64,000 nt of DNA from positions 8,965 to 72,964 of the forward strand of contig JAYEFQ010000079.1 of the NCBI GenBank assembly GCA_034658655.1, in the 5' to 3' direction. The stretch is from Bacteroidota bacterium (lineage in GTDB: Bacteria > Bacteroidota > Bacteroidia > Bacteroidales > ML635J-15). A model generated the notes under the pieces. The model was given only the letters and a program-made list of their open reading frames with translations, ran no database searches and was not told where the DNA came from. Position numbers and translations under genes: made by a program. Of this stretch, positions 1 through 64,000 are shown in pieces; the first letter of the stretch is position 1; each line of letters starts with the position of its first letter.

Positions 1-676
1 TATCGGAGAAAATGTAAAAATTGGAAACGATGTGAAAATTTATCCCCACACTTATATCGGAGACAATGTTACAATTGGAGAGAATGTAAACATTTATGCC
101 GGAGTTAAAATATATCATGCCTGCAATATTGGAAATGAATGCATTATTCATGCCGGAACAGTAATTGGCTCAGATGGATTTGGCTTTGCACCAGATGAAC
201 AAGGAAATTACAACAAAATTCAACAAGTGGGCAATGTAATTATTGAAAAACGAGTTGAAATTGGCGCAAATACATGTATTGACAGGGCAACTATGGGTTC
301 AACTGTCATTAAAGAAGGCGTAAAACTCGACAATTTAATTCAAATTGGTCATAATGTAATTGTTGGGAAAAACACAGTAGCTGCAGCACAAACCGGAATT
401 AGCGGATCAACACAAATCGGAGAACGATGTATGTTTGGAGGTCAAGTTGGCTTAGCCGGACACATAAAAGTTGGAGACAATGTTCTTTTTGGTGCGCAAG
501 CCGGTGTGCCGAACGATGTGAAATCCGGGGAAAAATTACTTGGAAGCCCTGCCATTCCAGTTATGGATTTTAAACGCAGTTATATTATTCAAAAACGGTT
601 GCCGGAAATGCGTGAAGAAATATTAGCCCTTAGAAAAGAAATTGAAGCGCTAAAAATCCTATTAAACAACAAATAA
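1..676 (+). CDS. lpxD: UDP-3-O-acylglucosamine N-acyltransferase LpxD, C-terminal part (5' end lies outside the window)
   Basis: The frame stays open back to nt 2 ([16 protein letters not shown]...). It contains left-handed beta-helix hexapeptide repeats and the C-terminal helix typical of LpxD. It is followed by lpxC/fabZ and lpxA, the conserved Bacteroidota order. Confidence 0.85.
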
Positions 677-753
677 TTATTTCCACAAAAAAAATAATCA
701 CCTCACTACCTACGCTTTAAGTAATTTGTTTTTTTTTAATTGATTGATAATGT

Positions 754-761
754 TATTTTTG
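754..761 (+). promoter_or_regulatory. Bacteroidota sigma-A -7 box (TATTTTTG, matches TAnnTTTG)
   Basis: Exact TAnnTTTG match 32 nt upstream of the lpxC/fabZ ATG, in a 116-nt intergenic gap. Confidence 0.4.
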
Positions 762-792
762 CCAGCAAATTATCCTTTTTTACTCGAAAATC

Positions 793-2187
793 ATGAGCGA
801 AAAACAAAAAACGATTGCAAAATCAGTGAGCCTATCAGGCATTGGTTTGCACACAGGAGAAAAAGTAACATTATGCATTAAGCCCGCACCGACTAATCAT
901 TGGTTCAAATTCTGTCGTATTGACTTAGAAAACAAGCCAATTATTAATGCGATTGCCGATAATGTCGTTGACACATCACGCGGAACAACCATCGCCAAAG
1001 GAGATGCAAGCGTCAGCACCGTAGAACATTTACTAGCTGCCGTTTATGGTTTAGGGCTTGATAATTTACTTTTTGAATTAGACGGACCCGAAGTTCCTAT
1101 TCTTGACGGGAGCTCAAAGCAATGGGTTGATACCGTTTTAAAAGCAGGAATTATTGAGCAGGATGCAAATCGCTTTGAATTTGAATTCAAAGAGAAACAT
1201 GAATTGAATATCGAAGATAAAAACATTCAAATCACACTTTATCCTGAAGAAAAATTCACAATTAATGTGCTGGTTGATTATAAATCTACACAACTAGTTA
1301 ATCAGTTTGCTAGTTTAAACAGCTTGGATGAATTCCCAGAGCATTTTGCACCATGCAGAACCTTTGCTTTTCTGAGTGAACTTGAACCGCTTTTTAAAGC
1401 CGGTCTCATTAAAGGCGGCGACTTAAACAATGCTATTGTCATGGTTGACAAAGCCTATACAAAAGAAGAATTTGACCGTATCAAGGTACTGTTTGACAAA
1501 CCAGATATTGAAATTAAAACACAAGGTGTCCTCAACCATATCGATTTAAAATTTAATAACGAACCGGCAAGACATAAACTCATTGATATGATTGGCGATT
1601 TAGCACTAGTCGGATATCGTATTAAAGGAAATATTATTGGCAAACGTCCCGGACATTACGCAAATACAGAATTTGCAAAAATATTGCGAAAACACATTGT
1701 CAAAGAGCTAAAAAAGCCCGATGTTCCTGATTATAACCCCGATATAGCACCCCTTTTCGATACCAATGAAATTAAAAAACGTTTGCCCCATCGCTCACCA
1801 TTTCTCTTTGTAGATAAGGTATTAAGCCTAACCAACAAAGAAGTTGTGGGCATAAAAAATGTAACGCTTGACGAACCGTTTTTTGTCGGACATTTCCCCG
1901 ACGAACCTGTTATGCCTGGGGTACTACAAGTAGAAGCCATGGCTCAGGTTGGAGGAATCTTAGTATTAGAAACCGTTGATGAACCAGAAAAATATCTGAC
2001 TTTCTTTTTAAAAATTGATAAAGTTAAATTTAGAAAACAAGTTGTTCCAGGTGATACTTTAATCATGAAATTAACATTATTAGAACCTATCCGTCGAGGA
2101 ATCGCTATAATGAAAGGGGAATCTTTTGTCGGAGGAAAACTTGTATGCGAAGCCGAATTAACAGCCCAAATTATTAAATCGAAATAA
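793..2187 (+). CDS. lpxC/fabZ: bifunctional UDP-3-O-acyl-GlcNAc deacetylase / 3-hydroxyacyl-ACP dehydratase (LpxC-FabZ fusion)
   Basis: The N-terminal half is LpxC-like (SGIGLHTG, TTI, STVEHLLAA, HKLIDMIGDL). The C-terminal part is a FabZ hotdog domain (LPHRSPFLFVDKV, FFVGHFPDEPVMPGVL). The 464-aa fusion is typical of Bacteroidota. Confidence 0.9.
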   Translation: MSEKQKTIAKSVSLSGIGLHTGEKVTLCIKPAPTNHWFKFCRIDLENKPIINAIADNVVDTSRGTTIAKGDASVSTVEHLLAAVYGLGLDNLLFELDGPEVPILDGSSKQWVDTVLKAGIIEQDANRFEFEFKEKHELNIEDKNIQITLYPEEKFTINVLVDYKSTQLVNQFASLNSLDEFPEHFAPCRTFAFLSELEPLFKAGLIKGGDLNNAIVMVDKAYTKEEFDRIKVLFDKPDIEIKTQGVLNHIDLKFNNEPARHKLIDMIGDLALVGYRIKGNIIGKRPGHYANTEFAKILRKHIVKELKKPDVPDYNPDIAPLFDTNEIKKRLPHRSPFLFVDKVLSLTNKEVVGIKNVTLDEPFFVGHFPDEPVMPGVLQVEAMAQVGGILVLETVDEPEKYLTFFLKIDKVKFRKQVVPGDTLIMKLTLLEPIRRGIAIMKGESFVGGKLVCEAELTAQIIKSK

Positions 2188-2188
2188 G

Positions 2189-2968
2189 ATGAATCAACCC
2201 TTATCATACGTACATCCCGACGCAAAAATTGCAGCAAATGTCGTAATCGAACCATTTGTAACCATCAGCAAAAATGTTGAAATCGAAGAAGGTTGCTGGA
2301 TCGGTTCCAATGTTAGCATTATGGAAAATGTGAAAATTGGAAAAAACTGCAAAATATTTCCAGGAGCTGTTATTGGTGCAATTCCTCAAGACTTAAAATT
2401 TCAAGGGGAAAACACCTTCGTTGAAATTGGTGATAATAATACTATTCGAGAGTTTGTTACCATTAACAGAGGAACCGCTGCTCGAAACCTTACAAGTGTA
2501 GGCAATAATTGTTTGCTAATGGCATATACACACATTGCCCATGACTGCAAGCTCGGTAATAATATCATTATCGCGAATGCAGTACAACTTGCTGGAGAAG
2601 TTCAAATTGACGATTTTGCAATCATTGGTGGAACATCTGCTGTGCATCAATTTGTGCATGTCGGATCACATTGTATTATTCAAGGCGGCTCAAAAATTGG
2701 AAAAGACACTCCTCCCTTTACAAAGTCAGGAAGAGAACCTCTAACTTATAGCGGTGTTAATTCAATCGGCTTGCGAAGACGCAATTTTGATAATGATAAA
2801 ATTAATGAAATTCAGGAAATATACCGAAAACTATATCATAACGGAATGAACCGTTCTCAAGCAATTGACTATATTGAAGCCGAAATGCCAGCAACAAAAG
2901 AACGCGATGAAATCATCCTATTTGTAAGAAATTCAAAACGAGGAATTATACGCGGATATCTGGATTAA
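2189..2968 (+). CDS. lpxA: acyl-ACP--UDP-N-acetylglucosamine O-acyltransferase LpxA
   Basis: Hexapeptide-repeat protein of 259 aa with the LpxA-type C-terminal helical domain. It starts 1 nt after the lpxC/fabZ stop. Confidence 0.9.
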   Translation: MNQPLSYVHPDAKIAANVVIEPFVTISKNVEIEEGCWIGSNVSIMENVKIGKNCKIFPGAVIGAIPQDLKFQGENTFVEIGDNNTIREFVTINRGTAARNLTSVGNNCLLMAYTHIAHDCKLGNNIIIANAVQLAGEVQIDDFAIIGGTSAVHQFVHVGSHCIIQGGSKIGKDTPPFTKSGREPLTYSGVNSIGLRRRNFDNDKINEIQEIYRKLYHNGMNRSQAIDYIEAEMPATKERDEIILFVRNSKRGIIRGYLD

Positions 2969-3021
2969 TAATTATTTCTGAAATATTTTCATTAAATTGC
3001 AGATGTTTTAACCTAAAGACG

Positions 3022-3819
3022 ATGCAATACAGCGGAAATATTCTAAAAATGGACACAAATTTTGCAAAACCTGTGCAATACTACTTGCGCATCGGGCAAG
3101 AAAAAATCCATATGAACGAGCTGATCGGCAGAAAAATCCATTTAAAATTTCTTAACGAAATTAATTGCATTGCTTGCGGTGCAAAAACAAATAAATCTTT
3201 CCATCAAGGATATTGTTATAGTTGTTTTACGAGCCTGCCACAAACAGATGTCGGCATTTTGCATCCTGAAAAGGACCGCTCACATGAAGGGATTTCCCGC
3301 GATATGGAATGGGCAAAACGAAATAGCTTGGTTGAACATTATGTATATCTGGCAATTACCAGCAATTTAAAAGTTGGAGTAACCAGAGCAAAACAAGTTC
3401 CTACTCGCTGGATTGACCAAGGAGCATCTAAAGCAATCCGCTTTGCGAAAACACCATATCGGAAACTTGCCGGAGACATTGAAGTTGCTTTAAAAAATCA
3501 TGTTTCGGATAAAACCCAATGGAAACAAATGCTTTTATCAGCACCATCTGAAATAGATTTAAAATCGGAAAAATCAAGGCTTACTGCACTACTTCCTAAA
3601 GAACTATCTCAATACCTCAGCATAGATAATCGCATTACCGAAATCATGTATCCGGGGAGTTATGATTTCTCTAAAATCTATCAACAACATTTTGACGATT
3701 CTCAAGAAATTTCCGGAGATTTAATTGCAATTCGCGGGCAATATCTTATTTTCAAACAAGGATTTGCCACCAATATTCGTCGCCATAACGGATATAAAAT
3801 TGAAATGAATATCAGCTAG
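3022..3819 (+). CDS. DUF2797-like conserved protein (Cys-cluster CxxC...CxxC)
   Basis: 265 aa. Contains CIACGAKTNKSFHQGYCYSCF followed by YVYLAITSNLKVGVTR..PTRWIDQGA, which I recall as the DUF2797 pattern. No HMM was run. Confidence 0.55.
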   Translation: MQYSGNILKMDTNFAKPVQYYLRIGQEKIHMNELIGRKIHLKFLNEINCIACGAKTNKSFHQGYCYSCFTSLPQTDVGILHPEKDRSHEGISRDMEWAKRNSLVEHYVYLAITSNLKVGVTRAKQVPTRWIDQGASKAIRFAKTPYRKLAGDIEVALKNHVSDKTQWKQMLLSAPSEIDLKSEKSRLTALLPKELSQYLSIDNRITEIMYPGSYDFSKIYQQHFDDSQEISGDLIAIRGQYLIFKQGFATNIRRHNGYKIEMNIS

Positions 3820-3821
3820 TT

Positions 3822-4283
3822 GTGGAAGTATCACAACTTAAAACCATGCTCGAAAAAGCCAGACGTTACTGTCTGCGAGGAGAAAAATGTCGAAATGATT
3901 TGCAAAAGAAACTATTTCAATGGCAAATCCCCTCCCACTTGCACGAAACTATCACTGACACAATGATTGACGAGCGTTTTATTGATGAGTCCCGCTTTGC
4001 CAAAAGTTTTGTCAACGATAAATGCTACTTATCAAAATGGGGGAAAATAAAAATCCGTTATGCACTATCCGGAAAGCAAATTTCAGAAAATCTCATCAAT
4101 GAAGCCCTAAACGAAATCGACATGAATAAATACCGTAATATTTTACGGGAACTTGCTAAAAACAAACAAAAACAACTTGCAAAAAAAGAATCTGACCCTT
4201 GGATTGCTAAACAAAAGCGATTTGCCTTTTTGGCACAACGAGGTTTTGAAACAGAGGAGATTAATAAAATCTTTTCCGATTAA
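3822..4283 (+). CDS. recX: RecX-like regulatory protein
   Basis: 153 aa, helical, with a RecX-like N-terminus (KARRYCLRGEKCRNDLQKKL) and repeated helical modules. GTG start at 3822, with an alternative ATG at 3846. Confidence 0.5.
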   Translation: MEVSQLKTMLEKARRYCLRGEKCRNDLQKKLFQWQIPSHLHETITDTMIDERFIDESRFAKSFVNDKCYLSKWGKIKIRYALSGKQISENLINEALNEIDMNKYRNILRELAKNKQKQLAKKESDPWIAKQKRFAFLAQRGFETEEINKIFSD

Positions 4284-4356
4284 TTTATACACCATCTAAA
4301 TTATCTGTCAACACAGGAATTCCGTTTTAGGCACTTGCTCAAATCGGCTTAAATCG

Positions 4357-4364
4357 TATCTTTG
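4357..4364 (+). promoter_or_regulatory. -7 box TATCTTTG (TAnnTTTG)
   Basis: Exact motif 48 nt upstream of the ATG at 4412. Confidence 0.35.
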
Positions 4365-4411
4365 AGTTTCATTTTTTTTTAGTACGATGCGGATAGTTTA
4401 ATTTGTGTAGA

Positions 4412-5740
4412 ATGAACAAACAAAACTTATACAAAATTGGATTGTCAACGGCAATTGCTGTAGTTATAGCAAATATGGTGGGAACAGGAGTTTTCACAAG
4501 CCTAGGGTATCAGGTAATAGACCTAAAACACGGCTTTACAATTATCATGCTATGGGCAATTGGAGGAATGCTTGCACTATTTGGCAGTTTTGCATACGGT
4601 GAGTTAGGCGCAAGTTTACCCCGTAATGGAGGAGAATACAATTTCCTTTCTCGAATTTACCATCCATTTTTAGGATTTCTTGCTGGATGGGTATCCATCA
4701 TGATTGGATTTGCCGCCCCAATTGCAGCGGCATCACTGGCAATGGGGGATTACTCAATTGGGATGCTAGGCGGTGATGACCCAAATCAAATCAAAGAAAA
4801 AATAATTGCTGTCGGAATTTCCATAATAATTTCTGCAATTCACCTGCAAAATTTAAGAGCAATTTCTCGCTTTCAGAAATTTTTCACCGTCTTTAAAATT
4901 ATTTTAATTATTGTACTTATCATTCTGGGATTCTCTTTAACAGACGGGTCTCAAATCAGCTTTGCACCTACCAAACAAAGCATTAACGACATGTTTACCA
5001 TGGCATTTGCAGGCAGCTTGGTGTGGGTAATGTTGGCATATTCGGGATGGAATGCCGCAGCCTACATTGTGGATGACATGAAAAATCCGGGGAAAAACCT
5101 TCCGAAATCATTATTTATTGGAACTGCATTGGTTGCAGTGCTATATGTTTTACTCAACATGATGTTTCTTTATGTTGCGCCTATTAGCGATTTGATTTCA
5201 CAAAAAGATGTCGGTAATGTCGCCGCACAAAATGTATTCGGACATACCGGAGTAGCCATCGTTTCCGGATTAATTGCCTTTGCACTTATTTCTGCAATCA
5301 GCTCTATGATTTGGGCAGGTCCTCGCGTTAGTGCCGCAATTGGTGAAGACATGCGCCTTTTTAAATTCCTCAATACGAGAAACAGAAATAAAGTGCCATC
5401 TCAGGCAATTTTATTTCAACTCGGACTAATCATACCAATGATTCTGTTTGTTTCATTTAGCGATTTAATTGAATTTACTTCTGTTTTATTAAGTATTTTC
5501 TCATTTTTGACGGTACTCGGCGTTTTTGTGTTACGCGTTCGCGAACCAAAACTCAAACGACCATACAAAGCGTGGGGATATCCCATTACTCCAGCAATTT
5601 ATCTTATTCTCACCGGGTGGATGATTATCTTTTTCCTGAAAATGAAACCGAACATTCTTTTTGCTATTCTCCTAACTCTTATTGCCGGTGGAATTACGTA
5701 TTACATCAGCATTTTATTAAACAAACGATTGAATAAATAA
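4412..5740 (+). CDS. APC-family amino acid permease
   Basis: About 12 predicted TM segments, with a GTGVFTSLG N-terminal motif and SGWNAAAY. The ORF opens at TTG 4403, but ATG 4412 (MNKQNLYK) is the more likely start. Confidence 0.8.
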   Translation: MNKQNLYKIGLSTAIAVVIANMVGTGVFTSLGYQVIDLKHGFTIIMLWAIGGMLALFGSFAYGELGASLPRNGGEYNFLSRIYHPFLGFLAGWVSIMIGFAAPIAAASLAMGDYSIGMLGGDDPNQIKEKIIAVGISIIISAIHLQNLRAISRFQKFFTVFKIILIIVLIILGFSLTDGSQISFAPTKQSINDMFTMAFAGSLVWVMLAYSGWNAAAYIVDDMKNPGKNLPKSLFIGTALVAVLYVLLNMMFLYVAPISDLISQKDVGNVAAQNVFGHTGVAIVSGLIAFALISAISSMIWAGPRVSAAIGEDMRLFKFLNTRNRNKVPSQAILFQLGLIIPMILFVSFSDLIEFTSVLLSIFSFLTVLGVFVLRVREPKLKRPYKAWGYPITPAIYLILTGWMIIFFLKMKPNILFAILLTLIAGGITYYISILLNKRLNK

Positions 5741-5746
5741 AAACTC

Positions 5747-6037
5747 ATGAAGCATTTATGGATTTCACTTATTGCCATTGTACTTTCTGTGTCATGCACC
5801 TCTCAAGACAAAGCAGACAGTATTCCTGTTAAAGAAACAACAGAAAGTGTAGATACACTGACAATCACTGCATCAAACAAACACGACAAAACAGCTCATC
5901 ACCTTAGTGGGACAGCCTTTTATTACGACGATGATTCTACTAGTATTTCCGAAACAGAATGGAACAATTACGCCATAACAATTAATAACAATTGGGATAT
6001 GATTGAAGAAAAAAGACTTCAACCCATGCAAAAGTAG
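5747..6037 (+). CDS. lipoprotein N-terminal fragment (signal peptide with lipobox SVSC), ends at an in-frame TAG
   Basis: MKHLWISLIAIVLSVSC is a lipoprotein signal. This ORF is in the same frame as ORF 6083-6940, and the only stop between them is one TAG at 6035-6037. Confidence 0.45.
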   Translation: MKHLWISLIAIVLSVSCTSQDKADSIPVKETTESVDTLTITASNKHDKTAHHLSGTAFYYDDDSTSISETEWNNYAITINNNWDMIEEKRLQPMQK

Positions 6038-6082
6038 GAATCTGATTATTTTAGAAATAAAATTAATGATAGTCTTGGGCTT

Positions 6083-6940
6083 TTGTACGCCTTTTCAGGA
6101 CCAGATTTTCTGCATGCTTACACTTTATTTCCCAATGCTAAAGATTATATTTTTCTGGCAAATGAAAAAATCGGACAAATGCCGGATTTTGATATCATAA
6201 CAGAGACTGAACAGCTTAGATATCTTCATAATATTGATCATTTTTTGCGTGATATTTATAAGCGCTCATACTTTATTACAAAGAACATGTTAACAGATAT
6301 AAGAGGAGAAAAAATAGAAGGTATTTTGCCGATATTTTATGTATTTTTATCCCGAACCGATCATGAGATTTTAAATGTAGAGGCAATAGAAATAGAAGAT
6401 GACGGCAGCTTATCTGTAATTCCGGACACTATCGACATTCCTAACACGACCTTTCGTGGGGTAAGGTTTTCGTTTCGCAAAAATGGAGAAACACAAGAAA
6501 AAACGCTCACTTATTTTTATTGTGATATTTCTGATGACGGATTTGTAAAAAACCCTGAAATGAAACCCTATTTAGAAAGCTTGGATATGATGAATGGATT
6601 TATAAAATCTGCATCTTACCTATTGCATTACCGTACATTTAGTACCATTCGAAATATATTACTTGATAAAACGCAAGCCCTATTTCAAGACGATACGGGT
6701 ATCCCGTTCAAATATTTTAACACAACAAGCAACAATTTTATCCTTTTCGGAAAATATGTGAAACCCATAGCCGACTTTAGTGAAAACTTAACTCAGCAAG
6801 ATTTAAAACAAACATACAGCAGTGATGATTACGAACATCAAGATTTGCCTTTTTCTTTAGGATATCATTGGTACACAAACAATCAAAACTATATGCTAAT
6901 TCTTAAAAACCAAGGACAAACAATTACTCCAAGTGATTGA
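6083..6940 (+). CDS. hypothetical protein, probably the C-terminal body of the 5747 lipoprotein gene
   Basis: Long ORF with no signal peptide and only a TTG start. The first in-frame ATG is 32 codons in (6179). It shares the frame of 5747-6037. Confidence 0.45.
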   Translation: MYAFSGPDFLHAYTLFPNAKDYIFLANEKIGQMPDFDIITETEQLRYLHNIDHFLRDIYKRSYFITKNMLTDIRGEKIEGILPIFYVFLSRTDHEILNVEAIEIEDDGSLSVIPDTIDIPNTTFRGVRFSFRKNGETQEKTLTYFYCDISDDGFVKNPEMKPYLESLDMMNGFIKSASYLLHYRTFSTIRNILLDKTQALFQDDTGIPFKYFNTTSNNFILFGKYVKPIADFSENLTQQDLKQTYSSDDYEHQDLPFSLGYHWYTNNQNYMLILKNQGQTITPSD

Positions 6941-7055
6941 GACGCACCATTTTCACTCGCGTTTTATGGAGTAATACCGATTGTGATTAATAAATGGCAT
7001 AACAATGAGACAAAAATCTATCATCGGGAAAATTTTCATGAACTATTAATTTCTC

Positions 7056-7063
7056 TATCTTTG
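7056..7063 (+). promoter_or_regulatory. -7 box TATCTTTG (TAnnTTTG)
   Basis: Exact motif 27 nt upstream of ATG 7090. Confidence 0.4.
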
Positions 7064-7089
7064 TAAGCATAATTGCAGCATACAAAATT

Positions 7090-8238
7090 ATGGCTACTCC
7101 ACAAGATACATCAAATCGGTTTTATTTTCCATATCTGGATGTCGTTCGATTTATTGCAGCATTTATGATTATTATTTACCACGGCTATGAAGCTTGGAGA
7201 GGTTGGTTTGGAGAAATTGGAGTATTATCTAACGGAACCTATACGACACTTTCTCCGGGAGGAAAACTAGTTCATCAGATGCTCAAAAACTTTGAAATCG
7301 GCGTTGATGTTTTCTTCCTTTTAAGTGGTTTTTTAATTACTTATATCCTAATAAAAGAAAAAGAACGTTTCGGAAAAATTAACATATTTAATTTTATCGT
7401 TCGACGAACACTACGTATATGGCCCTTGTATTTCTTATTAATTGCAATTGCTCCATTTATTGTTTCATGGGTAAATGCCGATAGCCCAAATTATCTTGCA
7501 AACATTTTATTTGTCAATAATTTCCATGCAATAAATACCACAAAATGGACATACCCATTTGCACATTTCTGGTCAATTTGTATAGAGGAACATTTTTATC
7601 TTGTTTGGCCTTTTATCATTGCATTTATTCCAACAAAACATTTGATGAAGGTATTTATCAGCTTAATAATAATTAGCATTGCTTTCAGAATGTACACGGT
7701 TATGGCAATGGACAGACCTTGGTTTTCATTGTATTTGCATACTATATCAAGAATGGATGTACTCATAATAGGTGCAATCGGGGCATATTATTATGCAAAG
7801 AAACCATTCGAAATAAATTTGAGTCGATATTACCGTATTTTATTATGGGTAGTTTTAATTGGGGTGTTCTGTTTTGAACCAGTTGTGAATTGGAACTCAG
7901 TTTTTCTAGCAGGCTTTAAAAAATTCTTTTATATTGCTATAATAAGCATGTTATTACTAGATTACAATTTCAATGCAAAATTCAGGCATATACTAAAACC
8001 AAATAGCATTTTCCACTATTTTGGAAAAATCTCTTACGGAATTTACATGTACGGAAACATCTTATTACTCATTATCATGAAAAAAATTATGATGAAATGG
8101 GAAATCGACAATTTGTATATATACATGATTCTCGTAACCGGATTAACACTTATTATTCCGGCAATTAGTTATGAACTTATTGAACGACCAATACTCAAAC
8201 TTAAACGGAAGTTTGCAAGGATTAAAACCCACCGGTAA
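7090..8238 (+). CDS. acyltransferase family 3 (OafA-like) integral membrane protein
   Basis: 382 aa with about 10 TM helices. N-terminal YLDVVRFIAAFMIIIYH and FFLLSGFLITY match the acyltransferase_3 pattern. Confidence 0.75.
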   Translation: MATPQDTSNRFYFPYLDVVRFIAAFMIIIYHGYEAWRGWFGEIGVLSNGTYTTLSPGGKLVHQMLKNFEIGVDVFFLLSGFLITYILIKEKERFGKINIFNFIVRRTLRIWPLYFLLIAIAPFIVSWVNADSPNYLANILFVNNFHAINTTKWTYPFAHFWSICIEEHFYLVWPFIIAFIPTKHLMKVFISLIIISIAFRMYTVMAMDRPWFSLYLHTISRMDVLIIGAIGAYYYAKKPFEINLSRYYRILLWVVLIGVFCFEPVVNWNSVFLAGFKKFFYIAIISMLLLDYNFNAKFRHILKPNSIFHYFGKISYGIYMYGNILLLIIMKKIMMKWEIDNLYIYMILVTGLTLIIPAISYELIERPILKLKRKFARIKTHR

Positions 8239-8267
8239 GCAGCTATTGCTTATAAAAAAATAAATTT

Positions 8268-9347
8268 TTATTGCTTTACAATTTTACGTGTGATGGTATT
8301 TCCACTGCTTAAATCTGAAATCCTAACCATATAAATTCCTGATTGTAAGCTAGAAATATCCACAGAAAAATCTGACTGCATAGTAGTTTCTCTTAACAAA
8401 GATTTTCCACAATAATCAAAAACAATCACTTGATATCCCTTTGGGGAATAAACAGAAATTTCTAAATTTAATACATCCTTTACCGGATTCGGGGAAATAT
8501 TTGCATCTTGTAAAACAACAGGGATACTGGAATTTGGTGGGTCTCCCCAAACATATTCTACAAATTCAGGATTATCAACATAAGGATTTCTATTATACTG
8601 CCAATCGTAAATAGCATTGTTTCGGTTCTGCTCTTTTACACTCACAGGGTCATTTTCATGCCAAGTCATTAGCATTTCTAATGCTCCTGACTTAATCTGT
8701 GATCCATCAACCATATCATTGCTGTTGAAACTTCCGTCTTCATTATAATAGCGAGTTGCCATATAAAAATAAATGCGTGCAAAATCACCTTTATACCCAT
8801 CAATGGGTTCAAAAACCGTTTCATTTGTCCATGACAAAGCAGAACTTCCCTTTTTACTTCCGTTAGTTGATGTCCAACTTGCACTACTTACTTCTCCATA
8901 AACTAAATTACTGCGTTGTCCATTCGTGTATCCATCAGTAGGCACAAGCATAACTAAATCAGTGTACATTGGAGATGCATCATTATACCACGATTTTGGC
9001 CAAGAATGTTCACGATTGTAACAAGATCCTTCGCCTGAATAATTGCCACATTGATCACTTCCAAAAGTAAAATCATACGAAGGTGTTCCACCGGGAACAT
9101 CACTATACATATCCCACACTAAATTGCTATCATCCGGCCTTGGGTCTGTATCTACAAACGCGTCCCATAAATCACCATAACTTAATGGATTATGATTATC
9201 AATAATATTATGCAGTGCTTGTTGTAAATCTTCACCATAAAGCCCATCAGCACTATCGTAATACCCTGCTGGAATTTGTGCAGTGGCAAGAATGGCAGAC
9301 AAAATGCCTGCCATTGTAAAAACAAATCGTTTGTAAAAAATGAACAT
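8268..9347 (-). CDS. secreted endonuclease I family nuclease with T9SS C-terminal sorting domain
   Basis: Signal peptide. Contains YYD...LHNIIDNH..LSYGDLW...VWDMYS...NREHSWPKSW, an endonuclease I-like pattern. The C-terminal 75 aa (ISPNPVKDVLNLEI...GIYMVRI) form a T9SS CTD. Confidence 0.75.
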   Translation of the reverse strand: MFIFYKRFVFTMAGILSAILATAQIPAGYYDSADGLYGEDLQQALHNIIDNHNPLSYGDLWDAFVDTDPRPDDSNLVWDMYSDVPGGTPSYDFTFGSDQCGNYSGEGSCYNREHSWPKSWYNDASPMYTDLVMLVPTDGYTNGQRSNLVYGEVSSASWTSTNGSKKGSSALSWTNETVFEPIDGYKGDFARIYFYMATRYYNEDGSFNSNDMVDGSQIKSGALEMLMTWHENDPVSVKEQNRNNAIYDWQYNRNPYVDNPEFVEYVWGDPPNSSIPVVLQDANISPNPVKDVLNLEISVYSPKGYQVIVFDYCGKSLLRETTMQSDFSVDISSLQSGIYMVRISDLSSGNTITRKIVKQ

Positions 9348-9350
9348 ATA

Positions 9351-10406
9351 CTATTCTTTAATTTCTTTAATTATGTAAATGTAAGCGGGAAAATGGTCAG
9401 AATATCCTCCCATATAGGTATCCCCAACATAAGTTCTCCATGGGTAACCTTTAAACCGACCGTCACGCTGCGTAAGTTCGATTTTATTATATACTTGAGC
9501 CTTATGATACTTATATGTATTCGGCTCACCCAAGGCTAAACCCTGACTAATAATCACTTGGTCAAAAAGATTCCATTTGTCACGATATGCACCAGAGCCA
9601 ACGCCATCACGAAAAAGCTGAGCATAAGGATTGAATAAATCACCCTTTTTCAATTCAGATTTTTTACGTTTTGCACGTAAATGTTCTTTTAATGATTCGT
9701 TTACCGGATCATCATTAAAGTCACCCATAACAACAATTTTTGCATCCTTATCTAATAGTTGTAAACTATCGACAATTTCACGAGTTTTATCCCCGGCAGC
9801 ATTACGTTTCGGACGGCTCGCTTTTTCTCCACCACGACGCGATGGCCAGTGATTAACAATAAAATGCATTAATTCACCATCAAAATTTCCGGAAACCAAC
9901 AAGTGATCTCTGGTTTTATCTTTCTTGTCGAAATCAAATGTCAAAGAAATTGATTTATAATCTGTTACTTCAAAGACAGACGTACGGTATAAAAAACCAA
10001 CATCAACCCCACGTTCATCTGGACCATCAACATGGACATAATCATATCCATATTTTTTCAGATCTGTTTTATTAATCAAATCTTTTAAAACAGTTGCATT
10101 TTCAATCTCTGAAACTCCAACAACAGCAGGCGGAAGTTTTGACAAATCTGCACCAATTTTTATAATTACTGAAGATAATCTCTCCAATTTTTCTTCGTAA
10201 ACTTTGGTATTATAGTTTTTATCTCCTTCTGGAGTAAACTCATCGTTAAGATAAATGTCTGGGTCATTAATTGTGTCAAACAAATTTTCAAGATTGTAAA
10301 AAGCAATTGTACTCACTTTAAATTGTTTCTCCTGTGCATTCACATTCATTGTGAGAAGAATTGTGAGCAGTGCAATTACGATAGTGTATAAGCGTTTCAT
10401 AAACAA
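9351..10406 (-). CDS. secreted endonuclease/exonuclease/phosphatase (EEP) family protein
   Basis: Signal peptide, N-terminal AFYNLENLFD and C-terminal GGYSDHFP are hallmarks of the EEP fold. There is a 3-nt gap to the endonuclease I gene. Confidence 0.75.
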   Translation of the reverse strand: MFMKRLYTIVIALLTILLTMNVNAQEKQFKVSTIAFYNLENLFDTINDPDIYLNDEFTPEGDKNYNTKVYEEKLERLSSVIIKIGADLSKLPPAVVGVSEIENATVLKDLINKTDLKKYGYDYVHVDGPDERGVDVGFLYRTSVFEVTDYKSISLTFDFDKKDKTRDHLLVSGNFDGELMHFIVNHWPSRRGGEKASRPKRNAAGDKTREIVDSLQLLDKDAKIVVMGDFNDDPVNESLKEHLRAKRKKSELKKGDLFNPYAQLFRDGVGSGAYRDKWNLFDQVIISQGLALGEPNTYKYHKAQVYNKIELTQRDGRFKGYPWRTYVGDTYMGGYSDHFPAYIYIIKEIKE

Positions 10407-10423
10407 AATATTTTCAAATTTAA

Positions 10424-11359
10424 TTAGTTATCAAGCAAATTTCTTGCCATGGATTGGAAAACTCCTTCTTTTAAAGCATAAGCCGAACGAATTAACACTC
10501 TAATCTGGAACAAATTTATCAAAAATTCTGTAAAAACCGAAGCTAATGGAATCATTTCTACTCTCATAGCTTCCATTCCGGGTATTTTCAATCGTTCTTC
10601 ACGGGTTTTCTGTATTAAGCTTTGAGATATTTCAAGCCAATAATCCCGAGGTATTTCATACCACTCAACATGTTTGTATGTCCCAACTAAACCGGCTTTA
10701 TGGATATACATAGATGCAAAAGTATCAAAACTTCCAGACGATCCTATAAGTACTTTTGGTTGATATTTTTCAACAATTGAAACTAATTCCTTCATTTCAA
10801 TCGACAAATAATTTCGGATATCATTAATAGTTTGTTCGGTAAGTGGATCAGATGGTTGAAATTTCAACAATAAGCGTGCAATTCCCAAATCAAATGATTT
10901 GCGGTAATAAACTTTTTCCATGCTAGCAATTTGTATTTCATTGCTACCTCCGCCAATATCGAGCAGCAAATATGGCTTCTCGTCCATAGGAACAGCCTGC
11001 CGAACTCCAAGATAAATAAACTCCGCCTCTTGTTCTCCTGAAATAATATTGAGTTGATATCCGGTAAGGGCTCTAACTCGCGATATTATTTCTTGCTGAT
11101 TTTTAGCATTTCGAACGCCTGAGGTGGCAAACACTTGTGTTTTTTCAACTTTAAACTGATCAACGATTTTCTTATATTTTGTCAATACACTAAGTACTCG
11201 CTGAATTGCCGGTTCAGAAATATTCCCGTTTGGAAAACCTTCTGCCCCAAGTTTAATTGCTTGCTTCTCAGCATGAATTACTTTAAGCTTATGGGGCGAC
11301 CACTCTGCAATACTCAAATTACAGGTATTGGTTCCTAAATCAATACTGGCAAGTTTCAT
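10424..11359 (-). CDS. Ppx/GppA family phosphatase (exopolyphosphatase-like)
   Basis: ASKHA-fold motifs are present: IDLGTNTCNL, FATSGVRNAKN, LLLDIGGGSNE. Confidence 0.8.
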   Translation of the reverse strand: MKLASIDLGTNTCNLSIAEWSPHKLKVIHAEKQAIKLGAEGFPNGNISEPAIQRVLSVLTKYKKIVDQFKVEKTQVFATSGVRNAKNQQEIISRVRALTGYQLNIISGEQEAEFIYLGVRQAVPMDEKPYLLLDIGGGSNEIQIASMEKVYYRKSFDLGIARLLLKFQPSDPLTEQTINDIRNYLSIEMKELVSIVEKYQPKVLIGSSGSFDTFASMYIHKAGLVGTYKHVEWYEIPRDYWLEISQSLIQKTREERLKIPGMEAMRVEMIPLASVFTEFLINLFQIRVLIRSAYALKEGVFQSMARNLLDN

Positions 11360-11366
11360 ATTAGTT

Positions 11367-12725
11367 TTAATAACGAATCCATTTCCATAATTCTTTATAG
11401 CTCACCTTTTTCCCGTACATCAGAATTCCTATGCGATAAATTTTTCCTGATAACCATACCATAAAGATAAAACTAAGAATTAATATAGAAAATGATAAAA
11501 CCAGATCAAAAACGGGTACTCCAAATGGAATTCTCACCATCATAACAATTGGTGATGTAAATGGAATCATTGAAAACCACCATGCCAAACTACTTTCCGG
11601 GCTATTAATAACGGAAAACATCACAATTAAACCCAAGACAAGTGGCAGTGATATTGGCAGCATAAACTGCTGAGTATCTGCCTCGTTGTCAACTGCTGCA
11701 CCCACCGCAGCAAACATCCCGGCATACAATAAATATCCGAAAAGAAAATAAAACAAAAAGGCACCTATAAGTAAGGGGAAGTTTATTGAAGAAAGAGCAT
11801 TGAGCGCTTCCTCTATTTTGCCAGAAAATTGATCTTGAATTGCATTATCACCAACTTGCGAATTTGAGGATATAAGCTGCTCCATCTGTGGTGATTGTTG
11901 AAACCCTTTTACATCATCAAGCAAAATAAATTGTGCAGCTGTCACAATCCCAAACGTTAATATAATCCATAAAATAAATTGTGTTAAACCTACCAATGCA
12001 ATTCCAATTATTTTTCCCATCATAAGTTTAAACGGGCGTACAGACGAAACTATGATTTCCACAATTCGGTTAGATTTTTCTTCAATCACACCACGCATAA
12101 CCTGAGATCCATACATAAATACAAACATGTAAATCAGGAATCCGGAAATATAACCGATAATCATGGCAATTTCTGTACTCGTACTTTTTTGTTCTCCATC
12201 ATCATTAATGATACGTGTTTTTATATCGACATTAGTTTCCACCGCTTTAATCACATTGCGAAGTACTTCTTTTTCAACACCAAGCTCTTTCCCTTTAATT
12301 TGAAGTTTCGCATCTTTAATGCACTTCTCCATGTGATTAAGCATTTCCATCTGAACTGCTAAACCCGGCTGTTTATATGAATACATCATTGCACTGCTAT
12401 GCCCTGTACTCACAATATTCTGTGGAATATAAAGCACAGCATAATAATCGTTTTGCTTCATTAGCTCAAGTGCAGCATCAACATCCATACTTTGGAGATA
12501 TTCGTATTTCAAATACTCGCTGTCCTCAAACTGATCAACAAATAAAAATGAGTCATCCAAAATTGCAACGGTTTTTTCCTCGGTATCTTTAATTTGTGCT
12601 AACCAAACCGGAACAATCATTAAAGCCGCAAACAATATCGGCCCCAGTATGGTCATAATAATAAAAGTCTTCTTTTTAACTCGACTCAAATATTCTCGTC
12701 TTATAATAATGCTAGTTCTATTCAT
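11367..12725 (-). CDS. ABC-2 type transporter permease (NatB-like)
   Basis: 452 aa with an N-terminal TM segment, a large loop and 5 C-terminal TM segments. It overlaps the upstream ATPase gene by 8 nt. Confidence 0.7.
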   Translation of the reverse strand: MNRTSIIIRREYLSRVKKKTFIIMTILGPILFAALMIVPVWLAQIKDTEEKTVAILDDSFLFVDQFEDSEYLKYEYLQSMDVDAALELMKQNDYYAVLYIPQNIVSTGHSSAMMYSYKQPGLAVQMEMLNHMEKCIKDAKLQIKGKELGVEKEVLRNVIKAVETNVDIKTRIINDDGEQKSTSTEIAMIIGYISGFLIYMFVFMYGSQVMRGVIEEKSNRIVEIIVSSVRPFKLMMGKIIGIALVGLTQFILWIILTFGIVTAAQFILLDDVKGFQQSPQMEQLISSNSQVGDNAIQDQFSGKIEEALNALSSINFPLLIGAFLFYFLFGYLLYAGMFAAVGAAVDNEADTQQFMLPISLPLVLGLIVMFSVINSPESSLAWWFSMIPFTSPIVMMVRIPFGVPVFDLVLSFSILILSFIFMVWLSGKIYRIGILMYGKKVSYKELWKWIRY

Positions 12726-13674
12726 GGCTCAGATTATTTACAGGTTCGTCGCTTCCTTCAACTAAAGAAATAAAGACAGAATTCATACTTGGTATAATCT
12801 GTCTGAAAGATTTCAGCTCCCCTTTGGGCAATAAAAATTTGATTAAATCATTGGCGGAAAAATTATCGTTTAAGCGTTTTAAACGAATACTTGTTTCTCC
12901 GTTTAATGGCTTAATTTCCATGATTTCATAATCGGAAGTCATCGCCATATCGGGATTTGTAAACTCCCCATCAAAAATAATTTCATAAACATCAGGAGCA
13001 TAGCGTTTACGAATAGTATCGATATTTCCCTCAACAACAATTTTTGATTTATTGATTAAGGCAATATCATCGCAAATTTCTTCAACGGATGACATATTGT
13101 GCGTACTAAAAATTACAGTTGCCCCTTTATCACGCAACTCCAGAATTTCATTTTTCATCAAATTTGCATTAATTGGGTCAAATCCGGAAAATGGTTCATC
13201 AAAAATCAACAATTCCGGCTCGTGCAATACGGTTGTGATAAACTGTACCTTCTGCGCCATTCCTTTCGACAACTCTTCCACTTTTTTATTCCACCAAGAC
13301 TCAATTCCAAATTTTTCAAACCAATATTTTAAGCGCTTTGCAGCATCAACTCTGCTTAAACCTTTAAGTTGAGTTAAATACATGGCTTGCTCCCCGACCT
13401 TCATTTTTTTGTATAATCCACGTTCTTCAGGTAAATACCCAATGTTTCGAATATGTTTTCCGTTAAGCGGCTCACCCATCAATTCAATTTTCCCGCCATC
13501 GAGACTAGTAATTTGATTTAAAATGCGAATAAAACTGGTTTTTCCTGCACCATTCGGACCAAGTAAGCCATAAATACTCCCCTTGAGAACAGATAGACTT
13601 ACATTGTCTAATGCTTTATGACCGGCATATTGCTTTGTCACATTTTCTGCTTTGAGTATGTAATCCATATGCAA
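12718..13674 (-). CDS. ABC transporter ATP-binding protein (NatA-like)
   Basis: Walker A GPNGAGKTS, signature LSKGMAQK and Walker B LLIFDEPFSGFD. Confidence 0.9.
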   Translation of the reverse strand: MHMDYILKAENVTKQYAGHKALDNVSLSVLKGSIYGLLGPNGAGKTSFIRILNQITSLDGGKIELMGEPLNGKHIRNIGYLPEERGLYKKMKVGEQAMYLTQLKGLSRVDAAKRLKYWFEKFGIESWWNKKVEELSKGMAQKVQFITTVLHEPELLIFDEPFSGFDPINANLMKNEILELRDKGATVIFSTHNMSSVEEICDDIALINKSKIVVEGNIDTIRKRYAPDVYEIIFDGEFTNPDMAMTSDYEIMEIKPLNGETSIRLKRLNDNFSANDLIKFLLPKGELKSFRQIIPSMNSVFISLVEGSDEPVNNLSHE

Positions 13675-13964
13675 ATAAATTTGACGTGAAAATAATGATA
13701 ATATACGTGAATGCTGTTATTTTTTTAATAAAGAATTACGCTTGTCCGATAAAAAATTAAGAGCAGAAAGATATTAAGATATAATTGTATCAATTAAAAA
13801 AACTAATAACAAAATGCAATCATGTTTTTATATCCTACGATATCAGCATCTTACAAATAAGGCAGCTATGGGTATAATGTAAATAAACACAATGGGCTTG
13901 CGTTTATTTACACGTTGAGTGTAATACTAAAAAAAAGCACCGTGCAATTGAACAATTCAATTCT

Positions 13965-13995
13965 TATATGTATATTTGCAAAATAAATACATATA
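13965..13995 (+). promoter_or_regulatory. 9-bp perfect inverted repeat (TATATGTAT-N13-ATACATATA) bracketing the island promoter; candidate operator
   Basis: The arms at 13965-13973 and 13987-13995 are exact reverse complements. The spacer contains the -7 box. Confidence 0.4.
13971..13978 (+). promoter_or_regulatory. -7 box TATATTTG (TAnnTTTG) for the ATPase/RloB operon
   Basis: Exact motif 33 nt upstream of ATG 14011. Confidence 0.45.
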
Positions 13996-14010
13996 TTAAA
14001 ATAAGAAAAA

Positions 14011-15327
14011 ATGATTATTCAAGAATTTAGTTTCGGAAACTTCAGGTCATTTAAGGATATTCAAACCTTAAATCTTACATCCGCTAAAATAAAATCAAAA
14101 TATAAATCTATTGATGAAAGCAATATTATTACAGATTCTAAATACAAAGATGCTTCATTTCTTAAATCAAAAGCAATATACGGGGCCAATGCGTGTGGAA
14201 AGAGTAATATTGTAAAAGCTTTTGTAACTTTTATTCGCATTATTAAACATTCAGTTAAGGATGAAGACGTTTTAGATTTAATAGAACCTTTTAGATTCAG
14301 TACGGAAACAGAAGATGAACCTAGTTTTTTTCAATTAATATTTTGGATTGATAACGTTAGGTATAGATATGGATTTGAAGCAGATGAAAAAGAAATTCAA
14401 TCAGAATGGCTTTTTGCTAGACCAAAGGAACGTGAACTACCTTATTTCATTCGAGAAAATCAAAAGATTATTGAAATTGATAAAACAAATTTCAGTGAGG
14501 GAAATAAGTTAATGAGTCTATTTGATGATGAACCATCAGATAATGAAATTTTCAGAGGTAATTCTTTATTTCTTTCTAGTATCTCATCATTAGGATTCGG
14601 AAAACTATCCAAACTCATTGTGAATAATATCGCTTCAATTTTTGTTATTAATGGTCTTGGTCATCAAGGTTTATATGAATACGCTGGAGATTCATTGAAT
14701 GACGATACTATGAAAGATTACATATTGAACTTTTTAAAATATGGCGATACTGGAATTCAGGATGTAGCAACAATTGAAATAAATTCAGAAGATTTACCTG
14801 CCGATTTAGATGAGGAAACAAAAAATGAAATTAAAGAAAACAAACCAAGAGTTTTAATCTCAGCCAGACAAAAATTTGACAGTGAATTAAATTTCAGAGA
14901 AAATGTACCACTTCCTTTCAGAATGATTGAATCAGAAGGTACTCTAAAACTTTTTGAGCTGAGTCCTTTTGTATATGAAGCTATTAAGGAAGGAAGACCT
15001 TTAATTATTGATGAGTTTGATGCTAGATTTCACCCTTTGTTGACAAAAAAAATAATTGAGTTATTTAATTCTGAGAAAAACAAAGCTTCCCAATTAATTT
15101 TTATGACACATGATACAAATTTATTGTCAGCCGATTCTCTAAGAAGAGACCAAATTGAATTTGTAGAAAAAGATAAATATGGTGCTAGTCATCTTTATTC
15201 ATTAGTACAATTTAAAGGGATTAGAAATAATGCTTCATTTGAAAAAGATTATATTCAAGGGAAATATGGAGCAATCCCATTCCTAGGTGATTTTAATAAA
15301 CTTTTTAATTTTGAAGCTAATGCCTAA
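14011..15327 (+). CDS. ABC/AAA_21-type ATPase (AbiLi / RloA / AriA-like), putative defense ATPase
   Basis: N-terminal FGNFRSFKD, Walker A GANACGKSN (aa 58-66), signature-like SEGTLKL, Walker B PLIIDEFD and H-loop FMTHD. The gene is very AT-rich. Confidence 0.85.
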   Translation: MIIQEFSFGNFRSFKDIQTLNLTSAKIKSKYKSIDESNIITDSKYKDASFLKSKAIYGANACGKSNIVKAFVTFIRIIKHSVKDEDVLDLIEPFRFSTETEDEPSFFQLIFWIDNVRYRYGFEADEKEIQSEWLFARPKERELPYFIRENQKIIEIDKTNFSEGNKLMSLFDDEPSDNEIFRGNSLFLSSISSLGFGKLSKLIVNNIASIFVINGLGHQGLYEYAGDSLNDDTMKDYILNFLKYGDTGIQDVATIEINSEDLPADLDEETKNEIKENKPRVLISARQKFDSELNFRENVPLPFRMIESEGTLKLFELSPFVYEAIKEGRPLIIDEFDARFHPLLTKKIIELFNSEKNKASQLIFMTHDTNLLSADSLRRDQIEFVEKDKYGASHLYSLVQFKGIRNNASFEKDYIQGKYGAIPFLGDFNKLFNFEANA

Positions 15328-16006
15328 AAAGACTAAAGCCATAAAAGTGACTGACAGAAAAAAGGCTTGGTTGAAAAAGGTTAAACCATCTACCTATGAG
15401 ATTGAAACGAAAGAAACCAATAAGATTATTTTAATCGTTGGTGAGGGTCAAACTGAAAAGTTATACTTTGAATCTTTTCCTGTTTTAACCCTTACAGTTG
15501 AAGTTGTCGATTTAGGAGGTCAAAGCAAGCAGAAATTAATTGAATCAACTGAAAGTATTGTCAAAGAAAGAACGATAAAATATGACGAGATTTGGTGTGT
15601 TTTTGATATGGATATAAAAAAAGGAGAAAAGAAATTCTCTGATTTTGATAATGCAATAAAAAGTGGAGAGGCAAAAGGATATAATATTGCATATTCAAAT
15701 GATGCATTTGAAGTTTGGTTTTATCTGCATTATCAATATAATGATCAAGAAAATCATAGGAAATTTTACTACAAAGCTTTAAGTGATAAATGGAATCTTA
15801 ATTATGAGAAAACTGGAAAAGCTTATGATTTTTGTAAAACAATTTATAGTAAATTGTTGAGTGATGAAGATTCTTGTCAAGCTAAAGCAATTGAACGAGC
15901 TAAAAAACTGTTTAAAGCACAAGAAAATTTAGATTTTCATAAACAAAATCCAGTAACAAAAGTTTACGAATTGGTTGAATATTTAAACTCTAAGAAAAGA
16001 AAGTAA
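15320..16006 (+). CDS. RloB-like / Toprim-like protein (AbiLii-like), putative nuclease partner
   Basis: ATG 15320 overlaps the ATPase stop (ATGCCTAA). ILIVGEGQTEKLYF supplies the conserved Glu and WCVFDMD supplies DxD, which together form a Toprim signature. The C-terminal NPVTKVYELVEYL resembles RloB family ends. Confidence 0.7.
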   Translation: MPKKTKAIKVTDRKKAWLKKVKPSTYEIETKETNKIILIVGEGQTEKLYFESFPVLTLTVEVVDLGGQSKQKLIESTESIVKERTIKYDEIWCVFDMDIKKGEKKFSDFDNAIKSGEAKGYNIAYSNDAFEVWFYLHYQYNDQENHRKFYYKALSDKWNLNYEKTGKAYDFCKTIYSKLLSDEDSCQAKAIERAKKLFKAQENLDFHKQNPVTKVYELVEYLNSKKRK

Positions 16007-16175
16007 TATTGCTAACACGCAATATAAAAAATGGGCAAAAAGTGGCAAATATGAGCGAATTAACAAAATAAAACGGTGTGGAAAATTGAAAAATTGGAAT
16101 TTCAAAATGCCCAAAATTTCATATTGCAATCGTTACATTTTTTAGAAAACCATGATAAAGATTGGCAAAAATTAC

Positions 16176-16207
16176 ATAAAAACTTTACAAACTTTATACT
16201 CGTCTCA
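16176..16207 (-). repeat. copy C of a conserved intergenic element (core TGAGACGAGTATAAA on the minus strand)
   Basis: The reverse complement reads TGAGACGAGTATAAAGTTTGTAAAGTTTTTAT. The 15-nt core is identical to 37219-37233. Confidence 0.6.
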
Positions 16208-16305
16208 TACTTACTAAAAATACGGCATGATTTTTATTACAGCTTTATAAAACAATATTTTTTAAGACATAGAGTTATTAAAAATGATACTATCTTAGCA
16301 AATCC

Positions 16306-17706
16306 ATGAAGCTAAATTTTCGACATATTATATTATTGTTTGCAGTAATTTTAATATTTCAAAATCTCAAAGCAACCCGTATTCACGGGACAGCAGAAGA
16401 TTATGCAAATTTTGAGCTAGTGTTTTATCATTATAGCGACTTACTGACAGAAAAAACGGACACACTCTTTACGCTTCGCTTGGATTCAAATGGAATCTTT
16501 GACAAACAGTTTGAAATCGCGGATACTACTCCTGTATTTACGCTGGTTGGTATTTATAAAATATGGTTTGTTGCAGAACCCAATGGGAATTATGACTTGG
16601 TTTTTCCTGATTATGTTGAGAAAACAAATGCTGAAATTTATAATCCCTTTTTTAACCCAATTTTATTAATGGCAGGGATAAAAGGACAAGATAAAACCGA
16701 CTTAAATTATTTGATTAATCGATTTGACCGATTGTACAATGATTATCTCAATACCCATTTATTAGATTTCCTTGCCGGAGGAAGAGATTCTGGTGTGGAG
16801 TTTTATATTGATAGTTTAAAACAGGATTTTTCTTATCATGAAAACAGTTATTTTAATGCGTGGAAAAAGTTTCGCTTTGCAAATTTAAGACGTATTGCCT
16901 ACGAACGCAACCATCGATTTACAATCAATCAATATTTCAGACAAGATGTAGTGCATTATCAAAACCCTGCTTATATATTTTTATTTAAAGAATTATTTGA
17001 AAATTATTTTGACCGGTTTCTGCTACGTCCTGATGGAAAAGAATTGCTCAAGGCTGTCAATTTAGCAAAAAGCCCTCATGCAATTTCAAAAGTACTTAGT
17101 AGAATGTTTGAGCTTGATAATCAAGCACTGCGTGAATATGTTATGATAAAAGGACTTCGAGATGCCTATTTAGGTGACAACTTTAAAAAACAACCCATAT
17201 TAATAACACTAGATTCAATTGCTGATTTTTCAAACTATCCTGAACATCGAATTGCGGCAAAAAATGTCATTGAATCACTTACTCATCTTGCAAAAGGCAC
17301 TTACCCACCAGATTTTAGTTTTTCAACAATTGACGGAGAAAAAGGAAATATTTCTGATTTGAAAAATCGTTATTTATATGTGGCTTTTTATCAAACAGAG
17401 CTTACAACTTGTCAGGAGGAAATTGCTCCATTAATTGAGCAAGCAATAAAACACAATGGTGATTTTGAGGTGATTATGGTTTTGTTTGATGAGGATAAAT
17501 ACAAGGCAATAAATCGTTTAAAACATTTAGATATTCCTTTTAATGTTGTTTTTCCTGACAATCCCGAAAAAATTAAAAAAGCATGGGAACTTAAGACATT
17601 CCCGATGTATTATCTTGTTGACCCTCAAGGAAAATTCATTTTTTCACCAGCACCTTCGCCAATTGAACATTTTGAAAATTATTTCTTTCGATATGTGAAA
17701 CATTAA
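16306..17706 (+). CDS. secreted protein with C-terminal thioredoxin-fold (TlpA/redoxin-like) domain lacking the CxxC pair
   Basis: Signal peptide. The C-terminal PDFSFSTIDGEKGNISDLKNRYLYVAFYQTELTTCQEEI...YYLVDPQGKFIF aligns to the TlpA pattern (FWASWCGPC) with only the second Cys retained. Confidence 0.55.
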   Translation: MKLNFRHIILLFAVILIFQNLKATRIHGTAEDYANFELVFYHYSDLLTEKTDTLFTLRLDSNGIFDKQFEIADTTPVFTLVGIYKIWFVAEPNGNYDLVFPDYVEKTNAEIYNPFFNPILLMAGIKGQDKTDLNYLINRFDRLYNDYLNTHLLDFLAGGRDSGVEFYIDSLKQDFSYHENSYFNAWKKFRFANLRRIAYERNHRFTINQYFRQDVVHYQNPAYIFLFKELFENYFDRFLLRPDGKELLKAVNLAKSPHAISKVLSRMFELDNQALREYVMIKGLRDAYLGDNFKKQPILITLDSIADFSNYPEHRIAAKNVIESLTHLAKGTYPPDFSFSTIDGEKGNISDLKNRYLYVAFYQTELTTCQEEIAPLIEQAIKHNGDFEVIMVLFDEDKYKAINRLKHLDIPFNVVFPDNPEKIKKAWELKTFPMYYLVDPQGKFIFSPAPSPIEHFENYFFRYVKH

Positions 17707-18332
17707 TTTGTTTCAACCAATCCAATCGTTTCTAAAAAATTTTGAATCGAATCATAGGTGTTTTTCATTAAAGGAAGAATCGTTTCTTTATCTATCCAAA
17801 CACATCGTTGTATCCCTTCTTCCAATTGTGGTTCAAGCGACTCTGTATTACCACTATACATCATCCCAAACCAATGGGTTGTTTTTAAATATGTCTTTTG
17901 ATTTTGTTTATAAATATGATAGGTCTTTCCAATAGGCTCTTGAATGCTCAAGGCATTGATGTCCATGCCGCATTCTTCAGAAACTTCCCGCAAAGCACAT
18001 ATTTCAGGAGATTCTCCTTTTTCTGCTTTTCCTTTTGGCAAATCCCATTTTCCATTACGAAAAATAAACAATCTTAATCCATTACTTATGGACACAATCC
18101 CGCCTGCCGCTGTTACTGGGTCGAAAATTGTTTGTAAGAATGCAAGACCTCGCTCAGGCGATGTACCGAAAATGTTTAAATGTTTTACCTGATTGTTTGC
18201 AGTAAAGCGATTAATCTGTATTTTTAGGTCGCCAACTTCGTTCATCGAAATGGCCTGAAAGCCTGAAGTTTCACCCTTCAGTTTTTCCTTTGTAATGGAA
18301 ATAAATCGATTTTTGAAATAAATTTTAATCAT
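17703..18332 (-). CDS. NUDIX hydrolase
   Basis: Nudix box GKAEKGESPEICALREVSEECG. The ORF opens at 18356, but ATG 18332 (MIKIYF) avoids overlapping pyrE. Confidence 0.8.
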   Translation of the reverse strand: MIKIYFKNRFISITKEKLKGETSGFQAISMNEVGDLKIQINRFTANNQVKHLNIFGTSPERGLAFLQTIFDPVTAAGGIVSISNGLRLFIFRNGKWDLPKGKAEKGESPEICALREVSEECGMDINALSIQEPIGKTYHIYKQNQKTYLKTTHWFGMMYSGNTESLEPQLEEGIQRCVWIDKETILPLMKNTYDSIQNFLETIGLVETN

Positions 18333-18335
18333 ATC

Positions 18336-18968
18336 ATGAAAAATACTGCAAAACAAATTGCAAATTATTTAATGCAAATTAACGCAATAAAACTTGAGCC
18401 ACAAAACCATTTTACATGGGCATCAGGATGGTTCAGCCCAATTTATTGCGACAATCGCAAAACACTGTCATATCCGACAATTCGAACCTTTATCAGAGAT
18501 GCTTTTGTGGAAAATGCAAACGAAAATTTCAATGATTTTGATGTTGTAGTTGGAGTTGCAACTGGCGGAATTGCACATGGAGCATTGGTTGCCGATGTCA
18601 TGAATAAACCATTTGCCTATGTTCGTTCATCTTCGAAAGGACATGGATTAGGAAATCAAATTGAAGGTGTGGTATCAGCCGGACAAAAAGTCTTAGTAAT
18701 TGAAGATTTGATTTCAACCGGTGGAAGTAGCTTAAAAGCTGTTGACGCACTGCGAGAAGCAGGTTGCGAAGTAGTGGGTATGATTGCCATTTTTACCTAT
18801 GAATTTGACATTGCTGCATCAAATTTTAAAGATAAAGACGTGAAATGCACAACCTTAAGCACTTACAATGCATTAATTGAGGCAGCAACCGAAGCAGGTT
18901 ACATACAGAATTCAGATGTAGAAACCCTGAAAACTTGGCGACAAGATCCTGGAAATTGGAAAAAGTAA
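18336..18968 (+). CDS. pyrE: orotate phosphoribosyltransferase
   Basis: FTWASGWFSPIYCDNR and the PRPP-binding loop VLVIEDLISTGGS. Confidence 0.9.
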   Translation: MKNTAKQIANYLMQINAIKLEPQNHFTWASGWFSPIYCDNRKTLSYPTIRTFIRDAFVENANENFNDFDVVVGVATGGIAHGALVADVMNKPFAYVRSSSKGHGLGNQIEGVVSAGQKVLVIEDLISTGGSSLKAVDALREAGCEVVGMIAIFTYEFDIAASNFKDKDVKCTTLSTYNALIEAATEAGYIQNSDVETLKTWRQDPGNWKK

Positions 18969-18974
18969 TAAGAC

Positions 18975-19382
18975 ATGGGAAACTTAAAAGTTGTCAGTAA
19001 AATCGGTGAAATTCAAAATGCCAATGAACGAATTTTTCAATTTTTATCTGATTTTAGAAATTTTGACAGATTAATCCCTGCTGATGTGGAGGGCTGGGAA
19101 TCAGATGTGGATAGATGTCACTTTCAGTTAAAAGGACAAGCAATTAAATTACAGATTGTGGAAAGAATTCCGTTTAAAACCATAAAAATCCAATCTGATG
19201 ATGGATCTGTATTTCCGTTTACATTTTGGATTCAATTGATTTCAGTATCGGCATACGACACACGTGCACGATTAACAATTCATGCTGATATAAATATGAT
19301 GATGAAAGTTGTCATGAAAAAACAACTAAAAAAAGGACTTGACTCGCTTGTCGATCAATTGGCGATTATTCCATATCCATAA
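18975..19382 (+). CDS. small conserved protein, possibly SRPBCC/START-like
   Basis: 135-aa ORF 6 nt after pyrE. The family assignment is from size and context only. Confidence 0.35.
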   Translation: MGNLKVVSKIGEIQNANERIFQFLSDFRNFDRLIPADVEGWESDVDRCHFQLKGQAIKLQIVERIPFKTIKIQSDDGSVFPFTFWIQLISVSAYDTRARLTIHADINMMMKVVMKKQLKKGLDSLVDQLAIIPYP

Positions 19383-19383
19383 A

Positions 19384-19419
19384 AAAACCGACACTGCAAT
19401 AAATTACAGAGCCGGTTTT
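19384..19419. terminator. imperfect hairpin between convergent genes (possible bidirectional terminator)
   Basis: AAAACCGACACTG-N10-CAGAGCCGGTTTT pairs at 11 of 13 positions, with A and T runs on the flanks. Confidence 0.35.
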
Positions 19420-19445
19420 GAGCTGAGAATTAACTTATTATAAAA

Positions 19446-20075
19446 TTAACTGATATAATCTAAATATCGTTTTTCAATCACATCCCAGTCAACAACATTC
19501 CAAAATGCAGAAATATAATCGGGACGTCTATTTTGATATTTCAAATAGTAGGCATGTTCCCACACATCCAATCCGAGAATAGGCATTCCATTTTCGTCGG
19601 CAACATCCATTAATGGATTATCTTGATTTGGAGTACTGGTAACTGCAAGGCTTTTATCATCTTTCACAATTAACCATGCCCAACCTGAGCCAAAACGTGT
19701 TGCAGCTGCATTATTGAATTTTTCAGTAAACGCATCAAAACTTCCGAATTGACTTTCAATTGCATCGAACAGTTTCCCTTTTGGTTTTCCTCCACCATTG
19801 GCACTCATGCTTTGCCAAAACATAGCATGATTCACATGTCCACCACCATTGTTTCTTACGACAACTGGATACTTACTGATATTTTTCAATACCTCAAGAA
19901 ATGTTTTTTCTTCCAACTCAGTGCCTTTCACCGCATTTTGCATTTTGGTAAAATAACCATTGTGGTGTTTTGTGTAATGAAACTCCATAGTTTGAGCATC
20001 AATATTAGGTTCTAACGCTTTATAGTCATATCCCAATGCGGGAAATTGACAATCTTTCATTTTATCAGTAATCAT
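19446..20075 (-). CDS. Fe/Mn superoxide dismutase
   Basis: [29 protein letters not shown] and the metal-ligand motif DVWEHAYYL. Confidence 0.9.
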
Positions 20076-20217
20076 ATTATTTATTTATAACGTTTTAAAA
20101 TAACTTCATTATCATAACAGACAAAACCAATAAATTGTTCAAAATAGACTATCTATTTGGCATTGATTTTGCTTTAAAGGGAAAAGAAAGTATCTTTAAC
20201 TAAATAAAAATCATATT

Positions 20218-21000
20218 ATGAAACACATACTACTACTTTGTTTTGCAGTTGGAACCTTGGGTTACGGGCTATCTGCACAAGAAGATATTGAGGACAAATT
20301 TAACACAATGGAAGATAAATTTGACGATGCTTTTGAGGAGGAAGAAGGCGATCAAATGACGCTTCGTTTTTTTAATGCAGAAGATGGAGAACCTGTTCCC
20401 GGCGCACAAGTTATTATCGATGAAATAAAATACGCTACTGATTACGAAGGAAAAGTCCGTTTTCCTAAAATTGAAAAGGATGGAAATTATCCGGCTAAAT
20501 TTTCCTGTGAAGGATTTATTTCAGCCGTATATGAATTTGAAGTTCGTGCTCTAACTATTTTCCGAAACCGATTTTCTGTTTCCCCTATTTTAGATATTGG
20601 CAGCATGCGTATTGTCCTCGATTGGTCAAGACACCCACGAGATTTAGATGCTCATTTAATGAATAAAGGGAAATATCATATTTCATATCGTAATGATCGC
20701 GTGTCGGCAGACGGCACCGCTCGTTTAGACCGTGATGATAGAAACGGATTTGGTCCGGAAACAATAACAATTAATGATGTCAACGAAGACGACAACTATT
20801 CCTATCTTGTTTTTGATTACATCAATCGCGGACAAACAAACTCTCGCAGGCTTTCAAAATCAGAAGCCGTAGTTCGAGTTTACGTTGAAAACAGATTGGC
20901 TAAGACAATTAACATTAAAGAAAATGACCGTGGTACAATTTGGAAAGTATTTACTTTTAGAGACAATCAATTTATTGTTTTCAATGAAATTGTAAATTAA
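20218..21000 (+). CDS. secreted hypothetical protein (C-terminal DLDAHL...DDRNGFGPE motif, YfaP/DUF2135-like)
   Basis: Signal peptide followed by an acidic region. The family resemblance is recalled, not searched. Confidence 0.45.
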   Translation: MKHILLLCFAVGTLGYGLSAQEDIEDKFNTMEDKFDDAFEEEEGDQMTLRFFNAEDGEPVPGAQVIIDEIKYATDYEGKVRFPKIEKDGNYPAKFSCEGFISAVYEFEVRALTIFRNRFSVSPILDIGSMRIVLDWSRHPRDLDAHLMNKGKYHISYRNDRVSADGTARLDRDDRNGFGPETITINDVNEDDNYSYLVFDYINRGQTNSRRLSKSEAVVRVYVENRLAKTINIKENDRGTIWKVFTFRDNQFIVFNEIVN

Positions 21001-21021
21001 TAATCGATTAAGTACAAGCCG

Positions 21022-21066
21022 AAACAATTGGGGATGCAATTATTTGTATCTCCAATTGTTTTTTGA
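21022..21066 (+). terminator. rho-independent terminator
   Basis: 13-bp stem AACAATTGGGGAT / ATCTCCAATTGTT (one G-U pair), a 12-nt loop, then a T6 run. Confidence 0.8.
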
Positions 21067-21234
21067 ACCAAATCCTGCCAATTTGACACAAAAAAAACCG
21101 TTATCATTTAAAACAACTTATCCTAAGTGAAATTTTGTCAGAAAACATGTACTTTATTTGCTTGGCACAAAATTCGTAAGACAGCAGTCAGATTTTAAAA
21201 TAAATAATAATAACAGATTAATTTAAATATTTGA

Positions 21235-22881
<1,647 letters not shown>

Positions 22882-22900
22882 ACATTGACTTTATAAAACA

Positions 22901-22932
22901 AAAAAAGCAGACCGAGTCGGTCTGCTTTTTTT
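22901..22932. terminator. bidirectional rho-independent terminator
   Basis: AAAAAAGCAGACC-GAGTC-GGTCTGCTTTTTTT, a perfect stem with an A-run and a T-run, between convergent groEL and the S46 peptidase gene. Confidence 0.85.
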
Positions 22933-22951
22933 GTTTAAAATTAATTTGGTA

Positions 22952-25129
22952 TTATTTAATTATTGTCATCTCATCAATTAAATTAGATGCTCCTGCAAAT
23001 TTATCAATAATCCATAATGTGTAACGCACATCAAGATTAATACAACGTTGCATATTGTCTTCAAACTCAATATCTCCACTCATAGCTTCGCCGTTTCCGT
23101 CAAAAGCAGTTCCAATTAAATGACCTTCTCCGTTAATGACAGGAGAACCAGAGTTTCCACCGGTAATATCATTATCTGTAATGAAACAAACTGGCAATTC
23201 TCCATTTTCATTAGCATACATACCGTAATCTTTTGCTTCAGCCAAGGTTTTTAATTGTTTTGGAATATCAAATTCATAACTTTTGGGATCTGCTTTTTCC
23301 AAAATACCCTCCATGGTTGTTGAATATTCGTAATAAACGGCATCACGGGGAACGTATCCATCAACTTTTCCATAAGTTAATCGAATGGTTGAGTTTGCAT
23401 CAGGATACCAGTCTTGTTCGCTATTAATATTCATTAATCCCTCAACAAACAATCTGCGAGCACGCTCAAGTCCTTCAGATTTCATATTCATTTCACCAGA
23501 AACCTCACGATATTTTCTCAATACAGACATTGCCATTTTATACATAGGGTCTTTTTCTAGTTTCTTCGCTTTAGGGTTTTCAAGAAAACTCATCATACTT
23601 TCTTCTGTTGCAAAAATAGTTTTCTCTTTCTCAATCATTTTCATAGCCCATTTGTCAAAATCACCTTTGTATTTTTTATGTGTCTCAGCATAAGTTTCTG
23701 GATAATATTTCTCATCAACATTTTCTCCAAAATAACTAAAAAGCGCTGCAAGCATTTTTTGTTCTGTTTCTGCATTATAATCTTTGTAAAATTCTTTTGC
23801 ACTTTCTTTCATTGCTTCAATTGCTTTCGCTTTTAGCTCTTCGCTAATGTCTTCATTTTGAAGTTGTCTCAGAAAGCTTGTTGATTGAAATGCAAAAATT
23901 GTTAAATCCGGACCGGTAAGTAAGGCTTCGAGTAAAAACTGACGTGCATACGCCTCTTCTTTGCGTGATTCATACGCGTTTTCAATGGTAGTAAGTACAT
24001 TCCTATATTTATCTGTACGAATATTATCTGCCCAAGCTTGATATTTTTCTTCAACATTTTGTTTTTGTGCCATAGTATTTAATTTCCGTAAAGCCACATT
24101 TTGCTCAAAGGAGTATTTCCAATAATTTGCACACCGTGCGTATTTAGAAGCATACTGCAATTTTATTTTAGGGTCTGCATTCATATCTTCACGCATAGCG
24201 TTCAATTTTACATCACGAATCTCATATCTCCAATTATTTGTGATATCCATCGTTTCTTTTAATCCGTAAGAGGTCATGTAGCGGTCGGTTCCGCCTGGAA
24301 ATCCAAGAATCATTGCAAAATCTTCTTTATCAATTCCTTTTAAAGAAACTGGGAGGTGATGTTTGGGTTTCAATGGAATATTATCTTCGCTGTAGCTTGC
24401 CGGTTTTCCATCAGGACCAGTGTAAACGCGAAACATTGAAAAATCCGCAGTATGTCTTGGCCAACTCCAGTTATCAGTATCTCCACCAAATTTTCCCATA
24501 TCTTCAGGTGGTGCACCAACAAGACGAACATCTTTATAAATAGTATATACAAAAAGAAAAAACTGGTTATTATCAAACATAGTGGCCACTTGAGCAGAAT
24601 AATCTGTTCCTTCTTCAGCAGCACCTGTAATTTTTGATGATAATTCTTGAATTTTCTTGTTTCGTTCACTTTCTGTCATTTCATCATCAAGTTCACTAGC
24701 AATTTGATCAGTAACATCTTTCATACTCACCAAGATTGAAGCAGTAATACCTTCATTTGTTAATTCTTCATCCAAGGATTTTGCCCAAAAACCATCTTTA
24801 AGATAATCGTTTTCAACTGAAGAATGTTTTTGAATCATACCATACCCACAATGGTGGTTTGTCAACATCAATCCTTTATCAGAAATAAGTTCTCCGGTAC
24901 AAAAATGGCGAAAAGGTGCACCATCATTTCCTAAACCGACAATTGCATCTTTTAACGACGCTTGGTTAATAGAATAAATATCTTCAGGACTGAGTTTCAA
25001 ACCCATTTCCTTCATTTCCTCATAATTTTTCCCAATCATGGACAATAACCACATACCTTCATCAGCAACAGCACGAAAACTAGAAACTGATAGGCTGATA
25101 ATTAATAATACACTTAATAATCGTTTCAT
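22952..25129 (-). CDS. S46 family dipeptidyl-peptidase (DPP7/DPP11-like)
   Basis: Signal peptide followed by ADEGMWL, with catalytic motifs TNHHCG and GGNSGSPV. 725 aa. Confidence 0.85.
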   Translation of the reverse strand: MKRLLSVLLIISLSVSSFRAVADEGMWLLSMIGKNYEEMKEMGLKLSPEDIYSINQASLKDAIVGLGNDGAPFRHFCTGELISDKGLMLTNHHCGYGMIQKHSSVENDYLKDGFWAKSLDEELTNEGITASILVSMKDVTDQIASELDDEMTESERNKKIQELSSKITGAAEEGTDYSAQVATMFDNNQFFLFVYTIYKDVRLVGAPPEDMGKFGGDTDNWSWPRHTADFSMFRVYTGPDGKPASYSEDNIPLKPKHHLPVSLKGIDKEDFAMILGFPGGTDRYMTSYGLKETMDITNNWRYEIRDVKLNAMREDMNADPKIKLQYASKYARCANYWKYSFEQNVALRKLNTMAQKQNVEEKYQAWADNIRTDKYRNVLTTIENAYESRKEEAYARQFLLEALLTGPDLTIFAFQSTSFLRQLQNEDISEELKAKAIEAMKESAKEFYKDYNAETEQKMLAALFSYFGENVDEKYYPETYAETHKKYKGDFDKWAMKMIEKEKTIFATEESMMSFLENPKAKKLEKDPMYKMAMSVLRKYREVSGEMNMKSEGLERARRLFVEGLMNINSEQDWYPDANSTIRLTYGKVDGYVPRDAVYYEYSTTMEGILEKADPKSYEFDIPKQLKTLAEAKDYGMYANENGELPVCFITDNDITGGNSGSPVINGEGHLIGTAFDGNGEAMSGDIEFEDNMQRCINLDVRYTLWIIDKFAGASNLIDEMTIIK

Positions 25130-25184
25130 AATATTATTTTTAATAAATAAATTTTATTTTGCGCCAAATTTAATAATTATCAAT

Positions 25185-25192
25185 TAATTTTG
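25185..25192 (+). promoter_or_regulatory. -7 box TAATTTTG (TAnnTTTG)
   Basis: Exact motif 28 nt upstream of ATG 25220. It overlaps the ORF-track start at 25190, which argues for the 25220 start. Confidence 0.4.
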
Positions 25193-25219
25193 TACATTAA
25201 AACACTTAAACTCTCGTTA

Positions 25220-26263
25220 ATGGAAAAACTTGACTTAAGAAATATATCATCTGACAGGTTAAAGACTTGGTTAGTTTCACACGGAGAGAAGGCTTTCCGT
25301 GCAAAGCAAATAATGCATTGGCTATGGAAACAACCTGTTGAAAGTTTTGATGAAATGACGAATCTATCAAAATCATTAAGGGATGCCTTGAAATCAGATT
25401 TCATATTGTCGAAGCTTCATTTAATTACAACACAAAGCAGCAAAGATGGTACAGTAAAAGTTGGTTTCAGTCTGTATGATAATGAGTTTATTGAAGGTGT
25501 TCTAATACCTTCTAAGGAACGAGTTACAGCTTGCATTTCCACACAAGTTGGCTGTCGTATGGGATGCAAATTCTGTGCAACGGCTGGGCTGGGGTTTCAC
25601 CGAAATCTCAGTGCAGGAGAGATTTATTTACAGGTTTATAAATTAAACCTTATTTCTAAAAAACATTATAATACAGGATTAAGCAATGTTGTCATTATGG
25701 GTATGGGCGAGCCACTTGATAATTATGATGCGGTAAAAACGGCAGTGCAATTTTTAACTGGTGAAGATGGATTAGCAATAAGCCCGCGGCGCATTACATT
25801 AAGCACAGCTGGTGTAGCTGACAAAATAAGAAAAATGGCAGATGATGGGATAAAAATCAAACTTTCAATATCCCTACATGCCGCAAACAACAAGTTACGA
25901 AGCCATATTATGCCAATTAACAACAAATACTCTGTACAGGTTTTGGCAGAGTCTTTGCAATACTACCACAGCAAAACAAATCATCGAATTGGTTATGAAT
26001 ATCTCTTACTTAAAAACATTAACGATCAGGAAATTCATGCGAAGGAGCTTGCTGAATTTACAAAAATTACTCCCTGCAAAATTAATTTAATTGAATACAA
26101 TCCGGTTTCAGGCCTTGGATTTGCAAAAAGCACAGATGAATCAACACAAAAATTCATAAAATTCCTTGAAACCAGAAATCTGATTGTAAAATTAAGAAGA
26201 AGCCGAGGAGCTGATGTGGACGCTGCTTGCGGGCAATTAGCAAATAAATTTCGCAACAAATAA
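25220..26263 (+). CDS. rlmN: 23S rRNA/tRNA (adenine-C2)-methyltransferase RlmN (radical SAM)
   Basis: FRAKQIMHWLW, radical-SAM motif CRMGCKFCAT, GMGEPL, and C-terminal DVDAACGQL. Confidence 0.9.
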   Translation: MEKLDLRNISSDRLKTWLVSHGEKAFRAKQIMHWLWKQPVESFDEMTNLSKSLRDALKSDFILSKLHLITTQSSKDGTVKVGFSLYDNEFIEGVLIPSKERVTACISTQVGCRMGCKFCATAGLGFHRNLSAGEIYLQVYKLNLISKKHYNTGLSNVVIMGMGEPLDNYDAVKTAVQFLTGEDGLAISPRRITLSTAGVADKIRKMADDGIKIKLSISLHAANNKLRSHIMPINNKYSVQVLAESLQYYHSKTNHRIGYEYLLLKNINDQEIHAKELAEFTKITPCKINLIEYNPVSGLGFAKSTDESTQKFIKFLETRNLIVKLRRSRGADVDAACGQLANKFRNK

Positions 26264-26346
26264 GCAAGGTTATTCCTTTAGCTGTTCGAAATGTGAAAAA
26301 TTATTAATATTTTAGCAAATTAACTGGAAAATAAACCTCTAAAATT

Positions 26347-27912
26347 ATGAAACGTATAGTATCTTTATTAATTGGCCTTATAGTCCTGACAGCAGTAAGC
26401 ACCGCACAGCCTTTGAAATCAGATTTTGGTGTCGATCAAAAAGTTAAACTTGAAAAAGGAGAGACCTACCAAAAAATGGTTGGTGCTGACGATACCGGAT
26501 TTTATGTTTTAAAAACAGATTACGAAAACAATATTTGGTTGGAATTTTGGAATGCCGACAATTTGGTAAAAGAGAGTTGTAATCGTATGATTCTTCCTTC
26601 TGTGGGTGGGGTCCAAGCTGAATTTCTTGAAATGTTTTACATTAACGAGAAACTCATTATGTTTACGACTGTAACCAATGAGTCAATTAAGCAAAAAACC
26701 CTATATGCACAATATATCAATAAAGCAGGAAAAATTGTTGGAGAAAGTAAACCTATCGGTCGATTAACCAATCAAAACATTGTGGTTGACTTTGAAGTTG
26801 ATTTAACTGCTAATGGCGAACTCATGTTTGTCCATTATTATCGTCCTTTCCAGAAATATAATGAAGAACCGTTTTTCCTCAAAATGTATAATTCAGATTT
26901 GTCAGAAGTTTTGAACAAAACCATCAAGCTACCATTGGTTGACCGTGAGTTTAAAATCATCCAATATATTGTAATGGAAAATCAGAACATCTTAATGCTT
27001 TCAAAAATAAAACCTGAAGAAAAAAAACGTAGAAAACGTAGAGGTCCTGAAGTGTTTGAATATAGTGTACTCATTTACGATGTTGAAATGAGCCTAGTAA
27101 AGAATTTTCCGGTAACCGTAGAGAAATATATCCCTCAAGATGCGATGATTGGGGTCAATGAAACAGACAAATTCGTTGATGTTATGGGTTTCATGGCAAA
27201 AAAGAATAAAAGCGAATATTCGGGAGTTTTTCATGAAAGATTGGATCTTAAAACCAAGGAATGGGCGCCTATTGATCGCAAAACAACCTATCATAATATT
27301 GAAAGAAAAAAAGAGCGTGATTTTCGTGCAATGCACCTAATGGAAAATCGTGAAAAGATATATAATTACAAATTACGCGAAATGGTATATCTTAGTACAG
27401 GCGAACCGGTACTAATTGCTGAACATTATAATGAGTGGACAGACAGTATCGTTGACCCTAGAACGAAAGAAGTTACTTACAATAGCTATTATAAATACAA
27501 TGATATTTTAGTTGCTAAAGTTGACAGAAACAATAAATTTGAGTGGATGACTCGTATCCCAAAATCTCAATCTTCTTATAATGATTTTGGAGACTACTCA
27601 TCATTTGGAATGACTGTCTTGGGTGAGAAAATCAAACTGTATTACAATGGAAATCGCAAAAACCTTAAAATGCTTGCAAATGACATGTATAATAGTCAAG
27701 ATTTAAAGGAAACAAAAAGCCCAGGACGTAGAGGCCGTGCAATGACAGTTACCGTGTTCTCTGATGGAAAGGTATTTGGCTCTTACATGTTTGAGAAAAA
27801 ACACAAAAAGCAGATTATTAAACCAAAAATTATGGCTCTGCATAATAGCAAACATTTTATTTATACGAAAAAAGGTTCAAAACTAAAGTTTGCAAGATTC
27901 TTTGTTGAATAA
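26347..27912 (+). CDS. secreted hypothetical protein
   Basis: 521-aa ORF with a signal peptide. I recognise no family. Confidence 0.5.
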   Translation: MKRIVSLLIGLIVLTAVSTAQPLKSDFGVDQKVKLEKGETYQKMVGADDTGFYVLKTDYENNIWLEFWNADNLVKESCNRMILPSVGGVQAEFLEMFYINEKLIMFTTVTNESIKQKTLYAQYINKAGKIVGESKPIGRLTNQNIVVDFEVDLTANGELMFVHYYRPFQKYNEEPFFLKMYNSDLSEVLNKTIKLPLVDREFKIIQYIVMENQNILMLSKIKPEEKKRRKRRGPEVFEYSVLIYDVEMSLVKNFPVTVEKYIPQDAMIGVNETDKFVDVMGFMAKKNKSEYSGVFHERLDLKTKEWAPIDRKTTYHNIERKKERDFRAMHLMENREKIYNYKLREMVYLSTGEPVLIAEHYNEWTDSIVDPRTKEVTYNSYYKYNDILVAKVDRNNKFEWMTRIPKSQSSYNDFGDYSSFGMTVLGEKIKLYYNGNRKNLKMLANDMYNSQDLKETKSPGRRGRAMTVTVFSDGKVFGSYMFEKKHKKQIIKPKIMALHNSKHFIYTKKGSKLKFARFFVE

Positions 27913-27932
27913 CACAATACGAATGGCTTTAT

Positions 27933-27969
27933 AAAACGTCTCTATCAGTAATTTAGAGACGTTTTTTTT
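27933..27969. terminator. rho-independent terminator (bidirectional)
   Basis: AAAACGTCTCTA-N9-TAGAGACGTTTT plus a T-run, a perfect 12-bp stem between convergent genes. Confidence 0.85.
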
Positions 27970-28031
27970 ATGAAAAAGCGGTGAATAATGCGGTAATTGT
28001 ATAACATTATACTGAGAATTTTTAGGACATA

Positions 28032-28964
28032 CTACATAAAATAAATCATATAATAATAGACAACATAAATTATTAGAAAAATAAATCCATGCCACCATCG
28101 AATACGTGAGTTTTTAATCGGCTGCATAAAAACAAAAAGCAAAAGAAATATTCCCATCATCCAAAACCAATCAATGTTTAAGCTTTCTTTGCTAACTGGA
28201 ATATCAGTAACAATTGCTGTGATTCCGAGTATCCCGAAAATATTAAAAACATTTGATCCGATTAAATTTCCTATCGAAATATCAAGTTCTTTTCTGCGTG
28301 CTGCCATAACCGATGTTGCCAACTCAGGAACACTCGTTCCGAAGGCAATTATAGAAATAGAAATCACACGTTCACTTACCCCAAATCGATAGGCGATACT
28401 ACTGGCGCCTTCAACTAAAAAGCGAGAACCAAGAACTAAACCTAAAATACTAATGACAACAATCCCTATTGACCAACCTATAGAAAATGGCGGAATTTCA
28501 GGAACACTACTTCGCATAGCTTTACGTGATGAAATCAATGAGTATAATACATAGGTAACTAACAAAAAAGTAAGTACAATACCTTCTCCAAATGACAATA
28601 TTAAATCTAATGCAAATATAAAAAACAATAATGCGGCAACTATCATAACAGACCAATCGAACCAAATTGTTTTTCTTTGAACAGGAATAACAATAATCAA
28701 CGCAGTAACACCAAGAACCAATGCAATATTCGCAATATTAGAACCCAAGACATTTCCAACACTGATGTCAGGATGTCCCGTAACAGCCGCCTGTAAGCTC
28801 ACAACGAGCTCCGGAGCAGAGGTTCCAAGTGAAATAATGGTAACACCTATAACTAATGGGGACACTTTAAACCGTTTTGCAAGTGAAGTTCCGCCCCTTA
28901 CAAGCCAATCGCCACTAAAAACAAGCAGAATAAGTCCTCCCAACAATATTAACACATCAATCAT
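28032..28964 (-). CDS. Ca2+/Na+ antiporter (CaCA family, YrbG-like)
   Basis: Two alpha-repeat motifs, GTSAPEL and GTSVPEL, and about 10 TM segments. Confidence 0.8.
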   Translation of the reverse strand: MIDVLILLGGLILLVFSGDWLVRGGTSLAKRFKVSPLVIGVTIISLGTSAPELVVSLQAAVTGHPDISVGNVLGSNIANIALVLGVTALIIVIPVQRKTIWFDWSVMIVAALLFFIFALDLILSFGEGIVLTFLLVTYVLYSLISSRKAMRSSVPEIPPFSIGWSIGIVVISILGLVLGSRFLVEGASSIAYRFGVSERVISISIIAFGTSVPELATSVMAARRKELDISIGNLIGSNVFNIFGILGITAIVTDIPVSKESLNIDWFWMMGIFLLLFVFMQPIKNSRIRWWHGFIFLIIYVVYYYMIYFM

Positions 28965-29029
28965 AATACAAAATTAGAAATATTGCAACATCTTAAATTG
29001 TTTTTACAAATTTTTCATTTACCCTAAAG

Positions 29030-30292
29030 TTATTTTGCATTCCTAACAACAAATCGAGCGGTCCGACGTGAGCGTTGTTCAAGCAGCACTTCTTTTCCTA
29101 TGAGCAATTCATCAATACAAGATTCTGTATAATGGCGGATTGTAATCAGCACAACACCCTCATTATATAATACTTTATAGCGTTTCCCTAAGTCTTCAAT
29201 TAATTCCGAAAGTCGTCGTTTTTCGCAATCAACACAAGCGGAATAACTAATGGCAGAATTTTGGATTAAACTCACATGCGCTCTATGTTTATCAAACAAC
29301 CCATAAATTTCACTAATTTGTCGCTCATTGACAAAAGAAAAGTCACGCAATGAGATGGATATTAACACTTGCTCTTCCTTTAGAATATAAACTGGCCGAA
29401 AATCGATATCCTCCTGAATTTCTCTAATAACAGACCCTTCGGATAAAGGATCTAAAAAAGATTTAATTTTTAGCGGAATCTGTTTATTTTGTAGTGGTTG
29501 AATGGTTTTAGGATGTATGATTTTTGCGCCATAAAATGCCAATTCCACGGCTTCCTGATAAGAGATTTTCTCTAATTTATGAGCACTGGGAAATTGCTTT
29601 GGATCAGCATTCATAATGCCTGGCACATCTTTCCAAATAATAACTTCATCTGCTTGTGATAAGTTTGCAAGAACCGAGGCGGTATAATCTGAACCTTCAC
29701 GACCAAGCGTTGTACTTATCCCCTCTCGCGTACTGCCCAAAAATCCCTGTGTAATCACATGTTGTTTAATATTTGCCAGTTTCTTTTGAAATTGTCCGGC
29801 ACTAATTTTCCAGTCGATATTTGCTGCACGATATTGATTGTCTGTACGTAAAACCTGCCTGACATCCAGCCAATCACAGGGAATCCCAATTTCTTGAAGA
29901 TACAAATACACAATTTTTGTTGATAATAGTTCTCCGAAAGGCACAATTTGGTCGTATTCGTAATCATAATTCAAGGATGGCGCTTTTTTTAGTTTGGCAT
30001 CAAGCTGATTGAATAAGGCCTCAAGTGTTTGTCGTTGTTCTGCTGTATTCTTTTTTATCAAGGCATTAAAAATCCGCAAATGCACCGTTTTTATTTGGGT
30101 AGCAATTTCATAAACTTTTCCAGTGGCTTTTGTAAAATAGGCTTCCACCAGCTTTTCAAACGCATTCGTCGTTTTTCCCATGGCTGAAATAACAACAATC
30201 ACCGGAGCTTCATTTGTTGATAATATCTTGCTCAGATTCTTTACGGATTCGGCATTTTTTACGGATGCTCCCCCAAATTTATATATCTGCAT
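29030..30292 (-). CDS. aspartate kinase
   Basis: N-terminal KFGGASV, GREGSDYTAS, and C-terminal ACT-like region. 420 aa. Confidence 0.85.
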   Translation of the reverse strand: MQIYKFGGASVKNAESVKNLSKILSTNEAPVIVVISAMGKTTNAFEKLVEAYFTKATGKVYEIATQIKTVHLRIFNALIKKNTAEQRQTLEALFNQLDAKLKKAPSLNYDYEYDQIVPFGELLSTKIVYLYLQEIGIPCDWLDVRQVLRTDNQYRAANIDWKISAGQFQKKLANIKQHVITQGFLGSTREGISTTLGREGSDYTASVLANLSQADEVIIWKDVPGIMNADPKQFPSAHKLEKISYQEAVELAFYGAKIIHPKTIQPLQNKQIPLKIKSFLDPLSEGSVIREIQEDIDFRPVYILKEEQVLISISLRDFSFVNERQISEIYGLFDKHRAHVSLIQNSAISYSACVDCEKRRLSELIEDLGKRYKVLYNEGVVLITIRHYTESCIDELLIGKEVLLEQRSRRTARFVVRNAK

Positions 30293-30294
30293 AA

Positions 30295-31407
30295 TTATTC
30301 TTTATCCATGTTTTTTGTTAATGAGCGTATGAATTTAAATTGCGAGAAAAACTCTTTTGCAATAACCCGTAAAACCGTGTAAGTTGGAATTGCCAATAAC
30401 ATACCCAAAATGCCCGCAACGCTCGATCCGATTAAGATAACCAAAAAGATTTCTAAAGGATGTGCCCTTACAGAATTCGAGAAGATAAGTGGTTGAAATA
30501 AAAACACGTCAATCATTTGAGTTATTACAAACGTTAGTAAAACAAAAATGAGTAATGGTAATAATTCTAAGTTAAAATCCATGCCTAAATTTCCAGCAAT
30601 AACTAAAACAATGCCCAATACAGCTCCAATCCATGGTCCGATATACGGAATTAAATTTAAGAAGCCTGCAATAATTCCGATTAAAATTGCCAAGGGAAAT
30701 TCAACTCCAGAAAGCATTAAACCTGTAGTTACCAAAGTCGTTATTCCAATAACTTGAAGAACTAATCCAATAAAATATCTCGAAATTAAAATTTTTATTT
30801 TTTTCAAAGCATTTTCTGCTTTATACTCATGTTTTTCCGGAATAATCATCATCACCCCTCGATCAAATAAATTGCTATCTTTCATAAAAAAGAAACTTAT
30901 GAATAAAACAGCAAAAATCCCGATAAGAATACTTCCCAAAGTTCCTCCTACATTATTAACAAGCTCAGATATCTGATTAAATTGGACAATCTCCACAATT
31001 TTTTCACTGATAAATTCTTTTGATGAAAAATCTGCTAAATCAGGAATCGAAAACGAATGTACAAAGGCGTCAATTTCTTGATAGGGATCCTCTAGATTTT
31101 GCGAAATTGAGGCTGATTCTATGGTCGAGAATTCTGAAACTTGTTGTCCAACCAAAGGGATGATCAATCGTAAAAATCCAACAATTAGAAACACAAAAAA
31201 TGCCATCGTAATTAATGATGCACCCCATCTTGGCAATCGAAATTTTTTAATATGAAGGCGAGTTAGAAACGTAATAATAGGCCGTCCAATCATGGAAAGA
31301 ACGGCAGCAATTAAGATATAAGTTACAATGTTTCCAAAAAAATAGAAAAACAATAATACGGCAAGTAAACTCAAGCCTCCGATTAGATATTTTTGAATCT
31401 TATTCAT
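30295..31407 (-). CDS. AI-2E family transporter (PerM/UPF0118)
   Basis: 370 aa with about 8 TM segments and the motif NLIPYIGPWIG. Confidence 0.75.
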   Translation of the reverse strand: MNKIQKYLIGGLSLLAVLLFFYFFGNIVTYILIAAVLSMIGRPIITFLTRLHIKKFRLPRWGASLITMAFFVFLIVGFLRLIIPLVGQQVSEFSTIESASISQNLEDPYQEIDAFVHSFSIPDLADFSSKEFISEKIVEIVQFNQISELVNNVGGTLGSILIGIFAVLFISFFFMKDSNLFDRGVMMIIPEKHEYKAENALKKIKILISRYFIGLVLQVIGITTLVTTGLMLSGVEFPLAILIGIIAGFLNLIPYIGPWIGAVLGIVLVIAGNLGMDFNLELLPLLIFVLLTFVITQMIDVFLFQPLIFSNSVRAHPLEIFLVILIGSSVAGILGMLLAIPTYTVLRVIAKEFFSQFKFIRSLTKNMDKE

Positions 31408-31594
31408 GTAGAATTTTTTTTCGAATTTACGAAAAATTCCGGTTTTTGATAAATTTCATGTGAAAATGCATCCTTTATTCTAAAAAATTTGTCTTAATTT
31501 ACAACAATGAGAATTATGGGTGTTATTATTGTCTCGTTTTTTGAGTTTCGCATTATTTACCTATGACAGTAAACTAAATCATCCGTATTTTGGC

Positions 31595-31602
31595 TATATT
31601 TG
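31595..31602 (+). promoter_or_regulatory. -7 box TATATTTG (TAnnTTTG)
   Basis: 20 nt upstream of ATG 31622 and inside the ORF-track N-terminal extension. This supports the 31622 start. Confidence 0.4.
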
Positions 31603-31621
31603 TATCTTAACAAAAGAAAAT

Positions 31622-34600
31622 ATGAGGAAAATAAAAACATTAACACTCCTGATTTTTGCACTCATTTTAATGATTGGAACTGTTTCTGCGCAACCTTGGA
31701 TGACGGATTTTGATTCAAAAGATGGAAAGCCATCATTTTACGAAATTCAGGATGCGTTTAATGATTATTGGGCAAAACGTGATTATGAAAAAGGAAAAGG
31801 GTTTAAACAATTTAAACGTTGGGAAAATTTCATGGAGCCCAGGGTAGATAAAAATGGATATTTCCCTCATTATATCTTAACTGAAGAATGGCGAAAAGTT
31901 CAAAAAAAATCTGCGTTGAGCTCACGTGAAGAAATTGCCAACTGGACACATATGGGTCCTGATGATACCCCTGTTGATATTAATTCACCCACATGGCGCC
32001 GTGGTAGCGGACGCTTAAATTGTATAAGTTTTCATCCAACAGATGCTGATATTATGTTTGTTGGCGCACCAAGTGGCGGATTTTGGAAAACAATCGATGG
32101 CGGATTAAGCTGGGAAACCACAACCGACCATCTACCATCTATTGGAGTAAGCGATATTGCTGTCAACCCAAATGATCCAAACATAATTTTTATTGCCACA
32201 GGTGATGGAGATGCACGAGATACCTACAGCGCAGGAATCCTTAAATCTACTGACATGGGACAAACTTGGGAACATGTTATGTTTGATTTGGCAATTCAAG
32301 ATCAGATTATCATTCGGCGTTTAATCATAAACCCCGATAATCCGGACATTTTAATAGCTGCTTCAAGTACGGGAATTTTATATACTTCAAATGCCGGCGT
32401 AAACTGGGAGTTCCGTGCAAGCGGTCATTTTAAGGATGTTGAGTTTAAGCCAGGAAACCCCGATTATGTATATGCCACAACCTATGAATATAGTGGCAAT
32501 GCAAATATCTATCGCTCTGAAAATGGTGGCATGAATTGGACAAGTGTACACCAAGTCTCTGGAGCCAATCGCATTGAAATTGCTGTGACAGAAGATGATA
32601 CAAATCGTATTTATGCTGTCGCTTCAAATGCTTCAGATAATGGATATCTTGGCTTTTATAAATCTTCAAATAGTGGTAATAGCTGGACACAAATTCATGA
32701 TAGTTCATCGCTCAATTTATTGGGTTGGTCATCTGATGGCTCAGACAGTGGTGGACAAGGTTGGTATGACCTTGCAATTGCTGCAGATCCAAACAATGCA
32801 GACAATGTATTTGTTGGAGGTGTTAATATCTGGAAATCGAGTAATGCCGGTTCATCATGGAATATTTCCACACACTGGTACGGAGACAATGCTGCGTATG
32901 TGCATGCCGATCAGCATACATTAGATTATCATCCATTAACCGGTGCTTTGTTTTCAGGAAACGATGGTGGTTTGCATAAAACAACAAACAACGGAAACAG
33001 CTGGGCTGATTTAAGTGACGGATTACAAATACTGCAGATTTACCGTTTTGGAAATGCTGTAACCAATCCAAATCGCTTTGTTACCGGTTCACAAGATAAT
33101 GGTTCTATGCGTTATGATAACGGTGATTGGCGTGCAATTCTCGGCGGCGACGGAATGGAGTGTTTGATTGATTACACAAATGATCAAATCCTCTATGCAT
33201 CATATTATTACGGAGCAATTCATCGTTCTACTAACGGCGGACAAGATTTTACCAACATTCAGCCTTATGAAGCCGGTGAAGGTGCTTGGGTTACGCCTTA
33301 TATTATTGATCCGGTTGATCCCCAGACCTTATATGCAGGTTTTTCAGATGTTTATAAAACAACTAATCGTGGAAGTTCCTGGGAGCCGATTTCTAATAAC
33401 TTGACCGGTGGTACAAACTTACAATCACTAGCAGTGGCACCTTCAAATCCTGATGTTATTTACGCAGCAACTTATGACGATATTTATAAAACGGAAAATG
33501 GAGGCGGAACTTGGGAAAATGTCACCAATAATCTGCCTAATAATTCGATAACTTATATTACAGTAAATCCTTCTAATCCAAATATGTTATGGGTGAGCCT
33601 TAGTAGTTTTAGCTCCAGTGAAAAAATTTATTATTCAGATAATGGAGGAAATACATGGACAAATTATTCTGAAGGTTTACCTAATGTCCCTGCAAATTGT
33701 TTAGTTTATGAATTGGGAACAAATCATGCATTGTATGCAGGAACAGATCTCGGTGTATTTTATCGAAATGCTGGAATGTCTGAATGGATTTCTTACAGCC
33801 AAGGATTGCCAAATATGATTGTTAATGAATTGGAAATCCAATATGATGTAAATAAACTACGTGCGGCAACTTACGGCCGTGGCGTTTGGGAAAGCGATTT
33901 GTTTGAACTTGTTGCACCCCCCGTCGCCGATTTTTCCTACAATGAAATCAATGGTTGCGAAGGAATTATTCAATTTGCAAGTATTTCAAGTGGCGCACCC
34001 GAAGATTATCGTTGGGAATTTGGAGATGGAAATCAGTCATTCGATTTTTCACCAACCCATACCTATGATGCAACTGGAGATTACGACGTAAAACTTGTGG
34101 TTTCTAATGCTTTGGGTGAAGATTCAATTACACAAACAATCAGCTTAAACCCGACAGCACCTTTAGTTGACTTTTCCTCTGATGTTACGATTGGATGTGA
34201 ACCCACTGAAGTTGAATTTTACAATTTGAGTGCAAGTGCTTTGTCTTACCTATGGGAATTCGGTAATGGAGAAACATCTGATGCGTTTGAACCAGAACAC
34301 ACTTATACAGAAGCTGGATTATACGATGTTAAATTAACCGCATATACCACACTGTGCCCAGAAGTCAGCGAATTAAAAACGGAATACATAAGCTTCGATC
34401 CGCTCAACACATCGGAACTAAATCTGCCAGAGGATGGATATAGTCCAGACCAAGTCTGTTGCGAAGGAACACTCTATGATAATGGTGGCCCTGATGGCAT
34501 GTACTCAAATAACACCAATAGTTCCGTAAAAATTAAACCTGCAAATGCAGATCAAATTGAGTTTCAATTTTTGGAATTTGATGTTGAAGCTGGTTCAGCC

Positions 34601-35296
34601 AACCAATGTGATTATGATAGAATCACAATTTATAATGGTGATATCCCTTATGCTGGTTATGCAATTGGTGAATTTTGTAATACACTTCCACCCTCCGGAA
34701 CCTATATTACTGAAGGTGAAACAGCATTAGTAAAACAATATACAGATCCTGGTGTTACCGAAAATGGATTTAAATTGATTTGGCAATGCTTATTTGTTGA
34801 TTATACCTATATGGTAGATGAGACAAATGAAAAGCACTTTAACTTTACCGATATTTCAACAAATTATCCGGACAGTTGGGCGTGGAATTTTGATGATGGA
34901 AACACGAGCACAGATCAAAATCCGCAGCATACTTATGATCAAGAAGGTATTTACGATGTTAGCCTGACAGTAACCAATGTGCAAGGTGAATATACTGAAA
35001 TAAAAAGTATTAATGTTGGAGATGTAAGTGTAGAAGATATATCCACAGATGAATTTTTAAAAATCTACCCAAATCCAGTTGCAGATGGGACACTTTTTAT
35101 TCAATTTATTGAACGTGAAAAACAAACGTTGTCTTATGAAATTTTTAGTATTGATGGAAAACTAATAAAACGTTGTGAAATAGATGAATCTAAAACTACA
35201 TTTTCAATTGATGTGACAGGTTTTTCAACCGGAATTTATACACTTAAATTATTGCACGGAAAAGATCGCTTTGTCCGTCAATTTAACACCTTATAA
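31622..35296 (+). CDS. large secreted BNR/Asp-box beta-propeller protein with PKD-like domains and T9SS C-terminal domain
   Basis: Signal peptide MRKIKTLTLLIFALILMIGTVSA. About 11 Asp-box-like motifs (DGGLSWE, DMGQTWE, NGGMNWT, NSGNSWT, NGGGTWE and others). Three PKD-like repeats (F.F.DGN.S....P.H.Y...G.YDV.L). CTD KIYPNPVADG...GIYTLKL. Confidence 0.75.
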   Translation: MRKIKTLTLLIFALILMIGTVSAQPWMTDFDSKDGKPSFYEIQDAFNDYWAKRDYEKGKGFKQFKRWENFMEPRVDKNGYFPHYILTEEWRKVQKKSALSSREEIANWTHMGPDDTPVDINSPTWRRGSGRLNCISFHPTDADIMFVGAPSGGFWKTIDGGLSWETTTDHLPSIGVSDIAVNPNDPNIIFIATGDGDARDTYSAGILKSTDMGQTWEHVMFDLAIQDQIIIRRLIINPDNPDILIAASSTGILYTSNAGVNWEFRASGHFKDVEFKPGNPDYVYATTYEYSGNANIYRSENGGMNWTSVHQVSGANRIEIAVTEDDTNRIYAVASNASDNGYLGFYKSSNSGNSWTQIHDSSSLNLLGWSSDGSDSGGQGWYDLAIAADPNNADNVFVGGVNIWKSSNAGSSWNISTHWYGDNAAYVHADQHTLDYHPLTGALFSGNDGGLHKTTNNGNSWADLSDGLQILQIYRFGNAVTNPNRFVTGSQDNGSMRYDNGDWRAILGGDGMECLIDYTNDQILYASYYYGAIHRSTNGGQDFTNIQPYEAGEGAWVTPYIIDPVDPQTLYAGFSDVYKTTNRGSSWEPISNNLTGGTNLQSLAVAPSNPDVIYAATYDDIYKTENGGGTWENVTNNLPNNSITYITVNPSNPNMLWVSLSSFSSSEKIYYSDNGGNTWTNYSEGLPNVPANCLVYELGTNHALYAGTDLGVFYRNAGMSEWISYSQGLPNMIVNELEIQYDVNKLRAATYGRGVWESDLFELVAPPVADFSYNEINGCEGIIQFASISSGAPEDYRWEFGDGNQSFDFSPTHTYDATGDYDVKLVVSNALGEDSITQTISLNPTAPLVDFSSDVTIGCEPTEVEFYNLSASALSYLWEFGNGETSDAFEPEHTYTEAGLYDVKLTAYTTLCPEVSELKTEYISFDPLNTSELNLPEDGYSPDQVCCEGTLYDNGGPDGMYSNNTNSSVKIKPANADQIEFQFLEFDVEAGSANQCDYDRITIYNGDIPYAGYAIGEFCNTLPPSGTYITEGETALVKQYTDPGVTENGFKLIWQCLFVDYTYMVDETNEKHFNFTDISTNYPDSWAWNFDDGNTSTDQNPQHTYDQEGIYDVSLTVTNVQGEYTEIKSINVGDVSVEDISTDEFLKIYPNPVADGTLFIQFIEREKQTLSYEIFSIDGKLIKRCEIDESKTTFSIDVTGFSTGIYTLKLLHGKDRFVRQFNTL

Positions 35297-35298
35297 TT

Positions 35299-37209
35299 AT
35301 GAAACAAATTGCTCTTATTGCATTACTGATAACCAGACTAACTGCATTTTCACAATGGAGTAACCCCGAAATTAATCAATGGAAATCTCAAGCCGACGAC
35401 CGACTAATAACACTGCACCGAGCAGCCGATGATTACGATGTGAAATTTTATTTTCTCGATTTAGTGATGGATGATCAGTCAAAATACGTTGAAGGTACTG
35501 TACAAATTGATTTAGAAATAACAAATCCAGAAGCATCAGCCATTGAACTTGATTTTGATAATATCATGATTGCCGATGAAGTACGGTTAAATGGAATTTC
35601 AACCTCATATACACACAACAACGACCTAATTAACATCTCATTAGACAGAAATAAAAGCAGACAAATACTTACGATTGAAATTGATTATCACGGCACACCA
35701 CCTTACGGAATGTTTAATCGGTACAATAGTGATTGGGATGTAAAAACCACTTTTTCACTGTCTGAGCCTTTTGATGCTATGGGTTGGTTTCCTGTAAAAC
35801 AGGATTTAACCGACAAAGCCGATTCCTCTTGGGTTTTCATCACCGTTCCCGATCATCTAATGGCAGGTTCAAATGGTTTGCTGACAGCGGTTATTGATAA
35901 TGGTGACGGAACAGAAACATATCAATGGAAATCAAATTATCCCATTGATTACTATTTGATTTCAGTAGCAATTGGTGAGTACATGGATGCCCCAATTTAT
36001 GCTCATCCTACCCAAATTGAAGATTCTATATTAATTCAAAATTTTGTGTATAATGTGGATGGATATTTTGCTGCAAATGAATGGAGTATGAACCAGACCA
36101 TTCCAATTATGGAGGCCTTTTGTGATGTGCTCGGGATCTATCCTCATCATGAGGAAAAATACGGACATTGTATTGTTGAATTAAACGGTGGCATGGAACA
36201 TCAGACAATGACAAGTATCCGTGATTTTGGATTTTCATTGGTTGCCCACGAAATGGGACATTCCTGGTTCGGAAACTATGTTACCTGTGCAACTTGGCAA
36301 GATATCTGGATAAATGAGGGTTTTGCAGTTTACACAGAAATAATTGCGAATGAGGCATTGTCGAGTGAAACAACACAACGAGAATATTTAGAGTTTTCGA
36401 TGAATTATGCAAAGTATAATGATGAAGGTTCTGTATATGTGCCGATTGAGGAAGCAACAAATGTTGGACGGATTTTTGATTATTATTTGACTTACAAAAA
36501 AGGTGGAATGTTAGTGCATATGATTCGCTATTTAGTTGATAATGACGAGTTATTTTATCAAACATTGCAAACATTTTTATCAAGCTATGCCAATTCTACA
36601 GCAACTGGTGAAGATTTTCGTGCTGTCTTAGAAGCTGAAACAGAGATGAATTTTGAAAATTTCTTTAATGAATGGTATTACGGCGAAGGATATCCAACGT
36701 ATAGTGTAAACTGGTATCAGCACGATAATGTTTTGTATCTTGAATCACAACAAACTACCAGCTCAAATGTGACAAATTTATTTACAATTCCGCTTGAATA
36801 CCGTTTGTATTTTGCAGGTGGCGATAGTTTAGATATTCGTTTAGCGAATGATGCTCCCACAACAATTCATGAAATTACAGAGTCTCGCACTGTTGTTGAT
36901 ATTGCTGTCGATCCAGATTTGTGGGTTGTTTGTGATGCCACGGCGCAATTTGTTCAAAATATCCCAACTCAAGACATTCATGTAAATATTTATCCGAACC
37001 CAACTGAAGAGATGGTTTATGTCAAACTTGGAAATGTGCAGGATTACACCGTTTCACTTTTTAATATGCAAGGTAAATTATTGTTCGAACAAAAAATTAA
37101 TGAATTTTATTTCACGCTTAATTTGCAAGATTATCCTTCAGGTATATATCAAATGAAAATATCAGATGTCAAAGGAAATTACATTCAGAAAAAATTGGTA
37201 AAACTTTGA
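35299..37209 (+). CDS. M1 family (aminopeptidase N-like) zinc metallopeptidase with T9SS C-terminal domain
   Basis: HEMGHSWFGN-x-WINEGFA, the HExxH-x18-E gluzincin motif, with HEMGH at 36247-36261. CTD NIYPNPTEEMVYV...GIYQMKI. There is a 2-nt gap to the upstream gene. Confidence 0.85.
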   Translation: MKQIALIALLITRLTAFSQWSNPEINQWKSQADDRLITLHRAADDYDVKFYFLDLVMDDQSKYVEGTVQIDLEITNPEASAIELDFDNIMIADEVRLNGISTSYTHNNDLINISLDRNKSRQILTIEIDYHGTPPYGMFNRYNSDWDVKTTFSLSEPFDAMGWFPVKQDLTDKADSSWVFITVPDHLMAGSNGLLTAVIDNGDGTETYQWKSNYPIDYYLISVAIGEYMDAPIYAHPTQIEDSILIQNFVYNVDGYFAANEWSMNQTIPIMEAFCDVLGIYPHHEEKYGHCIVELNGGMEHQTMTSIRDFGFSLVAHEMGHSWFGNYVTCATWQDIWINEGFAVYTEIIANEALSSETTQREYLEFSMNYAKYNDEGSVYVPIEEATNVGRIFDYYLTYKKGGMLVHMIRYLVDNDELFYQTLQTFLSSYANSTATGEDFRAVLEAETEMNFENFFNEWYYGEGYPTYSVNWYQHDNVLYLESQQTTSSNVTNLFTIPLEYRLYFAGGDSLDIRLANDAPTTIHEITESRTVVDIAVDPDLWVVCDATAQFVQNIPTQDIHVNIYPNPTEEMVYVKLGNVQDYTVSLFNMQGKLLFEQKINEFYFTLNLQDYPSGIYQMKISDVKGNYIQKKLVKL

Positions 37210-37218
37210 TATTATAAC

Positions 37219-37251
37219 TGAGACGAGTATAAAAAGTAGAAAGTTTATAAA
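37219..37251 (+). repeat. copy A of a conserved intergenic element (TGAGACGAGTATAAAAAGTAGAAAGTTTATAAA)
   Basis: 31 of 33 nt identical to 58084-58116. The 15-nt core is identical to the reverse complement of 16193-16207. Confidence 0.7.
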
Positions 37252-37306
37252 GTCAAAAAAGGGAAACTGGTCAAAAAGCTCATTATCAAATAACTTCTTC
37301 TCCGCT

Positions 37307-38554
37307 ATGAACAATATCAATAAATCATATAAGTCTTTTTTACTGATTTGCTTGTTATTCATCTTTGTAAATCCTTTGCAGGCATGTACAACATTCCTGA
37401 TATCAGGAAAATATACCAAAAATGGTAAGCCCCTTCTGTTTAAAAACCGTGACACCGGATGCATGAATAATGCACTAGTACTATTTGAAGACGGGAAATA
37501 CAAATACATTGCTATGGTCAATGGCAATAAAAACTGGGATAAGGAAGTCTGGGGCGGATACAATGAAACAGGATTTGCCATTGTCAATACCGCTGCTTAT
37601 AACAACAATACAGGAGACACAACAGAACTCAAAGACCAGGAAGGCGTAGTAATGAAAATGGCGCTGCAATATTGCAATACCCTGCAGGATTTTGAACGCC
37701 TGCTTGATACCCTGAATAAGCCCATGGGTGTAGATTCCAACTTTGGTGTGATTGATGCATACGGTGGTGCAGCATACTATGAAACCGGGAATTACAATTA
37801 TAAAAAATTTGATGCCAACAACCCTGATGTTGCGCCTCATGGGTTTTTGGTCAGAACCAATTTTTCCGTGAGTGGCGATACCACTGAAGGGTATGGATTT
37901 ATACGCTACAATACTGCTTTCAAGGCGCTCAATGAAGGACTTAAGCACAACCTGTTGAGCCCGCAATATGCGTTTGATAAGCTTTCACGCAACCTTTATC
38001 ATTCCCTGACAGAAACAAGTCTGCGGGATGATATCCCGGTATCACGGGATACACGTGACCTCCGGTTTTTTATCGATTACATTCCACGGGTATCTACGTC
38101 TGCAGCCATGCTGATTGTGGGAACAAAAAACGAAAAACACGCAGATGAAGCCATGATGTGGACAGTGCTAGGCTCCCCGCTGTGTTCTGTGGCGGTGCCG
38201 GTATGGTTGTCAGCAGGGAAGCCATTACCACGTGTTTTGGATATGAACGACAGCCTCAGAGCACCACTCTGCAATGCTGCTTTGACATTAAAACAAGATT
38301 GTTTCCCTGTGACCCGGGGCAGTGGGAAAAAATACATAAACCTTTCTGCGGTAATAAATCAGGAACAAACAGGGTATTTGCAATTGTTGAAACCTGTTGA
38401 AAACACCATTTTCGAAAAAACTGAAAAGCTTTGTGTTCACATAGCCAACGGAACCAAATCATATAATGACATTCAGGCATTTTACACCTGGGCAGATAAA
38501 TATCTGAACAACTTTTACAAGGAAAAATTCAATTGTACCCTTTTAAAAAAATAA
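37307..38554 (+). CDS. Ntn-hydrolase-like protein (peptidase C45/C69-like) with Cys immediately after the signal peptide
   Basis: Signal peptide ending ..NPLQA|CTTFLISGKYTKNGKPLLFKNRD, a pattern resembling Cys-nucleophile Ntn hydrolases. The gene is clearly GC-richer than its surroundings. Confidence 0.55.
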   Translation: MNNINKSYKSFLLICLLFIFVNPLQACTTFLISGKYTKNGKPLLFKNRDTGCMNNALVLFEDGKYKYIAMVNGNKNWDKEVWGGYNETGFAIVNTAAYNNNTGDTTELKDQEGVVMKMALQYCNTLQDFERLLDTLNKPMGVDSNFGVIDAYGGAAYYETGNYNYKKFDANNPDVAPHGFLVRTNFSVSGDTTEGYGFIRYNTAFKALNEGLKHNLLSPQYAFDKLSRNLYHSLTETSLRDDIPVSRDTRDLRFFIDYIPRVSTSAAMLIVGTKNEKHADEAMMWTVLGSPLCSVAVPVWLSAGKPLPRVLDMNDSLRAPLCNAALTLKQDCFPVTRGSGKKYINLSAVINQEQTGYLQLLKPVENTIFEKTEKLCVHIANGTKSYNDIQAFYTWADKYLNNFYKEKFNCTLLKK

Positions 38555-38865
38555 GATTGACAAAATAAGCGATGTTATACCGGAATTTTTGATTTTAAAG
38601 TGGTATCATAAGTAATTCAGCTTATAATATCCGGAGAGCATGCCAAATAGATGTTTTTTATTGTTTTCTAAAACTTTAAAGAAAAAATGACGATTCTAAA
38701 CATTGCAATGCTATTTATGCTCTAATTTATAAAAACATTATTTAGAAATAAAAAAAAACAAAGACAAATCGATTCAGTCTTTCAGTAGGTTAATCATGCT
38801 ATTTAGACTAAATACAAATTACAAATATTCGCTCTTTTTTGTTTCGCTATTTAAGAAAGTAAAAT

Positions 38866-38873
38866 TAAGTTTG
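38866..38873 (+). promoter_or_regulatory. -7 box TAAGTTTG (TAnnTTTG)
   Basis: 31 nt upstream of the ferredoxin ATG at 38904. Confidence 0.4.
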
Positions 38874-38903
38874 TACTGAATAGTAACTAAAAATTTAAAT
38901 ACT

Positions 38904-39074
38904 ATGGCTTACGTAATTAATGATGATTGTACTGCATGTGGAACATGCTTAGACGAATGTCCAGTAGAGGCGATTTCAGAAGGAGATATTTATGTAATTG
39001 ATCCAGACGTTTGCACTGATTGTGGTGCTTGCGCTGATGTTTGCCCGGTAGAAGCAATTCACCCGGAAGACTAG
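38904..39074 (+). CDS. 2x[4Fe-4S] clostridial-type ferredoxin (56 aa; below the ORF-track size cut-off)
   Basis: Hand translation gives MAYVINDDCTACGTCLDECPVEAISEGDIYVIDPDVCTDCGACADVCPVEAIHPED*. It carries two CxxCxxCxxxCP motifs and has its own -7 box and terminator. Confidence 0.85.
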   Translation: MAYVINDDCTACGTCLDECPVEAISEGDIYVIDPDVCTDCGACADVCPVEAIHPED

Positions 39075-39095
39075 TACAGTCAATAAAGAAAATCA

Positions 39096-39129
39096 AAAAG
39101 CTGCTTTCCAACGGGAAGTGGCTTTTTTT
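39096..39129 (+). terminator. rho-independent terminator after the ferredoxin gene
   Basis: GCTGCTTTCC-aac-GGGAAGTGGC (10 bp including G-U pairs) followed by T7. Confidence 0.6.
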
Positions 39130-39214
39130 ATCTTATGCTAAAAATTAGCATTATTCTACCGTTTCATAATGCTCATTATCTCAAATTAAAATTCCCGATA
39201 TAAATATTATTGTA

Positions 39215-39222
39215 TATTTTTG
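39215..39222 (+). promoter_or_regulatory. -7 box TATTTTTG (TAnnTTTG)
   Basis: 30 nt upstream of ATG 39252 and downstream of the ORF-track start at 39210. This supports the 39252 start. Confidence 0.4.
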
Positions 39223-39251
39223 TTATCAGGTTAATCATTGAATTTGGATTT

Positions 39252-40490
39252 ATGGCTATTGGTGAAAAAGGAAGAGAAAACAAAGTTCACATTGGAATAT
39301 ACGGGCGACGTAATAATGGAAAATCATCCCTAATTAATTCACTTGCAGGGCAGAAAATTTCTATTGTCAGTGATGTTCCAGGAACAACAACCGATCTGGT
39401 AAAAAAATCTTTTGAAATTACGGGTTTCGGCCCAGTAATACTAATAGATACAGCCGGAATTGATGATGTTGGAAAATTGGGAAATATGAGAATTGAAAAA
39501 TCTTTTGATTCTCTAAAACTCATCGACTTAGCATTGCTTATAATCACCAATAATGAGATAAAAAGTCCTGAAAATTTGATGATTAAAGCCTTTAAAAAAG
39601 CAGAGATTCCTTTCATTCTTATACATAATAAATCAGATATTCAGCCACTAAGCTCTGAATTAAGTCAAGAAGTCTCGAAAACATTAAATCTTAAAATCAT
39701 TGAATATAGCTGTTTTAAAGACGAAATCGGGAAAGAAAATCTAATTCGTGAAATAAAACAAAGCATCCCAGAATCAGCAATGGAAACTCCAACGCTGATT
39801 GGCGATTTAATTCAATATGGCGATATTGTTTTATTGATTACCCCCATTGACATTGAAGCACCTGAAGGTCGGTTAATCCTACCCCAAGTTCAGGCAATTC
39901 GAGATATATTAGACAATGATGCTGTGGCAATCGTTCTAAAAGAGCGTGAAGTGGATGCTTTTTTAAGAAAAACAGGGATAAAACCTGCACTCGCAGTTAC
40001 TGACAGCCAGATTTTCCTAAAAGCAGATGCATCTATTCCTGCAGATATTCCTTTAACGGGATTTTCTATCATGTTAGCACGCTTTAAAGGCGACTTCAAT
40101 GCATATCTACAAGGAACTCCTAAAATTTCCGAACTACAAAACGGTGATAAAATCTTACTTTTGGAATCGTGCACCCATCATGTTGCTTGTGATGATATTG
40201 GCAGAATAAAAATTCCACGTTGGATTGCAAATTTCACAGGCAAAAAGTTAGATTTTGTCGTTGTCTCAGGCTTGGATAATGTGCCAGGAAAAATCACAGA
40301 TTATGCATTGATAATTCAATGCGGGGGTTGTGTTATTACCCGACGACAATTAATCAACAGGATACAACCCGCAATTAAGGCTGGTGTACCAATTACAAAT
40401 TACGGAATGGCGATTGCCTGGGTTCAAGGAATTTACGAACGGGCCATTTCGCCTTTTACCGGTATCGCAGGACGTGAGGATTATTTATAA
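39252..40490 (+). CDS. hydF: [FeFe]-hydrogenase H-cluster maturation GTPase HydF
   Basis: G1 motif GRRNNGKSSLIN, plus GTTTD, DTAG and NKSD. PIDIEAPEGRLILPQVQAIRD and VTDSQ align with my recollection of Thermotoga HydF along the whole length. C-terminal cluster motif CTH-x46-QCGGC. Confidence 0.85.
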   Translation: MAIGEKGRENKVHIGIYGRRNNGKSSLINSLAGQKISIVSDVPGTTTDLVKKSFEITGFGPVILIDTAGIDDVGKLGNMRIEKSFDSLKLIDLALLIITNNEIKSPENLMIKAFKKAEIPFILIHNKSDIQPLSSELSQEVSKTLNLKIIEYSCFKDEIGKENLIREIKQSIPESAMETPTLIGDLIQYGDIVLLITPIDIEAPEGRLILPQVQAIRDILDNDAVAIVLKEREVDAFLRKTGIKPALAVTDSQIFLKADASIPADIPLTGFSIMLARFKGDFNAYLQGTPKISELQNGDKILLLESCTHHVACDDIGRIKIPRWIANFTGKKLDFVVVSGLDNVPGKITDYALIIQCGGCVITRRQLINRIQPAIKAGVPITNYGMAIAWVQGIYERAISPFTGIAGREDYL

Positions 40491-40507
40491 AACGATAAAT
40501 ATGCAGG

Positions 40508-41224
40508 CTAACCTATTCGTCTCGCTTTTAGTTGTGCATTAAGGGCTTCATGATTCCCGCCGCAAACTTCATTAAGCTTTTCGTAAAATGCTTGACCATG
40601 ATTTTTGTGTATGGTATGGCAAAGCTCGTGCAAAATAACATAATCTATCAATTCATCAGGAAGTTGCATTATGTGTAGCGAGAAATTTAAGTTGTTTATA
40701 CTGGAGCAAGATCCCCAACGAGTTTTTGCTGACGTAATTTTTACATCTCGCCATTTGAAATTATGTTTCTTTGCTAATTCATTAACCCGATACGGAATAT
40801 ACATTTTCGCATCATTACGAATTACGGATTCAATAAAGTGAAAAATCATCGACTGGATTTCTTCTGCCTTAATATCGAAGGTTTTTGGAATATATAACTT
40901 TGTGCTAGCTTCACCAGTAGTATAATGCACCTCGTTTTTTTCAGTTTGATGCAAAGTGATTTTTGTGCTACGAGTAGAAATATGCGTGTCAAAGTCAAAA
41001 TATTTTCTCTTAGGCAATTGAGTTTTCAACTGTTTTTGCGCAGCAAGAATTTTTGCTTTTATCCTATTTAACAATATAGATTCTACCTCTTTATAACTGC
41101 CATGCGGAGGAATGCTGACATGTACGGTGCCATCTTGAAGTACTTTAAAGTTATAATTTCTTTTTGCTCGACCGTTTTTAGTCATTTTAACCAAGCCGAT
41201 CTCGTCAAGAAAAACTTCATGCAT
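40508..41224 (-). CDS. YgjP-like DUF45 / M48-type metallopeptidase
   Basis: RWGSCSS...DYVILHELCHTIHKNHGQAF, with an HExxH zinc motif in the DUF45 context. Confidence 0.75.
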   Translation of the reverse strand: MHEVFLDEIGLVKMTKNGRAKRNYNFKVLQDGTVHVSIPPHGSYKEVESILLNRIKAKILAAQKQLKTQLPKRKYFDFDTHISTRSTKITLHQTEKNEVHYTTGEASTKLYIPKTFDIKAEEIQSMIFHFIESVIRNDAKMYIPYRVNELAKKHNFKWRDVKITSAKTRWGSCSSINNLNFSLHIMQLPDELIDYVILHELCHTIHKNHGQAFYEKLNEVCGGNHEALNAQLKARRIG

Positions 41225-41232
41225 GTTTGACC

Positions 41233-41532
41233 TTATTTTACGACTTCACTCAGTTTTTTAAATGAGCTATCTGTCGCTATATACATGTCTTTTTCAATGT
41301 CTTTAAAGGCTGATTTTTTCTCTTTGGCATCTTGAATTTTGCGCGCCTCGTTGATGCGAGTGACTATGTCTGAATGATTATTCATCGTTTCATGCATCAA
41401 ATCATCAACGGATTCGCTTTTATCATCGTTCATCAATTTTGCAATCATACAATCTGTCAGTACTTCGTAGGTTAACCATTTCAGGTCTTTTTTCAAATCA
41501 CGGATATTAGCCATAGCTTTAAATATTTTCAA
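41233..41532 (-). CDS. hypothetical protein (99 aa, helical, charged)
   Basis: The ORF lies 8 nt upstream of the DUF45 gene on the same strand. I recognise no family. Confidence 0.4.
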   Translation of the reverse strand: MKIFKAMANIRDLKKDLKWLTYEVLTDCMIAKLMNDDKSESVDDLMHETMNNHSDIVTRINEARKIQDAKEKKSAFKDIEKDMYIATDSSFKKLSEVVK

Positions 41533-41670
41533 TATTATTTCGACTTCAAATTTAATGTTTTTTATTCAGTCAGCAAGCGTCAACAAAAAATAATCACTTT
41601 GTTTTGTAATTAATAAATGGGATAATATGCACATCCGTAAAAATACAGAATGCAGTAAATCATTTTTTTG

Positions 41671-41678
41671 TATATTTG
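41671..41678 (+). promoter_or_regulatory. -7 box TATATTTG (TAnnTTTG)
   Basis: 61 nt upstream of ATG 41739, in a 206-nt intergenic region. Confidence 0.35.
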
Positions 41679-41738
41679 ATTAGTTAAAAAACATCCGATA
41701 TTGGCTTAGTTTGTTTAGCTTTAACGATACTAATAGAA

Positions 41739-42857
41739 ATGAAATCTAAAGGAGTCATATTCGCTGCATTTTTGCTTGCCTGCTGGTCTGCATTTGGACA
41801 AACTGTGCCGAAATACTCCAACGAGTTTTTAAATATTGGTGTTGGGGCGCGGGCATTAAGCATGTCAGGGGCGGTTAGTGCAAGTTCTGATGATATTACC
41901 GGAATATATTGGAATCCTGCCTCATTAACAGGCTTGAACAATGACATGGAGCTGGGTTTAATGCATGCTGAATATTTTGCAGGAGTTGCATCGTATGACT
42001 TTGGCGGTATTGCCTATCGTGTGGACGATAAAAATGTCATCGGTGGCGGTTTTGTTCGTTTTGGTGTGGATGATATTCCCAACACACTGGATTTAATTGA
42101 TAGCGACGGAAATATTCGTTACGACCGATTATCTTCTTTTTCAGCATCAGATATCGCCGTGTTTTTATCTTACGCTCGTCAGTTAGACAACGAAAATTTG
42201 AGTGTCGGCGGAAATGTTAAGTTGATTCGACGTATTGCCGGTGATTTTGGCGGTTCTTGGGGATTTGGTTTTGATGTTTCAGGACGATATCAACAAGAAA
42301 ACTGGATATTTGCATTGACAGCCCGCGATGTAACTTCCACATTTAATGCTTGGACATTTAACACAGATTTATTGCGTGAAACTTGGTCGCAAACCGGAAA
42401 TGAACTACCGGAAAACTCAATGGAAATAACGCTGCCAAGTTTAACCCTTGCTGCAGCAAATCAGTTTCCTATTTACAAGAAATTTTCAGGCCTTACCGCA
42501 CTCGATTTATTCACAACCTATGATGGAAAACGAAACACACTCATAAAATCAAATTTTATTAGTATTGAACCACGTGCAGGATTAGAATTAGGATATAATT
42601 CCAAAGTATTTTTGCGTGCCGGTGTAGGAAATATTCAGGAAATTCCGCTTGCCGATGGAGAGCGCGAATATCGTGTGCAAATAAACCTTGGTGCTGGCAT
42701 ACAATTTCGAGGATTAAGTATTGATTATGCCTTATCAAATTTGGGGAGCGATGAAAATTTTTATTCCCATGTTTTTAGTTTGCGATATCGTTTTAGCACT
42801 AAACAATCAGCCAAAAAACCAGATACAAACAGTCGTTTAGAAATTGAATCAATTTAA
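41739..42857 (+). CDS. PorV/PorQ-family outer-membrane beta-barrel (T9SS shuttle-like)
   Basis: Signal peptide. The N-terminal motif GVGARALSMSGAVSASSDDITGIYWNPASL is characteristic of the PorV/PorQ family. The rest shows an alternating beta-strand pattern. 372 aa. Confidence 0.7.
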   Translation: MKSKGVIFAAFLLACWSAFGQTVPKYSNEFLNIGVGARALSMSGAVSASSDDITGIYWNPASLTGLNNDMELGLMHAEYFAGVASYDFGGIAYRVDDKNVIGGGFVRFGVDDIPNTLDLIDSDGNIRYDRLSSFSASDIAVFLSYARQLDNENLSVGGNVKLIRRIAGDFGGSWGFGFDVSGRYQQENWIFALTARDVTSTFNAWTFNTDLLRETWSQTGNELPENSMEITLPSLTLAAANQFPIYKKFSGLTALDLFTTYDGKRNTLIKSNFISIEPRAGLELGYNSKVFLRAGVGNIQEIPLADGEREYRVQINLGAGIQFRGLSIDYALSNLGSDENFYSHVFSLRYRFSTKQSAKKPDTNSRLEIESI

Positions 42858-42858
42858 A

Positions 42859-45800
42859 ATGAAGTATTTATTTAATAGCGCCCTATTTTTGATAATGATT
42901 TTATCCATCAATGTTCATGCACAAAGCGTAGGAAATGAATGGATTAATTATGATCAGGAATATTATCGTGTACCAATTACTGAAGATGGAATTCATCGCA
43001 TACCTTATGAAGTACTTGTAAATCAAGGTTTTCCGGCTAACGAAATTGACCCAAGGCGGATACAACTTTTTTATGAAGGAGAAGAACAGTACATTTACAT
43101 TAAAGGCGAAGGAAGCAATGGAATTTTTGACCCATCAGGATATATTGAATTTTACGGACAACGAAATCGAGGACATCGGGATACAATACTTTGGAATAAT
43201 CCTGAAAACTGCATAAATCCTGATTATAGCATCTTTACAGACACCGCAATTTACTATCTCACATATAATACTTCGACAAACAACCATAGAATTGCAAACA
43301 TTACCGCAAATAATTTTGATGATTACAGTGAGAATTTAGCAACTTATTGCATAAAACATGTGCGTCAGAATTATGTTGGCACTTATTATGGGGCTTCCAC
43401 TCAATCTGTTTATACAGAAGGAGAATCTTATTTAGATGCGTCAAGAATACAGGATGGGTCTTCACGAACGAAGGTGATTCCAACTAATGCTGCAAGTTCA
43501 AGTGGTCCCGATGCTATAATTGAAACGGCTATTGCTGGAACTCCAAATGAAAGCTTTATATCTTATGTTCCGCATCATTTAAAAGTTGATTTTCTGGGGG
43601 AAACCCGTATTGATGAAATATATTACGGTTACGAGTTTGTCCGCAAGCAGGTGGAAATCCCGGCATCGCAAATTCCTGAACAAATCAGCTTTGTGTTTTC
43701 ATCAAATGATGTACAGTCCCCAAGTGTAAATGATTACAATCGTTTAGCTTATATTGATATAAAATATGCACACAGTTTTAATTTCGAGGAAACAGACCAA
43801 TTTGAATTTTATTTGCCTTCTGGAAGTGGGGCAAAAGATTATCTTGAAATCACAAATTTTAATACAGGGAGTTCCATTTATTTATTTGATATTGATCAAC
43901 ACGAAAGAATCCTTTCTGTTAATGAGGACGATGTGAATAAAGTCCTTGCCAACAATAATGGACAAATCCGCCATATGGTTTTAACAAATCAAGACGGATT
44001 AATACTGATAGACTCCCTGGCTCCGGTTTCCCAAAATGCAAAATTTACTGATTATTTATCGGAAAATCCCAATCCGAAATATCTTATCATTACACATCCC
44101 AAACTTATGTCAGCAGCCTTGGAATATCAGGCGTACCGAAATATCACGGGGCATAGTGCGGCAGTTTTTAATATTGAAGAATTATATGATCAATACACTT
44201 ATGGAGTGAGAAAACATCCTTATGCAATGCGATATTTAGTTCAAGACATCATTAACCAAACAACTCATCAACCTGACTTTTTATTTCTACTTGGGAAGGG
44301 TATTCGAACAGCTACTACGCGAAATAATGGAGGCTATTTTGCAAATAATTTAATTCCAAGTTTTGGAAATCCACCGAGCGATATTTTAATTACAGCAGGC
44401 ATGGGTGATACCAATTTTGAACCTTTAATTCCAACCGGACGATTAGCTGCAAAAACCAACCAAGAGGTTTTAGATTATCTTGACAAAGTAATGGTTTATG
44501 AGAGCAATTCGGTGGATGAGTGGATGAAGCAAATTGTTCATTTTGGAGGGGGTGCAAATGAAAATGAGCAACAAACCTTTGCATCATATCTTTCAGATTA
44601 TGAAGATATTATTGAAGACACTTTATTTGGAGGATTTGTTCATACCTTTTTAAAGAACAGTTCTGCTCCAATACAGATTTCCACTTCAGATTCTGTTCGA
44701 AACCTAATTAATACAGGAACAAGTATGATGTGCTTTTTCGGACATGGATCAACAAGCGGATTTGATCAAAATATAGATTTTCCAGAAAATTATAATAATC
44801 AAGATCGATATCCTTTCATGTTGGCAAATTCTTGTTTAGCAGGAAATATTCATTTGCAATATAATGAAAGTAGCAGTGAAGATTGGGTGCTTATTCCAAA
44901 TCGCGGTGCAATTGGATTCCTTGCGTCTGTAGGACTTGGACTACCATCCTATTTGAATGTCTTTTCAAGAAATCTATATCAGCAAATATCCTACGAAAAT
45001 TATGGAACATCAATTTCATATCAGCAACAACAGGGGATAAAAAAAGCTCAACAAGGTAGCTCAAATAACATTCAATTGGAAACAACTTGTCACGAAATGA
45101 CATTACATGCCGACCCTGCAATTCGTATAAATTTTTCCGAATTACCGGATTTAAAAATTACCAATGGGGATTTACGCTTTTCTCCTGAGGAAATAAGTAC
45201 TGTTCAAGATAGCTTTCAGGTTTTTGTCGCCGTGCGAAATATTGGTCGTGCTTTTCAAGATATTTTTTTAATTCATGTTGAGCGCCGATTCCCCGACAAT
45301 AGTACAGAAAGTCTGGATATTATACGGACGGGAAGTTTATATCTTGATACCATCATGTTTAAGCTTCCGGTGAATATTGAAAAAGGATCTGGATTAAACC
45401 AACTTGTTATTCGTTTGGATTATTATGATGAAATTGATGAATTAAGTGAGATGAATAATAACTTAACTTTGAATTTCTTAATTAGCTCCAGTAACCTTTT
45501 CCCGATTTATCCGTACGAATATGCCATTTATCCGAATGCTTCAGTAACATTAAAAGCATCTACAGGGATGCCTTTTGCCCCTGAAATGCAGTATTTATTT
45601 CAAGTAGATACGACTGATTTATTTAATTCCAATCTTGGTGCGCCGCTTTATTCAGGAGATGTTACTTCTCCCGGGGGCGTTGTAGAATGGTCTGTTCCAG
45701 CCTCCCTTACAAATAATAAAGTCTATTATTGGCGAGTTGCCGCAGCGCACGCAAATCCAGACTCTATCCGATGGAATGAAAGCTCATTTATATACATTCC

Positions 45801-47868
45801 CGGGGAAGAAGGTTGGTCGCAAGCGCATTTCTTTCAATTCAAAAATGACGAGTACAATTATATCAACTACAACAGGAATACTCGTGATTTTTCCTTTGTG
45901 GAAACCACACAGCAACTTCAGGTGCATAATCAAGGTATTTTGTGGACACAAACCTATAATGATGTGTTCTGGAGTATTGATGGTGCAACTGGTAGTGGAT
46001 TGGGAGATTTAGGATGTTGTGCCACTGCGCCAGCAATGATTGTCGCAGTAATTGACCCGATTGAAATACGCGGATGGATGTCTGATTATCAAGATTTTGG
46101 ACATAGAAACTATCCAAAATGTTTTTCACAAGGAGCACCAGGGTCGTTTTTCGTATTTAGTACAGGCTCGGCTGATGATTTTAACGAAACTGCGATGCTG
46201 GCAATGAATGATATGCTTGTTAATCATGTTCCCGACGGGCATTATATCGTTGCATATTCTTGGGCTGATGGGTATTTTGAAAGTTGGAGCGAAACGCTTT
46301 TATCCACATTTGAAAGCTTGGGATCAACTCAAATTCGCAGCATTCCGAATGATATGCCGTATATCTTTTTCTGTCAAAAAGGCGATCCCAGTTCAGCAGA
46401 AGAAGTTATTGGTAATAGTCCTACGGATGAAATTGATTTTTACACTTCCCTTACAAGACCTTTTAATTATGGAACAGTGCTAAGTACAATCATTGGACCA
46501 TCAAACCATTGGAGTTCCTTACATTGGTATCAAGAGAGTACAGATGACCCAAATTATGACATCAATCAGTTAGAAATTTTAAAATTCGACCCGGTAACAT
46601 TTGAAGAAACCCCGATTGACACAGTCTATCCGCCGGATTATGAAATTCATCAATTGAATAACGAGATTCCGGCATCTGAAAATCCATTTTTGAAATTAAA
46701 ATTTCGCACCCGCGATGATACCCTTAATACTCCAGCTCAGCTTGATAAATGGCAGATACGATATACCGGTATCCCTGAAACGGCAATTAATCCGCAAGCT
46801 GGCTTTTATCATACCGGAGATACCATCTTGCAAGGCGAGGATTATGAATTTGCTTTGGCGACCGAAAACATTAGTCCTTATGACATGGATTCTTTGCTCG
46901 TAAAATATTGGGTTCAGGGTTCAAATAATGAAATTATTGAATTAGGCACAAAACGTTTACGACCCCATCCGGCAGGTGATGTAATAATAGATACTATCCG
47001 TTTTAATACCATCGATTTGATTGAGCTAAATTCGGTGTGGGTCGAGTATAATCCGACCGTTGCCGGGGGAGATTATGATCAAGCAGAACAGTATCATTTT
47101 AATAATATTGCACAGTATTTTTTCTATGTGCAAAGCGATAAAGAAAATCCAATTCTTGATGTTACCTTTGATGGCGTACGAATTTTAGATGGAGATATTG
47201 TGTCTGCCAAACCGGAAATATTAATTAGCTTGAATGATGAAAATCCATATCTCGCACTGAATGACACAGCTTTATTTAGAGTTTATTTGACCGAAATAAC
47301 TCGGGGAACTGAGCGACGAATATTTTTCCGTGATAGTATGGGAAATGAACAATTGGAGTGGACCCCGGGAGTTTTACCCGAAAATAAATTTCGCATTGTA
47401 TATCGTCCAGAGTTTGATGAAGACGGAGTTTATCAATTACGAGTACAGGCAACCGATGAGTCAGGAAATGAATCTGGTGAATTTGATTTTACCATAAGTT
47501 TTGAGGTTATTACAAAATCAAGCATTACACATATTTTAAATTATCCGAATCCGTTTTCAACCTCAACACGCTTTGTTTTTGAACTGACAGGTTCGGTTAT
47601 ACCAGATGAAATACGAATTGAAATTTACACCGTTACCGGAAAACTAGTAAAAGTGATTGATCAATATGAATTGGGATCGATAAATATTGGTCGTAATATC
47701 TCAGAATACGCTTGGGATGGCACCGATATGTATGGCGATCGTCTCGGAAATGGGGTGTATTTTTATCGGGTAAAAACAAAAATCCAAGGGGAGGACATTG
47801 AACATCGCTCCAATGAATCTGATGCGTTTTTTAAACAAGAAATCGGCAAAATGTATTTAATGCGATAA
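42859..47868 (+). CDS. very long C25 (gingipain-like) cysteine peptidase, PorU-like T9SS sortase candidate, with T9SS-type C-terminal domain
   Basis: ATG lies 1 nt after the porV-like stop. Signal peptide MKYLFNSALFLIMILSINVHA. C25 core YLIITHPKLMSAALEYQAYRN...YDQYTYG, with His in FFGHGS (44743-44745) and Cys in LANSCLAG (44833-44835). C-terminal LNYPNPFSTSTRF...GVYFYRVKT. Confidence 0.7.
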   Translation: MKYLFNSALFLIMILSINVHAQSVGNEWINYDQEYYRVPITEDGIHRIPYEVLVNQGFPANEIDPRRIQLFYEGEEQYIYIKGEGSNGIFDPSGYIEFYGQRNRGHRDTILWNNPENCINPDYSIFTDTAIYYLTYNTSTNNHRIANITANNFDDYSENLATYCIKHVRQNYVGTYYGASTQSVYTEGESYLDASRIQDGSSRTKVIPTNAASSSGPDAIIETAIAGTPNESFISYVPHHLKVDFLGETRIDEIYYGYEFVRKQVEIPASQIPEQISFVFSSNDVQSPSVNDYNRLAYIDIKYAHSFNFEETDQFEFYLPSGSGAKDYLEITNFNTGSSIYLFDIDQHERILSVNEDDVNKVLANNNGQIRHMVLTNQDGLILIDSLAPVSQNAKFTDYLSENPNPKYLIITHPKLMSAALEYQAYRNITGHSAAVFNIEELYDQYTYGVRKHPYAMRYLVQDIINQTTHQPDFLFLLGKGIRTATTRNNGGYFANNLIPSFGNPPSDILITAGMGDTNFEPLIPTGRLAAKTNQEVLDYLDKVMVYESNSVDEWMKQIVHFGGGANENEQQTFASYLSDYEDIIEDTLFGGFVHTFLKNSSAPIQISTSDSVRNLINTGTSMMCFFGHGSTSGFDQNIDFPENYNNQDRYPFMLANSCLAGNIHLQYNESSSEDWVLIPNRGAIGFLASVGLGLPSYLNVFSRNLYQQISYENYGTSISYQQQQGIKKAQQGSSNNIQLETTCHEMTLHADPAIRINFSELPDLKITNGDLRFSPEEISTVQDSFQVFVAVRNIGRAFQDIFLIHVERRFPDNSTESLDIIRTGSLYLDTIMFKLPVNIEKGSGLNQLVIRLDYYDEIDELSEMNNNLTLNFLISSSNLFPIYPYEYAIYPNASVTLKASTGMPFAPEMQYLFQVDTTDLFNSNLGAPLYSGDVTSPGGVVEWSVPASLTNNKVYYWRVAAAHANPDSIRWNESSFIYIPGEEGWSQAHFFQFKNDEYNYINYNRNTRDFSFVETTQQLQVHNQGILWTQTYNDVFWSIDGATGSGLGDLGCCATAPAMIVAVIDPIEIRGWMSDYQDFGHRNYPKCFSQGAPGSFFVFSTGSADDFNETAMLAMNDMLVNHVPDGHYIVAYSWADGYFESWSETLLSTFESLGSTQIRSIPNDMPYIFFCQKGDPSSAEEVIGNSPTDEIDFYTSLTRPFNYGTVLSTIIGPSNHWSSLHWYQESTDDPNYDINQLEILKFDPVTFEETPIDTVYPPDYEIHQLNNEIPASENPFLKLKFRTRDDTLNTPAQLDKWQIRYTGIPETAINPQAGFYHTGDTILQGEDYEFALATENISPYDMDSLLVKYWVQGSNNEIIELGTKRLRPHPAGDVIIDTIRFNTIDLIELNSVWVEYNPTVAGGDYDQAEQYHFNNIAQYFFYVQSDKENPILDVTFDGVRILDGDIVSAKPEILISLNDENPYLALNDTALFRVYLTEITRGTERRIFFRDSMGNEQLEWTPGVLPENKFRIVYRPEFDEDGVYQLRVQATDESGNESGEFDFTISFEVITKSSITHILNYPNPFSTSTRFVFELTGSVIPDEIRIEIYTVTGKLVKVIDQYELGSINIGRNISEYAWDGTDMYGDRLGNGVYFYRVKTKIQGEDIEHRSNESDAFFKQEIGKMYLMR

Positions 47869-47870
47869 GT

Positions 47871-48623
47871 TTACCACGCTTCTCCCATCGTTTGTATAAC
47901 CCAAAATTCGGTGTTGACTTTTAACTCTTGATTTTCGCAATGACATTCAATGATATCTCTCATTAATTTCCTGACTTTATCATTCTCAAAGGCTTTTAAA
48001 ACCGGAACAAGGCTTTTAAATTCAGTGCATTGTGTTTGCAACATCGCATTCCTGATGGATTCATTTTCTACCGTTTCATCTGCTAACATAAGCCGATTAC
48101 TTTCTAACCAAATTCCTGTAATTATTAATCCGGCAAGTGCTGAGCGTTGTGCTTGTATTAAGTCAGATGTAACTGAGGTATAAGCCTGATTCAAAATTTG
48201 AAGCAAAGAGTCTGAAGCATATAAATTCCGCTCAATTTTTTCAACCGCAAAAAGAATTTCATCACGAGGTAAATCCAAAGCCAAAAACCGATTTTCAAGC
48301 TCTGCTGCATACTCCATGCTTAAATTTACACGGTTGAAATAACGGAGATAACTTAAATCAGCCAATAAAATCCCCGTTTGCAAAGCAATTTGTTCGTAAT
48401 TTTCCGGCATAATGATTTTTTCCGGCATAAGCTCGGCTTGATAATTAATGTTTGCATGCTCAAGCGGAGCAATCATGTCTTCGTAATTCGGAATACTATC
48501 CGGAAGCAATTGAATTGTATTTGCGATTGCATCTTCATCAATAATAAATTCTGTTTCTTGCTTTTGTCCACAAGCAAAAATAAGCAAACAGTATCCAATA
48601 AATATAATTTGTTTTAGTTTCAT
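47871..48623 (-). CDS. hypothetical lipoprotein
   Basis: Lipobox LLIFAC. The start overlaps the stop of the GH92 gene, so the two are probably co-transcribed. Confidence 0.45.
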   Translation of the reverse strand: MKLKQIIFIGYCLLIFACGQKQETEFIIDEDAIANTIQLLPDSIPNYEDMIAPLEHANINYQAELMPEKIIMPENYEQIALQTGILLADLSYLRYFNRVNLSMEYAAELENRFLALDLPRDEILFAVEKIERNLYASDSLLQILNQAYTSVTSDLIQAQRSALAGLIITGIWLESNRLMLADETVENESIRNAMLQTQCTEFKSLVPVLKAFENDKVRKLMRDIIECHCENQELKVNTEFWVIQTMGEAW

Positions 48624-51601
48624 TATTTCCAGTAAATTTCATCGGCAAAAATCCAACTTTCCCCACCATATCCAAGGTGCCATTCTGGAATATCACCATA
48701 GGTTTTTGCTTCAATTTTTATGTGTCGTACTAATTGTGGTGTGAAATCTACTTCAATATCCTCAACAAAAGCACCATAGTTATCATCATTAAACTCTGAA
48801 TTTATTGTCCCCACCGTTTTAAATTGCTTCGATTGATTTGCAATGGAAAACTCCACTGCTGTTGGCATCCATATCCAACTCTTAATGTCTTGTAAAAATC
48901 CAACATACACTGATGATATTTCCATCTCACGACCTAAATCAACAATCGCAATTAAATCTTGTGCATCATAACCTTGCCATTCGCCCGTACGGAAATCATT
49001 GCCTCCACGAATACCATCAATCAAAGCGGTATTTCCACCGGCATTGTATTGATTGCTATATTCAGCAAACAGCTCAATACTTACTCTGTCGTCAATTTTT
49101 TTGTATTTACCGACAACAATGCCGCTTTGCTTTTCGCCTTGCATGGCAATGCATTGTATTTCTGCATCATCATAAATGCGAATTGGCTCAGAATACACCC
49201 TTGAATTTTGATTTGGCATACTACCGTCCGTTGTGTAAAAAAGCATAACGTCATCGGCTTGAGGTGTATGAATTTCAATAATAAGTGAATCAGAAAAACT
49301 TCGTTGTGCAGGTGTCATTATTGGACTGATAATAATTGGTTCATCAGTAATTCGTGAAGAAAAAATCGCCTCTTCATTGCTTCCGAAATCTTTATTTGGA
49401 GCGGCGCCCATTACAAAATGCAGCTTACCGCCATTCATGATTTGTTCATGTCGGATGTAAGTTTTATTCCATGATTTTTCATTTATTTCCACAGATTGAA
49501 TATAAACATTTTCATCGCTGAGATTTTCGGCCGTAATTTCAAACTGTTTTCCATTTTCAAGTTGGATAATTGCTGTATCAAACATGGGCGAGCCGAAATC
49601 ATAAATCCCACTTGCCGGATTTACCGGATAAAAACCAAGCGCACTAAAAACATACCATGCCGACATTTGTCCGCAATCTTCATTGCCGATATAGCCATCG
49701 GGTTGGTCGCTGTACATTTCATTCATGATTTTTTTTACCAACGCCTGAGATTTCCAAGGCTTTCCGCAGTAATTATACATATATGCAATATGATGGCTGG
49801 GTTCATTTCCATGGGCATATTGTCCGATAAGACCAGTGATATCTACCTGATGTCTGCCGCTAGTTTCATTATCCGCAACAAAAAGTGAATCTAACAAAGC
49901 ATCCATTGCATTCGGGCCGCCAAGCATGTCCATCCACCCATGAATATCCTGAGGAACATAAAAACTGTATTGCCATGCATTTGCTTCGGTATAATTGAAA
50001 TTAACTTCGGCAGGATCAAAAGGAGAAAACCAGCTTCCATTCACACGTGCACGCATGAGTTTTGTGTCATGATCAAAATGATTTTTGTAATACTGCGCCC
50101 GTTGGATAAATGTTTTATACACATTATCCTTTCCCATTTTCTTCGCCATTTGTGCGATACACCAATCATCATAAGCATATTCTAAGGCCTTAGAAACTGA
50201 TTCGTGTTCATCTTCAACACCAATATATCCTTTGGAAATAAATGCCGGTAGTCCGAGATGCTCCATTGTCGCAGAATGCTGCATGGCTTCAAGCGCAAGT
50301 TCTGCATCAAAATTATCAATACCTTTGGCATAAGCATCTGCAATTACAGGAATAGAATGATAGCCAATCATACAACCTGTGAAATTTCCTGCAAGCTCCC
50401 AAACTGGCAGTTGTCCGCCCTGCTCATATTGATTCAAAAAAGTCTGGATAAAATCATTTGTGCGTTTAGTTTGGGTAATGGTAAATAGCGGATGAGTTGC
50501 CCGATAAGTGTCCCAGAGTGAAAAAACCGTGTATTGTGTATGGTCTTTTGCCTGATGAATTTTCAAATCGGTTCCCCGGTATTTTCCATCCACATCGGTA
50601 AAGAGATTGGGCGCAAGGTACGCATGATAAAGTGCTGAATAAAACACCCTTTTTTTGTATTCATCACCTCTTACCACAATATCGCTAAGTTCATCATTCC
50701 ATGCAGATTTTGCACGGGATTTTATAGACTCAAAATCAAACTTATCGGTTTCTTGTTCGAGATTTTGTTTCGCACCCTCTATGCTGACAGCAGAAATTCC
50801 CACCTTCACGATAAGTTCCTTATCATTTAAATTATTAAATCCGGCAATAATTTTCACCCCTTTTCCATAAGCATCGAATTTATCATTGATATCTGCATCA
50901 TTAATTTTATAAAAAGTTGAATTGATTGGCTCAGAGAAACGGGCATAAAAATACACATGCTGATCTTTAGCCCAAGCTCGTGAGCGACGAAATCCGGAAA
51001 TATCCGTTTCATTAACCTGTTTAAACCCCGATTCAATCACATCATCGCGATGGGTAAGATCAATCATCATATATGCCGTATCGTTATTGTTATAACGATA
51101 TTTGTGAACTCCGGTTCGTTCGGTAACAGTAAGTTCAACATCCACATTCGGTGTTTCAAGATGCACAGCATAATAGCCGGGTAAAGCAATTTCTGTGTTA
51201 TGATTAAAAACAGAGGCATAACCGAGTTCATCAGAAAAATATCCACTATCATACGAATATTTTCCACTCATTGGCATGAAAAGAATATCACCGTAATCTG
51301 AAACTCCGGTTCCACTGAGATGTGTATGGCTGAATCCATAAATAATAGAATCTGAATAATGATACGCAGAGCAACCGTCCCATCCCGTTAAACGGGAATC
51401 TGGGCTGAGTTGAACCATTCCGAAAGGCATACTTGCCCCCGGATAGGTATGACCATGTCCACCGGTACCAAGTATGGGATTTACATATTGACTAAGGTCA
51501 TGAATTGTTTTTTTATGTTTTGGAATAAAAAAAGTGATAAATACGAGTGCTGCAATAAATGCAATTGCAAAAAGTATTGGAAAGGTTTTGCGATTTTTCA
51601 T
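48623..51601 (-). CDS. GH92 alpha-mannosidase with extra C-terminal CHB_HEX_C-like and F5/8-type-C (discoidin)-like domains
   Basis: VNPILGTGGHGHTYPGASMPFGMVQLSPDS, GNEPSHHIAYMYNY and GNEDCGQMSAWYVFSALGFYPV are GH92 hallmarks. About 240 further residues follow (FYTTDGSMPN..., ALIDGIRGG...). Confidence 0.9.
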   Translation of the reverse strand: MKNRKTFPILFAIAFIAALVFITFFIPKHKKTIHDLSQYVNPILGTGGHGHTYPGASMPFGMVQLSPDSRLTGWDGCSAYHYSDSIIYGFSHTHLSGTGVSDYGDILFMPMSGKYSYDSGYFSDELGYASVFNHNTEIALPGYYAVHLETPNVDVELTVTERTGVHKYRYNNNDTAYMMIDLTHRDDVIESGFKQVNETDISGFRRSRAWAKDQHVYFYARFSEPINSTFYKINDADINDKFDAYGKGVKIIAGFNNLNDKELIVKVGISAVSIEGAKQNLEQETDKFDFESIKSRAKSAWNDELSDIVVRGDEYKKRVFYSALYHAYLAPNLFTDVDGKYRGTDLKIHQAKDHTQYTVFSLWDTYRATHPLFTITQTKRTNDFIQTFLNQYEQGGQLPVWELAGNFTGCMIGYHSIPVIADAYAKGIDNFDAELALEAMQHSATMEHLGLPAFISKGYIGVEDEHESVSKALEYAYDDWCIAQMAKKMGKDNVYKTFIQRAQYYKNHFDHDTKLMRARVNGSWFSPFDPAEVNFNYTEANAWQYSFYVPQDIHGWMDMLGGPNAMDALLDSLFVADNETSGRHQVDITGLIGQYAHGNEPSHHIAYMYNYCGKPWKSQALVKKIMNEMYSDQPDGYIGNEDCGQMSAWYVFSALGFYPVNPASGIYDFGSPMFDTAIIQLENGKQFEITAENLSDENVYIQSVEINEKSWNKTYIRHEQIMNGGKLHFVMGAAPNKDFGSNEEAIFSSRITDEPIIISPIMTPAQRSFSDSLIIEIHTPQADDVMLFYTTDGSMPNQNSRVYSEPIRIYDDAEIQCIAMQGEKQSGIVVGKYKKIDDRVSIELFAEYSNQYNAGGNTALIDGIRGGNDFRTGEWQGYDAQDLIAIVDLGREMEISSVYVGFLQDIKSWIWMPTAVEFSIANQSKQFKTVGTINSEFNDDNYGAFVEDIEVDFTPQLVRHIKIEAKTYGDIPEWHLGYGGESWIFADEIYWK

Positions 51602-51705
51602 TAATCAAAATTTTGTTTGCTCAAAAATAAGAAAATCTTACAAACGCGATAAATAAACGGAAATATAATTACATGTACAGGATGTCAACAAAGCAGTAAA
51701 ACACC

Positions 51706-53613
51706 CTACTCAGCATGATAATCAAGCGCTTCAAAACGTGAGTTTTGTGAAATAAACTCAGGAACGATGGTTTTCATTGCTTTAACAATTTTCATTTCAT
51801 CATCTTCAAAAGAAATTTCTATGAGTTGCCTGATTGCCTCGCTAATTGTTTCAAAATCATACTCTCTAACTTTGGCAATCATAATATGAGAATGATAAGT
51901 TGCTTGGGTATTTTCTTTGCTCGCTAATAACTCCTCATACAGTTTTTCTCCGGGGCGTAATCCGGTAAATGACAACTGAATATCCGTGCCGAGTTCAAGC
52001 CCGGACAGTTTAATCATTCGTTTTGCCAAATTTATGATCTTCACAGATTTCCCCATGTCAAAAATGAAGATTTCGCTACCATTACCCATTGCGCCGGCTT
52101 CCATTACTAATTGACAGGCTTCGGGAATCGTCATAAAATAACGCGTTACATCAGGATGTGTGATGGTAATCGGACCTCCTTTGGCAATTTGTTTTTGAAA
52201 GCGCGGAATAACTGACCCATTTGACCCAAGCACGTTTCCGAAGCGCGTGGTAATAAATTTTGTGTCATTTTGAGTTTTTCCCAGGGATTGAGTGTAAATT
52301 TCAGCAATTCGCTTACTGGCACCCATAATATTTGTTGGGTTTACTGCTTTATCAGTTGATACCATAACAAATCGCTTAACCTTGTTGGCAACAGCAATGT
52401 CTGCAATTGTTTTTGTTCCACCAATGTTGGTTCTAACTGCTTCGTCAGGATTCATTTCCATCATAGGAACATGCTTGTATGCGGCTGCATGATACACGTG
52501 TTCCGGTTTATATTCTTTAAAAACAGCCTCAACATGTACTTTATTTGTCACATCCCCGATAATGACTGCGTAGTTTTTAAAATTGTAGCGTTCAGTTAAT
52601 TCAAGCTCAAGATCGTAAAGCGGCGACTCTGCCTGATCAAACAAAACAATACATTTTGGATGATATTTAGAAATCTGACGTGCAATTTCGCTTCCAATAC
52701 TGCCTGCAGCACCGGTTACCAAAACGGTTTTATCAAGTAATTGTGTGCTTATTCGTTTTTTATCCAAATCAATTGGATCACGCTCTAAAAGCTCCTCAAT
52801 TTGGATTTCCTTAATTTGGCGGAAAGATAGTTCACCATTAATCCAATGGCTAACATCCGGAATGGTTAAAACTTTAACGTTCTTATCAAGACAAGTGTCA
52901 ACAATTTCTTGTTTTTGCACAGCACTCAAATCTTGCCCTGCTATAATTAAGGTTTTTACGGATTGTTGGTCAATTGTTTTATCTAAATCCTGAAGCGGAT
53001 AAACCATTAATCCTTCAATTTTCTTCCCTATTCTATCAGACTGACTATCAAGATATCCTATGACATTATCTTTGGATGAAGCATCCCGTTCAATAGTTCG
53101 TTTTGTAATTAAACTGACTTCATCTGTACCGTATATCAGCACATTACTTCTTTCCTTACGGGGATAATTGAATTCATTGAATATCGTTTTTACCACCAGT
53201 CGAAAAAATGTCATAGCAAAAGTAGTCATCACAAATTCAATAATAATAATTGAAGTGGGAATGAGGAAAAATTCTACGACTTGAAAACTAATGAAATTCG
53301 CCAGAAGCAAAATTGCACTCCCTATAATTTGAACAATTAACAGCCGATGGACATCCCGAGTACTTGTATAGCGAACAAGTCCGATATGCATTTTACTAAT
53401 AAGAAAACTGAATGCCCTAATAAATAAAACCAGAGGCACAACAAAACGAAGCGACTCAAAATCATCTTGTGGAATGTTAAAATTGAATCTCAGATAATAA
53501 CTAAACACAATTGACATGAATACGATAGTCAAGTCAATTAAAAAAATGACCCACCTAGGTGTTACTTTTCTGAGTGTGTTGATGTTCATAAGTGTAAAAT
53601 TACAAAGAATCAT
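51706..53613 (-). CDS. polysaccharide biosynthesis protein, CapD/PglF/WbpM-type NDP-sugar 4,6-dehydratase
   Basis: 4 N-terminal TM helices, Rossmann motif VLVTGAAGSIGSE, AAAYKHVP, and RFGNVLGSNGSV. Confidence 0.85.
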   Translation of the reverse strand: MILCNFTLMNINTLRKVTPRWVIFLIDLTIVFMSIVFSYYLRFNFNIPQDDFESLRFVVPLVLFIRAFSFLISKMHIGLVRYTSTRDVHRLLIVQIIGSAILLLANFISFQVVEFFLIPTSIIIIEFVMTTFAMTFFRLVVKTIFNEFNYPRKERSNVLIYGTDEVSLITKRTIERDASSKDNVIGYLDSQSDRIGKKIEGLMVYPLQDLDKTIDQQSVKTLIIAGQDLSAVQKQEIVDTCLDKNVKVLTIPDVSHWINGELSFRQIKEIQIEELLERDPIDLDKKRISTQLLDKTVLVTGAAGSIGSEIARQISKYHPKCIVLFDQAESPLYDLELELTERYNFKNYAVIIGDVTNKVHVEAVFKEYKPEHVYHAAAYKHVPMMEMNPDEAVRTNIGGTKTIADIAVANKVKRFVMVSTDKAVNPTNIMGASKRIAEIYTQSLGKTQNDTKFITTRFGNVLGSNGSVIPRFQKQIAKGGPITITHPDVTRYFMTIPEACQLVMEAGAMGNGSEIFIFDMGKSVKIINLAKRMIKLSGLELGTDIQLSFTGLRPGEKLYEELLASKENTQATYHSHIMIAKVREYDFETISEAIRQLIEISFEDDEMKIVKAMKTIVPEFISQNSRFEALDYHAE

Positions 53614-53643
53614 TAAAACAAAGCCAATTCTGTGAAAATAATC

Positions 53644-54207
53644 TTATCGGCGAATAACTTCTATTTGATTATTTCCTCGTACTCGGACAATTGAAGAGGC
53701 TTTGACATGTCTATTATTTCGATTTAAATTGACGGAATAATCTACCTTTTCAATGAGTTTTTTATCAATATCGTTATATTTCAAAGGAGATTCTTGTCCT
53801 GAAAAATTTGCTGACGTTGAAACAATTGGTCGTTTAAACCGACGAATTAAATCATGTACAAAGCCTTGAGAAACCACTCGAATTGCAATGCTTCCGTCTT
53901 CAGAAATCAAATTTATTGGAAGGTTTTTCGCGCCATCAAAAATCACAGTAAGTGGGTTATCAGCAATTTCCATCATATCCAAAGCAACTTCTGGCGGATT
54001 ATTAACATATGCCATAACCCGGCTAACATGTTCCACAAGTATGAGCATACTTTTTGCAGGCTCGCGTTGTTTTAATTTGTAAAGATTATCAATTGCATCT
54101 GCATTATTTGCATCACAACCAAGTCCCCAAATTGTATCTGTGGGATAGAGAATTATTCCGCCTTTATGCAGGATATCACAGGTTTTATTAATTTCTTCTT
54201 TCATCAT
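53644..54207 (-). CDS. tsaC: L-threonylcarbamoyladenylate synthase (YrdC/TsaC family)
   Basis: YPTDTIWGLGCDA, and STSANFSGQ. Confidence 0.8.
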   Translation of the reverse strand: MMKEEINKTCDILHKGGIILYPTDTIWGLGCDANNADAIDNLYKLKQREPAKSMLILVEHVSRVMAYVNNPPEVALDMMEIADNPLTVIFDGAKNLPINLISEDGSIAIRVVSQGFVHDLIRRFKRPIVSTSANFSGQESPLKYNDIDKKLIEKVDYSVNLNRNNRHVKASSIVRVRGNNQIEVIRR

Positions 54208-55322
54208 TAAACCAAACTTTTATACAGATCGATTAATTGTCTTGCGATTTTTTCTTGGCTGAAATTTTTTGCGTATTTCAAACCTTTTTGCTTCATGCTT
54301 TCAGCTTTTTGTGGAGATTCAATAATTTTCTGAATGCTTTCTCCAATTTCTTCAGGGTGATTTGGATTAACATAAATTGCTGCATCCCCACCGGCTTCAA
54401 GAAAACATCCATATTTATTTGTAATCACAGGCGTTCCACTATTTAATGCTTCTAAAATCGGAATACCAAAACCCTCAAATAATGAAGGATAAATAAATAT
54501 TTTTGCAGCTTGGTAAATCGCCGGCAAATCAGCACTTGGAACATTATGCCTAAAAACCACCTGATTTTCCATATTGTTTTCACGGATATAATACTGCAAC
54601 ACCTTAACATAACTAGTTGATTTTCCGATAAAAACAACAGGAATATCCAAGCCAGATTGTTTTAACCCTTCAAGCACATGTAACGCATTTTTTCGTTGTT
54701 CTAATGTGCCGACACTTAAAATATATTTTTCAGGAATTTTATGTTTTATTAGACATTTATCAATTTCCTCTTTGCTTTTTTGTTCATAAAATATGGGATT
54801 ACATCCTTGATATATCACCTCTATTTTATTTTCCGGGATATGAAAAAATGACACAATGTCTGCTTTGGTTTGCTTTGAAATTGCAATAACTTTATCTGCC
54901 GCAAGACAGGCTTCAAAAAACTTTTGCTGATAAATTTCCCTATCCACCGATTTGTAAAGCTCAGGATAGCGCATGAAAATTAAATCGTGAATTGTTACAA
55001 CTTTACGGGTTTCTGAATGCACAATATTTGCAGGCAATTCATTGCTAAGTCCATGATATATATCCAATTTGTCGCGGGAAATTTCACTCCCTAAGGTCAT
55101 ACTTCGCCAATACGATTGGTAAAACCGGCTAATGCCCTTTGGTTGTACTATTCTTGCATCTCGCTTTAACCCAAAAGCAATTGGATTTTTTTTCTTTGGC
55201 GTATAAAGAAAATAATCATGCTCGGAATAATACTTCATCAAACTATTGATTGTATCTCTGCTGTAATTTCCTAATCCGCTTCGGTTATAAAAAGCTCGTT
55301 TTGCATCAAATCCTATCCGCAT
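54207..55322 (-). CDS. glycosyltransferase family 4 (GT-B)
   Basis: C-terminal YPSLFEGFGIPILEALNSGTPVI. The ORF opens at 55358, but MRIGFDAKRAF at 55322 is the typical family N-terminus. Confidence 0.8.
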   Translation of the reverse strand: MRIGFDAKRAFYNRSGLGNYSRDTINSLMKYYSEHDYFLYTPKKKNPIAFGLKRDARIVQPKGISRFYQSYWRSMTLGSEISRDKLDIYHGLSNELPANIVHSETRKVVTIHDLIFMRYPELYKSVDREIYQQKFFEACLAADKVIAISKQTKADIVSFFHIPENKIEVIYQGCNPIFYEQKSKEEIDKCLIKHKIPEKYILSVGTLEQRKNALHVLEGLKQSGLDIPVVFIGKSTSYVKVLQYYIRENNMENQVVFRHNVPSADLPAIYQAAKIFIYPSLFEGFGIPILEALNSGTPVITNKYGCFLEAGGDAAIYVNPNHPEEIGESIQKIIESPQKAESMKQKGLKYAKNFSQEKIARQLIDLYKSLV

Positions 55323-55460
55323 CTCACTGCATGTTCTAATTTTGTCAAAGATAATCAAATCATAGCAATCTACAGGGGTAAATTTAATTCCAATGTAATT
55401 CTAAAGAAATCCTTGCTTAAAAAAGTCATTTAAATTGGTTTTATTGCCATATTTGCAGCA

Positions 55461-56756
55461 ATGAATTATTTGCTTTCATACATATTATTAGCCTTTTCAA
55501 GCGCTTTGAATGCGACTTGCATCCATGCATTTCCAGTTGGCGACACGATTTCTAGCATGCATGGTTCAGACAGTTTATCCTCGAAAATCGCTCCAAATGA
55601 ATTAAATAGTACCTATTCAGATCCCAATACATTATATTTCGAGCAAATTTCTCAACGACCAATTGATTTATTAGATAGCATTACTGCCAGAAAACCAAAA
55701 TCAATTCTGCATTCAAGTTTTAATTCTGATGAGGCTGCAAACAATGACTCCTTAATTCAGGCGAGACTAAAGCATTTATCTGAAAAAATGGAAATTCCAC
55801 TTGATTATAATGTTCACGTTAAAGCGTATATCCATGCATATGCTTTAAAAAATCCAGATAAAATCAGTCGAATTCTCGGTGAACAATTGTATTATTTTCC
55901 AATTTTTGAAGATTATTTTGGGAAATACAATCTTCCGCCCGAACTCAAATACCTTGCTGCCGTAGAATCTGCTTTAGATCCTTTTGCTGTATCGAAAAGC
56001 GGAGCAGTAGGGCTTTGGCAATTTTTACCAGGAACTGCAGGTTTGTTTGATTTAGAAATAAATGCGTATGTTGATGAACGACGTGATGCCTTTTTATCTA
56101 CCGATGCTGCCTGTCGTTACATTGAGTATTTATACCGTATTTATGGTGATTGGCATTTGGTTTTAGCTTCATACAATGGGGGTCCCGGAGCAGTTCAAAA
56201 AGCTATAGCACGTTCAGGCGGTGAACGAGACTATTGGAAACTTAGAGAACATATTTCAGAGCAAATGCAAAATTATGTACCTGCGTTTATTGCAATGACT
56301 TACGTGATGAATTATTATCATGATTTTGGAATTGTTCCTGAAATCCCGAAATATACGCGCTATCATATGGATACTTTATTGGTATATGAATCTATTGGGT
56401 TTGATCAGATTAGTCAAACATTGCCAATTTCAGTAGAGAAATTACGAGTTTTAAATCCTTTATACCGAAAAGATTTAATTTCCGCCTCAGAATATGGACA
56501 TACGCTTGTATTACCTTTAAATTTATTGATTGAGTTTGTGATACAATTCGAAACGATTCGTAAAAATCCAGAAAGCTTAGATACATTAAGCACTTCGACT
56601 GGTGAGAAGAAACTGGTTACAGTGAAACCCGGAGATTCATTGCATAAACTTGCAATTCGGCATTTCTGCACCATTGATGATATCATTAAATGGAATAATA
56701 TTTCTAGAGATTATCAATTACATGCCGGTGAAACTCTGATTATTTACATGCATTAA
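55461..56756 (+). CDS. lytic transglycosylase (SLT domain, MltD-like) with C-terminal LysM
   Basis: AVESALDPFAVSKSGAVGLWQF...SYNGGPG forms the SLT catalytic Glu-Ser context. The LysM domain reads VTVKPGDSLHKLAIRH..IIKWNNI. Confidence 0.8.
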   Translation: MNYLLSYILLAFSSALNATCIHAFPVGDTISSMHGSDSLSSKIAPNELNSTYSDPNTLYFEQISQRPIDLLDSITARKPKSILHSSFNSDEAANNDSLIQARLKHLSEKMEIPLDYNVHVKAYIHAYALKNPDKISRILGEQLYYFPIFEDYFGKYNLPPELKYLAAVESALDPFAVSKSGAVGLWQFLPGTAGLFDLEINAYVDERRDAFLSTDAACRYIEYLYRIYGDWHLVLASYNGGPGAVQKAIARSGGERDYWKLREHISEQMQNYVPAFIAMTYVMNYYHDFGIVPEIPKYTRYHMDTLLVYESIGFDQISQTLPISVEKLRVLNPLYRKDLISASEYGHTLVLPLNLLIEFVIQFETIRKNPESLDTLSTSTGEKKLVTVKPGDSLHKLAIRHFCTIDDIIKWNNISRDYQLHAGETLIIYMH

Positions 56757-57136
56757 CGTCTTATATTCAGTAGATTGCTGATTTTATTGAGTAAATCTTC
56801 TCGATTGATTGGCTTAAGGACATAATCATCACAGCCCATTTCAAGCATTTCCTGAATTTGAGATTCAAGAATACTTGCCGTTTGAATAATTATTGGAACT
56901 TCAGGATGTTGAGATTTCATCATCTCAGTAAGCTGAACTCCGTTGATATCAGGTAATTGTACATCAAGTAAAACTATATCCGGTGCGTTTTCTTCAAAAC
57001 TTGACATGACTTCACCACCGGTGGCTGCATGAATAATATTTATACCTGTTTTTTTAAGAAACACATTAAGAAGTTGAAAATTCACAGGGTCATCTTCAAC
57101 AACTAATACATTATATTTTTCCCAATTAAATTTCAT
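56753..57136 (-). CDS. single-domain response regulator (CheY-like receiver)
   Basis: VLVVEDDPVN, the phospho-acceptor context LLDVQLPDING, and a conserved K in DYVLKP. Confidence 0.8.
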   Translation of the reverse strand: MKFNWEKYNVLVVEDDPVNFQLLNVFLKKTGINIIHAATGGEVMSSFEENAPDIVLLDVQLPDINGVQLTEMMKSQHPEVPIIIQTASILESQIQEMLEMGCDDYVLKPINREDLLNKISNLLNIRR

Positions 57137-57215
57137 CGCTTTTTCTATTGTTTATTATATTTTAACCATTAAACGAAATACAAAGCGAAAAGTTTGTTTT
57201 TGTTAATAAGTTTTT

Positions 57216-58037
57216 TTATTCTGTGTCAAAACTCACTAAATTTTCTTTTAATTTTTCAAGAAATTCGGTTTGGGTTTCTCCGCCGTATTTCGCTTTTAGG
57301 GCTTGGTCCCAATTTCCATACATTGGATTTGGCAAAATAATAAAATCTCGTCCGAGAAATTCTTTGTTCTCTGCCAACGTGTTTTTCCCAAAATCGTCTT
57401 GTCTGTCACCCAAAAAGTTACTATAATCATTCAGATTGTCACCAACGTAAAGCAAAATATCATAATCTGCTTGTACAATGGCTCGACGAGCATCTTTATT
57501 GCTAGTTTCCTCCTTAAAAAGGAAGCGTTCTTTCCGTGTTTCAGGAAATCCAAGTGCTGTCATATTTTCAATGCTACTATCTAACTCATTGGTTTTTCGA
57601 TTTGAAATATAAAAAATTTCAACACCCATGGATTTTGCTTTTTCCAAAAATTCAATTGCACCAGGTAATGCATCTGCCTCACCCAAATCAGTCCAAGTTT
57701 TCCAGAAATCGGAAGAATAGGGTTTACTTGTTTCTATCATTTTTGCTTGAAAAGGTGAATTATCCAAAAGGGTTTCATCAATATCAAGGACAATCGCATT
57801 TGGTTTATCCGACTCATCATTTTCCAGCTTGTTTTCCAGCGCAAATTCGGCTTGATTAAAGGCTTGATAATAACACGCAGCCATTTCTGCTGATTGTTGA
57901 TACCAAGCAGTAGCCATTAATAAATGTTGATTGTCTGTGTTGCTTGCAGGTTCTGTATTTTGATTTGTGTCTGCCGGTTGACATGCATACAAAAACGCAA
58001 TTGTCAGAATGAGCCCTAAGTATAATCCTTTTTTCAT
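57216..58037 (-). CDS. class C acid phosphatase / 5'-nucleotidase, lipoprotein e(P4) family (HAD)
   Basis: Lipobox FLYAC, with DDDD motifs VLDIDETLLDNSP and YVGDNLND. The ATG 58037 start gives the lipoprotein signal; the ORF opens at 58091. Confidence 0.8.
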   Translation of the reverse strand: MKKGLYLGLILTIAFLYACQPADTNQNTEPASNTDNQHLLMATAWYQQSAEMAACYYQAFNQAEFALENKLENDESDKPNAIVLDIDETLLDNSPFQAKMIETSKPYSSDFWKTWTDLGEADALPGAIEFLEKAKSMGVEIFYISNRKTNELDSSIENMTALGFPETRKERFLFKEETSNKDARRAIVQADYDILLYVGDNLNDYSNFLGDRQDDFGKNTLAENKEFLGRDFIILPNPMYGNWDQALKAKYGGETQTEFLEKLKENLVSFDTE

Positions 58038-58083
58038 AAGAAAATATTTTTGTCTAAAATACAATTTTTGTTTTAATAATGTA

Positions 58084-58116
58084 TGAGACAAGTATAAAAA
58101 GTATAAAGTTTATAAA
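58084..58116 (+). repeat. copy B of a conserved intergenic element (TGAGACAAGTATAAAAAGTATAAAGTTTATAAA)
   Basis: 31 of 33 nt identical to 37219-37251. Confidence 0.7.
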
Positions 58117-58268
58117 AATAAAAGCGTAACCCACTAATAATAAAGAGTTTAACACAATGCTAAATGCTGTTATAAGTAATTGATATTCAACAATATATCT
58201 TCATAAACTTTTTAAGAGGACTCATGTAATTTTTTGTGTAAATATTTTGTAAAAATATATGATCAAAA

Positions 58269-59450
58269 TTATATCCGATTGTAAGGATAACGTTCAAAAT
58301 GCAAGTCCTTAACCATATCAAAAAGTACAGACTTAAATTCATCAAGATTATTTCCTGTTTTTGCTGAAATAAATACAGCGGGACGATTAACCTCTGCAAG
58401 ATACATGCTTTTTAAATCGTCTAAGCTGTAATTTTCACGCTCTTTAGGACTTAAATCATCTTCGTCTTTTTTATTATAAGTAAATGCATCCGTTTTATTG
58501 AAGACAAGTAAAGTAGGTTTATTTCCGGCGCCAATTTCATTCAGCGTTGATTTCACTACCTCCAATTGTTCTTCAAATCCGGGATGTGAGATGTCCACTA
58601 CATGTACAAGCACATCAGATTCTCGGGTTTCATCCAGTGTTGATTTAAAAGATTCTACAAGATGAGTTGGCAGTTTGCGAATAAAACCGACAGTATCAGA
58701 CATTAAAAACGGAAGATTATTAACAACTACTTTCCGGACTGTAGTGTCTAACGTTGCAAATAGTTTGTTTTCGGCAAAGACTTCAGATTTGCTGAGCACA
58801 TTCATCAATGTTGATTTCCCAACATTTGTGTATCCAACAAGTGCCACGCGAACCATTTTCCCACGGTTTTTACGTTGGGTTGCCATTTGCTTATCGATTT
58901 TTTCTAGCTGTTTTCGAAGCAAGGCAATTTTATCACGAATGATTCGTCTATCCGTTTCAATTTCTCGCTCTCCCGGCCCTCGCATTCCGATACCACCTCT
59001 TTGTCGTTCTAAGTGAGTCCACATCCCCTTTAATCGGGGCAAAAGGTATTGATATTGCGCTAATTCTACTTGCGTTCTGGCATGGGCGGTTCTGGCTCTG
59101 GATGCAAAAATATCAAGAATTAATGTAGTTCTATCGAGCACTTGAATTTTTAGCGTATTTTCAATATTACGTGCTTGAGTGGGGCTCAGGTCATCATCAA
59201 AAATAACCAATTTAATATCATGTGATTTTATATATTGCTCTATTTCAATCAGTTTCCCTGATCCAATATAAGTTTTCGGATTCGGATTATCTAGTTTTTG
59301 AAGAAAAGATTTTTGTGGTTTTGCCCCTGCTGTTTCTGCAAGAAATGCCAATTCATCAATATATTCTTCTGCTTGTGTTTTGCTTTGATTTTCTTGTATT
59401 GCACCTACTAATACAGCAGGGATTTCTTTCTTTATTGTTTGTTTTACCAT
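58269..59450 (-). CDS. hflX: GTPase HflX
   Basis: HflX N-terminal domain (LDRTTLILDIFASRA..A..QVELAQ), G1 motif GYTNVGKSTLMN, DTVGF, and NKTD. The likely ATG is at 59450; the ORF track opens at TTG 59483. Confidence 0.9.
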   Translation of the reverse strand: MVKQTIKKEIPAVLVGAIQENQSKTQAEEYIDELAFLAETAGAKPQKSFLQKLDNPNPKTYIGSGKLIEIEQYIKSHDIKLVIFDDDLSPTQARNIENTLKIQVLDRTTLILDIFASRARTAHARTQVELAQYQYLLPRLKGMWTHLERQRGGIGMRGPGEREIETDRRIIRDKIALLRKQLEKIDKQMATQRKNRGKMVRVALVGYTNVGKSTLMNVLSKSEVFAENKLFATLDTTVRKVVVNNLPFLMSDTVGFIRKLPTHLVESFKSTLDETRESDVLVHVVDISHPGFEEQLEVVKSTLNEIGAGNKPTLLVFNKTDAFTYNKKDEDDLSPKERENYSLDDLKSMYLAEVNRPAVFISAKTGNNLDEFKSVLFDMVKDLHFERYPYNRI

Positions 59451-59523
59451 AGGGTATGACTCCTCAGATTGAAAAAACCCCAATTAAAAAATCAGGGTTT
59501 AAGCATATTATATGTTTTTGTTT

Positions 59524-60222
59524 TTAATATAATTTAAAATTAATTGGAACAATATAGGTTACCGGAACAGGAATTCCTCTTTGTTTTCCTGGTGACCAGC
59601 GGGGCAGTTTGCCAACTACTCGTTTTGCTTCTTTATCAAGATATGGATCAACGCCACGTGCAACTGTTACACTCGTAACATTTCCATTTTTATCAATGAC
59701 AAACTGAATAAAAACCTTCCCTTGAATTCCATTTTCTTTTGCAATTTCAGGATAGTTTGTATTTTCTGCCAAGTATTTTAGCAAAGCAGCATCTCCTCCG
59801 GGGAAAACCGGCTTATCCTCCACACTATGGAATGGAATTGGTTCAACTTCTTCTTCTACTGTTTCTTCAAAAGAACTCATATCAATATCAATTTCCATGT
59901 CTTCATCGGCCTCTGAGTTAATGTCAATATCAGATTCCTCTTCATCGTTTTCCACAACATTAAGTTCTTCAATCACTTGCTCTGGTTCCGGCTCTGGTTC
60001 TTCCTCCGGTGGTGGTGGAGGTTCTTCTTCTTGGAATGTATTAATAATCTCTTCTTCAAAATTCTCATCCATACTAAGGTCTCCTAGCGCATTTTTATTT
60101 GCGTCAGAAGTTCCCCATTCAAATGCAACGAGAATAATTCCAAGAACTAGGGCGAGCCCTATTTCAAGAAATAGCGTTCTTTTACGCTCCAGATTAGCTT
60201 TTTTCGTTTTTTTAACTTGCAT
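59524..60222 (-). CDS. TonB family energy transducer (paralog 1)
   Basis: N-terminal anchor, a Pro/Glu-rich linker (EEPPPPPEEEPEPEPE), and a C-terminal TonB domain (KPVFPGGDAALLKYL..YPEIA...QGKVFIQFVIDKNG). Confidence 0.75.
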   Translation of the reverse strand: MQVKKTKKANLERKRTLFLEIGLALVLGIILVAFEWGTSDANKNALGDLSMDENFEEEIINTFQEEEPPPPPEEEPEPEPEQVIEELNVVENDEEESDIDINSEADEDMEIDIDMSSFEETVEEEVEPIPFHSVEDKPVFPGGDAALLKYLAENTNYPEIAKENGIQGKVFIQFVIDKNGNVTSVTVARGVDPYLDKEAKRVVGKLPRWSPGKQRGIPVPVTYIVPINFKLY

Positions 60223-60372
60223 TGTTCCTTATTTTAATGGTGTAAAATTAATCGAATTATTACAGTATTACAAAAAAACCTTGTTTTTCTTTTAATTATT
60301 TCAAACATACTACTCCTTAATGTATTGAAAATAAACGGCATACCTTTGTTTTTATTGTTTAAATTTCCTATT

Positions 60373-61068
60373 TTAATACAACTTATAATCAATAGGGACA
60401 ATAAATCTTACTTTTACTGGCTTATTGCGTTGTAACCCAGGCTCCCAATCAGGAATTAAACCTACTACACGCTCAGCTTCACGGCTTAAATATGGATCGA
60501 AATCATTAATTACCTTTACATTAGTAACTTTTCCGGTTTCATCAATAATAAATTCAACATGAACTTTTCCTTGAACATTATTGCGAATAGCAATTTCAGG
60601 ATATTTTACATTTTCACGAATAAAACGCAAAAGTGCATCATTTCCACCAGAGAAAACGGGTTTCTTTTCAACAGCCACAAAATCAAGTGTTTCAACTGGC
60701 TCAACAATAGGTGGCTCAGGTTTCCAAATTATTATTTTACATCCTGTTCCATCATCTTCATTTCCAATTATAAAGCTGTCATCTTCAACATCATCTTCAA
60801 CAACATTAAGTTCTTCAATGACTTTTTCTTTTTCCACTGGTTCAGGTTGAATAATCTCCTCTTTTTCAGGTGGTTGAAAGGTGATGAGTAATTCTTCTAT
60901 CGGATCATCATCCCATGATGCTTGTCCAAGGAGACTGTTGTTATTTGTATTTTTGCCATATTCAAAGGCGCTAAATACGATAGCGAGTACGAGTATTAAA
61001 CCAATTTCAAAAAAGATAATTCGCTTTCTCTCCAGATTTGCTTTTGCTGATTTTTTTTTAGTTTTCAT
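60373..61068 (-). CDS. TonB family energy transducer (paralog 2)
   Basis: Same architecture as paralog 1, and colinear with it. The C-terminal domain reads KPVFSGGNDALLRFI..YPEIA..QGKVHVEFIIDETG. The likely start is ATG 61068. Confidence 0.75.
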   Translation of the reverse strand: MKTKKKSAKANLERKRIIFFEIGLILVLAIVFSAFEYGKNTNNNSLLGQASWDDDPIEELLITFQPPEKEEIIQPEPVEKEKVIEELNVVEDDVEDDSFIIGNEDDGTGCKIIIWKPEPPIVEPVETLDFVAVEKKPVFSGGNDALLRFIRENVKYPEIAIRNNVQGKVHVEFIIDETGKVTNVKVINDFDPYLSREAERVVGLIPDWEPGLQRNKPVKVRFIVPIDYKLY

Positions 61069-61218
61069 AGGACAAACAGTTTTAGAGATTAACATTTAAA
61101 TTAAAAAAGGCGCCTTTGTTATATTAACGTTTGTTCTTATTAAAATGCTGCATTACTTCAGATTTGCAAATTGGATACATGCTTTTCTGAAATTCCATAA
61201 AATGCTTAAAAATGCGCT

Positions 61219-61776
61219 TTATTTTTCTGAACCCCAGCGATATGCATGATTTGAGATGTTGAGTTGATCGAGAATCCGATCTGTGAAATGACTTACTAAT
61301 TCATCAATACTTTGAGGCTTTGCATAAAATGACGGTGATGCGGGAATAATTTGCGCCCCAGCAAGAATCAATTGCTCCATGTTTCTCACATGGATTAAGT
61401 TAAATGGTGTTTCTCTCGGGACAATAATGAGTTGTTTTTTTTCTTTCAAGCATACATCAGCAGCTCGTGCGATAAGATTATCGGCTATTCCGATGGCAAT
61501 TTTCGCCATAGTTCCCATGGTGCAAGGTATAATAATCATACTATCTTGCACTGATGATCCGGAGGCAAAAGGAGCATAAAAATCATTTGCTTGATATTGT
61601 TTTGAAGCAAAATTTGGCTTTATACCAATTTCAGTTTCCCAAACTTGCTTTGCAACATCAGACATAACCACCGAAAGTGATTCAACTTGTTCTGATTGTT
61701 CCAATTTTTGGATTAGACTTTGCGCATAAATAGCTCCACTTGCTCCAGTAATTGCTATGACAATATTTTTTTTCAT
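61219..61776 (-). CDS. ubiX: UbiX-family flavin prenyltransferase
   Basis: IVIAITGASGAIYA..., IIPCTMGTMAKIA, and LIIVPRETP. 185 aa. Confidence 0.85.
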   Translation of the reverse strand: MKKNIVIAITGASGAIYAQSLIQKLEQSEQVESLSVVMSDVAKQVWETEIGIKPNFASKQYQANDFYAPFASGSSVQDSMIIIPCTMGTMAKIAIGIADNLIARAADVCLKEKKQLIIVPRETPFNLIHVRNMEQLILAGAQIIPASPSFYAKPQSIDELVSHFTDRILDQLNISNHAYRWGSEK

Positions 61777-62418
61777 CTAAAAACGATAAGAAAATGAGAA
61801 ATGCAACACATTATTATATTGCCCTCTGTCAAATAAATAGGTTTGTCCTCCGGGATGTTCGCGTACCGGAATGAAACTGTAGGAATAACGAAAAAGGAAG
61901 GCCCAATGTTCATTGAAATGATAATTTACTCCTGCATGTAAAGAAAAATCGTATGGTTTAAATGGATCAGCCGGCTCAGCAAGTCCGCCGCCATTATCAT
62001 CTTCACGGGCTTGAAGTAAATATGCCGCAGATAAACCTATTTCAGGAGTTACCAGATTATTAAAGTCCCAGTTAATTAATCCCGGGATATGGATGCCTTT
62101 TAAATTATATTGTAAACTGACAGGCATTTCAATATATCTTAATCTAAGATTATAATACGCTTGATTTTTTTCTCCTGAATACTGACTCCCTTTTTGGATA
62201 AACAGCAATTCAATTTGATAATTAAACTCGCTTGGCATATCACGAGTAATGAAAATACCGGCTTTAGGATTAATTTTATTATATCCTCCCCGATTATCTC
62301 CATTATATTGAGTGATTGTAGCTCCTCCTGTAATTCCGCCATAAAACCCTTGCGCTGTGAGTTTTAATGAGAAAACACTAAAGGCGAATAATATCAGTAA
62401 TAGATAATGTTTTTTCAT
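61777..62418 (-). CDS. small outer-membrane beta-barrel protein (porin/PorT-like family)
   Basis: Signal peptide, an alternating beta pattern, and a C-terminal aromatic residue (..FSFSYRF). It abuts ubiX with no gap. Confidence 0.55.
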   Translation of the reverse strand: MKKHYLLLILFAFSVFSLKLTAQGFYGGITGGATITQYNGDNRGGYNKINPKAGIFITRDMPSEFNYQIELLFIQKGSQYSGEKNQAYYNLRLRYIEMPVSLQYNLKGIHIPGLINWDFNNLVTPEIGLSAAYLLQAREDDNGGGLAEPADPFKPYDFSLHAGVNYHFNEHWAFLFRYSYSFIPVREHPGGQTYLFDRGQYNNVLHFSFSYRF

Positions 62419-62474
62419 ATTGTGAAGATATGAAAATATCCCGAATTATTCATCTCATTTTGTGATAAGACAAG

Positions 62475-63326
62475 CTATTCTTGCACATAAGCTTCTTCAG
62501 CTTGAAGTACTTCTTTGCTATCATTATCATAAACAAAAGCAATAATTTGTAAGTTTTCAGGATTCCAATCTGGTTTGATTTTTAGATTATACGATTTTTC
62601 AAAATCATCACCGATCGATAAATTCACATCCGTATTCAGTTTTTCACCGAAAGCCCCATTCATACTTGCTCTAAGCACATGATTATGTTCGTAATTTTCA
62701 ATTGGAGACTCATCAGCAGAATAATCTTCTTGCCATTCAATAATGTGGGATTCTACAATATAAACAGCAATTTGCATTTGTCGCACAGCAGCAATTTCTG
62801 CTAAAACTGAAATATCTGCATAAATTATACTATCGCTATAATCAGATTCAATTTCAATTGAAAACTCGGGGTAAAGCGATATAAAGGCAGCTGTATTTGT
62901 CGCCCAAGCTCCTGGAGCAGAAATATCTTCAGGCGAAAAACTATTCACTACGCCAATCGGTTGCGATGTAATATTAAAATATCCAGTTGAACTCATTCCA
63001 TCACCACCAAGTACTAAATTTATGCTGTCCATAAAGTTGTAATGAAAAGGCTGTGTTGTATCACTTGTAGCAGCAATCCCTAAAAAGGAACAATGTACCG
63101 CAATCGGGACAACTGCATCAGGATACGTTAATTGTAATTGTTCAATTACACGATGTCCATCGGGGCAAAACCCGCATCGTTGTCCGGTAAAGTCAAGGAT
63201 TAAACTTTTTCGCCCATTCCAAACAGTTACATTGTCTTCGTAATAGGGTTCTTCAATGGTGTCGCAGGCATAAAAAATACTACCGGCAACAAGCATAACG
63301 ATTAAATATATTGCTATTTTTCTCAT
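62475..63326 (-). CDS. Omp28-related outer-membrane lipoprotein (thioredoxin-like N-terminus)
   Basis: Lipobox IFYAC. LILDFTGQRCGFCPDGH matches my recollection of the Omp28-related pattern. Confidence 0.5.
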   Translation of the reverse strand: MRKIAIYLIVMLVAGSIFYACDTIEEPYYEDNVTVWNGRKSLILDFTGQRCGFCPDGHRVIEQLQLTYPDAVVPIAVHCSFLGIAATSDTTQPFHYNFMDSINLVLGGDGMSSTGYFNITSQPIGVVNSFSPEDISAPGAWATNTAAFISLYPEFSIEIESDYSDSIIYADISVLAEIAAVRQMQIAVYIVESHIIEWQEDYSADESPIENYEHNHVLRASMNGAFGEKLNTDVNLSIGDDFEKSYNLKIKPDWNPENLQIIAFVYDNDSKEVLQAEEAYVQE

Positions 63327-63338
63327 AAAGTTTCCGAA

Positions 63339-64000
63339 TTAAAAAGTGCTAGATATTGATAACATTAGTCCGTTAGATGCAGGTACAGTTCGACAAACAC
63401 CACCGACACACATTACACCTTGTCGTTGTTTTCCATAAGATAATTGAACTCTGCTTCCTCCACTGATATATCCTAAACCTGCAGTATAATAATGATATCT
63501 TTCGTCAATATTGCTGTTTCCATAATTCCAACTATCCATAACGGTAAAGAAAAATTTCGGAATACTAAACTCTAACAAGCCCATTGCCCAATCGCCTTTG
63601 TCATCATCGGTAAACATTCCTTGAAATTCTCCTCTAAGGCTGGTTTTTCTGTCAAATTTATATGTGATATCAGCAATCGCAATATTTGCATGAATCATAT
63701 CATGAAATTCTGATTGCATTAAAACCTCGTTATTAAGGGTTAAATTTTGATAAGTCAGTACGAATTTCAGAGATTTTGATATTTTTTTTGTGAGCTCTAA
63801 ATTAATATCCTGATAGAATAATTCATCGCCAATGCTAAAGAATGGAGATTCATAGCCCAAGGTTCCACTTGCTCCAATAGGAATCGTATCATTAATCGGA
63901 CTTCTTGGGACATTGTGTACGCGTGAGTAATTTAAGGCAACACTTGTTCCGTATTTTCCACCAAGTTTTGATTTCCTCTTAAAATTATACATAATTTCAG
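63339..64000 (-). CDS. DUF6029-like beta-barrel protein, C-terminal part (5' end lies outside the window)
   Basis: The frame stays open to the window edge. The C-terminal ...GVMCVGGVCRTVPASNGLMLSISSTF matches the DUF6029 tail as I recall it. Confidence 0.45.
   Translation of the reverse strand, partial: EIMYNFKRKSKLGGKYGTSVALNYSRVHNVPRSPINDTIPIGASGTLGYESPFFSIGDELFYQDINLELTKKISKSLKFVLTYQNLTLNNEVLMQSEFHDMIHANIAIADITYKFDRKTSLRGEFQGMFTDDDKGDWAMGLLEFSIPKFFFTVMDSWNYGNSNIDERYHYYTAGLGYISGGSRVQLSYGKQRQGVMCVGGVCRTVPASNGLMLSISSTF

Follow-up and report, generated by a model that had tools for sequence, protein, structure and literature searches.

An AbiL-type ATPase/RloB gene pair on a solitary attC-like cassette in the genome of a Bacteroidota bacterium

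An ATPase gene and an RloB-family gene in a low-GC island

The 64-kb stretch of DNA analysed here (the window) contains two genes between an ABC exporter gene pair on the minus strand (12718-13674 and 11367-12725) and the gene for a 466-aa secreted-type protein (16306-17706); other neighbours in the window include Ppx-GppA and nucleases. The two genes were originally predicted to form an island with long non-coding flanks, and we confirmed both ORFs as well as the gaps of 336 nt on the left (13675-14010) and 299 nt on the right (16007-16305), the left gap being ~342 nt if the ABC exporter ATPase begins at its ATG as called in locus L001. The predicted low GC content was also borne out: at 28.4%, the island (2469 nt) is 3.6 sd below the mean of same-size segments across the 64 kb (35.5%, sd 2.0) and is the lowest among all such segments, in agreement with 1-kb bins. 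No R-M, transposase or integrase genes adjoin the island; the prediction that R-M, toxin and mobility genes are lacking next to it held to this extent but overlooked an attC-like recombination site. An Rfam scan of 13000-17000 gave chance-level eukaryotic matches only.

The first gene (14011-15327, plus strand) encodes a 438-aa AbiLi-type ABC/SMC-like ATPase. The protein matched AAA_21 in Pfam (5.9e-31, 109 bits), with weak matches to SMC_N and AAA_15, and AbiLi in PADLOC (3.4e-88, 293.8 bits). Every motif of the predicted SMC/ABC-like set is present and could be mapped, i.e. FGNFRSF (residues 8-14), the Walker A motif GANACGKSN (58-66, with K64) and SEGTLKL (308-314), followed by the Walker B motif LIIDEFD (331-337) and THD (366-368). 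The ATPase has 6389 homologues with up to 95% identity; phmmer found no match to it in the PDB, and neither of the two proteins was assigned to any family in NCBIfam.

The second gene (15320-16006, plus strand) encodes a 228-aa AbiLii-type RloB-family protein, a putative metal-dependent nuclease effector. It matched RloB in Pfam over model positions 1-195 of 195 (4.5e-41, 141.6 bits) and AbiLii in PADLOC (2.6e-27), and the AbiLii model matched all 67 of 67 diverse RloB relatives. As predicted, its start codon (ATG at 15320) overlaps the ATPase stop codon, the overlap comprising 8 nt (ATGCCTAA, 15320-15327), and this layout is conserved in most of 42 complete copies. We conclude that synthesis of RloB is, on this gene arrangement, translationally coupled to that of the ATPase.

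The partner protein was also predicted to carry a Toprim signature in an RloB-like scaffold. The RloB profile and the motifs GEGQTE (41-46) and FDMD (95-98) were found, but a link to Toprim folds or profiles was not recovered. Across the 67 relatives (32-68% identity), conservation reaches at least 90% for residues E42, E46, D96, D98, S126, N127, E131 and H137. In an AF2 model (pLDDT 89), E42 follows strand 35-41 and D96/D98 are at the end of strand 90-96, which is a Toprim-type placement. By contrast, Foldseek searches with two models, one of them that with pLDDT 89, gave no match in the PDB at E<=0.001; OLD, AriB and GajA were absent among the matches for both models, and the small TOPRIM protein 2fcj appeared at rank 20 only, with the weaker model. 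The best matches were lumazine synthase, SGNH hydrolases and other generic three-layer alpha/beta folds. Similarly, the RloB profile detected nothing relevant and no Toprim protein among PDB sequences, and none of the 67 relatives had a Toprim match in Pfam at E<=1. HHpred links of RloB to Toprim families have been published (PMC10440598), and in PADLOC we observed weak links of RloB to proteins that accompany the ATPase in other systems (PDC-M12B, HEC-01B and mad4/DUF4276).

The pair is an AbiL-type module

Profile searches strongly supported the predicted AbiL (AbiLi/AbiLii) layout: the AAA_21/AbiLi and RloB/AbiLii models were matched by adjacent, co-oriented genes. AbiL of Lactococcus lactis plasmid pND861 (the PADLOC/DefenseFinder model) likewise consists of two co-oriented genes, ATPase first, that encode an AAA_21/ABC-type ATPase and an RloB-family partner. 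That system is on a Firmicutes plasmid, whereas the pair in the window is chromosomal, belongs to a Bacteroidota genome, lies on an attC-bearing cassette and has genes that overlap by 8 nt.

The resemblance to PARIS that had been proposed is partial. PARIS likewise divides its functions between an ABC ATPase and a second protein, a putative Toprim-like nuclease, and AriA and AbiL ATPases fall in one AAA15/21 ATPase tree (PMC11464382); however, the PARIS effector AriB is a DUF4435 protein while that in the window is an RloB protein (PF13707), and neither the partner nor its 67 relatives had a DUF4435/AriB match in Pfam or PADLOC. In a published comparison, AbiLii superposes poorly on AriB (PMC13064643). 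The PADLOC AriA model (PDLC02980), which spans the generic AAA_21 region, matched the ATPase with 2.8e-28, i.e. far below AbiLi, and the PADLOC GajA models matched only about 50 of its residues (~330-377). OLD of phage P2 and Gabija GajA share the logic of an ABC ATPase plus Toprim, but fuse the domains in a single polypeptide, while the pair consists of two ORFs. Finally, RloA/RloB of Campylobacter type I R-M loci combine the same RloB Pfam family with an AAA_21-type ATPase; by contrast, the pair in the window and the other contexts examined have no hsd or R-M genes nearby. In total, we conclude from the protein families that the two genes make up an AbiL-type module, an ordinary member of a known family of candidate anti-phage modules, and that the pair would be classified neither as PARIS nor as OLD/Gabija.

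The pair lies on an attC-like cassette

Directly 3' of the pair, an imperfect palindrome resembling an attC site (16007-16141, plus strand) extends from AAC (16014-16016) to GTT (16132-16134) over 121 nt, with the 5' arm GCAATATAAAAAATGGGCA and the 3' arm TGCCCAAAATTTCATATTGC. This site scored 69.3 bits with covariance model R1, and was still the top match in the 64 kb with model R2, which was trained without the window sequence (28.9 bits, E 4.5e-5). In a duplex test, its cognate arms ranked 1 of 17. Single-sequence folding of either strand was no better than for shuffled sequences (z -1.1 and -0.1); thus, the recombination-site claim is carried by comparative evidence only. The attC-like site takes up much of the 299-nt right gap.

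Both ends of the cassette are marked by inverted repeats. The right one (R'' box, GTAATATTGCTAAC, 16003-16016, plus strand) overlaps the stop codon of RloB. It corresponds to the left-boundary consensus GTTGGCAATAATAC in reverse complement, and nothing else in the window matches this consensus better (2 mismatches, minus strand); across copies, it lies 0-3 nt past the stop codon. Of the 42 complete copies, about half have the consensus 87-97 nt upstream of the ATG. In the window, the left boundary (R' box, GTTGAGTGTAATAC, 13914-13927, plus strand) is a degenerate copy of it, at -97 and with 4/14 mismatches. About half of the copies thus have 14-bp terminal inverted repeats, GTTGGCAATAATAC and GTACTATTGCCAAC.

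Between the left box and the ATPase gene, a leader block (ATTCTTAT..TATATTTGCAAAATA, 13960-13985, plus strand) varies little or not at all among 20 copies of the cassette in unrelated contexts. It holds the sequence TAnnTTTG (TATATTTG, 13971-13978) 32 nt 5' of the ATG. TAnnTTTG is the published Bacteroidetes promoter -7 consensus, and on this basis the leader block is likely a Bacteroidota-type promoter. A sigma-70 promoter and terminator scan, in which the promoter type is wrong for the phylum, found sites no more commonly than in shuffled sequences. We had also considered pairing of the 5' and 3' repeats in the mRNA and dropped it: the left repeat is upstream of the conserved promoter block and would therefore lie outside the mRNA.

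Directly 5' of the cassette GTT, a hairpin with a 15-bp stem (TGTAAATAAACACAA tgggc TTGCGTTTATTTACA, 13878-13912, plus strand; inverted repeat I21, 93% complementary) has a 5' arm whose sequence recurs in the L'' arm of the 3' site (as direct repeat D9; 13882-13897 and 16021-16036). The hairpin had no covariance-model match; possibly, it is an internally deleted recombination site of a preceding cassette.

Altogether, these features indicate that the pair rides on a self-contained ~2.2-kb integron-type gene cassette (~13914-16134), which would explain the long non-coding flanks. The window contains one full-length attC-like site and no IntI-like ORF, and we conclude that this copy is a solitary, SALIN-like cassette. 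A second covariance-model match (63354-63381), which consists of short end motifs only and is inside an ORF on the minus strand (63339-63992), was rejected as a chance match.

Cassettes of this family form arrays in other Bacteroidota

The same cassette is found in co-directional arrays in Gillisia and other Bacteroidota, where it follows the G|TT boundary rule. In the Gillisia array (L079), the pattern AAC-N120-GTT occurs at 17 or more sites. For 15 of its 16 adjacent pairs, the 7 nt that follow GTT match the 7 nt ahead of the next AAC in reverse complement; the null expectation is a mean of 2.4/7, and six or more were reached by only 4 of 273 non-adjacent pairs. The same chain rule is satisfied in a second array (L080). 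In two further loci (L031 and L032), the cassette is common to both up to GTT and the sequences diverge thereafter. An alignment of the sites (A1) had double changes in 10 of 12 pairs, and 93.1% of cells were paired compared with 60.1% in shuffles (0/500); pairing dropped to 30-38% when the register was slid. Covariance-model scans detected 52 sites in 32 loci plus 13 in seven more loci, all on the cassette strand except for three weak minus-strand matches. The sites are uniform in length (120-127 nt) and have compensatory arm changes in very different sequences. In L003, in-silico excision at G|TT restored a 100-aa DUF4160 ORF. The restored ORF stops 4 nt upstream of the DUF2442 start and matches the profile from position 1 to 64 (of 65), as against 1-40 in the interrupted state; DUF4160/DUF2442 remnants, which were sought in the flanks of the window on account of this context, were not found there. 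We conclude from these sequence patterns that cassettes of the AbiL-pair family recombine at G|TT, like integron cassettes.

AbiL cassettes are stockpiled in arrays of Flavobacteriia and other Bacteroidota, and single copies are also present in ordinary genes or intergenic DNA. Array neighbours include toxin-antitoxin (TA) cassettes (ParE, PIN and MNT/HepT), Abi, CBASS-like and unknown cassettes, and IS elements are near some copies. An integron integrase (IntI) with its attI was detected neither in the window nor within the DNA, up to 10 kb, that flanks each locus, and the arrays run beyond the sequence examined; tblastn against all loci with an approximate IntI1 sequence gave a generic C-terminal match in L078 only. 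Tyrosine recombinases near two arrays scored 46 bits compared with an IntI cutoff of 265 in NCBIfam, i.e. they are not integron integrases.

The island is absent from a syntenic relative

Horizontal acquisition of the pair, as originally predicted, is supported directly. In the Bacteroidales MAG GH38 (L007), the syntenic site has AAAAA in place of the low-GC island (13740-16208), and the DNA on both sides, i.e. the exporter side and the side of the gene at 16306, is collinear at about 84% identity (blastn; window 8268-13738 with L007 2426-7898, and window 16209-20082 with L007 7904-11776). L007 is the one relative that is informative on both flanks; L008 has different DNA at the insertion spot. 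Moreover, the cassette is found in at least 10 unrelated contexts, in which 2.06 kb of cassette DNA is 79-88% identical with constant ends. The ATPase body is 96-100% identical at the DNA level to a copy in an unrelated context, compared with 84% for the housekeeping flanks and their closest relative. Given the empty site and these contexts, we conclude that the pair was acquired horizontally.

The island edges (13740 and 16208) do not match the G|TT ends of the cassette, and no target-site duplications are present at them. Thus, the copy in the window did not arise by one clean site-specific event or has since decayed. Outside the cassette, the island has a further 138 nt on the left (13740-13877) and extra DNA past the G|TT end on the right (16135-16208), where another cassette may begin; the extra DNA (13740-13913 and 16133-16208) had no significant similarity to any locus compared or to the rest of the window.

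Discussion

Two accounts would remove recent, cassette-type mobility from the locus. If the 14-bp inverted repeats on both ends were transposon or MITE ends, or the 3' palindrome a terminator or operator, the pair would be mobile by transposition only, if it is mobile at all. The position of the palindrome right after the stop codon is usual for a terminator, IS elements are close to some copies and IntI was not found; however, the chain rule spans neighbouring, unrelated cassettes, L031 and L032 diverge exactly past GTT, the sites keep a constant length (120-127 nt) with compensatory changes in the arms, no target-site duplications were found, excision at G|TT restores a gene precisely and without duplication, and the left repeat is upstream of the promoter and outside the mRNA. 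This account is very improbable. Alternatively, the island could be ancestral at its site and deleted in the lineage of L007, so that the window copy would not be recently acquired. This would fit with edges that lack integrase-type junctions, with the dependence on one informative relative and with the other DNA in L008, which implies an unstable site, but we consider it very unlikely in view of the GC content, the higher identity of the ATPase body than of the housekeeping flanks and the demonstrable mobility of cassettes of this family.

The cassettes share with integron cassettes and attC sites, including those of SALIN, CALIN and sedentary chromosomal integrons, the AAC...GTT imperfect palindrome with its G|TT crossover, a 5' end complementary to the start of the cassette's own 3' site and co-directional arrays in which TA and defence genes abound. 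Single cassettes inserted at a GTT away from arrays are known from the attG route of integrons (10.1101/2022.09.11.507474), and defence systems have been described as integron cassettes (10.1101/2024.07.02.601686). The cassettes described here differ in having long outer pairing boxes (14 bp in the window cassette) and sites of uniform length (120-127 nt), and in that no IntI was found and the window cassette has a probable promoter of its own plus two genes.

How might the pair act? It had been claimed that no such module has a settled mechanism. This still applies to AbiL, of which the lactococcal system is defined by its phage-resistance phenotype and is mechanistically uncharacterised (PMC13064643), but not to PARIS AriB and P2 OLD, which are now described as tRNases that are released or activated by their own ATPase (PMC11464382; 10.1101/2025.02.04.636281; 10.64898/2026.07.10.737580), P2 OLD being reported as an abortive tRNase (10.64898/2026.07.10.737580). 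With PARIS as the working model (ATPase sensor/antitoxin, released nuclease and tRNA cleavage), and by analogy with AriA/AriB and P2 OLD (PMC11464382; 10.1101/2025.02.04.636281; 10.64898/2026.07.10.737580; PMC10440598), the pair probably functions as an ATPase-restrained RloB nuclease. An ATPase oligomer would bind RloB and keep it from acting; a protein or nucleic acid derived from the phage would be sensed as a cue via the ATPase cycle and would free or activate RloB; its predicted metal site (Glu42 and Asp96/Asp98) would cleave an essential nucleic acid, most likely tRNA; and translation would halt and the infection be aborted.

This proposal would fail at the effector if RloB were not a Toprim-type nuclease and had another chemistry, e.g. 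that of another hydrolase on a flavodoxin-like fold, in which case the analogy with PARIS and OLD would not hold. Such a protein could account for the generic three-layer alpha/beta folds, led by lumazine synthase and SGNH hydrolases, among the Foldseek matches, and for the lack of a sequence-profile link to Toprim families or PDB Toprim proteins. We regard it as unlikely, because the conserved Glu after strand 1, the DxD after strand 3 and the beta-alpha-beta-alpha-beta-alpha-beta core form a Toprim arrangement, and the weak PADLOC links to PDC-M12B, HEC-01B and mad4/DUF4276 also speak against it. A different function is conceivable with the same proteins: the pair could be mainly a TA-like addiction module, with RloB as toxin and the ATPase as antitoxin, that stabilises arrays or its own DNA and is not anti-phage. 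In integrons, TA cassettes are considered to keep the arrays stable, and the cassette is among classical TA cassettes (ParE, PIN and MNT/HepT) in its arrays. Moreover, pairs of an AAA-ATPase and an OLD-Toprim protein act as toxin and antitoxin in neutralisation assays (PMC10440598). However, the two roles are not exclusive, as PARIS has both, and lactococcal AbiL is defined via phage resistance (PMC13064643); Abi and CBASS-like units are also among the array neighbours, and the window copy, being solitary, is not part of any array that it could stabilise. A mainly addictive function is therefore improbable. Taken as a whole, the reading of the locus as an AbiL-type module on an attC-like cassette with an ATPase-restrained RloB nuclease is likely to be correct.

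As a defence system, the locus is routine: standard tools would identify it as an AbiL homologue, and the AbiL mechanism is no easier to test with it than with any other copy. What is new, and less expected than the pair itself, is that an AbiL pair is carried on a small attC-like cassette, alone between housekeeping genes. The phylum is also unexpected, as IntegronFinder surveys report almost no integrons in Bacteroidota (PMC9024848). We tentatively suggest, as one joint and rather speculative proposal, that Bacteroidota, especially Flavobacteriia, might harbour a widespread, largely unrecognised lineage of integron-like cassette arrays with uniform ~125-nt sites, long cassette-specific outer boxes, own promoters and possibly a recombinase other than canonical IntI; that these arrays might be defence and TA gene banks; and that they might seed solitary defence cassettes into housekeeping regions and shuffle sensor and effector halves by recombination. 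If the arrays of Gillisia and of several metagenomic genomes are functional cassette platforms, the concept of integrons as defence biobanks would extend beyond Proteobacteria, and the arrays would point to a recombinase yet to be identified.

The value of the locus thus lies in the vehicle, i.e. a promoter-bearing two-gene candidate defence module that travels as an attC-type cassette across Bacteroidota and lands singly between or inside ordinary genes, with its sensor and effector halves recombined. In the window, sliding identity resolved the cassette into a three-way recombinant of leader, ATPase body and RloB lineages, consistent with a mosaic of three cassette lineages.

The pair is an AbiL-type module in an AT-rich island

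The ATPase is encoded by a 438-aa ORF on the forward strand (14011-15327) and RloB by a 228-aa ORF on the same strand that runs from an ATG at 15320, within ATGCCTAA, to 16006. Thus, the two-gene layout, the coordinates and the gene overlap are as described in the original prediction, and the gaps on the two sides of the pair are 336 nt and 299 nt as claimed. Moreover, all the predicted motifs were found, i.e. FGNFRSF (residues 8-14), Walker A (58-66, including K64), SEGTLKL (308-314), Walker B (331-337) and THD (366-368) in the ATPase, and GEGQTE (41-46) and FDMD (95-98) in the partner. The predicted AT-richness of the island (13740-16208) is genuine and extreme: its GC content of 28.4% is the lowest among all windows of equal size across the 64 kb, which average 35.5% (sd 2.0). 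A 77-aa ORF with a GTG start in the right gap (16076-16309) shares sequence with both the attC-like site and the conserved region in front of the next gene, and most likely does not represent a real gene.

In Pfam searches, the ATPase matched AAA_21 (5.9e-31), and SMC_N and AAA_15 weakly, while the partner matched RloB across the entire model (4.5e-41). Similarly, PADLOC identified the ATPase as AbiLi (3.4e-88) and the partner as AbiLii (2.6e-27); its AriA match was far weaker than that to AbiLi, and matches to GajA, PtuA and HEC/PDC were partial. A scan against NCBIfam assigned neither protein to a family. Because both genes match the Pfam and PADLOC profiles, the locus falls under the definition of AbiL, and the predicted AbiL-like layout of an ATPase and an RloB protein was borne out. 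An identity as PARIS was rejected because there is no DUF4435/AriB, and as OLD or Gabija because the ATPase and effector domains are unfused; an R-M-embedded RloAB identity was also rejected for this pair. In total, the genes are translationally coupled, belong to the expected domain families and carry conserved catalytic-type residues, and both the original observation and its interpretation hold. As a defence module, the pair is of the known AbiL kind and would be detected by standard tools.

Each protein has thousands of relatives, mainly in Bacteroidota, labelled merely 'AAA family ATPase' or 'RloB family protein'. All 67 RloB relatives analysed (32-68% identity) matched AbiLii, and a few also matched PDC-M12B, HEC-01B or mad4, which are partners in other ATPase systems. 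Conservation among these relatives is at least 90% at E42, E46, D96, D98, S126, N127, E131 and H137. Residue 41 (15440-15442), directly before the conserved Glu42, is Gly in the window protein and in its close clade (LIVGEG) and Cys (LIVCEG) in at least 90% of the more distant relatives.

RloB is likely a Toprim-like nuclease

The original prediction had read the Glu and DxD of the partner as a Toprim signature. These residues are conserved and placed as in Toprim, but the fold match was not recovered by profiles or Foldseek. Specifically, a profile of the 67 RloB relatives matched none of the sequences of solved structures, and none of the relatives had even a weak match to Toprim in Pfam. 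An initial AF2 model of RloB was mediocre (pLDDT 73), and a deeper alignment gave a pLDDT of 89 and a pTM of 0.81. Searched against PDB with Foldseek, both models gave nothing at E≤0.001; the lists were headed by generic three-layer alpha/beta folds, and OLD, AriB and GajA were absent from them. The modelled core is beta-alpha-beta-alpha-beta-alpha-beta, with the conserved Glu straight after strand 1 and the DxD ending strand 3, an arrangement that is compatible with Toprim. RloB is likely a Toprim-like metal-dependent nuclease. In the viral structure library BFVD, the sole significant match to the RloB model was A0A8S5LTA7, an RloB-like protein of Myoviridae sp. ct25F5 (E 7e-10, TM ~0.7); thus, the RloB family also occurs in phage genomes.

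In PARIS, AriA keeps AriB inactive and frees it on sensing a phage protein, and AriB then cuts specific tRNAs (PMC11464382; 10.1101/2025.02.04.636281). P2 OLD has been reported to be an abortive tRNase that is opened through oligomer destabilisation (10.64898/2026.07.10.737580), and in pairs of an AAA-ATPase and a Toprim protein, the former serves as antitoxin and the latter as toxin (PMC10440598). AbiL of lactococci takes effect at a step later than phage transcription (PMC13064643). On the analogy of these systems, the ATPase of the pair would most likely hold RloB in check until infection is sensed, upon which RloB would cleave tRNA or another essential nucleic acid.

The pair occurs as a discrete unit in unrelated neighbourhoods

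The window contig was found in only two Logan assemblies. A scan with the 466-aa protein encoded downstream of the island identified two Bacteroidales MAGs (L007 and L008). L007 is collinear with the window on both flanks (~84% DNA identity) and has five A's in place of 13740-16208, supporting the predicted horizontal acquisition. In L008, the corresponding intergenic position ahead of the gene for the 466-aa protein is occupied by unrelated DNA, and this position may be an insertion hotspot; L008 1-372 includes an inverted repeat, TAGCCTGCATTATTCATGG...CGATGAATAATGCAGGTTAG.

Close homologues of the ATPase were found in at least 10 unrelated neighbourhoods, with an RloB gene alongside every time, and DNA similarity to the window always starts at 13954-13960 and ends at 15987-16028. 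The unrelated neighbourhoods and the constant ends argue that the two genes move together as a discrete unit and are not part of core synteny. Some copies are decaying: the ATPase is intact in L013 and L014, where RloB is cut to 159 aa (9589-10068) or absent (2516-3047), respectively, and is broken into pieces of 205 aa and 219 aa in L087 (5965-7300).

Alignment of the ends of many copies revealed a conserved leader, ATTCTTAT..TATATTTGCAAAATA, which holds the Bacteroidetes -7 promoter box TAnnTTTG (13971-13978 in the window). Further upstream lies GTTGGCAATAATAC, and its reverse complement GTACTATTGCCAAC is present 0-3 nt past the RloB stop codon in about half of the 42 complete copies; these terminal repeats persist even at only 65-70% protein identity. 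The right box is followed by an imperfect palindrome that runs from AAC to GTT and hardly varies in length (120-127 nt). Two compared loci, L031 and L032, share the same cassette and are identical up to this GTT and unrelated thereafter.

The unit resembles an integron cassette

Gillisia sp. JM1 (L079) carries the pair as a unit within a 21-kb stretch in which small unknown genes and genes for defence or TA, including AbiTii, MNT/HepT and ApeA-HEPN, all point in the same direction, with a conserved AAC-N120-GTT site after each unit. In 15 of 16 adjacent pairs of sites, the heptamer after GTT agreed at 5-7 of its 7 positions with the reverse complement of the heptamer in front of the following AAC (null mean 2.4/7; at least 6 matches in just 4 of 273 non-adjacent pairs). 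The lone exception spans a site split by an IS (site 14533-15944; DDE_Tnp_1, 14627-15742), each half of which is detected by a covariance model. This boundary pattern reads as the signature of cassettes that, like those of integrons, form circles and are recombined at G|TT. The same pattern was found in the GC-richer genome of L080, where the inner arms are clearly compensatory.

In an alignment of 22 sites, RNAalifold predicted 12 pairs, 10 of which have double compensatory changes. In this alignment, 93.1% of cells are paired compared to 60.1% in shuffles (0/500), the covariation score is 0.756 compared to 0.156, and pairing falls to 30-38% when the register is slid. The mean duplex energy is -20.3 kcal/mol for cognate arms and -11.5 kcal/mol for non-cognate arms. 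In the other loci, the covariance model identified 65 sites, all on the cassette strand except three weak minus-strand matches.

Long co-directional arrays were present in L079 (1-21323; KE384218.1:2363089-2384411), L080 (1-12150), L078 (2188-12147), L083 (356-10772), L032 and L029. Their genes include AbiTii, AbiJ-like, MNT/HepT, ApeA-HEPN, ParE, PIN and CD-NTase with patatin, and their units are separated by conserved ~125-nt AAC...GTT sites that follow the boundary rule of integron cassettes. Array-bearing records comprise Gillisia sp. JM1 (GCA_000424645.1; KE384218.1, around 2.36-2.40 Mb), ENA ERZ21878364 contig_1 (around 2.15 Mb), ERZ25042269 ctg13231l and Mesonia aquimarina (GCA_003667275.1). 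A MITE-like element of ~115-130 nt with the ends CAGACTGTCTAAAAA...TTTTTAGACAGACTG is identical at two different sites of the L080 array (~4811-4925 and ~6560-6680), in both cases precisely on the G|T(T) crossover point; similar ends occur in L082 (~12300-12335) and in the right flanks of L034 and L020. This small element appears to target these recombination sites.

In L003 (9756-12531), a copy of the cassette is inserted at a GTT and interrupts a DUF4160 gene that forms a tight pair with DUF2442. Excising in silico all DNA between the G of the left GTT and the TT of the terminal GTT restored a 100-aa ORF that spans positions 1-64 of the 65 in the DUF4160 profile, compared to 1-40 when interrupted, and stops 4 nt before the DUF2442 start. 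This insertion agrees with the published route by which integron cassettes insert at genomic GTT sites and with the concept of isolated cassettes (10.1101/2022.09.11.507474).

Neither the window nor any locus flank (up to 10 kb searched) yielded an integron integrase. Tyrosine recombinases lie near two arrays and are of a generic kind, not IntI (46 bits, the cutoff being 265), and the L083 array is bounded by housekeeping genes without a recombinase. Integrons are almost absent from Bacteroidetes in surveys (PMC9024848); nonetheless, reviews name Bacteroidetes among integron phyla (PMC8618304). We found no description of such arrays in Flavobacteriia in the literature, and they may be catalogued already as CALINs. 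What is added to the original prediction is that the pair is a cassette of the attC type that circulates in the arrays of Bacteroidota.

The window copy is solitary, mosaic and probably immobilised

The covariance model detected exactly one full site in the window (16007-16141), which was still ranked first when the model was trained without the window sequence (28.9 bits, E ~5e-5). A weak match at 63354-63381 (20 bits) comprises only the two end motifs, TATTGATAACATT..TCCGTTAGATGCA, inside an ORF on the minus strand (63339-63992); as a second site it was rejected as probably a chance match. The right box, GTAATATTGCTAAC (16003-16016), is the best match to its motif in the 64 kb; the left box (13914-13927) is degenerate, which suggests that the window copy is no longer mobile.

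The island extends past the cassette at both ends, by 174 nt to the left and by 74 nt to the right, and this extra DNA matched none of the compared loci. Because of this, the window copy would be either an array fragment or a decayed insertion. At the end of the extra DNA on the left lies a 15-bp hairpin, which may represent a site with an internal deletion.

Over the cassette span of 13954-16017, identity in sliding windows switches between relatives. For the leader and the first ~150 nt, identity is 92-93% with L020 and 73% with L003. The ATPase body (~14250-15400) matches L003 at 96-100%, and RloB from ~15450 on matches L025 at 88% and L003 at ~70%, placing breakpoints near 14150-14250 and 15400-15450. 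These switches argue that the window cassette is a three-way recombinant with an L020-like leader, an L003-like ATPase and an L025-like RloB, and that cassette lineages recombine and thereby re-pair sensor and effector.
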